40,949 bases of DNA. It comes from Vermamoeba vermiformis. Taxonomy: Eukaryota. Where the stretch lies: the NCBI GenBank assembly GCA_045837725.1, contig JBEWZL010000274.1, positions 1 through 40,949 of the forward strand, read 5' to 3'. Position numbers and translations under genes: made by a program. The notes beneath the pieces were generated by a model. That model was not told where the DNA came from, made no database searches, and worked only from the letters and a program-made list of their open reading frames with translations. This document shows positions 1 through 40,949 of the stretch, piece after piece (position 1 is the stretch's first letter; each line of letters opens with the position of its first letter).

Positions 1-1739
1 CCATAGCATGAATCAACATTTTTGTATTATCGTCCGTGCTATAAAATTGCTAATTATTTCGTTTACAATCGGATCTCATTTTGACGCTTCATAAAACAGG
101 GTTTGATGTATATGAAAGTATTCGGCAATTTTACGTATGGAATTCCTCCTCCAGCAACACCCGATCATAATCCTGCTGTTGACCTTACACGGGTAAGCTG
201 AATCTGCGTCTAAGATCAGCTAAACTCAACGCTAAACATTATTAGACTCTTTATGATATGGCTAGCTTGACTAAAGTGTTCGTTACTACGACTGCCACGA
301 TGCAATTCTATCAAAGAGGCGAACTGGATCTCGGTATGGCAAATGAAATTATTATTGTAATTCTGGCTAATTGTTTTCGTTAGATATGAAGTCAGCGCGA
401 TCCTTCCTTATTAGGAAATGCTTTTGCCAACAACGGCAAAGATCAGATCCGCATCAGACATTTGTTGGCTCATAGCGCTGGTTTCCCGCCAGATCCAATT
501 CCCAACTACTGTACGTCACCTCATTAACTACCCTCATATTATTATGGCCTAATTATCTATTGGTTAGGGGAGAAATCTTTCGGCTGCCCTGAGACTAGCA
601 AGCCCAAACCAGCTGAAAAATTCACGTGCCAACAACAGATCTACCAATCACTTATGACTCAAACTCTTCAGTATCCTACGGGCACAAAACAAATCTATAG
701 TGACTTGAGGTAAGTACCCGGCGGCTTAAATACATTAGCACATATTGCTAACTATTCCAGCTTGATCACTATGATGTACGTCATCGGCAGACGCGCACTT
801 GACACGGGTCGAATTGCCGTGTGTGACTTGAGACCTGCCTGCACTAACATTTGGGGACCTGGCGCTCCTGAGTACGTACCATACATATCTATTTTATGGG
901 TATTAACTCGCAGCAGATTGTATCAGTGCTACTACGAGGCCTATGCTCGCAAGTACGTCTTTGAGCCTTTGAACTTGCAATCTTCTTTGTTTTTGCCTTC
1001 TGAGTACCGCTGGAAGAACATTGCTCCCACTTGGAACGACGCTTCTTATCAGAAACACGTCATTCAGGTACGATACACTGGCACCAATATGACACGTGTC
1101 AGTCACTAATCCATGTGAACAAAGGGTACTGTCAGTGACGGAAATGCGTACGCTTTGGGTGGTATTGCAGGTACGTGCGATCTTCTATAACATGAGGCAA
1201 ATGTTAACTCCTATAGGTCATGCTGGTTTGTTCCTCAAGACAGCTATGTCAATCGAACCACTGTCGACCTCTTCATTAAGTAAGCCATTGTAACAATATA
1301 GAACTCATCTAACTCGTTTTCAGGCCCGTGAACTTGACACAAGGACCTCGTGCTCTCGGCTGGTTAGTCAATGATCCCAAGGCTGACACTTACATGGGCT
1401 GCGGCGAATTATCACCGAGAACATTCTACCACACCGGTTACTATACGATATATACTTCAAATGCTAGGTTTATCGCTAACGGACTTCTTTAGATACACTG
1501 GAACTGAGATCTGCTGCGACGCTGACAGAAAGATTTTCACCGTCTTGTTGACCAACAGGCACGTTGCATTAGTATATAAGTATTAAACTAATCTAATGTC
1601 GTAATTTAGATGCTATCCCGATGCCGAATCAACCATTCCCGCCGTCAAGATCGTGCGACGCAAGTTCAACACTGCTGTGAAAAATTTGCTCGACAACACA
1701 GCGCCGTATGAACGAGAATATGCCAAGACTTTCAATTAG
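1..1739 (+). pseudogene. Beta-lactamase-family (serine hydrolase) pseudogene, multi-exon, 5' end outside window
   Basis: Motifs DMASLTK (SxxK), LLAHSAG, YSDL, GHAGLF, HTG, LTNR. Relative to the copy at 36326-38403: net +1 frameshift at ~388-398, 52-bp deletion at 1233/1234, donor GT>TT at 1438, donor GT>GC at 1559-1560. Confidence 0.85.
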
Positions 1740-1779
1740 ATTGGATTTATGCATAAATAAATAAACAATTTTGATTTAT

Positions 1780-3296
1780 TTACAACTTGGATGTGTATGT
1801 TTTGAGCACACTCGACGGCAGCACTGGATAAGTGCGTGCTGGATCTGACATGGTACATTCAAAGGTGAAGCCGCCAGGACCTACTACTATTCTATTACGT
1901 GCCTGAGGACCTGGAGACCGCGGTAAGTTTGTTGAGCGTGAGAATAAAGATAAAAGTTTTTTCAGTGAAAATTACCTAAGTTGGAAGTGTCAGGATGATC
2001 GGCATCGCCAGGCATGCAAACAGACAAGCCACCATCTTGGAACGTCAAATTAGGTTGCACCGGTCTATGTCAAAATAAGAAATCAGTAAGTTACTTTCTA
2101 AGCGAGCTCTATATATGAGTACTACTCTATTAAATATTAAGATACCTTAGATCTCTCTTTGGTGCAGCAGCCACGAGTTCTTTGAGTGTTTTGTACTGAC
2201 AGATCTCCATCAAAATGAACCTGAACAACGCATGAGATTCATTGATGAGTACTATAGTGATAGACTTACCATGTCGGCGGTGCAATAGAAACTGTTTTTT
2301 CGTTCCATTTTTCAATCACTTCTTGCGGATGGAACCAATCAAAAGACACCGTTTCCACATCTAAACCGATCCGTTAGTTGATGGACTTATAAGGAAATTA
2401 ATATGGTCCTCGTACTATCTTGATGCACGTGATCACGTTCGCCTTCTTCAACGTCATCTACAGCGATATAGAAGTGCGTGTCGTAACGCCATTTCTCTTG
2501 GATCGGCGTTATCCAACGAGCCCAATGATGTAATTTAGTAACCTACTAGTATATCAGTAACATATTATAATCTATCATATTCATACCTCAGGAACTGTTT
2601 TATGCTCGCGCATCAATGAAATAAACTCCTTCGCGTCTTTATTAACCTTGGATCTGGTACACGATTAGCGTCGAGTACCAATATAGAATGATAATTTTCA
2701 AATAATACTTACCTCCATTCAGATGATGGCTTAACTCGAGGATTCGTCAATAACAAGTTTGTTTCTTCGTACAACTCGCGGATGCCGCCCAAACGAAGAT
2801 TTAGCTGCGAAGAGAAGACATTTTAGCCATAAAAATTCATATATTATGTATTATTAAGCTCTTACGTCTTTAACTGACGATGATTCTTTGCTACAAACGC
2901 TTTGCCAGGCAGGATCCGAGTCACCTTCTTCCAAAATGCCTCCAGGAAAGACATGGGCTCCTTAACAAGAACTATATTTAATAAATAATATTACAATGCA
3001 CATTGAAAGGATTTACCTGGCAGAAAGCGACTTTTCATCGATCTCTTGACCTGCAATCAAATAATAGCGTTAAAAAATCAAATAATTACGTTACTATTAA
3101 ATATGGTCATTATGGATCAATATTATCAAGTAAATGTGAATAACGCAATATTTTCTGTGGTTGTAATCTTTTTATGTATGTGACACGCAGGGAAGTTGAA
3201 TCCTACCATTAATATTTTGTAATCAGAATATTTGCTCGCATGATTTTTAATTGGCTTGCATAATAATACTGTGGCTGCTAGTTTCGGGACACTCAT
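1780..3296 (-). CDS. NUDT19: NUDIX hydrolase, NUDT19-like peroxisomal acyl-CoA diphosphatase, copy 1 (multi-exon)
   Basis: Spliced product MSVPKLAATVLL...VFPGGILEEGD...IRELYEET (Nudix box with insertion)...HWARWITP...RYDTHFY...LHPPTW. C-terminus is SKL (PTS1). The splice sites I checked are intact. Confidence 0.85.
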
Positions 3297-3514
3297 GGTT
3301 CAATAAACAATCAAAATTTCTCCATTTCCTTGAAGTTAACCCGACATTCTGGTCTGCTGTACTGATCACAAACTGAGAGCCTGGTATAGTTAACATAGCA
3401 CGGTTGCATCTTTGTTGCGGTAGAGTCTGTTAAAGACAAGATAAGCGAGGGCGCAGCGTGGATAGCCCTATCGACCGAGCGACTCGGCTTCCGCTCCAAC
3501 ACCGCCTTCAACAA

Positions 3515-3588
3515 GGTTCCATGGTGTAGTTGGTTATCACATCTGCTTCACACGCAGTAGGTCCTCGGTTCGATTCCGAGTGGAACCA
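3515..3588 (+). tRNA. tRNA-Val(CAC)
   Basis: Acceptor GGTTCCA/TGGAACC, A box TGGTGTAGTTGG, anticodon loop TT-CAC-AC, T arm CTCGG-TTCGATT-CCGAG, oligo-T terminator. One T:T mismatch at the top of the anticodon stem. Confidence 0.96.
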
Positions 3589-4010
3589 TTTCTTTTTTGC
3601 TTTTCTTTTTGCCTGCGATACCTCGATAGCAAACTGCTTTGCGAACCTTTTTGCTCGAGCGAACTCCATAATGTCCTTATGTCGAGTAAGTAGCCAGTAA
3701 CCGCATCTCTCAGGCGGCAGTTACATCTTAATCCATCTACCCAAACTCACTTACTACGAACAAGGGATGCCTGGACTACCAACTATCGTAACTTGCTATC
3801 GCTCAACCATGCAGTATTAATAGACCGATGAGCACAATGTCATTTCAAACAAGCAGAACCTTGAAAAACGGTTGTCGGCCGAATGCACACTGTCGGAGAA
3901 CGGCGAATGTCAATCGAGACATCCACCCGAGCCGTGACTGCGCACAACAGCAAAGCAAAGGAAATGGTTTGCTTCTGACCGATCCAGGGCCTGTTTTTGC
4001 TGAATGACAC

Positions 4011-4413
4011 ATTTTTCATTTTATTTCCGCGCTGCTAAGCAGCCCGTAGATGAAAATTTATTAGTCTAGCAATATCAAATTACAAGGACCGAGTGTGAGA
4101 TTTCCCAGCGCGTTGTATTCGTCCATGAACTTTGCAACCGTGGCGCTGATGCGCTGTGGTAGTTCGGCAGGCGACTTGCGCAGAGTAGTGTTGGTGGTGC
4201 AGGCGATCCTACGAGCCAGTATTGCCGACAGAGTGGTTGAGATTTCCTTCTTGTAAGCGGAGACAATCCCGCTGGTTGAGAGGCCTTCACCTGTGAAGTT
4301 GAGCGAGTGTACAGTGCGGAAAATGAGCCATAGTTTGAGTGTTTGGAGTATTAATTCGATGCCGCTGAAGGCGAGCGGTAGGACCGCCTCAGGTGTCCAT
4401 GGTAGTGGTGAGT
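4011..4413 (-). mobile_element. Putative 5'-truncated non-LTR retrotransposon fragment upstream of tRNA-Ile
   Basis: Flanked by exact 10-bp direct repeat TGAATGACAC (4001-4010, 4414-4423). Minus-strand frame is open from the junction to TAA at 4061 with no ATG at the junction, followed by a short stem-loop UTR and A-rich end (AAATAAAATGAAAAAT). Confidence 0.62.
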
Positions 4414-4431
4414 TGAATGACACTCAACAAC

Positions 4432-4505
4432 GGCCGTTTAGCTCAGTTGGTTAGAGCATCGTGCTAATAACGCGAGGGTCCCAGGTTCGATCCCTGGAAT
4501 GGCCA
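4432..4505 (+). tRNA. tRNA-Ile(AAT)
   Basis: Acceptor GGCCGTT/AATGGCC, D arm GCTC/GAGC, anticodon arm TCGTG-CT AAT AA-CGCGA, T arm CCAGG-TTCGATC-CCTGG, oligo-T terminator. Confidence 0.97.
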
Positions 4506-4731
4506 ATTATTTTTTTTGTTTTTACGGGGACCTTCTTCATTAATTAACCCCTTCTTGCCCCATGTACCCTCCTTTTGCACGTGTGTCTTTGGAGTTTTAA
4601 AGAAAAGTTCTTGATCAGCCGATTTTCGTATCATTTGCTTTCCATAATTGATCGTTACACTCAGGTCTACATTGAGGGCTTCCCTTCGTTATTTCCGAAG
4701 CCTTTTTTGGGTTGTAAGCAACGCGGTTGCG

Positions 4732-4772
4732 TTTTGCGCGCCTTTTTTTCGCGGGAGATTTTGGCGCCGAAA
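4732..4772. promoter_or_regulatory. Cluster of E2F-like sites upstream of SCC3
   Basis: TTTTGCGCGCC, TTTCGCGGG and near-palindromic TTTTGGCGCCGAAA (4759-4772, matches TTTSSCGC), about 70-110 nt upstream of the ATG. Confidence 0.5.
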
Positions 4773-4843
4773 TCAATCTATTTTCATTCTCGCCTTTGCC
4801 TTGACCACCACAAAACCTTGGAAGACAGCAAAGGAATAATAAA

Positions 4844-7800
4844 ATGAGCACTAAGAAGAGGTCATCCAAAGCGGCAGTTGAAGAGTAAGATTGCTCGATC
4901 TTTTAAATTAATTTTTTTTGGATTAGTTTTCCAATAATATTAGTTATTTTATTAAAATCTAATTCATTGTTAGGGTCTCCGATAACGAGAAGGAGAATAC
5001 TCAAAATCTCTCTGCTGAATCTCCTGGCTCGGCTAGCAAAAAACGAGCAGCCAACGATTCCCCTGCTCCCTCTAGACCCAAAAAATCACAAAAAAAATCA
5101 AAGGGCGACACTCCTGGCCAAGGAGCTCAAGCAGAGGAAGAGCAAGAAAAGAAAGGCAAGAAACGAAGACGATCGGAGCCAGGAAGCCCAAAGAAAACAA
5201 AAAAGAAGAGAAAGAGCGATGGTGATGGCTCTGATTTAACCGAAGAGAATGTAAAATTATTTGGTAAGCACTTAAATTGTGTTGTTCGAACTTCCGTCTG
5301 ACATCTTGACTTCCGCAGAAATTATGAAGAGCAGAAATGCAGCTCTTACAATCACTATCGACGAGTGGCTTAAAACCTACGAAGAAGAAAAGGAAGACGC
5401 AATGTTCGCGTTGGTGAACTTCATTGTTCAATCTTGCGGTTCGACTGCCACGATTGCCCGCGATGAATTCGACACTTTTGAGCCCAATGATGACATTAAA
5501 GCCATCTTGCGTCGTCTTACTGAAGAGACTGGCCTTGAGGCCGTAAGTACAGAGCGTCTTATACATAAACGTATGGAGACTGATCTGTTCGACCAACAGG
5601 AAGGAGGAGAATATCCTATCGTGTCGCGCAAACAAGCCTTGAAGAAGTTCAAGGCAAACTTCATGGAGTTTTGGAAGAAGTTGATCAGCCAATGCTCCAA
5701 GACTGTTCTTTACGACGGCTACTTCTTGCCTCAACTCATTGGTTGGGTCAACGCCATTTCAGAGTACGTTTGGCCCTCTTGCTCCATAAAACAAGTACTA
5801 ACGTTAGTCTTGCAGAAACGACATCAGAACTTTCCGTCACACTGCTACAGTTATCGGCTTGCAAATCATTCGCTCGTTGTGCACAGTCGGAGCTTCTCTT
5901 CGCAATCAACTCGAGACAAACGATCGCTTGTTGAAGGCCGAGAATAAGAAGAAAGACGCTGAAAAGTCTAAGGTGACTAGCTTAACAAAGAAGTCTCAAC
6001 AATTAAACAAGAACATTGTTTCCATCGAAGAGCACATCAACGACTTGTTCGAGCAGTAAGTCTTACTGTGAACCTGAATAGGCTCAGTTCTAACAGCTCT
6101 AATAGTATCTTCGCTCATCGTTATCGTGACATCTTCCCCGACATTCGCTCAGCTTGCATTGAAGCTCTTGGTCAATGGATGATGGAGTACCCCGCGTTCT
6201 TCTTAACGGACAACCACTTGAGATACTTCGGTTGGATGATTTCTGACAAGGTTGGTGAAGTCCGCATCACCGCTCTCAAGTCAATGCAAAAGCTCTATGC
6301 CAAAGACGATATTCGCGTGCAATTGGACAACTTCACTCAGTACTTCAAGTCGCGCATCATTCAAACGATCGAAGACAAAGTCGCCGCTATTGATAGCATT
6401 ACTTTGAACGGTCAATTGGCCGAGTACGTTCATCTTAGACATTAACGCAAGGCGAACTAAGTTCTGACGATTCTTTGTAGGGCTGAGCTTCTGGATGAAG
6501 ACGACATTAACAGAATCTACGCCTTGATTTCTGACGAAAATGCTGCCATCCGCTTTGCTGCAGGCGAGTTTATCTATCAACACTTGCTCAACAAGACTAG
6601 CGCCGATCCTTCCAACCCCGACCACGACGCTCAGTTGAGAGCTTTCTTGGACTTCATCGAAGAAAAGACTCAACACGCCGAGTTGCCCAACTACATCGTC
6701 GACGCTTTGTGGGGCAAGGCTGCCGTTTTGAAGGATTGGGCTGCTATGACCAACCTCTTGCTCACTGAGTCTCAAAAGAAGGCACTTTCGGACTCACAAC
6801 AAACTTTGTTGGTGCGCATCCTGAATTGCTCCGTGAAGAAGGCTTGCGGTGAAAAGATCGTTCCCAAGACTAAGGCCGATCCTGACCACAAGGACAAGAA
6901 GGAGGCTATTCAAGAGAACAGAAGCAAGCTCAGCGAGCACCTCGTCAAGGCCTTACCTCAAGTTTTGCAGAAGTTCAAGGCTGACAAAGAAAAGACCGCT
7001 GACTTGGTTGAGATCCCTCAGTACTTCGACTTGGGAGTGTACTCGACTTTCAGATTGACCACTCAACACAAAGAACTCCTCAAGTTGTTGCAAGAAATCT
7101 TCAACAAGTCAGTCGATGAGTCTACCTTTAGAAATATTGCCAAGACTCTTAGCTACTTCCAACAAGAGAACGAAAACGCTCGTCAAACAGACGTTGCCAT
7201 AAACGAGCTTAGCGATACTGCCTTCACAAAGTTCAGATCTGCTTTGGACAACGCCGAGAGCGAGGAGTCCGAAGAGGAGCTGGCTTTGACCCTTGCTCTT
7301 CAACGTCTTGCTGAACTAACCAAGTACTTGGGTCTCGCTCATTTGGACGATTTGTTCGACACTGTCGATAACGCTCTTCGCCGAAACCTTGCTGCTCATG
7401 GTGACGAGCCTGTTATTCGCGCATTTGACATCTTGTTCTACCAACTTGCTTGGGCCAGAAGCAAGATCGATCCTAGCAGACCTGATACCAATGCTATCGA
7501 CACTCTCGTCAGAAAGCGCGACGCTGTCTTCAGACTCTTGGAGAAGTATTTGACCAACAAGTCTGTTGCCATTGCTGAAAAGGCCTACCTGGTTGCAAAC
7601 GACATGCTTATTTTGTTCTCCAAGAGCATGCGTGAAGCCAAGACATCTTTGTCATCATTGGCTTACTCTCCTTCTGCCGCCTTGGTTACTAAGATCCGCG
7701 GCTTCTTTGACGATGAAGTCACAAACAAGCAAACTTTCCGCGATGACGAAGACGAAATGGCACGCAAGGAGAAGCTGATCACTGCTCTTGCCAAGTCTAT

Positions 7801-8905
7801 TGCCTTCAACGCCCTCAACGCTGAGCACGCCCCTGCTGTCCTTTGCAACTTCGTTAGCCACGGCAAATTTATTGAAGAAATCGTCAAGACTTTCTTGCAC
7901 AAGATTCGTGAGAAGTACAAGGACTTCGAGTATCGTTTCGTCTTGGAAACCTTGAAGATCAAGTACGAGCAAATCGAATCTTCTATTACTGAGGGCGAAG
8001 CAGTCACCGTTCCCACTAGTCCTCAAAAGAAGAAGAAATCTAAGTCCAAGAAGACTGATGACGAAGAAGACCAAGATAAAGAGAAGGAAGAAGAAGACGA
8101 CTTGGAAGAGGACGACGAAGACACTGCGACCCGAACACCTCTTCGTGCCCTTGAACGATTGTCCAAGCGTTTGGCTGATACCTACGGTATTCCTACTCAA
8201 CGACACGAATGGCTCAGAAGGAGTTTGTATCAAGTGGTGAAGAGCTGCATGTACTACGCTATCGAGGACTTCCCCTCTCGTGTCAACTTCTTCCGAGCTG
8301 CTTTGTTCTTCTTGTCCAAGCTTGACGCTCAATCTGCTCGCATCTTGCGTGATGACTTTAACCGCAAGACCGCTGATCTCGAGTACGACGAGTTTGACCA
8401 CAAGCTCCGACCTTTCTTGTCCTTCAAGGAAAAGCTTGAACGCTTGGCCTCCGGTGAGAAGGGCAGTCCTGCTAAGAAGAAGGCCACCACTTCCAAGAAG
8501 CAGTCTGAGAACGTTCGCAAGAAGCTAGAGTTCACCAAGTCCAAGCAGTCCAAGGACAGTGAAGAAGATGAGAACAATGAAGAGGAAGAGGCTCTTGAAG
8601 ACAAGCGCAAGACTAAAGGCAAGGGCAAGGGCAAGAAACAAACCGAAGAAGAGGAAGAGCCCGAAGAAACCACTTCGTCGAAGAAAAAGGGCGCTAAGGG
8701 TAAGGGCAAGAAGCAAGCCTCTGAAGAGGAAGAAGCCTCTGAAGAAGAGCCCCAACAAAAGAAGGGAAAGAAGGGCACTAACACTTCTCGTGTTCAATCT
8801 ATTTACAGTGAAGAAGAGCCCGAGAAGAGCGACGAAGAAGATGAAAATACAAGCTTCGATGAAGATCAGATTCGCGAAAAACTTTTTGGAACTCGAAGCA
8901 AGTAG
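4844..8905 (+). CDS. SCC3: Cohesin subunit SCC3/STAG (stromalin), multi-exon
   Basis: LVNFIVQSCG, EYPIV...KKFKANF.EFW, RTFRHTAT, IFAHRYRDIFPDIRSACIEALGQWMMEYP.FFL.D..LRYFGW (stromalin conserved domain). Long last exon ORF 6524-8905 with an acidic/Lys-rich tail. Confidence 0.93.
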
Positions 8906-9022
8906 ATTAGTTAGTAATGGAGGGCTCTGAAGTGAGTCTCTATTTTTAACCTTGTAATATAGCCATAAATAGTATTATTATTATTGAACTTGTGAGGTTT
9001 AATTGAAATGTAACCTGCGGAT

Positions 9023-10254
9023 CTACATTGTAGGTACATCAGGGTGATCGTGAACCAATTCTTCGTCCAAAAGCTTAATAATATCAGTCATAGTCACAAC
9101 GCCCCAAAGTCTGTGAGCGCTGTCAACGATGTATACGCGGTGAATGTGATTTTCTACCATTTGGAAGATTGCCTAAAGAGGATAAAGTTAGCTTGACACT
9201 TGACTTCAACGAAGGACGTACTTCTTCGACGGTACTCTCGGGCAAGACGGTGACGGGGAATGGCTTATTCTCGGGCTTGGGAATCTGCTGCAAGGCCCAG
9301 GATACGTCCAAGAACATGGTAGCCAACAGATCTGGACCGTAACCCAAGTGCTTCAAATCCGACGCGCTAATATTTCCGATGAGTCTGCTGTTGTTGTCGA
9401 GAACAGCGACACCGGACACTTGTTCGTCTCTAATCTTGAACAAAGCGTCTTTGATCAGATCGAATTGTGACACGCAAACCACGTTTCTAAAGCCCAATTT
9501 CAATTCAGCAAGTGTCTTTGAATGACACTTGAACTCTTTGACGTGCTGAGCCACGAGATTAATAATATCGCTTTGAGTTAAGATGCCGACCAAGCTGTTG
9601 TCAAAGGCAGGAGAAACAATTGCTGCGCGGTACACGTTCGCTTTGTGCAAAACACGAAGACCAATCGCTAATGATTCGCCTTCCTTGATCTAATCCAGAT
9701 CCAAGATCAAATTAGCTCTGTTATAATCTTTGTACACACGTTACTTACTTGAATAAACTTATTGCGTTTTGAGGCATTGGCCACTTCTTTGCAAGTCACA
9801 GAACCGAATTTCTCGTGGGCCTCGAGCATTTTCAATTTGCCGACTCCTTTGCCCTCTTCTAAATCTGATTTTGAGGCAATCTGCATGATTAAATTTTACG
9901 AGGTGAGTTTCAGTGTTTACAATAAGCGCGTGCGATCTCGCAAAATTTTCATGAACAGAGGTCTGAGGCTTACCGACAGAATAAAGCATAGAATATCAAT
10001 AATATCCACAAATTGATAGTATCTTTGCGTTGCTGTATCTAATACGGGCACAGCTAATATATTATGAGTAGTAATTCTTTGGTAAGCATCTGTCACCTAA
10101 AAAAAATTGCATTAATTTTCATAATTCAATTGAAATAATGATTAGCGACAATTTATATTACTTTATCAGTGTCTTGCACTCCTATTACTGACGCGCCACC
10201 GCGAAATTTTTTTACAATAGTTTTGATCGGGACTTGGCCGAAGATGGCTGACAT
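9023..10254 (-). CDS. Four-CBS-domain protein (AMPK-gamma/SDS23-like), multi-exon
   Basis: CBS repeats: HNILAVPVLD, VGILTQSDII, VSGVAVLD..LIGNISASDLK, HIHRVYIVD..LWGVVTMTDII. ATG at 10254, TAG at 9023-9025. Confidence 0.88.
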
Positions 10255-10531
10255 TGTAGAAGATGTGAGGATATTAAAATGAAATAAAGGGTTGTTGTAT
10301 GCAAGTGTGGTATTGCAAATGTTGATTTGAAAGAGAAAAGTTTTGGTCAAAATTTGGTTCGTGTGGATCAAAAAAAGATTTACCCTTGTGAGACCAGGAC
10401 AACACACATCAAGCGAGCAATAATAATAAGGCTACTAACAGCGACAATCTTGGTGGCGTGGATTGATATAGAGCCTAAATGAGAACTTGTTGACGAAAAG
10501 TCGGATCGCCTACCAATAATTAATTTCAAAC

Positions 10532-13500
10532 ATGAACACGCGCAAAAAAATCATTCAATGGGCGCCTCATAATCCCAGCTATTTTGCGGTTGGCTCGACG
10601 GACTTAAGAATTTACGAGATCAAAGGAAAGGTACGTCACGAAAAATGCAACATTTTCATTAATTGTTATTTTGGTTGTATTATTTGGAAAATATTTATTT
10701 ACATATTTTAGTGATTTATTACAGCTATTTTTATGGTTACTAACTAATTCTGCTGATCAGAATGAAAACAAAACTCCTTTGCGTGGCATCCAGCAATATA
10801 TCGACGCTGCTAAAGGTAACAATAACAAAAATAAATAATATGTGCTAATATGTTGCAAAGAAAATTCATCAAAGAAAGAATCAAAGTCCATCTCGTTGTT
10901 CGGAGTGGCCGCTGATCCGCAATTTCAAAATTTGAAGGTAACTGTTTAATACTACGCTCACATGAATATGTGCCCATCGTATTTAATTTTGTTTTATATT
11001 TATCGGAGCACGATGATCTAAGGGTGTCCGTTCGTTGGACTAATTTCTGAAAATACAGCAAGCAATGCATTTTCGTAAATTAGCTTATAAATATTATTTT
11101 ACTACCGTACCTTTTTTTTTGGCGAATTGGCTCGAAGCTACATCCAAAACAAATATTTTACCTGCTAGATCACGAATAGTCTGAAACTTGCGCATAAATA
11201 ATTAATTTAAAATTACTAGTGTATGGCATGGAGTCCCGAGGCAGTAGACAATGAACCGGTTGTAGCGATTGGTCTTGCTAGTGGTCGTGTAGGCCTGACA
11301 CGATTTTCATTGAGCGGATCTGACCAGCAAAATAACACCAATAACACCAATCTCACAGCACCTATTACTACCAATACCAATACTACAGCTACGTCAACTG
11401 GAAACATTACAAAGTTGTTCGTGCCGCGACACGCACGTGCTTGTAACGCATTGGCGTGGAATCACGTGCACAAGAACTTGGTGGCATGTGGTTTGGAGAA
11501 AGTTCGATCCGATTATTCTTGCCTTATTTGGGATATCAATCAACCTGGCATGATTGCTAGCGAAGAAGGCGATGACATGTAAGTGGCACACTCATAACTC
11601 ATTTTTCGACCTTTTTATGCACTCATGAATTAACTATGCTTTACCTATTCGAAATTACTATTATATTATTTTTAAGTACGAGTACGAATAATGTTCCCAA
11701 AATATTTTTCTCGAGCCTCACATTGGAGGTTCATAACTTTTGGAACACAAAATTGAAATGTTTAGCAAGTTGTTTTATATGCCATTGACGGGTGCTATCG
11801 AAGCCATGCAGTGAGATCTCTAACCTCGTGTGTGGTCAAAGTGCATTCAATATCTTCATACGTTTCTTTTTTTTTTTGACGCGTAACTTACCTTGTTTTA
11901 CAGGGGCTCGAAGTCAGGCGTGTTGAGCAATTCAGCCGCTGATGTGTTCAATGTCATGGCCACTTCAACTGTTGAAAAAGTTGAGCGTGCTACGGTAAGT
12001 CATAAATGTAAATCGTTATATCATGATTGGCACGTGTCTTATGTACCTTTTCAGCGCGAGTTTGCAAACTCTGAAGCAACAGTAGCGTTGGCCTGGTTGC
12101 CTAGCAATCCATTGTGTTTGGCTACTGGTACTGGCACTAAGTGGCTCCGTATATACGATTTAAGAGCTCCATACAAAGCACCGAAATCAGCCGTCGCACA
12201 TTCCAAGGCAGTGTACGGTGTGACATTCGATCCATTCCACGAAGATCGATTGGCAACCTTCTCTGAAGATGCAATAATTAAGATCTGGGACCTGAGGCAA
12301 TTAAAAGACCCGGTAGGTTATCATTTCATTCGCCCGTGACAGTTTCACTGACCTAGCCAGATTTTGTCGTTGAATACCAACTCGAAGGGTCTCGTACAAA
12401 TTGAATGGTGTCCCACACGAGCGGGAGTCTTGGCCGTGATCGGAAAAGAAGAGAGCAGCATTCGGTTGTGGGACATTAAAGATTCTTACAGTCAACTCAA
12501 TGCTGCTAGCAAGGACGGCGTTGAGCCTGCCATTACTGAAGCACTGACAAAGCCTTCACGAAGTAAGCCATAATCAGCTTTTTGATACCAATGTATTCTA
12601 ACCGTCCTCTTAAGGCTATGACACGAGTGATGTAGTCGTGTCTGTGGGCTGGTCTCCTTTCTTAGACTTCAAACTAGCAGCACTGACCAACGGTGGTGCT
12701 GTCGAAATTGCAGCGCTGCACGCGCCTCTTGGCCTCTCAATCGGTGCACCACTGTCATTGGCTGTGGCAGACGGTCGAGCAGTTTGGGAAGGTGTTGCAA
12801 CGCCTAATGGTGAAGCAGATGACATTTCCACGACGATGCGCATGCGTGCCGAGTTGGGTTACAGCGCTGATGTAAGTTCAAGCCTATTATCACTGATGAT
12901 CGTGCACGTGTTAACCTCTAACTTCTTGCAGCTCAAAATTAACAAGGACCTGTCAGCTAAGTTCAAGGACGATCAATTAGAGTACATTTGGAATTGGTTA
13001 TATAGTAAGAATTGCCGTAATATTGTTGCGTAATACTAACGATGTCTTAGATGTCAAACATATTTATAACTGGGGACGGTCTGGCGAAATTAAAGGCATC
13101 TACAGTATTATTCATATGAGCCGTGAACCATCGAGTAAGTGCTGTCTGTCATGTTTTCACACAATAGTCGTACTAACTACCCGCTCTTGAACAGAGGAAG
13201 AAAAAGGTGCCTTTGACAAAGTTGTATTATACAAGTCAGCAGAACGAACTTTCTGTGAGAAGCTGTGTGGCTGGGGATTTTCAGGCGACGTGCAGCTCGA
13301 AGCGAGGTTATCACAGTAAGTAAAGTCTTTCGTGTCTTGATTGCGACCCAAACTAACTGGACTGACGTGCAGACTCGAAGACGAGAAGCAATTTGAAAAG
13401 GCTGCAGCATTGGCAGTGTTCCATTTGGACATTAAACGTGCCATCTTGTCGTTGAACAAGGCACCAAACACCGAACAAGCCATGAACTTAAAGTTTATAG

Positions 13501-14608
13501 GCATGGCACTGGCTGGCTTCGGAACGAACCCTGATAGACTGTGGCGTGAGACTTGTCAACCATTCGTTGAAAAGTTGAAGGTAAACATTACCTGCACGCA
13601 AGTGATTAACTTTCTAACTGTTTTGCAATAGGTTTCAAACCCGTATTTGTCAACGGTATTTGGCTTCTTGTGCAGCATTGGCGAGACGAGCTCTTACGAC
13701 AATGTTTTGGGCGATGCCTCGTTGATTTCATTGAGCGACAAGTTAGCCTTTGCTAATCGATTCCTTGACGACGAACGATTGAAAGCGTACATTGAACGTG
13801 TCAAGAAGCGCGTTATTGCTGAGGGCAACCTTCAAGGCCTGGGACTGACAGGCGTTGACTCATTGGGCCAAGGCTTGGACTTACTACAAAACTATTTAAA
13901 TAAGTAAGCAGTATTTATAAGGAGTAGAGACTTCGTATTCACGCTAACCATCGTATTAGTACGGCTGATATTCAAACAGTATCGCTCATCTTATCGCACA
14001 TTTCGAGCCGTAAAGTGAAAGACGCACGAGTACTCAAGTGGGTCGCGGTGTACAGAGATATGTTAGATCAATGGGGATTATGGAAAGAACGAGCCAAATT
14101 GGACGTGCAACGTGTTCCCACCTTGGATTCAAAACCACCAGCACAAGTACGTACAAACATCGATCGATAATTGCTTCATTACTAATAACTACCCGCTCAG
14201 GTGTTTGCCCGGTGTAACTTCTGCGGTCAGAGTCTGACTTTGGGTCGCGAGAGTCGAGGAGCCAAGTCACTAGCCGCGAGCAAAACACGACCTGGTGTGA
14301 CACAGTTCAGCACGAACAAAGCTCAAAATAACCCCGCGAAGATTAGCGCGTGTCCCCATTGCAAGAAACCACTGCCTAAGTGCTCGCTATGTTTATTACC
14401 GTTCAATGTTACACCACCAGATCCACGGCACCACGTGGCTAGCGATGGTGTCACGTGGCATTCAGGTCGTAATGAATTTGATGATTGGATCACGTGGTGT
14501 CAGAATTGCAAGCACGGAGGTCACGCTAAGCACATATTTGAGTGGTTTGAAACCCACAACGAATGTCCTGTCAGTGATTGCCATTGCAATTGTGTTTTGT
14601 ATAAATAA
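10532..14608 (+). CDS. MIOS: GATOR2 complex WD40 / zinc-ribbon-RING subunit MIOS (Sea4), multi-exon
   Basis: VAIGLASGRV.L, PRHARACNALAWN, GLEKVRSD.S.LIWDI, WLRIYDLR, AVYGVTFDPF, FEKAAALAVFHL. C-terminal ARCNFCG...CPHCKKPLPKCSLC...WITWCQNCKHGGHAKH..EWF..H.ECPVSDC.C.C. Confidence 0.93.
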
Positions 14609-14863
14609 AAGAACCAACAAACATAGACAGGCTCAAAGAAATTATCACTGCATTTATTAAATTAAGCACCATAGCACCCAGCAAACGAGGATTGAGCTGC
14701 AACAACAACTGTAATTTGCATAGATATTCCGCAGCGGTTCAACTTCGATACTTTACTTACTACTGAAATGTTGACTACCTCAGATCAAAGAAGAATGGTT
14801 AACGCAGAATTACGATCTTGACTATAAAGAGCGGCGAACTTAGCGTGCACACGCGTCCTCTTG

Positions 14864-16778
14864 TCATTCTATCAACAAATGAGTGAACTCAAGCAGTGCT
14901 TCTTCAACGTTGAGGCGCTCCGTCCACTCTCGAACAATCTGCGCATGGTTTTAGTGTTTAATGCATCCATAAAGACTTACCATTTTGTTGATAATATCAG
15001 TTACTTCAGTCGTTGATTGACGCCATTTGTTCAAGTAGTACTCGAGAACTTTGCCAGCACTGAACACATCCGCAACAAATGTTTTGCGATAGTCTGGCGA
15101 AACGAAATCTTTCTGCCCAAACAAGTAGAAGCGATCACTGCTCCAGTCTTGCTTGATGAACTGAACGCAGTCATAGTCGATCAGCTGTATGAATACTAAT
15201 TAATACTAACCTTTTTACGCGCTTAAAAAATACTTACAATGAGATTATCCTCGTCGTTCCACATAATATTTGACGGAGCAATGTCACCATGAATCAGTCC
15301 ATACGAGTGAAGTGTCTTCACTGCTGTAAGAAGTTCCACTGCCATTCTGATCACGTTCTTGTTTCTTGGTTTGCGATGATATCGAGGCATTGTCATCACG
15401 ACTCCTGTGCACTCGTTGCATCGAAACATCTCGAATGAGAGCAAGGTTGGGAAGTGTTTCTTGCCACTCATCATTTGTGTCACGAAGAACTCGTGTGGAA
15501 TCAGCACTGTCAGATCATACGGACTACTTCCATTCCTGGCTTCGTTGGGGTTCATGAATGGAAGGCCAGTGAGCATCTTGCCGCATACTTTTCGTCCTTC
15601 AAGTGTGCCGAACAACACTCGCGGAACTTTTTTCTTCCTTTTAAGGCGATAAGAATTCATCGAGGCTTGTCTCCACTTCACTCCTGATGAGTTTTTAAAA
15701 ATGTCGGTGAGCTTTCGTTGTTTTGTGTCACTCAGCAGTGAGTACGAATGTGCGTCTACTCTTTTCGAGAGACTAATTTCGTTGTGGCAATCCAACAAAG
15801 CTCTTGTCAAAATAAAAGTGAGTGGTCAGTTCAATGCACATGGCTCACACGTACTCGTAGTCAAAAGTGTTTGGTATTTCAGGAATGTCGTACACTCCTG
15901 TCTGAAGTGCTTTGATTGCATTGCTCGCTGACAGTCGCATTGATGGCTCGGGGTTGGTCTTTCGTTAAACGTGAGCGAAAAACGTGTTGGATCTCGAACA
16001 TAACGTACCAACACCTCCACAAGTCTCTTTAATTTTGTATTATTTGATCTATATTGCTTCATCCATTTTTTTATAATTCGTCCAGCGCGTACCATGTCGT
16101 AGAGGGGCTGGCGTCGGTGGCCGTCCTCAGTCCATACGCCGCCATAAACGGCGATGTCGGCGTGAAAGAAGCACGAGTTCCATGAAGCAATCTAGTAATA
16201 AATAATTAGATTAAGAAAAGGAACTAAATTAATAATATTCACCTTGATTTCACCGTTGTTCCATTCAATGGTTGAATCGTCAAGCTGCGAATGAACAGCG
16301 CCAATTTTATGAATAATTTCGAGCACTTGAAGAAGTTGAAGAGCCATATCAGTGACGCTCATGTGTTTGGGAGGCTCTTTTGAGTATTTTTTCAACTCGA
16401 AGTAAAAACCGCGAGAGTACGCGCGTTTCAGTTCGGCAAATCCGATCAGTTCTGGAACACCAAAAACTCCTTGCATCTCCAATAAAAAATATAATTCCAC
16501 CTTTCTTAATTCTAAAATTGAAAAGAATGTAAGAGATAATAAATCTCGTAGTTTAAAATTAAATAAATTTTCGGCGGATCGAACTTACTGCGCCATTCAA
16601 AATCCTTTTCGGTTGGTTTAGGTGGCTCTTTAAACAGCCACTCGTTATATTTTCCATTTTTTATGCCTTCTTTAATTCGTGCTTCGGCTTGTATAAAACT
16701 AACGCCGTAAAACTTGGCACTTCGAGGCAAATAAGCCAAATTAAGCTGTTCATAATTTGCTTTATGCATATTATTCAT
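14864..16778 (-). CDS. Divergent tandem pseudokinase-kinase protein, multi-exon
   Basis: Exons join ORFs 16512-16778, 16192-16500, 15826-16095 and 15223-15810 plus two 3' exons. Domain 2 has VCGKM, LHSYGLIHGDIAPSNIM, LIDYD, ADVFSAG, ERLNVEEAL. Domain 1 has LEIIHKIGAVHSQL (catalytic Asp lost). The junction near 15800-15860 is ambiguous. Confidence 0.7.
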
Positions 16779-17174
16779 ATCGCCGATAAAATTACAAACC
16801 TTTTGTTACGTTGATTTAAATGTAAACCGGCAAGCGGCGGGCGGGAAAAATTTTCTTGCTAACAAGTTCCGAATTGGCGGCACATTTTCTAATGCTTTTT
16901 ACCAAACTAAAATATTACCATATTACAGAATTTTAGTAATATCTTTTAGCTACGCGTTAATCACTGATCTTGCTCCAGATGGCCAATCTTCATCGCTACT
17001 CTCTGAGCTGAGAGAGACTTCAATATTCCCCACGATCAAATATTAGCTTTCTTTTTCACGTGTGTTAGTGAAATGAGGATCGGAAGAGTTTGACAGGTCC
17101 AAAAATACTTCTAGAACATTGTCCGGTCATACGAGCACACAAAATTCAACCAAATACAACATGACATAGCAAAA

Positions 17175-20100
17175 ATGAAATATTATAAACGTAAGTTAAT
17201 AGTTGATTATTAAGTGCTGTTCTAACTGGTCTGTAGTCCCGATCGCGTTGATTATTTATCTGGCTTTGACCTGTCAGCTCCTCACGGAAGGTAAATATTA
17301 GAAAATAGTATTATAATATTAACGCATATTATAGGATGTTTTGTCGACCAGTTTTTGTTACCGCACAACGCGATCTTGCCCACCATGGCAGTTGTTGGTG
17401 AAAATATTTTATTTGCCGGTGGATACATTGATAACCAACAGACACCCACAAATATAATCGATATTTATAACCCAACTACGAATAGATGGACCGTACATAC
17501 AATGTTCAAAGCCCGAGAAGGAATGACAGCTGCAGTAGTCGGATCAACCTTGCTCCTTGCTGGCGGATGGGAAAAATCTTCCTGGAACGATAATCAATTA
17601 GTCAGATCAAGTTTAGTGGAGATTATTGACTTTCAAAAGAACATTTCGTGGATGGCACATCTGAATTCCACTCGCCAAATTTCAGCTGTTGCTGCTGGAG
17701 GAAAAGTCTTATTTTACGACAAAGCGTCACAAATTACAACAATAGATATATTTGACTTAGCGTCGAACACGTCAGAAGTTGTGCAACGAGGATTTTACTG
17801 GACCGCATCTGCAGTTGGCAACGACATTCATTTCTTTACAAATTCAGAAGTAGATATTTATCATCCATCAAATAACACATGGACCAGCGAATCCCTCGGA
17901 ATAGACATTTTGGGAGATATAATTGACTCCTTTGTAATCAAAGGTGACATTTATTTGATCACTGCACGGAGCATATTTATACGAAGATACGGAACGACCA
18001 GATGGCAGCTAATCAGCTTAGGCTTCGGCCATATTAGCTACCGTCTCGTCCACTATGACGTGCTATATATGATGGTTGGCCCTAGTCGCACTAAGATCAA
18101 CACCGTGTTCACTTTGGACGGCCTAACGGGCAAACAACTTTCATGGGACTACGAGCCATACAACTTTGGCATTGAAGGCAGTGTTATCGCACATCAAGAC
18201 AAGCTCTATTTCGTTGGTTGGTCTGCTAATGCTATTCAACGAGTGTTCCCACAAGTGCTCGTGTACGATGCCATTGACACGCGTCATCGATTAGTCGCAT
18301 TGCCGAAGGACGACTATCAACTTCAACAAATGCACGAGCACAGAGGAAAGCTCTTTCTTGTCAACCGTGAAGCAGTGTCGCCATCAGCCTTCGTCTACGA
18401 CCTGTTGCTTGACAGCTGGCACTCGGTCGACTTTGATGACCCGAGAAGTGGCGTTATGATCACTTCTTCTGGCAACCAAGTCGTGTTCTACGGAGGAACG
18501 TACAGCCCATACAACGCATCCAAGTCGGTCCATGTCTACAACACTGACACGGATCTTTGGGCCCACTACAAAACCAGCGTGTCGGGCAAATTCGCCGTCG
18601 TGCGCAATGGTTGGCTCATTTTCTATGGCAACATTTACGGAGAACCAACACCGCACGTGGACGTATTTAACATACAATCTGAGACCTGGACAGCACACTC
18701 GTTAACTAATTCAGCGTCCGACTACTTCACGGTGATATTCGACACTAAAGTAGCGCTATTGGCAAAAGATGTCATCACGAGCATTGACGTTTTTGACACG
18801 TCAACTCAGCTATGGACCGAGTTCTACCTTCAAACACCGCGCTCTGATTTCACGCACATCTCAATCAACGGCATGATTTATATAGCCTGTGGCATCACTC
18901 TGGATCCAATGGCCTTCACAAACTCGCTCGAAGCATACGACTTGAAGTCACTGCAATTCGTTTTCGAGCGAAATCTCTCTGACGCCCGTGCCAAGCCCGT
19001 GGCTGCCGTGTCATTCCCATACGTTGTATTCGCTTGTGGGTCTCGCAATGGATTCCCGGTGTCTGCTATAGACGTGTACAACATGGAAGATGACACGTTA
19101 CGACAAACGACTTTCAGACGTCCAGAACTCATTGGATCCGATTTTGGTATTGCATCTGTTGGCGACACAATGTACATTAGATACAACAACTACTTATGGA
19201 TGCTTCGGCTGCGCACTCTCGAGCTGACACAACCTGTCGCTACGCCGTTCATGGCTGGCGGACGAAATTTCGCTATTGGAAACAACCTCGTCTTCTACGG
19301 CCAATCGGATTTTCTGGAAGTGTTTTATTTCTGGGAAACTACGACTAACGAGCACTTTCAAATGGCCACGCCGTACCTCAGCGAGTACACGCAGTCCACA
19401 TTAGTATGGAAGAACTTTTTGGTCATATATTTGGGGGATCTCGTCATCATCGAACTTTCAACCGTCTGGACAGGCCTCACAGACCGTGATTTGTTCATTG
19501 GTGAGACGACGACACTGGCTGTGGACGCTGTTGGCAATGGCCTCGAGTACTTTTGGTACCACGAGAACACCAAGCTCGAGGAAGTGCGTCCGTTCTTGTT
19601 TTTGAACACGAGCTCGCCTGATTTCAGAGAGGGCCGTTACTGGTTGGCGATCAAGGACCACTGTCGCTCGTACATGGAGTTGTACTCAAGAGTTGAACTG
19701 CTTGGTCCACCGACTTTCGAGTCACAATTGGACAATCGTACTGTGCTTTGTAACGCCACAGCCCTTTTGTTCCAGCTCAATACGGACGGCAGAAATGTCA
19801 GCTTGGATTGGACGATCAACAACGAACACAGAAGTAGCGTTGTCAACTCGACTTTTGTCCTGGATCTGCGCCCGCTCACATGCGACTCAACCAATCAGCT
19901 CTGTGCCACAGCAACGAACCCGTCAGGTTCTGTCAGCACGTGCAGTAACATTCACCTGGCTAGCTTAGGATCTATATTTAATGGTCCAAGAATGTCACCT
20001 GAACTGCAACTTCGATCGGTCGGCTCGTACGTCACACTTCGTGTTGACATATTGGATGACAGGTGCAAAAATCATACCTGGTTCGTTGACTCTGAAGAGC

Positions 20101-21715
20101 TAGGCTCGTTCGAGGCTTCATTCAGCGAGCTTGAAGTCCAGTTGGAGCGAAACGTAGAAAGTCAGAGATACATCGTGACCACGACATGCGATGGCTCGAA
20201 TTTGATGTCCGCGCCACTTATCATCACTTTGTCACCTTTGCCGGCGTGGGGTCTGGCCGCCATTGTGATTCTCGGTGCCGGTATTATTGGCGGTGCAATT
20301 GCCGCGGGTGTCATTGTTCGACGAAGATTCAAGCAGGGCAAAAAGCAAGAAGTCGAGTTGAAGACAATGCTCAACAAGGCTAAGCAAGAGGTCCTGACCA
20401 AGAACGGCACCACGATTATCAGCACAACGAGTTGGGAATGGTCGCCTGATGACGAGCACATGTTCTGTCCTATCGACAAGTTGCCTGTCACCATCGACTT
20501 GTCAAACCTCGGCTTCAATCTGAGTGACCCTATTGAAGTCAATATTTGGACTCAAGGCACCATTGTCATTTCGTCCAAGAAGGCCTCAAAGAGTGCACTG
20601 CCGTTCTCATCATTATTGCACCAAAGTCTCATTGATGACGAGATTGATATCTACGTGCCGAAGTCGCCAAAGTACGAGCTAGAAGTCAATCCTCTGTCAT
20701 TCAGGGTCTCTGACGGATCAGTTACAACTCTCAACGTCTCAGCGATGATGAAAATGACGACTAAGGCGAAGATTCCGCTCGTCATCGTGATGGAAAAGAA
20801 GAAAATTTATTCGTCGATTGACTTGGTCTTGCGAAGCAAACCATCGCCTTGGATCGATCTTGACAAGGTCAAACTGACTGGTGAAGTACTTGGCCAGGGA
20901 GGGTAAGTTGACGCAATGCTTTATTCTTCAAAGTTATTAATCGTGTTTGTAGATTTGGTGTCGTTAAGCGAGGTGTCTACAAAGGCCAAGATGTCGCTGT
21001 CAAATTGCTCTTGACGCAAGATTTGATCGACGAGACGAAGAAAGAATTTGAGCGAGAAGTGTCACTCATGAAGAACTTGCATCACCCGAATATTATTCAG
21101 TTCATCGGTGCCTCTAACGTCGAAGGCAAGCTCGCCTTGGTCACGGAGTTTGCGCCGCTTGGAAGTCTTGGAACGCTGTTGGAACGAGAGTTCATCCCGT
21201 ACAACATCAAACTTGTGATCGTGCTCGAGATTGCTCGTGCTATCAAGTTCCTTCATTCGAACAATATCATCCATAGAGACGTCAAACCACAGAACATCCT
21301 CGTGTTTTCGCTCGAGCCCAAAGCCACTGTTCACGTCAAACTGACCGATTTTGGCACGTCAAAGTTCGTGCCTGACACGTCCTCTGTTAACATGACAAAG
21401 TATACTGGCACAGCGAAGTACATGGCCCCCGAGACCTTCGGTGTGGATCCACGATTCACGCTCAGCGCAGACATTTACAGCTTTGGCTTGTTAGTATGGG
21501 AAGTCATCACAGGCCAGGATGCATTCTCGGAGAAACAATACATGTGGCAATCAAAAATCGAAGAATTCGTATTGTCTGGAAAGAGAATGCCTATCCCTGA
21601 AGAAATGGACCCTCGACTAGCCTCAATTATCGAACAATGTTGGGGCCAAGATCCGGCAAAGCGCCCGTCCATGACTCACGTAATTCAACAACTTTCAGCA
21701 CTTGTGTACGGATAA
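17175..21715 (+). CDS. Single-pass receptor kinase 1: signal peptide, Kelch-like repeats, Ig-like domains, TM, TKL kinase
   Basis: Signal MKYYKLPIALIIYLALTCQLLTEG from two small exons. Repeats ILFAGG..IDIYN..W. TM WGLAAIVILGAGIIGGAIAAGVIV-RRR. Kinase LGQGG|FGVV, VAVK, HRDVKPQN, KLTDFG, YMAPE. Confidence 0.92.
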
Positions 21716-21943
21716 ACCCGCTTGTATTGAATGGCTATGCATAGTTCCCGACCATATCATCGACGGTTAGTTTTTCCATTTTTAGGCATCCAACAAAAAT
21801 CTATTTTTAGTCAGTACAAATTTTAAATCTTAAAGAGGTTTGTTTATATAAGCCCATTTGACGTTTATTTACTCGATCGCGGGGAAGCCATGTTTTCAAC
21901 GTGCTTTTCGCAAAGGTTGACAAACGCATCCGTGCGAGCTAAT

Positions 21944-22601
21944 CTAGAACAAAGCAAGAACGGCAAGCAAGGAGGCCAAAGAACCGATGACGATGGAGCT
22001 AGCATCAGACTTCTTGCAGAAGGCAGTAAGGTAGTCAGTGCCGATGGTGGTGCAGGTTGGACCAGCAGCAGTGGACTCAGCCTTCAAGTCGGTGCAGTTT
22101 GTACCGGTCTTGACAATAATCTCGCCCTTGCTGTTGCAAGCACCAAGACTGAAGCTGACATCACCAACCGCGTAGCACTTGTCGGTGTCTCTCACTAAAC
22201 AAACTCGATCAGCAGATTCGTTTTAAAATGAAATTTATTTTCCTTACCAGCCATCAAAACCGTGGAATTTTGGCACTTGTTGTCGGAGTAGCCAATAATA
22301 CCGGTGTATTGGTCCTTAACAACGAGAGTCTGGGCGGCTAAGCAAGCATCCTTAACCCAGAAATTACCGGCAGCAGTGCAAGTCGTAAGGGTAGAAGAGC
22401 AGTTGGACTATTTAAAAAAAAACAAGGGTAGTACAATATAGCAAGTGCGAAATTCAGCTATGTACTTACTTGAACTTGGATGTAACCACCAGAAACGTTG
22501 GAATCCGAGCACTTATCATCGCCGTAGAAAGTTACGACCCAGAAGTCCGCAGAAACTGCAGCGACGACGGTGAGGAGCAAGACGGCAAGTTTAACGTTCA
22601 T
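21944..22601 (-). CDS. Small Cys-rich secreted, probably GPI-anchored, surface protein (3 exons)
   Basis: Signal MNVKLAVLLLTVVAAVSA, Cys-spaced body, C-terminal SDASS-IVIGSLASLLAVLALF hydrophobic tail with no cytosolic residues. Confidence 0.78.
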
Positions 22602-22897
22602 TATTGTTGCGGTGTACGTTAGAACAATAAAAACTGTTGTCGCATTCATTTTTTCGTTTTTATTGTCGCCTCTCACATGACTTTACGCAATTCCGAATCG
22701 GACAATAAACTAATAAAAACAACCTCCGTGCCAAACGATAGGCCTTCCGATTGTTGCCCTAAGTGCCTCAAGATAAATATCGGCAATTTGTGGAGGCGGG
22801 ATCTTTTTCCGCACTTTAGAAGCAGTTCTTGAACGAACAGCGCTATCTTGGCGCTTGTATTATTTAATACGTTAGGGTTGTTAAGCATATTAAGACC

Positions 22898-25800
22898 TTA
22901 TTTAATATTCGACAGTCGTTGTACAAGAACGTTAATTGAAGGACGTTGTTTTGGTTCGTGTTGCCAGCAATCTTCAATCAGTTTCACCAACGATGCATCG
23001 ATATCGTGTCCATGAGGGAATGGAAGTCGATTGCCTGATTTGACGTGTTGTTCGATGTCTGAGTCCCATTTGAAATCTTTGAACGGCACTTGTTCGAACA
23101 ACACTGACCACATCAGCACTGCAAAACTGTAAACATCTGCACTCTTGTCAATGCGTGGATTGCGACCGAGTGCTTCTGGTGCCATGAATGCAATTGTACC
23201 AACGTTCTTTGTGATCGTTGTGGGGTCATCAGCGATGAACCGTGATGTGCCAAAGTCAGTCAGTTTCACATGCACTGCTGCTCTTGTCTCGAGTGAGAAC
23301 ACGAGAATGTTTTGAGGCTTGATGTCGCGATGAATCACTCCGTTCGAGTGAAGGAACTGCAATGCTTTGGCAGTCTCCAACAAGCACATCACTTTGAACT
23401 GAACTGACAGCGACTGTTTCTCCATCACACTTGCAAGACTGCCAAGAGGTGCGTACTCGATCACAATTGCCAAACTCTCTGTGACATTCGATGCACCAAC
23501 GAACTGAACAATGTTGGGATGTCGCAAGCTCTTCATCAGTGTCACTTCTCGCTCGAACTCGATCTTCATATCATCAGTCAGATATTGACTCAGAAGCTTC
23601 TTCACAGCTACTTCTTGACCTCGATACACTCCTCGCACAACTGAACCGAATCTACAACAAAGTGTCAGTCCGTGTCAAAGTGTCAAAGATGTCATTCCGT
23701 GTCAACTTACCCTCCACCTCCAAGGAACTCTCCACTCATTTCAATCTCTTCAAGATCGATCCACGTTGACATCTTGCTGTCAAGTTTGAACTCGATGGCT
23801 GAGTAGATCTTTTGTTGTTCGAGAACAACGATCAGAACCACTTTGCATCTCGTTGTCATTCTCATTCGCACTGACACTGTCACTGAGTGCGATTCACCTC
23901 CTTCAAGGTACAATGTCTCGGGCTCAACAGTCACTTCGTACTTGGGTGATTGAGGTGCGTAAATGTCAATCTTCGTTCCTGAGATGAGCTTCTCTGTCAA
24001 GATGGTCGACTTCTTGGTCTTCTTTGGTGTTCGCGATGATATTTGAAGCTCTTTGTTGAAGTTCATCTCGATATCAAGTGGCTCTCCTTTCTCAACGAAC
24101 TTCAGCTGTGAGGTATCGATATCGACAGGGAGACTGTCAAGTGACTTGTATGAGAAGTCTTCGCTTGGTTTCCATTGCCATGTTGTCTTGTTGATGATCG
24201 GCATCGATTCTTTCATCAACGAGTCAGTCTTTGCATTGGAGAGGAGTGCTGAGAGTTCAACTTCTTTGTCTTGGCTTTGATTCAGTTTCTTGCGTTGCAG
24301 CACGACGACGACAATGAACACTGCAACACCCAAGAACACACCAATGACCAACAACACAACACCGTAAACTGGAAGTGGTGACACTTGTTCGAAACTGAAT
24401 CTGCGTGACTCGATGAGACTGTTGCCACATGTTGCAACAACGTAGTATTGATACGTGGCCATTGAAGGTGACAACTCGACTGAGAATGTGCTGCTTCGTG
24501 TTTCTGCTTGTGTCACATTCACTCCGTTAACATACCACACATGACTCGTGCAGGTTTGTTCCAGGATATCTACACTCAGCTCCACGGTTGTATTGGAGAA
24601 CCATGTTGGTGGAGTCGTTGATGGAAGTGGTCCTCTGATCACTGAGTCAAGTTCGAGCATCTTCACTCTTGCACACGATTGTGTCTGGCCTGATGGATTG
24701 GATGCGTACGCACACACCAACGCGCGAGTGTTGCACGGCATGTGACTGGTTGATATGCTTAAAGTGGGAGAGGAGTTGGTATCAACTGTCACTCCGTCAA
24801 TGGTCCACGTGTACTCCACAGCCACGCCATTGGCTTCAATCGGAAGCTCCTCCACACGATCACACAAGGCTACAGAGTCTTTCAATGGAACACTGAACAT
24901 TGGCACATCGTGAACTGTCAGTCTCGCTTGGTGAACAATGTGAAAGTTGCAATGATCGAGCATGTCAACACGATACATTCCGTCTGAGTGCATTGTCACA
25001 TTGTCGAGGATCAGTGCGGGATTGCCATCTTGAATGGCTTGCCCTTCGTGGGTCCATTGATATCGTAGTGGAGGACCTGCAGTGGTCACTGTGAGGTTGG
25101 TTGATTGGCCAATGAATAGCTCCTTGCCGTTGAACCCTTCGAGCAAGGTCGATAACGGCATTACGTAAGGTGTCGTGCGTTCTACGTTGACAAAAAGATA
25201 GTTCGAAACTGTGCCAATCAACGAGTCAATAGATGGTAACGTAAGGAAGGTCCAGTCTCCTGTTGTAACTTCGTAGATTGTGACGGTGACGATGCCTACG
25301 CCAGGCGGATGTGATTGTACAATAAGCTTCGAGCCCAAAGTGGTCATTGTAGCTAAGTCGGAGACTGGGAAAGGAAGTGTTGTGATGGCGCCAGTCTTGA
25401 CATCGACTGCATCGATTGTAATTGACCGGCCAATGAATAGTTTGTCGCCAATTGCTGCTAGTATCACTCTGTTTGAGTACAATGTGCGAGGCAGCACAAC
25501 AGATCTCCACGTAAGGCTAGTTGTGTCGAACAACTCCACGGGTTGAGTCTGCGTCAAGCTCAGTCCTGTAAAGGCTGCGTAGTTGCCAACCACTGCCATT
25601 TGTAGTCTTGACATAGGTGCTGCGAATTGGTGTGTTCTGATGTTGCTACTCCGAACATCAATCGTGTACGCCAAGTCTCCGTCCATTCGCGTTGCAAAAA
25701 GAACGTAATTAGCCGCATGAATCGAAGTCCATTGTCCATTAATGGGAAACTCGCGCAACGCTCTTCTTTCCACAACGTCGTATAGAACAACGCTGGATGA

Positions 25801-27406
25801 AGCTAGCACGGCCAAAATATTGTCCTTGTACAGGGTGGCGTGTAGTGCGGCAAGAGGCACTGTGGTTAAACTGTTTTCATTGATATCGAACAAATGAATG
25901 GTAAGCGTGGCCAGACCCTGTGTCACGCTCATAAAGGCCACTAAATCTCCAAAAGCTACGGCAGCTTGGACTGTGTTAATGGGCAAGTCTATGATGTCCA
26001 CGCTCTGACTATCAAAGTCGTATAAAAAAACTGAAACTTGTCCAATGAACTGCGATACATAGGCGAGCTTGTGTTCCATTAGAACGTAAATAGGATTCTG
26101 GCTACGAAATCTGTCTCCAGCTGCTGGGTGCACTGCCAAACTTCTCGAGTTGAAGTCGTACGTGGTGATGCTTGGCTCTTGAAAGAAGAATATAACGTCG
26201 CGCGATATGAAAGTGGCACGTGTCGAGAGTGTCAGAAGCGGCGTAAGTGTATAGCGTGTGTTGAACACGGAAAATTGTCCGTTGTCAAGTCTCGCGAATA
26301 TCATTCCGTTTGCAGCAGCTGACATATCAAAATTGGTATTCAGCGGCAAGTTGTGCTGTATTTCCAATTCCAAGAACGGATCAATGATGGTGTAACCTGA
26401 GCCAATCCGATAAATCTTCTGATTTATAACGACTGTCGCTGTCGCACTGCGTGCTCTACTTTGTCGATACATGTAGGTGATGGTGTTGCCGGTTGTTGTT
26501 GAATAAAGAACGGCTCGCCTTGGTCCAAGAAAATAAACAAATCCATCCGAATAAATGACTTGAAGTGTTGCAGCCACGTTCATGACCACATCCGATATTG
26601 TCAGGGTCTCCAAGTCAACAATATAGATCATATCGCCAGTTCTTGTAATTAAAAATGCGTGAGTTTCGTTGGTCGCTCCTACATAATATGGATTTATGGA
26701 TCTTGTTTCTAGCGGTGTAAACTCCAACGTTGTTAAATCAAGTAGTAACGGTGGTACTATTGGTGTAGTTTCGTGAGCATTTCCAAATATGATCGCCTTG
26801 GACTGTCCCATAATGACTCTATTATATCGATATTGTTCAGGGATTAGAATGCTTGTCAAGCTGTCACTGTTCAGATCGTAGATCTCAATAACTCTGCTAT
26901 CAACATTAGATTCGCCTATTCCTCCGACAAATATTATTTTTGAGCCAGATGAGTCAGCTGAAATACGCCTTCGTGGTTGAGTGAGGTTGAAATGGGTCCA
27001 TTCACGGGTGGAAGTGTCAAACACGGCCCCCTCAGAAGAGAGTTTGTTGTTGCCATCTATTCCACCAGCGAATAATACTTTATCTCCTGATGCAACCAGT
27101 GTTATCTCTCTTCTTTGATTTGGTAGTGACAAGGGTAAAAAGCAACCTAAAAATTACCAGATGAGCTACTCCGATCGCAATAATTAGGAATCGCCGATAC
27201 AAATTTGCTGTGCCTTTAAATAAATAATTTGCAAATAATCCAGGGGTCACAAAATTATCGAATCCATTTTTTTGTTTGGATCTGCTTACCACTCGACAAA
27301 GGCAACAATAATAAACATGCCACTACGAATATTATTATAGTGTCGCCTAAAAGTATATTATAATTAGAAGCTCCAGTTTAACTTCACACCGTCACTGACC
27401 TGTCAT
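22898..27406 (-). CDS. Single-pass receptor kinase 2, paralog of 17175-21715
   Basis: Signal MTGDTIIIFVVACLLLLPLSSG from two small exons. ORF 23707-27132 with Kelch-like/Ig region and TM YGVVLLVIGVFLGVAVFIVVVVL-QRKK. Kinase exon with VAVK, HRDIKPQN, KLTDFG, FMAPE. Same intron positions as the paralog. Confidence 0.92.
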
Positions 27407-27548
27407 CCTGCAGCTTTGACTTTTATCAATAATAATATGTCTCGCATATGTACGACATCTAATACGGTTGCTTTGGTGTTGTAGAAATCTTAATAAAAAT
27501 GATTTGTATTTTTTGGTCTAATTTTTTCCTTCCCAGTGCCAGTACTAT

Positions 27549-30500
27549 TTATTTGCTTTCCTCTTTTGGTTTGGCAACGATATTATCATTTGCTGTAGTT
27601 GCAGCCTTTTCGTCATTTTGCGCCAGTTGAGCCAAATTGACGTGCGCCAAAAGATTAGCCGAAGTGCTCTGATGGTGATGATAAGCCGCGTCGTTCATCG
27701 AAGGAATAGGTGCTTTGTCAGGGTGCACCGTTTTCAAATGGAAACTAAACGGTCTGTACGAGGCATCATCTTGCGGTCGAGATCTGCATTGAGATTCAGT
27801 TAGCAGCTGCTAATTGCACTTGCTTAAGCTCGGGTGACTTACCTCATCAAGTCGACGACGGGGATAAGATGCTCCCATCGTTGTTTCTTGGGCACACGAC
27901 GCTTGAAGTCCATATTCGGAATCAGATCTGCGAACGGAATAAACTCGAAATCACCTCCGTTGATGCCAATTGCGCCAAACAACTCTTTGCCCGACTTGAA
28001 ATATTCGTCCATTTTATCGACAGCGTATTGGGCAAACTCAGCGCCACGAAGGCGGTCCATTGGCGAAGGCGAATAGCCCTAGTTAATGTTAGAACATATG
28101 AAATCCGTGAATGACACGCACCTGTTGCAAGTGACCAAGGATAGTGTGACGCACGTCAAAGAAGCCTTTGCCCTCTTCAGTAAAGATTTTCGACAAGATG
28201 TCAGTTGTGTAAGTCTCGCTCGCCCTCTCGCTGTTAATGACCAAGCTCGTCGTCTTGCACATTTTGAATCTCTTTTTCATGCGGTCGACGTCATCAGCCA
28301 ATTGTCGTAGAGTAATGCCGTGTTCAGGAGTGTAACATAACTGTGCACCACCAGCGATGGAGCCACAAATGCCCAAATAGCCGCAGTTGCCACCCATGAC
28401 TTCCATAATGAAGACACGAGCACGCGATGCCACGGCACTCAGCTTGACTTTATCGGCACTCTAGTGATGGTGGTCAATGCTGCGTTGATATAAAATGATA
28501 AGGCTTACTTCGACAATGCAGTTCAAGGCTGTGTCAGATCCGATAGACACGTCAGTTCCCGGCACGTTGTTGCTGACAGTAGCAGGAACGCAAATGATGG
28601 GAATGTTGAATTCAGGGTACTTCTCTTTGTTCTTGTGAAGGGCAATGGCTGCAGCATAACCTTCCCAACCACCGATAAGCAGCATTCCCTATCAAAGTAT
28701 TAGCCAACCGAAGACTGTATATCTTCCGGCTTACCTTTATCTCGTATTGCTTGAAGCACTTGGCAATCTTTTCAAACTCCTCGTCTGTGCTTGGGATAGT
28801 CCTGTTTGTACCTAACAAAGAGCCACCAATGTTTGACCAGCTATTCGAAGTTGGGATCAGATGTGGTGCACGTGCTATTTTTGGAACTTACCCGTTCACA
28901 CTGAGCCATTGAAGCTCTTCAGGCGCGTCACCTCCATCGAGGATATCTTTAATTCCGTTGTAGAGAGCCATCGGTCGGTAACCCTTGTTGATCAGCATTC
29001 TCGTAGCACAACGAACGGCGCTGTTCATGCCGGGCGCAGGAGCTCCAATGTGGGTGATAGCAATTGCAGGTTTCTAAATGCAATTAGCTATATACTATAT
29101 AATAAGAGCGTGGCGTACCTTGACAGAATCAGGCAAAATGACCGGAGCAGATCGAGTCAAAACAAAAAGCGTCTTCAAAGCATTGTTGAATACTGGTCCG
29201 CGTAGCTGCATAGCCTTCTCGTATTCTCCGTCGCGAATTGCCTGGCCAATTGATTGAGTCTACATAACGAACCGTTAGAGCTCATCCGGAAGATCTTCGT
29301 CGATCCATAAAAAAAGATTAACAAGCTGTTTAGCTAGAGCCCTCGAGACAAAAAATCGAAGGAATAAAAGCAAAAAAGAGAAGAGCACAACACCTCCGAT
29401 TCCCAGGTAGTCTCCTACCCCAGTACTAAGAAGGCCTGAATAAGCTTAACTTCGCTGATCGGACGGGAAGCGGTGCATTCTTGTTAGTGTGGTCGTACCC
29501 GAGAGCGACTGCAACATCGTGTTCGGGTCACTACTTGCGACCATTGGGTCGTGTTCTTACCATTTTTACGGCCTCCATCAAGTTGGATCGCACGACCTTG
29601 GATCCGCGAATACCAATCAACGTGTGTTGAAAGCCTGGTTTAGCGTCCAATATGGCTTCAACTGCCTCCATGCCCATTTGAGTGCTCTATGTGCCTCATT
29701 AATACTTGACCACTATTATGCCTATTATTACGTACCAACAGTCTGTCGTAGAAACATGGAGTGCCACCGCGCTGGATGTGACCCAAAATTGTGACACGTG
29801 CTTCCATCTTCAAATCTCCTTCAATAACGTCCTTCACTTCATTGGCTGTGATGATCTTTCCTTTCGTGTCACGTGCTCCTTCAGCGATGATAATGACGCT
29901 CATTCGCTTGCCGCGGTCACGGCCCTTCTGAACTGATTTGCACATCTTTTCTTTCCACGTCTCGTCGTTAGGGAACTCGGGCACGAGGACGTAATCACTG
30001 CCTGTGGCCAAACAAGCTGCAATAGCCTTAGATCTAGTCAGTCAAACACGCGCACTAACGCATGCATAAAAGTACTCACCAAATAACCACAATCGCGGCC
30101 CATAACTTCTACGACGAATGTGCGTTGATGTGAAGCAGCGGTAGTCATCAATGAGTCAATGCACTCGATAATTCGATGCAAGGCTGACGCTGCACCGATC
30201 GTCATATCTGTGCCCCACATGTCATTGTCAATTGAGCCAACCATACCAACTACATAGAAATTCTTTTGGTGTTCCTGCAAATATTACGAGCGTCAATTTC
30301 GTTTCGTCAATTACGCTACGCTGTGCGGATATCCGCACAAAGAAATATCACTTAAAACCACTCATTAATTTTGAACATTAGGCCTTCGGCTCTATGTTTA
30401 GTTTGCTTATTGTATTATATTTTGTTACTTACGTAGGAATATTTGGAAATTTTTCCTTCTTTGTACAATTCTTCGACGTACTCGGGCCATTCTCGACTCA

Positions 30501-31090
30501 AAATATCCGCGCCAGTCAAGCTGCCGTCACCACCAATGCACACTAAGCGGTCAATGCCAATTTCGAGTAAATTTTGTGCTGCTTTTTTGCGTCCTTCTCG
30601 TGTTCTAAATTCAGGGCAGCGAGACGTGCCAATCATCGTGCCTCCCTGAAGAAAATTTTTCAATTTTAGTTCCAGCGCGAGGACTATATTTGGTAAATTT
30701 GTAATGTCAAACACTCACTTTTTCTAAAAAGCCCGAGACATCGTCCCACATAAGCCGTCTAATGAAAGATCCACCGGATACCATGCCATTGTACCCTTCA
30801 AAAATTGCGTACGGCTCAGCGCCTTGAAATATTATTAGTACATATAATATTGGCAATATAGCGAAATAGCTGTCGATTATTATTGTATTTTACGAATATT
30901 TTCAAAAATTTTAGTTGGACTGGTCTTCAATCGCTTAGATACGACGTGCAAACGTACCTGACAATATTCCTCGACGAACAATAGCACGGACTGCTGCATT
31001 CATGCCAGAGCAATCGCCTCCGCTCGTCATAAAGCAAAACCGGATGGGTGGCTTCACCGACCCATCAGTGGCTTGTTGTTGCTGTGCCAT
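27549..31090 (-). CDS. PFK: ATP-dependent 6-phosphofructokinase, eukaryotic two-domain type, multi-exon
   Basis: [57 protein letters not shown]. Second half [30 protein letters not shown]. Confidence 0.96.
29382..29500 (-). rRNA. 5S rRNA gene inside PFK intron 29260-29560
   Basis: Reverse complement reads GGGTACGACCACACTAACAAGAATGCACCGCTTCCCGTCCGATCAGCGAAGTTAAGC...TTAGTACTGGGGTAGGAGACTACCTGGGAATCGGAGGTGTTGTGCTCT, 119 nt. Helix I closes, box A and box C motifs are present, and a T6 terminator follows. Confidence 0.96.
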
Positions 31091-31282
31091 CGTAAAGATA
31101 TGAGTACTAATATCTTACTACAATGTGTTAATAAATTTTAAATGATAATTGTCGGTCTCAAAATTAATTTTACCGTTTTAGAAGTCGCGGCTTAACTGGA
31201 TCGTGACTTAATTGTTGGTAACGTGAAAAACGAGTTTTGTGGTACTTGTGTGTATAATAAGAAGTAGTGAACCACATATAAA

Positions 31283-32952
31283 ATGGTATTTATCGTAGAA
31301 TAATTAATTTGGCCGAGTAGCATAATTGTCGAAGATAATCTGTGTGGATTTTAGATTCGACTGTTTTAGTCAATAATCTGTGCAACGATTAATTAGATTG
31401 TATTATAGATTCGCCCTCTCTTATTAAAAGGTCACGAGAAGTCGATCACTCAAATCGCTTACAACCGCGAAGGAGATTTGCTGTTCTCAGCTAGCAGAGC
31501 CGAGTTTATCACCGTATGGTGGGCTGACAATGGTGAACGTATTGGTACTTATCACGGTCACAATGGTGCTGTTTGGTTCCTTGATGTTTCTCGTATCCTT
31601 TTATTCCAACCATTTTATTAAGATCGAAAAATTACAATAATTATTATATTTTTTCCTTGACCTTCTAAAATTACAGAGGATTCAAAGAGACTGTTGACTT
31701 GCTCAGCAGATAGCAGTGCTAAAATTTGGAACGTTGAAAATGGCAGAGAACTTGCTCACTTCCCTCACCGGTAAGATCCGATCTGAAAATTTTCTCTGCT
31801 CGTTATAATTCACCAATGCCTCGATGCTTATATTTTCGAATATATAGATACCCTGTAAGAAGCTGCGGTTGGGGTCATGGAGCAAAAATGTTTTTGACAG
31901 CGACAGATCAAGTCATGGGTGCTACTCCCGTGATCAGTCTTTTCAAAGTTGCTGATGATCCTCGAGATCGTAAGTGTTATTTTATATAATTATTTAGTAA
32001 GATCAACGTGTATTAATGCGGCACTTAAAGAAAACGACACTCCCATCCGCGAAATTCCTGGCCCTGGTTTGCACAAGATCTACCACGCTGTTTTTGGCCC
32101 TAACAACGAGACTATTTATACTTGCAACGAAGACGGTACTATCAGAGTTTACGACACTGAGGTAAGGCTTTCATTTTCGTAAACTGGATCCACTCATTCG
32201 ATAAAATTTCCTCGTTTGCATTTTCACTAACAAATTGATAATACATAGACCGGCAAACAAACCAACGTTGTTACCGTGCACAAGAAGGCCGTGAACAGAA
32301 TGCAATTCGACAAATACCAATTAACTTTCATTACCGCTAGCAGAGACGGTACTGCTCGTTTGTTTGACACTAAGAGCTTGCAAAATTTGAAGACTTACGA
32401 CGCTGGTCGACCTGTCAACGCTGCTAGCATGTCATCGATTAAGGACCACGTAAGTACCTCACTTTGACACGCAGCGTAACCATTCATAATTCACTGAACA
32501 AATCGCCGTACCTCAATAATTATCAACACTGCCACCTATAATATTATTATGCCTATACGATATTGTTAATTATATTAGTTATTGAGTGAGGATATCGAAA
32601 AGTTGCGAGTGCGCGTGGATCTAGTTCTAACGAAATTTTGTTGTAGATTATTCTTGGAGGAGGAGAAGCAGCTATTAATGTAACCTTGACCAAGTTGGAC
32701 ACTACTCAATTCAAGACTCGATTCTTCCACAAGATCTACGAAACTGAATTGGGCTCATTGATGGGTCACTTCGGTCCTGTCAACGCTTTGACATTCAGTC
32801 CTGACGGCAAGGGCTTTGCTTCAGGAGGAGAAGACGGTTACGTCAGATTGCATCACTTTGACCAGAGCTACTACGAGCCTGATGACGACGAGACTTGGAG
32901 CCCTGCTCGCGAGATGAACTTTGGTACCACCATTAACAATAAGGACGCTTAA
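31283..32952 (+). CDS. EIF3I: Translation initiation factor eIF3 subunit i (WD40), multi-exon
   Basis: [28 protein letters not shown]...[16 protein letters not shown]...FITASRD...[33 protein letters not shown]. Confidence 0.96.
31593..31676 (+). other. U12-type (minor spliceosome) GT-AG intron in eIF3i
   Basis: 5' site GTATCCTTT, branch site TTTTCCTTGAC with A at 31660, 16 nt before the end of the CAG acceptor, no polypyrimidine tract. Splicing restores [16 protein letters not shown]. Confidence 0.9.
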
Positions 32953-33210
32953 GAACCTCCTTATTAATTGAAAAGAAAACGAGTGGTAATTTTTGAGGTT
33001 TATTTTACTGCTTGTTTTCGAAATAGTATGAAGATCTAAAACCTTAATGAGCGATTTTGTTTGACTAAAACTAATATAAATAAAATTCCATGCGATTAAA
33101 AATGAACACTAGGGTTTAAATATTAAACAAATTTTTTCTATTTTATTTTACACGTTCGCTCTTGAATTTTGTTTTTTTTTTCTCGATCCAGTTGGCACTT
33201 TGCACGGGTC

Positions 33211-34520
33211 TTAATTATAACCCAATAAATAATACATTCCAACTGACCCGAAGAATACAGTTACGTTGTCCCACTCTTTGATGGGCAATGATTCAATGAA
33301 TGTAGCGACAGCTGTCACGATCACTAGACTGAACACAAAGTGCGTGGGCACAACGACGAGAGATCCGTTCGAGACAAAGTACCACACGAAGAGGATGGAG
33401 CCAACTATAGAGAATACGAAGAAAGTTATTGTGCCCAGCCATGTCTTCGACTGTTTCGAACAAAGGGTTAGAATTGGGATCGGATCGGATCCGAACAAAA
33501 AGCTAGATGCGGGGTTTAATTGGCAATGAATTACTCCTAATATTTATAAATATATCGGCAGTTTTTTTATGGATAAAATTGTTTAATCTCAACTCAAAAG
33601 AAAGCTCGGGACTTACTTTGTTATGAGGCAATTTAGCGACGCCGTATCTTTGACCAATCAAACCTAATTGAGCGACGAATAGGTTAATAATAGATTAATA
33701 ATATTGGTTATTATATTCTATACTATCGTACCTGCAAAACCATCGCCAATGCAAAGTAAAATCAACGCTGTTATTCCGACCACAGATTTTTTCCAATACC
33801 AAATCGCGCTGCACGAAGAATTCAGTATAAAGGTTGTATTAAAATATAATTATATTGAATATACCTAATGACGTGAATAACACCGTAAGAGAACGGCCCA
33901 TACAAAAGTTCGCGAGGCGATCCACTTCTGCTCATCGAGCGAACGGCATCATCGTCCTATAATATTGTAATATGAATCAATTACTGTTTATAAATAAATT
34001 TAATTACGAATTAAATCGAATAAAGAGCTTTGACTCTTGCGCTAACAGTCACTTTGGCTTACCTCAATAATACCGAGACCAATTAAGCCGAATTTAATAG
34101 TAATAACACCTATACATTTATAATTAATTTTCTTTGCTTTAATTCGAAGCACATCTAACGAAGACTTACCGGGAACCAAAGCAGCGAACAAAGTCGACCG
34201 CAAATCGTCTTCAAACATTGGCCAACAAAGCATAAATATTGGTCCTGTAAATATATGCACCTGTATAATAAACGATCAATGGACTGTAGATAAAATTAAG
34301 GACGAAGATCCCAACAAATTACAAAAAAATTCCTCGTGCGTAATTATGTTCGATATAAGTATACTATAATTTTCTAAGTAATATATGTTACGGATATAAT
34401 ATTTACCCATTTTCTTGACGTTTTGGATGAGCAAATATTTTTCGCGGCGAGCAGTTCAGTTAACTTCAGCCAAGAGACGCATATCACTAAAGTGATCGAA
34501 GTGGCTAGTGCTGGGTGCAT
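33211..34520 (-). CDS. Phytol/farnesol kinase-like polytopic membrane enzyme (CTP-dependent, VTE5/FOLK family), multi-exon
   Basis: SRKWVHIFTGPIFMLCWPMF, SMSRSGSPRELLYGP.SY, LCIGDGFAGLIG.RYG..KLPHN..KTW.G, ATFIESLP..WDN. Confidence 0.85.
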
Positions 34521-34735
34521 TGTGCTACCGTTTTCAAAATAAATTAATTAATTCAGTATCGCCATTCAAAAAAAGTCCTCGGAACAACAGCCACGCCGTA
34601 AATTAAATCTCCGCTATTGCTCCATTTGTTCCACTACCGGAGATTAACAATATTTTACTTGTATATATTTGATTACATCCAGTACGCATAAGATCGAGAA
34701 TCAGATAGTGCTAGAATCATAGATCGAATTTTCAA

Positions 34736-37700
34736 TATTGAATCATGAGTGTCCCGAAACTAGCAGCCACCGTATTATTATGCAAGCCAATTAAAAATCA
34801 CGCGAGCAAATATTCTGATTACAAAATATTAATGGTAGGATTCAACTTCCCTGCAGCTGTCACAAACATAAAAAGATTACAACCGCAGAAAATATTGCGT
34901 TATTCACATTTACTCGATAATATTGATCCATAATGACCATATTTAATGGCAACGTAATTATTTGATTTTTTAACGATTATTTGATTGCAGGTCAAGAGAT
35001 CGATGAAAAGTCGCTTTCTACCAGGTAAATCCTTTCAATTTGTATTGTAGTATTATTTATTAAATAACATTCATATTAATAGGAGCCCATGTCTTTCCTG
35101 GAGGCATCTTGGAAGAAGGTGACTCGGATCCTGCCTGGCAAAGCGTTTGTGGCAAAGAATCATCGTCAGTTAAAGACGTAAGAGCTGACTAATACATAAA
35201 ACATGAATAACATGACTTAAATATATACTCTTTCGCAGCTAAATCTTCGTTTGGGCGGCATCCGCGAGTTGTACGAAGAAACAAACTTGTTATTGACGAA
35301 TCCTCGAGTTAAGCCATCATCGGAATGGAGGTTAGTATAATTTAAATCTTATCATTCTATATTAGTATTCGGCGCTAATCGTGTACCAGATCCAAGGTTA
35401 ATAAAGACGCGAAGGAGTTTATTTCATTAATGCGCGAGCATAACACAGTGCCTGAGGTATGAATATGATAAAGATTACAACATGCTACTAATATACAAGC
35501 AGGTTACTAAATTACATCACTGGGCTCGTTGGATAACGCCGATCCAAGAGAAATGGCGTTACGACACTCACTTCTATATCGCTGTCGATAACGTTGAAGA
35601 AGGCGAACGTGATCACGTGCATCAAGATAGTACGAGGACCATATTAATTTCCTTATACGCCCATCAATTGACGGATCGATTTAGATGTGGAAACGGTGTC
35701 TTTTGACTGGTTCCATCCGCAAGAAGTGATTGAAAAATGGAACGAAAAAACAGTTTCTATTGCACCGCCGACATGGTAAGTCTATCCCCATAGTACTATC
35801 AATGAATCTCATGCGTTGTTCAGGTTCATTTTGATGGAGATCTGTCAGTACAAAACACTCAAAGAACTCGTGGCTGCTGCGCCAAAGAGAGATCTAAGGT
35901 ATTTTAATATTTAATAGAGTAGTACTCATATATTGAGACCACTTAAAAAGTAACTTACTGATTTTTTATTTTGACATAGACCGGTGCAACCTAATTTGAC
36001 GTTCCAAGACGGAGGCTTGTCTGTTTGCATGCCTGGCGATGCCGATCATCCGGAAACTTCCAATTTAGGTAATTTTCACTGAAAACACGTGTATCTTTGT
36101 TTTCACGCCAAAAGCAATCAAACTTACCGCTTAATGTAGGTCCTCAGGCACGTAATAGAATAGTAGTAGGTCCTGGTGGCTTCACCTTTGAATGCACCAT
36201 GTCAGATCCAGCACGGACTTATCCAGTGCTGCCGTCGAGTGTGCTCAAAACATATACAGCCAAGCTGTAAATAAAACAAATTGTTTATAATTATTTTTAA
36301 GAACAACTAGCATTAATCCATCAATCTAGTTGAAAGTCTTTGCGTATTCTCGTTCGTACGGCGCTGTGTTATCGAGCAAATTTTTCACAGCGGTGTTGAA
36401 CTTTCGTCGCACGATCTTGACGGCAGGAATGGTAGATTCAGCATCGGGATAGCATCTAAATTGCGATATTAGATCAGTTTAATACGTATATAATAATACA
36501 ACGTACCTGTTGGTCAACAAGACGGTGAAAATCTTTCTGTCAGGGTCGCAGCAGATCTCAGTTCCGGTGTATCTAAAGGAGTCCGTTAGCGATAAAATTA
36601 GCATTCGAAGTATATATCGTATAGTACCCGGTGTGGTAGAATGTTCTTGGTGATAATTCGCCGCAGCCCATGTAAGTGTCAGCCTTGGGATCATTGACTA
36701 ACCAGCCGAGAGCACGAGGTCCTTGCGTCAAGTTCACGGGCCTGAAAACGAGTTAGATGAGTTCTATATTATTACAATGGCTTACTTAATGAATAGGTCG
36801 ACAGTGGTTCGGTTGACATAGCTGTCTTGAGGCGAGGCAAAGAGTAATTGATGCGCGAGAGTAGCAGTGTCGGGCAAGTTCGAGAACAAACCAGCATGAC
36901 CTGTAGGAGTTAACATTTGCCTCATGTTATAGAAGATCGCACGTACCTGCAATACCACCCAAAGCGTAGGCATTTCCGTCACTGACAGTGCCCTTTGTTC
37001 ACATGGATTAGTGACTGACACGCGTCATATTGATGTCAGTGTATCGTACCTGAATGACGTGTTTCTGATAAGAAGTGTCGTTCCAAGTGGGAGCAATGTT
37101 CTTCCAGCGGTACTCAGAAGGCAAAAACAAAGAAGATTGCAAGTTCAATGGCTCAAAGACGTACTTGCGAGCATAGGCCTCGTAGTAACATTGGTACAAT
37201 CTGCTGCGAGTTAATAACCATAAAATAGATATGTATAATACGTACTCAGGAGCACCAGGTCCCCAAATGTTAGTGCACTCTGGTCTCAAGTCACACACGG
37301 TAATACGACCCGTGTCAAGTGCGCGTCTGCCGATGACGTACATCATAGTGATCATGCTGTAATAGTCAGCAATATGTGCTAATGTATTTAAGCCGCCGGG
37401 TACTTACCTCAAGTCACTATAGATTTGTTTCGTGCCCGTAGGATACTGAAGAGTTTGAGTCATAAGTGATTGGTAGATCTGTTGTTGGCACGTGAATTTT
37501 TCAGCTGGTTTGGGCTTGCTAGTCTCAGGGCAGCCGAAAGATTTCTCCCCTAACCAATATTTAATTAGGTCATAATAATATAAGCGTAATTATTAAGGTG
37601 ACGTACAGTAGTTGGGAATTGGATCTGGCGGGAAACCAGCGCTATGAGCCAACAAATGTCTAATGCGGATCTGATCTTTGCCGTTGTTGGCAAAAGCATT

Positions 37701-38114
37701 TCCTAATAAGGAAGGATCGCTGACTTTCATATCTAACGAAACAATTAGCCAGAATTACAATAATAATTTCATTTGCCATACCGAGATCCAGTTCGCCTCT
37801 TTGATAGAATTGCATCGTGGCAGTCGTAGTAACGAATACTTTAGTCAAGCTAGCCATATCGTAAAGAGTCTAATAATGTTTAGCGTTGAGTTTAGCTGAC
37901 TTTAGACGCAGATTCAGCTTACCTGTGTAACGTCAACAGCAGGATTATGATCTGGTGTTGCTGGAGGAGGAATTCCATACGTAAAATTGCCGAATGCTTT
38001 CATATACATCAAACCCTGTTTTATGAAGCGTCAAAATGAGATCCGATTGTCAAAGAACTAATTAGCAATTTTATAGCATGGACAATAATATTAAAATGTT
38101 GATTCATGCTATGG
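34736..38114 (-). repeat. Right arm of inverted segmental duplication
   Basis: Reverse complement of 1-3305. It may extend past 38114, but the partner sequence would lie outside the window. Confidence 0.97.
34745..36270 (+). CDS. NUDT19: NUDT19-like peroxisomal NUDIX hydrolase, copy 2 (multi-exon)
   Basis: Same motifs as copy 1 (FPGGILEEGD, RELYEET, WARWITP, RYDTHFY). Ends ...YTAKL* (PTS1 variant AKL). Confidence 0.87.
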
Positions 38115-38403
38115 AAACAAAATGATAAGGCTGCTTTGTCGAGTAATAATTTTTGAAATTTTCTATCGAATTTTATCGTGTTGACGAAAATATCTAATCA
38201 ATAAATCGTTGAACGTAAATATCATTCGCGGTAAAATTTATTACCTTGGCATCACCAACAGCAGCAACACAACCAGGGTAGGTGTGATCTTTAATGCCAT
38301 CCTCAAGTATCTTGTCTACAGCGCTCCAATCAATGGCGCGAACATATAAACAGCTTGAAGCTAATAAATATATAGATATATAAATACACACGAGTTGTTT
38401 CAT
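36326..38403 (-). CDS. Secreted beta-lactamase-family serine hydrolase, intact copy (multi-exon)
   Basis: Signal MKQLVCIYISIYLLASSCLYVRA, YPGCVAAVG, DMASLTK, LLAHSAG, YSDL, SDGNAYALGGIAGHAGLFS, HTGYTGT, LLTNR. Canonical GT-AG sites at the junctions checked. Confidence 0.88.
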
Positions 38404-38540
38404 TGTCGATCAGAAAATGAAAAACACATTTTATCTTTTTCGAAGCTAACGGCACCACAACCACAGCTGTTGAAATCTTGCGCAAAAAGTATTAAAGCTT
38501 TAATACTTTAGAAAACTCAATACTTCCATAAGAGCAGAGA

Positions 38541-40949
38541 ATGGAGAAGCGGAAGATTGAAATCGATTTGCTTGATCCACCGACAGAGCCGTCTCCAAAA
38601 AGATTCAAAAACGTTCCAACGGTGTGGTAATAATTTATAATCAATTTGTGCATTTAATCAAATAATTTTGATGCAGCGATACTGAAGTTCAGGCGCAGGA
38701 ATTATTGCAGGCCAAAAAGACGTTCGTATTTGATCCTACAGTAACAAAATTCACTGTACCTCAAGATTGTTGTAAGTAGAGACTACATCGTGTCTTTGGA
38801 GCCAATAACAAATTTTGAATCCACCAGACACACTCGAACACATCAAGCGCTTGACCAGAGCATTGCAAGACGAGGGAAATCATCTACAGTTTTTCACTAT
38901 TACTTGTAAGTGCTTTAATCTTCATATGAGGGCTAATTTGTGAGCAGCCAAGTCGGATTTGCTTACTGAAGATCGCGTTACTTCAATTCTTCAAAGCTTC
39001 GAAAAAAACAAGACCCTCAAGTCCCTTACCATTAGAAGTGAGTATTTTTGTATTTGAAAACACAATAACATTTATTTAGACATCCCTGTAAAGTTGAAAG
39101 CGCTTTCTACCATTCTGCAGAAGAAAGTACTTACCACGCTCATTATAACCGACTCTAGTGAGTTTTTATAATAGCAATTATCCTAGTTTTAACCATCTGT
39201 TAAGTGAGAAGCGAGGAGGATGTGTCTAAAGTTGCAGATATCGCGGATGATCTGATCGCGTGCACTACCCTCACACATCTTGATCTATCTCGTGAGTATA
39301 AGTATGTCGATATAACACATATATTAATACTATTAGATAACCGAAGGAACCATTTTTCTGGCGTGGAAAAAGTCGTTGCTGAACATAAGCAGTTACGCAC
39401 TGTTGTTTTAAGCAAGAGAATCGTGCGGCCTGATACTATGGAAGGGATTTGTACTTCTTTGAAGATGAACAATACAATCACTCACTTGGATCTAGCCAGT
39501 ACGCAAACGGAGTGTTTTTCGTGCTCAATTAACCCCACTGCAGGAACTGCTATGAGCGATGACAACGCCGTTAAGTTAGCACAATCTTTGGAAAAAAACA
39601 CCAAGATCACGTACTTGGACATTTCTTGTAAAATATCACCTTTGGATTTACTGTACTAATTCTCGAACAGACAACAAAGACATTTCCGGCCCTGGATCGC
39701 AAGCTCTGGCGAGTATGTTGAAGACAAATCGAACAATTACAACATTGAGGGTACGAGATGTTCTATTTTATAAACACGAAGTGGCACTATTCAAGTCCCT
39801 CGAACAATCAAATGCCGTTAGAAATCTGACTGCAACAGGTACGTTGTTGACAAATTGTTTCGGGGCCCTATTAATAATGGTGCTCTCGTAGTTATGACCG
39901 GTTACGGTATCAATCAATTAGGCGTTGCTTTAGAACGATGGACCGCGTTGGTTGAGATATCCGTCGAGCGTAAGTCGTAAGCACATGTTGTAACTTTTAC
40001 TGACACGCCAATCAGTTACCAACTTTAAGTCAGTCGCTTCACTCGCAAATGGAATTACAAAGAACACTACGTTGACGAAGATAGATTTCAGGAGTATGCG
40101 TAACAATGACATATCTTACTCAAAGACAATTAGGTACCGAGTGGCCCGAAAATGCCGAGTACATTGCTGTACTTGAAAGGGCATTCTCAAGCAATAGAGC
40201 TATCACCAAGATCACACAAAAAGAGGGTGATGATGATTTAAAAGAGTGCTTTGCACGAGTGACTAAGAGAAACAACTCAATTCTTAAGTTTGATCGCTCG
40301 ACGATAAAACCATTCGTGCATACCAGAGATTGGGAAGGATTGTGGAAATTTATTCAAGATTCTGCAAAAAAAGGGCTTGTGTTTGAGGATCTAATTGACA
40401 AAAACCATTTCAATTTGGATGATTACGAGGTCGTGTTAGAAACGTACTTGAACAAATCGGCAGCACAATATAATGCGTTAATAGCAACAAAAACCAATTT
40501 AGAAAAGAATATCGGAGCTCATAAGAAGCGAATTGAATGCAAGTGGGCCGTATCGACCTGGTCGTTGGATGACGTCGTGCTATTTTTACAAGACATGCAG
40601 CTGCATAACCACATAGAAAAATTCAAACAAAACATGATCAAAGGCGATGTGCTGATTAACCTAACGACACTTGACTTTCATCAACTAGGCTTGACCTTCA
40701 TGGAAACTAAGTCGCTAATGAGCTCTTTATTCGAGTTGAAGCATTTTAAGTCCCTCAGTGATGTTCCGGAGGGAATACTCTACTGGACTAATGAACAAGT
40801 CGTACAATGGTTGCAAAATAACAACTTTCAACATGTCGTAGAGCCATTCCGCAATTGGAAAGTATGTAGAATTCCTCAGTATAAGCGTATTAATAGTCAT
40901 TCGTTAGATCAAGGGCGAGGATTTGATCGTGTTGGATAACTACGATCTT
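38541..40949 (+). CDS. RNI-like LRR protein with C-terminal tandem SAM domains (truncated by window end), multi-exon
   Basis: Repeats SLKMNNTITHLDL, SLEKNTKITYLDIS, MLKTNRTITTL, NTTLTKIDF. SAM motifs VSTWSLDDVVLFL...KFKQNMIKGDVLINLT..DF..LGL and WTNEQVVQWL. Confidence 0.82.

What the first reader, a model, noticed from the sequence alone, without database searches (positions are those of the whole stretch)
4001..4431. TSD-flanked, 5'-truncated non-LTR-like insertion almost at the Pol III start of tRNA-Ile: candidate new tRNA-targeting retroelement
Seen: an exact 10-bp direct repeat TGAATGACAC at 4001-4010 and 4414-4423 encloses 403 bp, and the right copy ends 8 nt before the mature tRNA. Inside, the minus-strand frame is open from the junction for about 117 codons to a stop. 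A ~50-nt UTR follows with nested inverted repeats (TTTTCAT/ATGAAAA enclosing GCTGC-TAA-GCAGC) and an A-rich end touching the repeat. Known: this layout is the signature of target-primed reverse transcription with 5' truncation. Dictyostelid TRE5 elements insert upstream of tRNAs in this head-to-head orientation but roughly 50 bp away, while insertion nearer the start site is typical of LTR elements (Ty3, DGLT-A). Inference: a non-LTR element targeting about -9 to -18 of tRNA genes. ILQTLKLWLIFRTVHSLNF only loosely resembles L1-clade ORF2 C-termini.
Basis: partly seen in the sequence, partly recalled or inferred. Interest (0 to 1): 0.85.

Follow-up and report, generated by a model that had tools for sequence, protein, structure and literature searches.

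The report
Truncated TRE-like retrotransposon beside tRNA-Ile
A dead, front-truncated copy of a jumping gene (a non-LTR retrotransposon related to the tRNA-seeking TRE elements of social amoebae) sits 18 bp in front of a tRNA-Ile gene, which hints that this unnamed relative also aims at tRNA genes but lands closer to them.

Summary
The structural reading, a 5'-truncated non-LTR insertion with a target-site duplication, is strongly supported. The minus-strand frame 4064-4414 is 117/117 identical to the C-terminus of a 1119-aa endonuclease plus reverse-transcriptase protein, P0001. In public contigs, longer copies read on past 4414, while several copies stop sharing sequence near 4011-4014. A homologous locus joins the left flank straight to the tRNA without the element.

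The closest named relatives are dictyostelid non-LTR ORF2 proteins. Two trees put the family in one clade with them, but outside the dictyostelid crown. The orientation (element 5' end facing the tRNA 5' end), the 3' hairpin and the endonuclease/RT/zinc-knuckle layout match TRE5. The distance of 18 bp does not: TRE5-A lands about 47 bp away. It also differs from NLTR-A, which lands 2-6 bp away and carries an RNase H domain.

Family-wide tRNA targeting could not be tested. No genome is held and no other copy's flanks could be fetched, so it rests on one insertion plus phylogenetic kinship. Verdict: a real, recent, dead-on-arrival copy of an undescribed TRE-related family, probably but not provably Pol III-directed.

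The parts
4001..4010 (.). Left copy of the target-site duplication, TGAATGACAC. It is the native upstream block of the tRNA-Ile gene, now displaced 413 bp from the gene.
   Evidence: Exact repeat. In a homologous locus the left flank up to 4002 is joined to 4424 with only 9 letters between (tables 5 and 5c).
4011..4063 (-). Element 3' UTR: stop codon TAA at 4061-4063, nested hairpin, an AATAAA, and a short A-rich end (...GAAAAAT).
   Evidence: Sequence. Fold -13.5 kcal/mol, z -3.22, 0/200 shuffles. A multi-copy contig begins at 4014 in X2 and at 4025 in X1, so copies stop sharing sequence here (table 8).
4064..4414 (-). The last 117 codons of the element's ORF2, downstream of the zinc knuckle. 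There is no start codon context, so the copy was dead on arrival.
   Evidence: 117/117 identical to P0001 residues 1003-1119. 75% identical to P0002 and 47% to P0003. Longer copies continue past 4414 with letters that encode the preceding P0001 residues (table 7).
4414..4423 (.). Right copy of the target-site duplication. Its first base, 4414, is also element sequence (1-nt microhomology at the truncated 5' junction).
   Evidence: The loose ends 'behind 4414' in X1 and X2 show that identity to longer copies runs through 4414.
4424..4431 (+). TCAACAAC, an 8-nt leader directly upstream of the tRNA. A near-identical TTCAACAA precedes tRNA-Val. It is a candidate Pol III start region (inference).
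   Evidence: Contigs of other tRNA-Ile copies in 4 of 4 runs match from 4424 on and differ before it (table 7).
4432..4505 (+). tRNA-Ile(AAT) gene, intact, followed by a T-run (4507-4518).
   Evidence: ARAGORN. Rfam tRNA 65.4 bits against a gathering score of 29. Sequence.

Best explanation
**Shown.** Positions 4011-4413/4414 are a 5'-truncated, non-functional copy (3' UTR plus the last 117 codons of ORF2) of an APE-endonuclease/reverse-transcriptase non-LTR retrotransposon. The copy lies on the minus strand with its 5' end facing the 5' end of tRNA-Ile, 18 bp from the mature tRNA start (8 bp without the duplication). It is flanked by a 9-10 bp target-site duplication. A homologous locus without the element exists.

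**Inferred from TPRT geometry.**
- The element's endonuclease nicked the tRNA-sense strand between -9 and -8 (GACAC^TCAAC), right in front of the conserved TCAACAA leader.
- The freed 3'-OH primed reverse transcription of the hairpin-bearing 3' end of the element RNA.
- The second nick fell 10 bp further upstream.
- Synthesis aborted early, and the cDNA was joined through 1 nt of microhomology.

**Inferred from kinship.** The family belongs to the same clade as the dictyostelid tRNA-gene-targeted TRE elements. It shares TRE5's orientation, so it is most likely guided to Pol III-transcribed genes by the bound TFIIIC/TFIIIB complex, but docks nearer the start site than TRE5.

**Confidence.** The figure of 0.7 is for the whole statement, including Pol III-directed targeting. 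The insertion identity alone I put at about 0.97.
For: - **Identity.** P0001 (1119 aa) matches 117/117. It has RVT_1 at E 5.5e-32 and Exo_endo_phos at 5.4e-4, which is below Pfam's cut-off in P0001 but above it in family members P0003 and P0005.
- **Family.** P0003, P0005 and P0006 are 53-54% identical over the full length.
- **Boundaries.** In each of X1 and X2, two contig variants of 4310-4414 run on past 4414. Translated, the overhang gives the P0001 residues just before the match. A multi-copy contig over 4014/4025-4339 has 4-5 times the depth of the window-identical flank contigs (193 vs 39-43 in X1; 694 vs 175 in X2). The tool warns that this depth is not a copy number.
- **Empty homologous site.** One X2 contig (depth 167) joins 4002 to 4424 with 9 letters between. 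In X23 a tRNA-Ile contig carries 21 upstream letters that, by eye, resemble 3991-4000 plus the same 9-letter type.
- **Independent samples.** A water-metagenome contig (X4, 450 nt) has 1 difference over 4098-4414 and runs 133 nt past the junction.
- **Kinship.** The first named hits are Dictyostelium dimigraforme (E 8.7e-106) and Acytostelium subglobosum (2.2e-98); the next tier is at or above 1.2e-55. In the LG+G4 tree (50 rows) a 25-row clade holds the dictyostelid proteins, the window family and P0007-9 (SH-aLRT 97). In the mixture-model tree (23 rows) the matching 14-row clade has support 100 and the dictyostelid crown 98.
- **D. discoideum's non-LTR elements.** They are one family of seven related elements named TRE5/TRE3 (PMC5391098, passage).
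- **TRE5-like traits.** In TRE5-A the 5' end faces the tRNA 5' end, and a 3'-terminal hairpin is essential (PMC3159450, passages). Here the hairpin has z = -3.22.
- **Zinc knuckle.** It is present as a C-x2-H-x8-H-x4-C variant in 4 of 4 family members. No RNase H was found.
- **Position.** This is the only retroelement-like stretch in the window: 235 query proteins gave 5 HSPs, all in this stretch. The 50-bp upstream zones of the window's three Pol III genes cover 0.37% of it (my arithmetic).
Against: - Only one insertion of the family could be placed relative to a tRNA gene, so a preference, and a preferred distance, is not demonstrated.
- The finding was picked because it lies next to a tRNA. 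Chance neighbours are expected somewhere in a large scan.
- The window family lies outside the dictyostelid crown clade, so it need not share the targeting trait.
- The TRE5 versus TRE3 identity of the Dictyostelium proteins in my trees is not labelled. NLTR-A, NLTR-B and named L1, Tx1 or other reference elements were not in the trees.
- 18 bp lies outside the 23-181 bp range of 1,003 mapped TRE5-A integrations. The TRE5 docking geometry is therefore not conserved.
- The other two Pol III genes in the window, tRNA-Val and 5S, carry no copy.
- ORF1, which mediates TFIIIB contact in TRE5-A, could not be examined.
- The 15 distant relatives fetched from metagenomes (21-31% identity) have 0 tRNA genes on their contigs.
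Confidence: 0.7

Rival explanations
1. Untargeted insertion. The family inserts more or less anywhere, like most L1-type elements, and this copy landed next to a tRNA gene by chance. It may have survived there because tRNA-upstream DNA is a harmless place in a gene-dense genome.
For: - Only one insertion was seen.
- The nick site GACAC^TCAAC gives no clue either way.
- The finding was selected for its tRNA neighbour.
- The family sits outside the dictyostelid TRE crown.
- tRNA-Val and the 5S gene in the window are unoccupied.
Against: - The chance of falling within 50 bp upstream of one of three Pol III genes in 41 kb is 0.37%, and half that with the TRE5 orientation (my arithmetic).
- Independently of position, the element's nearest named kin are the tRNA-gene-targeted TREs.
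- The nick falls exactly at the edge of the conserved TCAACAA leader.
Confidence: 0.2
2. Sequence-specific rather than complex-directed targeting. The endonuclease recognises the conserved block upstream of tRNA-Ile genes (...TGAC.. / TCAACAA), as R1, R2 or Tx1-type elements recognise a DNA sequence. The tRNA association would then be a by-product.
For: - Upstream sequences of other tRNA-Ile copies in the runs resemble the window's 3990-4010 block and share TCAACAAC (table 7, read by eye).
- tRNA-Val also carries TTCAACAA.
Against: - No second insertion is available to show a shared target sequence.
- The kin elements, TRE5-A for example, depend on the B box and TFIIIC rather than on an upstream sequence (PMC5391098, passages).
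- The tRNA-Val site carries the same leader motif and is empty.
Confidence: 0.08
3. Not a mobile-element insertion. The open frame is an exon or pseudogene of a host gene, and the 10-mer repeat is a chance match.
For: - Exact 10-mers at this spacing are common: 88 pairs in the window.
- The fragment alone has no Pfam hit.
Against: - 117/117 identity to the C-terminus of an RT protein.
- It is multi-copy in the source sample, with longer copies reading through the junction.
- A homologous locus lacks it.
- The frame has a stop directly upstream (4424-4426 on the minus strand) and no usable start.
Confidence: 0.01

Closest known systems
TRE5 elements of Dictyostelium discoideum (TRE5-A/DRE), L1-clade non-LTR retrotransposons
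   Same: - ORF2 layout is APE endonuclease, RT, zinc knuckle, with no RNase H (review PMC5911963, passages).
- Insertion is upstream of a tRNA gene, with the element's 5' end facing the tRNA's 5' end (PMC3159450).
- There is a structured 3' end, a short A-rich tail and 5' truncation.
- It shares a clade with the Dictyostelium non-LTR ORF2 proteins.
   Different: - The distance is 18 bp. For TRE5-A, 80.2% of 1,003 integrations lie at 47+/-3 bp, with a range of 23-181 bp.
- Identity to the Dictyostelium proteins is only about 30%, and the family branches outside the dictyostelid crown.
- The zinc knuckle is CHHC, not CCHC.
- ORF1, the A/B/C modules and the -1 frameshift could not be checked.
- The host is not AT-rich like D. 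discoideum: window GC is 34-49% per kb.
NLTR-A of Dictyostelium purpureum (Spaller et al. 2016, PMC5006619)
   Same: It is a non-LTR retrotransposon found very close upstream of the mature tRNA coding sequence. A start-proximal non-LTR position therefore has a precedent.
   Different: - NLTR-A lies 2-6 bp upstream and carries an RNase H domain after the RT.
- Here the gap is 8 bp (18 bp with the duplication), and no RNase H is detected.
- NLTR-A is described as only distantly related to the TREs. No NLTR-A sequence was available for comparison.
Ty3 (yeast) and DGLT-A (dictyostelids), LTR retrotransposons
   Same: [quoted passage not shown] See PMC5006619 section 11 and PMC5911963.
   Different: These are integrase-based LTR elements. 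This one is an APE/RT element that inserts by TPRT, with no LTRs and a 9-10 bp duplication.
Ordinary 5'-truncated 'dead-on-arrival' LINE insertions
   Same: A target-site duplication, an intact 3' end, a truncated 5' end and microhomology at the 5' junction.
   Different: The nick site is not a T-run/A site, and the copy has no long poly(A). It lies at a Pol III gene, and its kin are targeted elements.

Membership tests
Non-LTR (LINE-type) retrotransposon copy made by TPRT | Derived from an element that encodes a reverse transcriptase and an endonuclease | tested here: met
   117/117 identity to the C-terminus of P0001. RVT_1 E 5.5e-32. Exo_endo_phos is above Pfam's cut-off in family members P0003 (27.8 bits) and P0005 (31.5 bits).
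Non-LTR (LINE-type) retrotransposon copy made by TPRT | 3' end shared among copies, 5' end variable, target-site duplication, empty site exists | tested here: met
   Longer copies pass 4414. The multi-copy contig ends at 4014/4025. An exact 10-nt duplication sits at the boundaries. A contig joins 4002 to 4424.
TRE superfamily (dictyostelid tRNA-gene-targeted non-LTR elements) | Phylogenetic placement with the D. discoideum TRE ORF2 proteins | tested here: inconclusive
   The family is in one supported clade with them (SH-aLRT 97 and 100) but outside the dictyostelid crown (100 and 98). No TRE5/TRE3-labelled or L1/Tx1 reference sequences were in the trees.
TRE superfamily (dictyostelid tRNA-gene-targeted non-LTR elements) | ORF2 is APE, RT and a zinc-finger motif, without RNase H | tested here: met
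   Pfam. The C-x2-H-x8-H-x4-C motif aligns with the CCHC of the Dictyostelium proteins in 4 of 4 family members.
TRE5 | Integration about 47 bp (40-54) upstream of the mature tRNA | tested here: not met
   The one copy lies 18 bp from the tRNA. This is outside the 23-181 bp range of 1,003 TRE5-A integrations.
TRE5 | Fixed orientation, with the element's 5' end facing the tRNA's 5' end | tested here: met
   The element is on the minus strand and the tRNA on the plus strand, with the truncated 5' end adjacent to the tRNA. n = 1.
TRE5 | ORF1 protein that contacts TFIIIB; ORF1/ORF2 overlap with a -1 frameshift; A/B/C modules | not testable with these tools
   No DNA of a full-length copy could be fetched.
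TRE5 | Family-wide association of copies with tRNA genes | not testable with these tools
   No genome is held. Only this copy's flanks are known.
NLTR-A (D. purpureum) | RNase H domain downstream of the RT | tested here: not met
   No RNase H family at E <= 0.001 in P0001, or at E <= 0.1 in P0003 and P0005.
NLTR-A (D. purpureum) | [quoted passage not shown] | tested here: not met
   8 bp from the duplication and 18 bp from the element. n = 1, and the paper's counting convention was not checked.

The most novel reading that the evidence does not exclude
The window family and its unnamed relatives P0003/5/6, and perhaps P0007/8, form a sister lineage of the dictyostelid TREs living in a different, not AT-rich, protist. 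It already targets Pol III genes, but nicks at the transcription start (-9/-8). That would make it a Ty3/DGLT-A-like position reached by a TPRT element. tRNA-gene targeting in this clade would then predate the TRE5/TRE3 split and the dictyostelids, and the docking distance would have shifted during evolution.
Probability: 0.4. Interest if true: 0.75.

Novelty: new member of a known kind. Interest (0 to 1): 0.55.

Why it matters
Spaller et al. 2016 (sections 9 and 11) state three things. TRE-like elements were not found in Physarum, Acanthamoeba or Protostelium. [quoted passage not shown] The origin of the TRE ancestor and of its integration preference 'remains to be determined'.

This family is an out-lying relative of the TREs, with recently active copies: identical copies and an empty homologous site. 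One of those copies sits at a tRNA gene in the TRE5 orientation. That gives a concrete family on which the question can be tested. A non-LTR element that nicks at the Pol III start site would also be a new point of comparison for how TPRT machines read the TFIIIB/TFIIIC complex.

My literature searches found no description of such a family. They cover only the held open-access library.

Tried and rejected
- **Whole-genome copy map.** Impossible, because no genome is held.
- **Other copies in the window.** BLASTN/TBLASTN of the insert and of 235 related proteins found none.
- **JGI metagenome contigs.** The C-terminal profile found 0 relatives among 268 pattern matches. The full-length profile found 15 loci at only 21-31% identity, none with a tRNA gene (0 of 15). 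These are too distant to bear on this family.
- **IMG/VR viral contigs.** 0 relatives.
- **GTDB genome contigs.** 0 relatives with the C-terminal profile. The full-length profile gave 2 matches on bacterial MAG contigs, confined to the endonuclease-domain part of the query (residues 76-211 and 127-191); I took them for bacterial nucleases without inspecting them.
- **Cluster look-up.** It gave contig lengths only (3.7-6.9 kb for the family's ~1120-aa ORF2 copies, clusters 1 and 3-5), no DNA and no names.
- **Earlier findings of the scan.** Nothing for this genome or sequence. A word search returned two Naegleria LINE notes that are unrelated to this case.
- **Host taxon.** The protein atlas on the cohesin SCC3 gene gave only generic eukaryotic clusters.
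- **Looking up the two D. discoideum gene ids in papers.** 0 papers, so I could not label TRE5 versus TRE3 in the trees.
- **Mixture-model tree on 50 rows.** It did not finish in two runs. I replaced it with LG+G4 on 50 rows and the mixture model on 23 rows.
- **P0004.** This is a repetitive bacterial-type protein matching 39 residues. I dropped it as spurious.
- **Solo-LTR reading.** Considered and rejected: there are no TG...CA ends and no 5-bp duplication, and the coding match to ORF2 explains the whole insert.
- **Parts of the stretch without contig cover in X4 and X23.** I drew no conclusions from them.

Full report
**1. The observation**

The window is eukaryotic and no genome is held for it. 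Two tRNA genes lie on the plus strand: tRNA-Val(CAC) at 3515-3588 and tRNA-Ile(AAT) at 4432-4505 (Rfam 64.7 and 65.4 bits).

- **Repeat.** TGAATGACAC occurs exactly at 4001-4010 and at 4414-4423. The right copy ends 8 nt before the tRNA.
- **Frame.** The minus-strand frame is open from 4423 to the TAA at 4061-4063.
- **3' UTR.** As RNA it folds at -13.5 kcal/mol (z -3.22; 0 of 200 shuffles as stable).
- **Significance.** A 10-mer repeat at this spacing is not remarkable by itself. The window has 88 such pairs, about 21 are expected at random by my arithmetic, and 3 exact two-copy 10-mers lie in 3000-5500. What makes it meaningful is that it sits exactly at boundaries defined by other evidence (section 3).

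**2. What the insert is**

- The 120-aa frame has no Pfam hit on its own.
- A search among longer proteins found P0001. It is 1119 aa, from a 4610-nt public contig, and is identical at 117 of 117 aligned residues (query 4-120 = P0001 1003-1119).
- P0001 has RVT_1 (E 5.5e-32) and an N-terminal Exo_endo_phos match (E 5.4e-4, below Pfam's cut-off). Family members P0003 and P0005 pass the cut-off.
- An exhaustive representative search found 3 proteins at E <= 0.001:
  - P0002, 139 aa, 75% identical;
  - P0003, 1125 aa, 48% identical over the fragment;
  - P0004, a repetitive protein that I discard as spurious.
- P0003, P0005 and P0006 are 53-54% identical to P0001 over the full length.
- No RNase H domain is detected.
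- The usual C-x2-C...H-x4-C knuckle after the RT is present as C-x2-H-x8-H-x4-C in 4 of 4 family members. It aligns with the CCHC of the Dictyostelium and L1-like proteins. The window copy starts about 18 residues after it.
- The fragment is therefore the extreme C-terminus plus 3' UTR of an endonuclease/RT/zinc-knuckle non-LTR element. It has a stop directly upstream in frame and no start, so it is dead.

**3. Boundaries, copies and the empty site**

Public contigs of four runs from three studies were laid on 3700-4700. X1 and X2 are one sample and may be the window's own source.

- **5' boundary.** In each of X1 and X2, two contig variants of 4310-4414 (0 and 5 differences) continue past 4414 with 10 letters. 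Read on the minus strand, these encode the P0001 residues just before the match. Longer copies therefore exist, and the homology ends at 4414. This gives a 1-nt overlap with the duplication, the microhomology typical of truncated 5' junctions.
- **3' boundary.** The multi-copy contig over the ORF begins at 4014 (X2) or 4025 (X1). The window-identical flank contig ends at 4054. Copies thus stop sharing sequence at the A-rich end. One further copy diverges at 4037.
- **Depth.** The element contig has 193 against 39-43 for the identical flank contigs in X1, and 694 against 175 in X2. This is roughly 4-5-fold, but the tool warns that such depths are not copy numbers.
- **Empty homologous locus.** One X2 contig (depth 167, equal to that of a contig with a second joint at 3854>3957) joins 4002 directly to 4424 with 9 other letters between. 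That is the left flank, one diverged homologue of the 10-mer, then TCAACAAC and the tRNA.
  - The left flank exists in at least three sequence variants at similar depth, so I cannot say whether this is an allele or a paralogue.
  - In X23 (another organism label) a 104-nt contig holds 4424-4506 without a difference, preceded by 21 letters. By eye these resemble 3991-4000 followed by the same kind of 11-mer.
  - The upstream letters of other tRNA-Ile copies in X1, X2 and X4 also resemble, by eye, the window's 3990-4010 block. I did not align these letters with a tool.
- **Independent occurrence.** X4, a water metagenome, has a 450-nt contig with 1 difference over 4098-4414 that runs 133 nt past the junction. 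X23 has an identical 202-nt piece (4064-4265).

With the boundaries fixed in this way, an exact 10-nt match on both sides has a chance of about 1e-6 (my arithmetic).

**4. Geometry and mechanism**

- The element's sense strand is the window's minus strand. Its 3' end is at 4011 and its truncated 5' end at 4413/4414, next to the tRNA.
- In TPRT (established mechanism; inference here) the cDNA is the plus-strand sequence 4011>4413, primed by the plus-strand 3'-OH at 4010.
- In the unoccupied site this is a nick on the tRNA-sense strand between -9 and -8, GACAC^TCAAC. The second nick lies 10 bp upstream on the other strand.
- The site is not the T-run/A site of L1. The element ends in ...AATAAAATGAAAAAT rather than a long poly(A).
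- The nick abuts TCAACAAC. tRNA-Val carries TTCAACAA at the same place, and other tRNA-Ile copies share the 8 nt. This is a plausible Pol III start region (inference).

**5. Kinship**

- With P0001 as query, the best hits after the family itself are unnamed proteins P0007, P0008 and P0009 (30-33% identity).
- The first named hits are Dictyostelium dimigraforme (P0010, 30% over 81% of the query, E 8.7e-106) and Acytostelium subglobosum (P0011, E 2.2e-98).
- The next tier, zf-RVT L1-like and RNase H-bearing elements, starts at E 1.2e-55.
- P0010 in turn finds D. discoideum AX4 proteins and the window family at similar scores (P0005 at 5.5e-108).
- D. discoideum's non-LTR elements are described as one family of seven related elements, TRE5 and TRE3 (PMC5391098, passage).
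- **Trees.**
  - 50 rows, 961 columns, LG+G4, quick search. A 25-row clade (SH-aLRT 97) holds an 18-row dictyostelid clade (100), the window family (4 rows, 100), P0007+P0008 and P0009 as an unresolved fork.
  - 23 rows, 899 columns, mixture model. The matching 14-row clade has support 100 and the dictyostelid crown 98. The window family joins P0007/P0008 with support 88.
  - Rows were chosen by me. No labelled TRE5/TRE3, NLTR or classical clade references were available, and composition differs strongly among rows. 'TRE-related, outside the dictyostelid crown' is therefore the most I claim.

**6. Comparison with known systems**

| Trait | TRE5-A | NLTR-A | This copy |
|---|---|---|---|
| Distance upstream of the mature tRNA | 80.2% of 1,003 integrations at 47+/-3 bp; range 23-181 bp | 2-6 bp | 18 bp from the element, 8 bp from the duplication |
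| Orientation | always with its 5' end facing the tRNA's 5' end | not checked | same as TRE5-A |
| 3' end | needs a 3'-terminal hairpin | not checked | hairpin, z -3.22 |
| Domains after the RT | zinc finger | RNase H | zinc knuckle, CHHC variant; no RNase H |

Other reference points are NLTR-B at 39-64 bp, also with RNase H, and Ty3 and DGLT-A (LTR elements) at about 15 bp (13-33 bp). The present copy shares TRE5's orientation, domain layout and structured 3' end. It has a DGLT-A/Ty3-like distance and lacks the RNase H of the NLTR elements.

**7. What is not shown**

- Whether the family prefers tRNA genes at all, and at what distance. No other copy's flanks could be obtained.
- The three Pol III genes of the window are tRNA-Val, tRNA-Ile and a dispersed 5S gene at 29382-29500. 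Their 50-bp upstream zones cover 0.37% of the window, and the only retroelement-like stretch in the window lies in one of them. The finding was, however, selected for this neighbourhood.
- The independent fact that raises the odds is the kinship with the TREs. I put Pol III-directed targeting at about 0.7, and a distinct start-proximal preference at about 0.4.

**8. Verdict**

This is a real, recent, dead-on-arrival copy of an undescribed TRE-related non-LTR family: a new member of the known kind 'tRNA-gene-associated non-LTR retrotransposon'. Searches of the held literature found no description of TRE-like elements outside dictyostelids. Spaller et al. 2016 state they were not found in Physarum, Acanthamoeba or Protostelium.

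Noticed in passing
window 3507-3514 and 4424-4431: Both tRNA genes are preceded directly by nearly the same motif: TTCAACAA before tRNA-Val and TCAACAAC before tRNA-Ile. Contigs of other tRNA-Ile copies in all four runs share the 8 nt and differ before it. This is a candidate Pol III initiator/leader element of this organism.
   Followed up: partly
window 29382-29500 (-): A dispersed 5S rRNA gene (Rfam 99.2 bits) lies among protein-coding genes, with a T-run after it. No retroelement remnant is nearby. D. discoideum keeps its 5S gene on the extrachromosomal rDNA element (passage), so this host differs in that respect.
   Followed up: partly
window 3700-4000 and 4597-4700: The flanks of the insertion exist in at least three sequence variants at similar contig depth in the source sample. 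These have 0, 5 and 9 differences over about 110 nt, plus a 102-bp skip at 3854>3957. The locus is therefore heterozygous or polyploid, duplicated, or from a mixed population. A water metagenome carries one of the diverged variants.
   Followed up: partly
family proteins P0001, P0003, P0005, P0006 (about residues 965-985 of P0001): In all four members the second cysteine of the post-RT CCHC knuckle is replaced by histidine (C-x2-H-x8-H-x4-C). The Dictyostelium and L1-like relatives keep CCHC.
   Followed up: partly
window 17355-21715 (+) and 23707-27132 (-): There are two large genes with N-terminal Kelch repeats. One is followed by a Tyr/Ser-Thr kinase domain ORF, and the other has a weak Ig_3 match. 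A cohesin SCC3 gene lies at 6524-8905 and a SAM-domain ORF at 40106-40939.
   Followed up: no
P0001 N-terminus compared with P0003: P0001 starts 11 residues later than P0003, which carries a further N-terminal stretch aligned opposite gaps. By recall, that stretch looks like the start of the endonuclease domain. The called ORF of the full-length copy may therefore begin at an internal Met, or that copy may be damaged at its 5' end.
   Followed up: no

Follow-up and report, generated by a model that had tools for sequence, protein, structure and literature searches.

A 5S rRNA gene with its own upstream element and terminators in a phosphofructokinase intron, one of hundreds of dispersed copies in a protist

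Few organisms are known in which 5S rRNA genes are scattered through the genome. Acanthamoeba castellanii, Neurospora crassa and Schizosaccharomyces pombe carry scattered 5S gene families according to the available part of one account (PMC1635290), and about 100 dispersed 5S copies are given for S. osmophilus in the accessible text of another (PMC10085805). The family described here resembles these in consisting of many single 5S genes with unrelated flanks, outside arrays and rDNA units, as separate Pol III units; unlike them, it has an upstream element and tandem 55-60-nt modules that are specific to the present lineage. One more lineage, probably amoebozoan, can be added to this small group; its 5S-specific upstream element is defined here. 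Yarrowia lipolytica, as far as the consulted portion of the source goes, combines scattered 5S genes outside the rDNA with dicistronic tRNA-5S genes (PMC2566860). Here too, some copies are close to tRNA genes (loci L011 and L016 of a sister lineage), but the tRNA-5S distance is ~260-280 nt, the 5S gene still has its upstream element, and nothing points to a fusion transcript.

Pol III genes are also known from the introns of Pol II genes. In Caenorhabditis elegans, 44% of tRNA genes lie in introns, as chance predicts, and 56% share the orientation of their host; both an influence of host promoters on the intronic genes and their conservation across species have been demonstrated, as given in the available text (PMC4999229). 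The present case is similar in that entire Pol III genes, promoters included, are situated inside Pol II introns, and differs in that these are 5S genes rather than tRNA genes with a type 2 promoter. In mammals, an antisense SINE relic, the MIR in the first intron of Polr3e, has demonstrated Pol III occupancy and causes interference, according to the sections consulted (PMC5358760). It, too, places a Pol III unit within an intron of a Pol II gene, whereas the unit in the 6-phosphofructokinase (PFK) gene described below is a genuine, sense-oriented 5S gene, known here from sequence. In 5S-derived SINEs and the Cassandra TRIM, a 5S-like promoter head is joined to other sequence, with tails or LTRs (PMC10946416, available part). 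These elements also spread 5S-related sequence through genomes and often into genes; by contrast, the copies here are complete 119-nt 5S genes, ending in terminators, with neither tail, LTR nor target-site duplication. We considered and rejected a 5S-derived SINE or retroposed pseudogene, because the copies are complete, end at T-runs, have unrelated flanks directly outside the unit, carry untranscribed upstream sequence and have no flanking direct repeat. In the open-access literature searched we found no description of a spliceosomal intron that contains a 5S rRNA gene, which is not proof of absence. With the present case, 5S rRNA joins tRNAs and SINEs among the Pol III genes known to occur within introns of Pol II genes.

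The window, by which we mean the whole stretch of 40,949 bases that was analysed, contains the following features, given in the direction of transcription.

27549..31090, minus strand: PFK coding region, eukaryotic tandem-domain 6-phosphofructokinase, 13 exons and 12 introns; 3' end approximate
29561..29686, minus strand: PFK exon 6, 42 aa, ending ..EAVKM; TIGR02478 positions 298-338; human PFKL 313-354 (PDB chains)
29260..29560, minus strand: PFK intron 6, host of the 5S gene, 301 nt, GTAAGA..TGTAG, phase 0
29522..29536, minus strand: core of the 5S upstream element, AAGTAGTGACCCGAA, about -36 to -22 from the 5S +1
29382..29500, minus strand: 5S rRNA gene, 119 nt, full length; RF00001, 99.2 bits
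29372..29377, minus strand: first oligo-T run (T6), presumed Pol III terminator, 4 nt beyond the 5S end
29350..29355, minus strand: second T6 run, 22 nt past the first, in a near-repeat (13 nt) of the terminator motif
29309..29315, minus strand: T7 run, downstream of both T6 runs
29280-29274, minus strand: CTCTAAC, branch-like motif of intron 6; branch site suggested by the motif
29119..29259, minus strand: PFK exon 7, 47 aa, starting TQSIG..; TIGR02478 positions 340-375, weak when taken alone (E 0.051)

The original prediction, made from the letters of this stretch, described a complete 5S gene in sense orientation within a PFK intron, 60 nt after the donor, and these points are borne out. 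In a search of the whole window with Rfam, the model RF00001 covers 29500..29382 on the minus strand, the strand of PFK, over model positions 1-120, with 99.2 bits (gathering score 38, E 1.2e-20), and the 5S start reads 60 nt past the GTAAGA at 29560. The same search found no second 5S gene, tandem array or rDNA elsewhere in the 40,949 bases, in agreement with the claim that none lay nearby. For the putative internal promoter boxes of the original prediction, what is seen is a good fit of the sequence to the family consensus; the minimum free energy fold of this single sequence gives a z of -0.9, with 33 of 200 shuffles equally good.

The host intron is equally well defined. Twelve PFK exons tile the 744 positions of NCBIfam TIGR02478 without a break: residues 1-41 of the 42 in exon 6 correspond to positions 298-338, and exon 7 begins at 340. 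The end of exon 6 corresponds to human PFKL residue 354, and the computed spliced product aligns with a relative of 779 aa (P0002) free of gaps across residues 354|355. Exon 7 alone is too short a query and gave no match among PDB sequences. In run X6, a transcript-type contig passes directly from 29259 to 29561 and skips exactly the 301 nt of 29260..29560, with CT..AC ends on the plus strand, and the 11 other splice joints of the gene are present in X6 contigs as well. Together with the profile and protein alignments, it confirms the predicted junction EAVKM|TQSIG as well as the exon boundaries, for which an RNA check had been proposed. Intron 6 is consequently a GT-AG spliceosomal intron by its ends, by its removal from the mRNA and by the restored reading frame. 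The intron lengths derived from the X6 joints are 59, 43, 48, 46, 51, 45, 301, 49, 53, 158, 73 and 135 nt; the 11 others thus range from 43 to 158 nt with a median of 51, and intron 6 is 5.9 times this median, matching the expected sixfold excess, yet two others measure 135 and 158 nt.

Upstream of the 5S gene lies a conserved element of roughly 20 nt, from about -38 to -18, which 5S copies of this lineage and of a sister lineage have in common. Its core, AAGTAGTGACCCGAA, matches once in the window, against 0.11 matches expected, and recurs at the same distance (offset -35/-36) in 17 of the 18 listed loci as well as in the window copy, where it is identical to the dominant form in the flanks of the RNA runs. 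The core was not found upstream of the two tRNA genes; the element is specific to 5S. Many 5S copies are preceded by two to four tandem modules of 55-60 nt, each composed of the upstream element and the first 2-6 bases of the 5S gene. Downstream, T-runs occur within a few nt of the 5S end in every other copy whose 3' flank is visible among the sister-lineage loci. Pol III termination at T-runs is established, and it is on this basis that we assign a terminator role to the T-runs of the window. The predicted oligo-T terminator of the gene corresponds to the T6 situated 4 nt past the 5S end, followed by the further T6 and the T7, its role being read from the sequence. Contigs of other 5S copies in DNA run X1 part from the window at 29536-29544 on one side and at 29364-29366 on the other, and these divergence points set the bounds of a shared unit, which at PFK spans ~179 nt (29544-29366). 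Since the copies have both an upstream element and T-run terminators, they would be self-contained Pol III units, and the window 5S is supported as a complete Pol III-type unit made up of upstream element, gene and terminators, as judged from these signals. Without this unit, intron 6 would measure about 122 nt.

The bin that holds the 5S gene reaches a word depth of 236,799 in run X1, versus ~230 on PFK, a ratio of ~1000-fold; the copy-number estimate rests on this word depth, which is not the same as copy number. From the same run, 206 contigs were matched to the window, mostly on the 5S gene, and their loose ends diverge. Further, 32 metagenome loci from a sister lineage have one 5S gene each, at ~28 distinct sites, with flanks that are unrelated beyond the unit; many of the metagenome contigs end at the 5S gene. 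By the X1 depth and the sister-lineage loci, this is a dispersed family, and a tandem array elsewhere in the source genome is possible. The PFK copy belongs to a scattered family of hundreds of 5S genes in this protist. The organism is probably amoebozoan-like, on weak evidence: the best named hit of an eIF3I exon was Planoprotostelium fungivorum at 64%, a homology search with PFK yielded no close relative with a name, and the protein atlas returned only bacterial clusters of PFK fragments.

Some of the other copies are intronic too. In the sister lineage, nine distinct sites have both flanks visible, and two of these hold the 5S gene in an intron in sense orientation (2/9, an intronic fraction that describes the sister lineage and not this genome). 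At L022, the host is a CFIm25-type gene, with NUDIX_2 profile positions 65-107 before the 5S gene and 144-188 after it, separated by an intron of ~640 nt. At L009, a HOOK gene encodes HOOK_N before the 5S gene and a coiled coil after it, and its GTAAGG..TATAG intron of ~590 nt keeps the frame. At L004, L011, L013 and L015, no family matched on both sides of the 5S gene: L004 and L013 were matchless, and the matches of L011 (His_Phos_1) and L015 (TPR_17) were one-sided. Among shorter frames, 0 of 85 matched. Other 5S copies, at L001 and L021/L030, appear to be intergenic, and have the upstream element and T-runs all the same. The predicted nesting of a Pol III unit within a glycolytic Pol II gene thus stands as anatomy, while the singularity that it implied does not, the 5S gene being highly repeated, dispersed and intronic elsewhere.

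We propose, with a probability of roughly 0.6, that the PFK 5S unit is a tolerated passenger copy in a pre-existing intron, possibly still transcribed, which leaves PFK unharmed. Hundreds of scattered 5S copies, several of them intronic, argue for a passenger and not for a special device, and the normal removal of intron 6 with the 5S gene inside argues that PFK takes no harm. Under this proposal, the protist would keep its 5S genes in scattered, self-contained Pol III units numbering in the hundreds, one of which, of ~179 nt, would have lodged in sense orientation in PFK intron 6 and enlarged it, probably arriving by a DNA-level insertion or duplication into an intron that already existed. 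Pol II, which is not halted by T-runs, would pass through the unit, and splicing would remove the intron normally with the 5S gene in it. The unit retains what its own transcription by Pol III would need, so that its use by Pol III is conceivable, and it would be neutral for PFK. The PFK-5S finding by itself reveals no new mechanism. Its value is that a bona fide 5S gene with promoter element and terminators can sit in an intron of a housekeeping gene with splicing undisturbed, that intronic 5S genes recur in a lineage with hundreds of scattered copies, and that these copies offer a natural system for asking whether co-directional intronic Pol III units are neutral.

It is possible, if clearly less probable, that the PFK copy is a dead one: an inactive 5S pseudogene in the making, unused by Pol III, which persists because an intron is a safe place. 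Compared with every other copy seen, it has private substitutions at two of its 119 positions, and each weakens a helix pair. U4 (29497) turns the C4-G115 pair into a U.G wobble, and A60 (29441) turns the C18-G60 pair into a C.A mismatch, the one non-standard pair (C18.A60) flagged by cmscan in an alignment that follows the consensus three-way-junction structure. In Xenopus numbering, A60 presumably falls within the stretch equivalent to box A of the internal control region. The Rfam score of the PFK copy is the lowest of 21 scored, the others ranging from 102.1 to 106.1, and one X1 contig, with a 48-nt internal deletion in its 5S gene, indicates that truncated copies exist in the same species. 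The window letter at 29441 was seen in none of 96 RNA reads (0/67 in run X21 and 0/29 in run X23), that at 29497 in 0/28 and 0/19 of them, respectively, and the X1 and X6 contigs assembled over the variant sites have the majority letters only. However, this absence from the reads is expected for one copy among ~1000, the read numbers being far too few to detect it. The raw RNA runs X21 and X23, possibly from another strain, have zero depth on all PFK exons and carry no information on PFK expression or on retention of the intron. Also against a dead copy are the full length and 99.2 bits of the gene, its intact terminators and an upstream core that matches the dominant form exactly; a divergence of two positions in 119 is one that expressed members of other dispersed families may also show. 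A difference from the expressed 5S, together with missing Pol III occupancy, had been named as the mark of a pseudogene, and the copy shows this in part, departing from the majority or expressed form at the two positions noted. The weakened helices suggest that this copy evolves uncorrected and may be on its way to becoming a pseudogene. For U4 and A60, both of C-to-T type at CpA, we also considered an origin by RIP-like change or deamination and dropped it, two sites being insufficient.

The remaining readings would give the copy a function, a different origin or no reality. That the 5S genes here form a self-propagating family, with the PFK copy as a fossil of that process, is doubtful: initiation at an upstream module would yield a transcript with a complete promoter module and the gene, up to the T-run; this RNA, if copied back into DNA, could seed promoter-equipped 5S genes anywhere, introns included, and the co-directional copies would be those tolerated. 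A regulatory nesting, in which intronic Pol III or TFIIIB tunes PFK by modulating chromatin or the passage of Pol II, or the PFK promoter tunes the 5S gene, and ribosome supply is coupled to glycolysis, we regard as unlikely. It draws on the interference of the Pol III-occupied Polr3e MIR with Pol II (PMC5358760, available part), the kind of scenario that the original prediction had raised as possible, and on the influence of host promoters on intronic tRNA genes in C. elegans (PMC4999229, available part), and all three resolved intronic copies (PFK, HOOK and CFIm25-type) are co-directional with their hosts, but three of three corresponds to p = 0.25 (two-sided), the hosts are unrelated, as random lodging predicts, PFK mRNA is spliced normally, and none of the 32 sister-lineage 5S loci contains PFK exons, so that no conserved pairing is seen there. 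Creation of the intron itself, through an introner-like event in which an element bearing the 5S gene landed in PFK coding sequence, would agree with a phase 0 intron of atypical length that is ~60% 5S unit. It is very unlikely, however, given that the ~122 nt outside the shared unit include the splice sites and the branch motif, that two other PFK introns reach 135 and 158 nt, that the repeat search found no target-site duplication or insertion scar around the unit, and that the splice sites of L022 and L009 are also far outside it.

The original prediction further raised an intron-derived 5S. In this reading, debranching and trimming of the excised PFK intron would release the 5S RNA in the manner of a snoRNA, independently of Pol III. 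The idea has also been raised for intronic tRNAs (PMC4999229, available part), and sense orientation in three of three intronic cases would suit it. We hold it to be highly improbable, since the copy has T-runs and an upstream element of its own at the usual distance from the gene, just as the apparently intergenic copies do, and no reads carry the U4 or A60 variants; these family-typical signals make such a route unnecessary. We know of no organism in which 5S rRNA matures from Pol II introns. The copy likewise does not qualify as a splicing-dependent intronic small RNA of snoRNA or mirtron type, to judge by its upstream element and terminators. An assembly chimera or contaminant 5S has next to no chance of accounting for the locus: repeats often misassemble, and the breaks of metagenome contigs at the 5S gene are a reminder of this, but an X1 DNA contig of 193 nt at single-copy depth extends from exon 7 across the acceptor and takes in the final 12 nt of the 5S gene, with 0 differences, and the transcript contig skips the intron exactly. 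The locus is upheld, and we retain the passenger reading.

A scan for bacterial-type promoters and terminators returned 0 and 0 sites and is irrelevant to a eukaryotic Pol III unit. The repeat search identified an 8-nt repeat inside the upstream part of the PFK 5S unit, along with the repeated terminator motif. At L026, the 5S gene looks to be upstream of an RFC-like gene, a placement that is tentative.

The 5S rRNA gene inside an intron of the phosphofructokinase (PFK) gene is real and well supported. The original prediction of a full 5S gene in this intron was right in every detail that could be checked against the Rfam model, the profile tiling, the protein alignment and the contigs. The two features are:

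~31090 to 27549, minus strand: coding segments of a eukaryotic tandem-domain 6-phosphofructokinase, from tiling of NCBIfam TIGR02478
29500..29382, minus strand: 5S rRNA gene of 119 nt, matched end to end by the Rfam 5S model

The 5S gene scores 99.2 bits (E 1.2e-20; gathering score 38) and is the sole 5S match within the window, where the remaining RNA genes are two tRNAs located at about 3.5 and 4.4 kb. Its family assignment rests on this covariance-model score, since folding the 119 nt as a single sequence gave an uninformative z of -0.9. The gene begins 60 nt downstream of the GTAAGA donor at 29560 and ends 122 nt upstream of the ..TGTAG acceptor, whose end is 29260; a branch-like CTCTAAC lies 15-21 nt upstream of the acceptor. 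A T6 run sits 4 nt past the 5S end, followed by a second T6 and then a T7. The 13-nt terminator motif that contains T6 recurs as a near-copy 22 nt downstream (window 29349-29383). In the sense direction the motif reads CTTCTCTTTTTTG and its repeat CTTCGATTTTTTG; the repeat resembles a reserve terminator or a short duplication.

The surrounding gene is equally well defined. Twelve PFK exon translations tile the 744 positions of TIGR02478 in order and free of gaps, with 41 of the 42 residues of exon 6 on positions 298-338 and exon 7 beginning at 340. Exon 6 ends at the equivalent of human PFKL residue 354 and of residue 344 in a yeast subunit; exon 7 alone, too short a query, had no match among solved structures. 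The spliced protein, built by coordinate-based joining of exons in a script, is 65% identical over 760 residues to the 779-aa full-length relative P0002, with one gap in all and none at the PFK 354|355 junction. In X6, a run with transcript-type contigs, a 765-nt contig holding several further joints passes from 29259 to 29561, skipping 301 nt (CT..AC on the plus strand). X6 contigs together carry all 11 other PFK splice joints, so that X6 contains spliced transcripts, and the intron boundaries hold in transcript data, with exactly 301 nt removed. The twelve introns measure 59, 43, 48, 46, 51, 45, 301, 49, 53, 158, 73 and 135 nt, so the 5S-bearing intron exceeds the median of the other eleven (51 nt) by a factor of 5.9. 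At the DNA level, a contig of single-copy depth from run X1 covers 29201-29393 with 0 differences, and the 3′ end of the 5S is thus physically linked to PFK exon 7. Over 27400-31300, X1 contigs of single-copy depth are of two kinds: some match the window exactly (0 differences in 193-214 nt, for instance), and others differ by about 2.6% (19 differences and 2 indels in 724 nt). This pattern points to two haplotypes or to strains related in a mosaic fashion.

This 5S gene belongs to a large dispersed family. Word depth in X1 reaches 236,799 in the 5S bin against about 230 along PFK, and most of the 206 X1 contigs placed fall on the 5S; summed word depth differs from copy number and guides magnitude only, pointing to hundreds to about a thousand copies. 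Contigs from other copies depart from the window sequence at 29536-29544 and 29364-29366. One X1 contig (depth 188) has a 5S without 48 internal bases, joined within window 29405-29454, so defective copies also occur in that genome. A stretch of 33 bases from the window 5S, used to scan metagenome contigs, matched 32 loci once each, many at contig ends. Merging duplicates (L004 with L006, L005 with L013, L021 with L030, and the closely similar L002 and L015) leaves about 28 sites, whose flanks have nothing in common outside the unit of upstream element, gene and terminators. At 5S position 25, 29 of the 30 loci covering it differ from the window, which marks the metagenome copies as a sister lineage.

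The 50 nt upstream of the 5S are conserved across metagenome copies. Their core, (C)AAGTAGTGACCYGAAYA, lies at about -38 to -18 and is common to these copies and the window copy at the same offset; its offset is -35 or -36 in 17 of the 18 listed loci and -78 in L016. It occurs once in the window, where 0.11 matches are expected by chance and 11 of 100 shuffles reach one, and is absent upstream of the window's two tRNA genes. Among reads of the raw RNA runs X21 and X23 that extend beyond the 5S at its 5′ end, the dominant flank bears the identical motif (19 reads, agreement 0.96, and 8 reads, 0.94, respectively). In some other eukaryotes 5S transcription depends on upstream elements, and by analogy with these the core is a putative Pol III promoter element. 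With upstream element, gene and terminators all present, the PFK copy is a complete member of the family.

Other copies also lie in introns. We scanned open frames against Pfam in the 10 metagenome loci with at least 500 nt on each side, representing 9 distinct sites, and two copies fell between exons:

L022, 1935-2053, plus strand: 5S between exons of a CFIm25-type gene
L009, 1516-1398, minus strand: 5S with HOOK_N on one side and HOOK coiled-coil exons on the other, all on this strand

In L022, NUDIX_2 profile positions 2-41, 65-107 and 144-188 match at 422-745, 1141-1308 and 2110-2343, all on the plus strand, and the intron, read from DNA, runs GTACGT..TGTACAG over about 640 nt. The L009 intron (GTAAGG..TTTATAG, about 590 nt) preserves the reading frame. 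The copies in L001 and L021/L030 look intergenic, and the one in L026 may sit upstream of an RFC-like gene; the frame scan identified no host gene around the 5S in L004, L011, L013 or L015, and a further scan of 85 shorter frames gave 0 matches. Thus an intronic position is demonstrable at 2 of 9 two-flank sites, and both copies share the sense orientation of the PFK copy; co-direction with the host in 3 of 3 is not significant. This rate would fit chance lodging in a genome dense with genes and rich in introns. It parallels the chance-level rate in the cited account of C. elegans tRNA genes, of which 44% are intronic, matching chance, and 56% co-directional with the host (PMC4999229). A special arrangement of PFK and 5S, as originally envisaged, is unsupported: the copy is one of very many, and others are intronic too.

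We favour, at a probability of roughly 0.6, a self-contained 5S unit that lodged in an already existing PFK intron, where Pol II would transcribe through it, splicing would remove it with the intron, PFK would be unharmed, and Pol III could probably still use the unit. Subtracting the ~179-nt unit leaves an intron of about 122 nt, a length comparable to those of the other long introns of PFK. The untranscribed upstream sequence in the copies and their lack of an A-tail argue against simple retroposition of mature 5S RNA. That insertion itself created the intron is quite improbable: neither the splice sites nor the branch motif belongs to the unit, and no target duplication was found. The bridging X1 contig and the splice of exactly 301 nt make misassembly scarcely credible. 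A 5S RNA freed from the excised intron is very improbable, since a copy with its own promoter-like element and terminators would not need that route. Regulatory coupling of Pol III and PFK transcription has precedents at Polr3e (PMC5358760) and in C. elegans (PMC4999229); the three host genes are unrelated to one another, and such coupling is unlikely here.

A PFK copy that is already silent is a possible, if tentative, alternative. Reads carry a letter other than the window's at 29441 (67/67 in X21, 29/29 in X23) and at 29497 (28/28 and 19/19), as does the entire contig depth there in X1 and X6. The metagenome copies covering these positions match the reads, with C at position 4 in 26/26 loci and G at position 60 in 31/31, counts that cover about 28 independent sites. 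In RNA sense, U4 of the window copy replaces a C-G pair of helix I with a U.G wobble, and A60 replaces a C-G pair of helix II with a C.A mismatch (flagged by cmscan). Its 99.2 bits are the lowest of 21 scored copies, the rest reaching 102.1-106.1. The original prediction took divergence from expressed 5S, together with a lack of Pol III occupancy, as the mark of a pseudogene; U4 and A60 supply the divergence, but death of the copy does not follow, because one copy among ~1000 is undetectable in fewer than 100 reads. X21 and X23, which share the species label of X1, leave every PFK exon (27400-31300) without reads, yet cover the 5S, and may therefore come from a different strain. Many of their 5S reads continue into heterogeneous flanking sequence; such reads may derive from 5S copies that form part of longer transcripts, or from another strain.

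One account treats scattered 5S genes as rare and names Neurospora, S. pombe and Acanthamoeba (PMC1635290). A recent review terms 5S dispersal 'very occasional', and the mobile 5S-related DNA that it lists is confined to 5S-derived SINEs and Cassandra elements (PMC10946416). tRNA genes are a well-documented case of Pol III genes within Pol II introns (PMC4999229), and a MIR element is reported as another such unit (PMC5358760). None of the open-access texts searched describes a spliceosomal intron that harbours a 5S rRNA gene. Intronic 5S pseudogenes are common in mammalian annotations. The PFK copy joins two known classes, dispersed 5S families and intronic Pol III genes.

Elsewhere in the window lie genes for cohesin SA, MIOS and Kelch-Ig-TM-kinase receptors, and a neighbouring eIF3I exon whose best named match is Planoprotostelium fungivorum (64%; plants about 57%). 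This match tentatively suggests an amoebozoan, and the other genes are not at odds with such a placement. Two paralogous genes, tail to tail, adjoin PFK:

17295-21712, plus strand: Kelch-repeat and protein kinase gene
22901-27153, minus strand: gene with Kelch repeats, Ig-like domain, hydrophobic stretch and protein kinase

Both have a large Kelch-repeat region and then a kinase domain, a plan that appears receptor-kinase-like; the Ig-like domain and hydrophobic stretch before the kinase are reported for the minus-strand paralogue.

The most unusual observation is separate from the original finding and present in both lineages. Upstream of many metagenome 5S copies stand 2-4 tandem modules of 55 nt, each comprising the upstream element and the first 6 bases of 5S (GGGCAC or GGGTAC), the distal one often shortened to begin at the conserved core:

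L022:1731-1934: tandem modules
L009:1517-1730, minus strand: tandem modules
L003 and L011: tandem modules, 4 each

In the window's species, one X1 DNA contig has a like plan (joint 29536->29499), with a module of ~60 nt made of the upstream block, the first 2 bases of 5S and, after them, 22 other letters. The PFK copy carries just one module. The modules could reflect unequal recombination or a route to promoter-carrying transcripts. In two loci a tRNA gene lies 257-283 nt from the 5S copy:

L011, 322-393, 660-733 and 1016-1134: two tRNA genes and a 5S within ~800 nt
L016, 13-131 and 388-461: 5S and tRNA

The tRNA has an Rfam score equal to that of the window tRNA-Ile (4432-4505) and is 95-97% identical to it in DNA. 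The L011 group lies directly downstream of a histidine-phosphatase exon and may be a compact cluster of Pol III genes, perhaps inside another gene.
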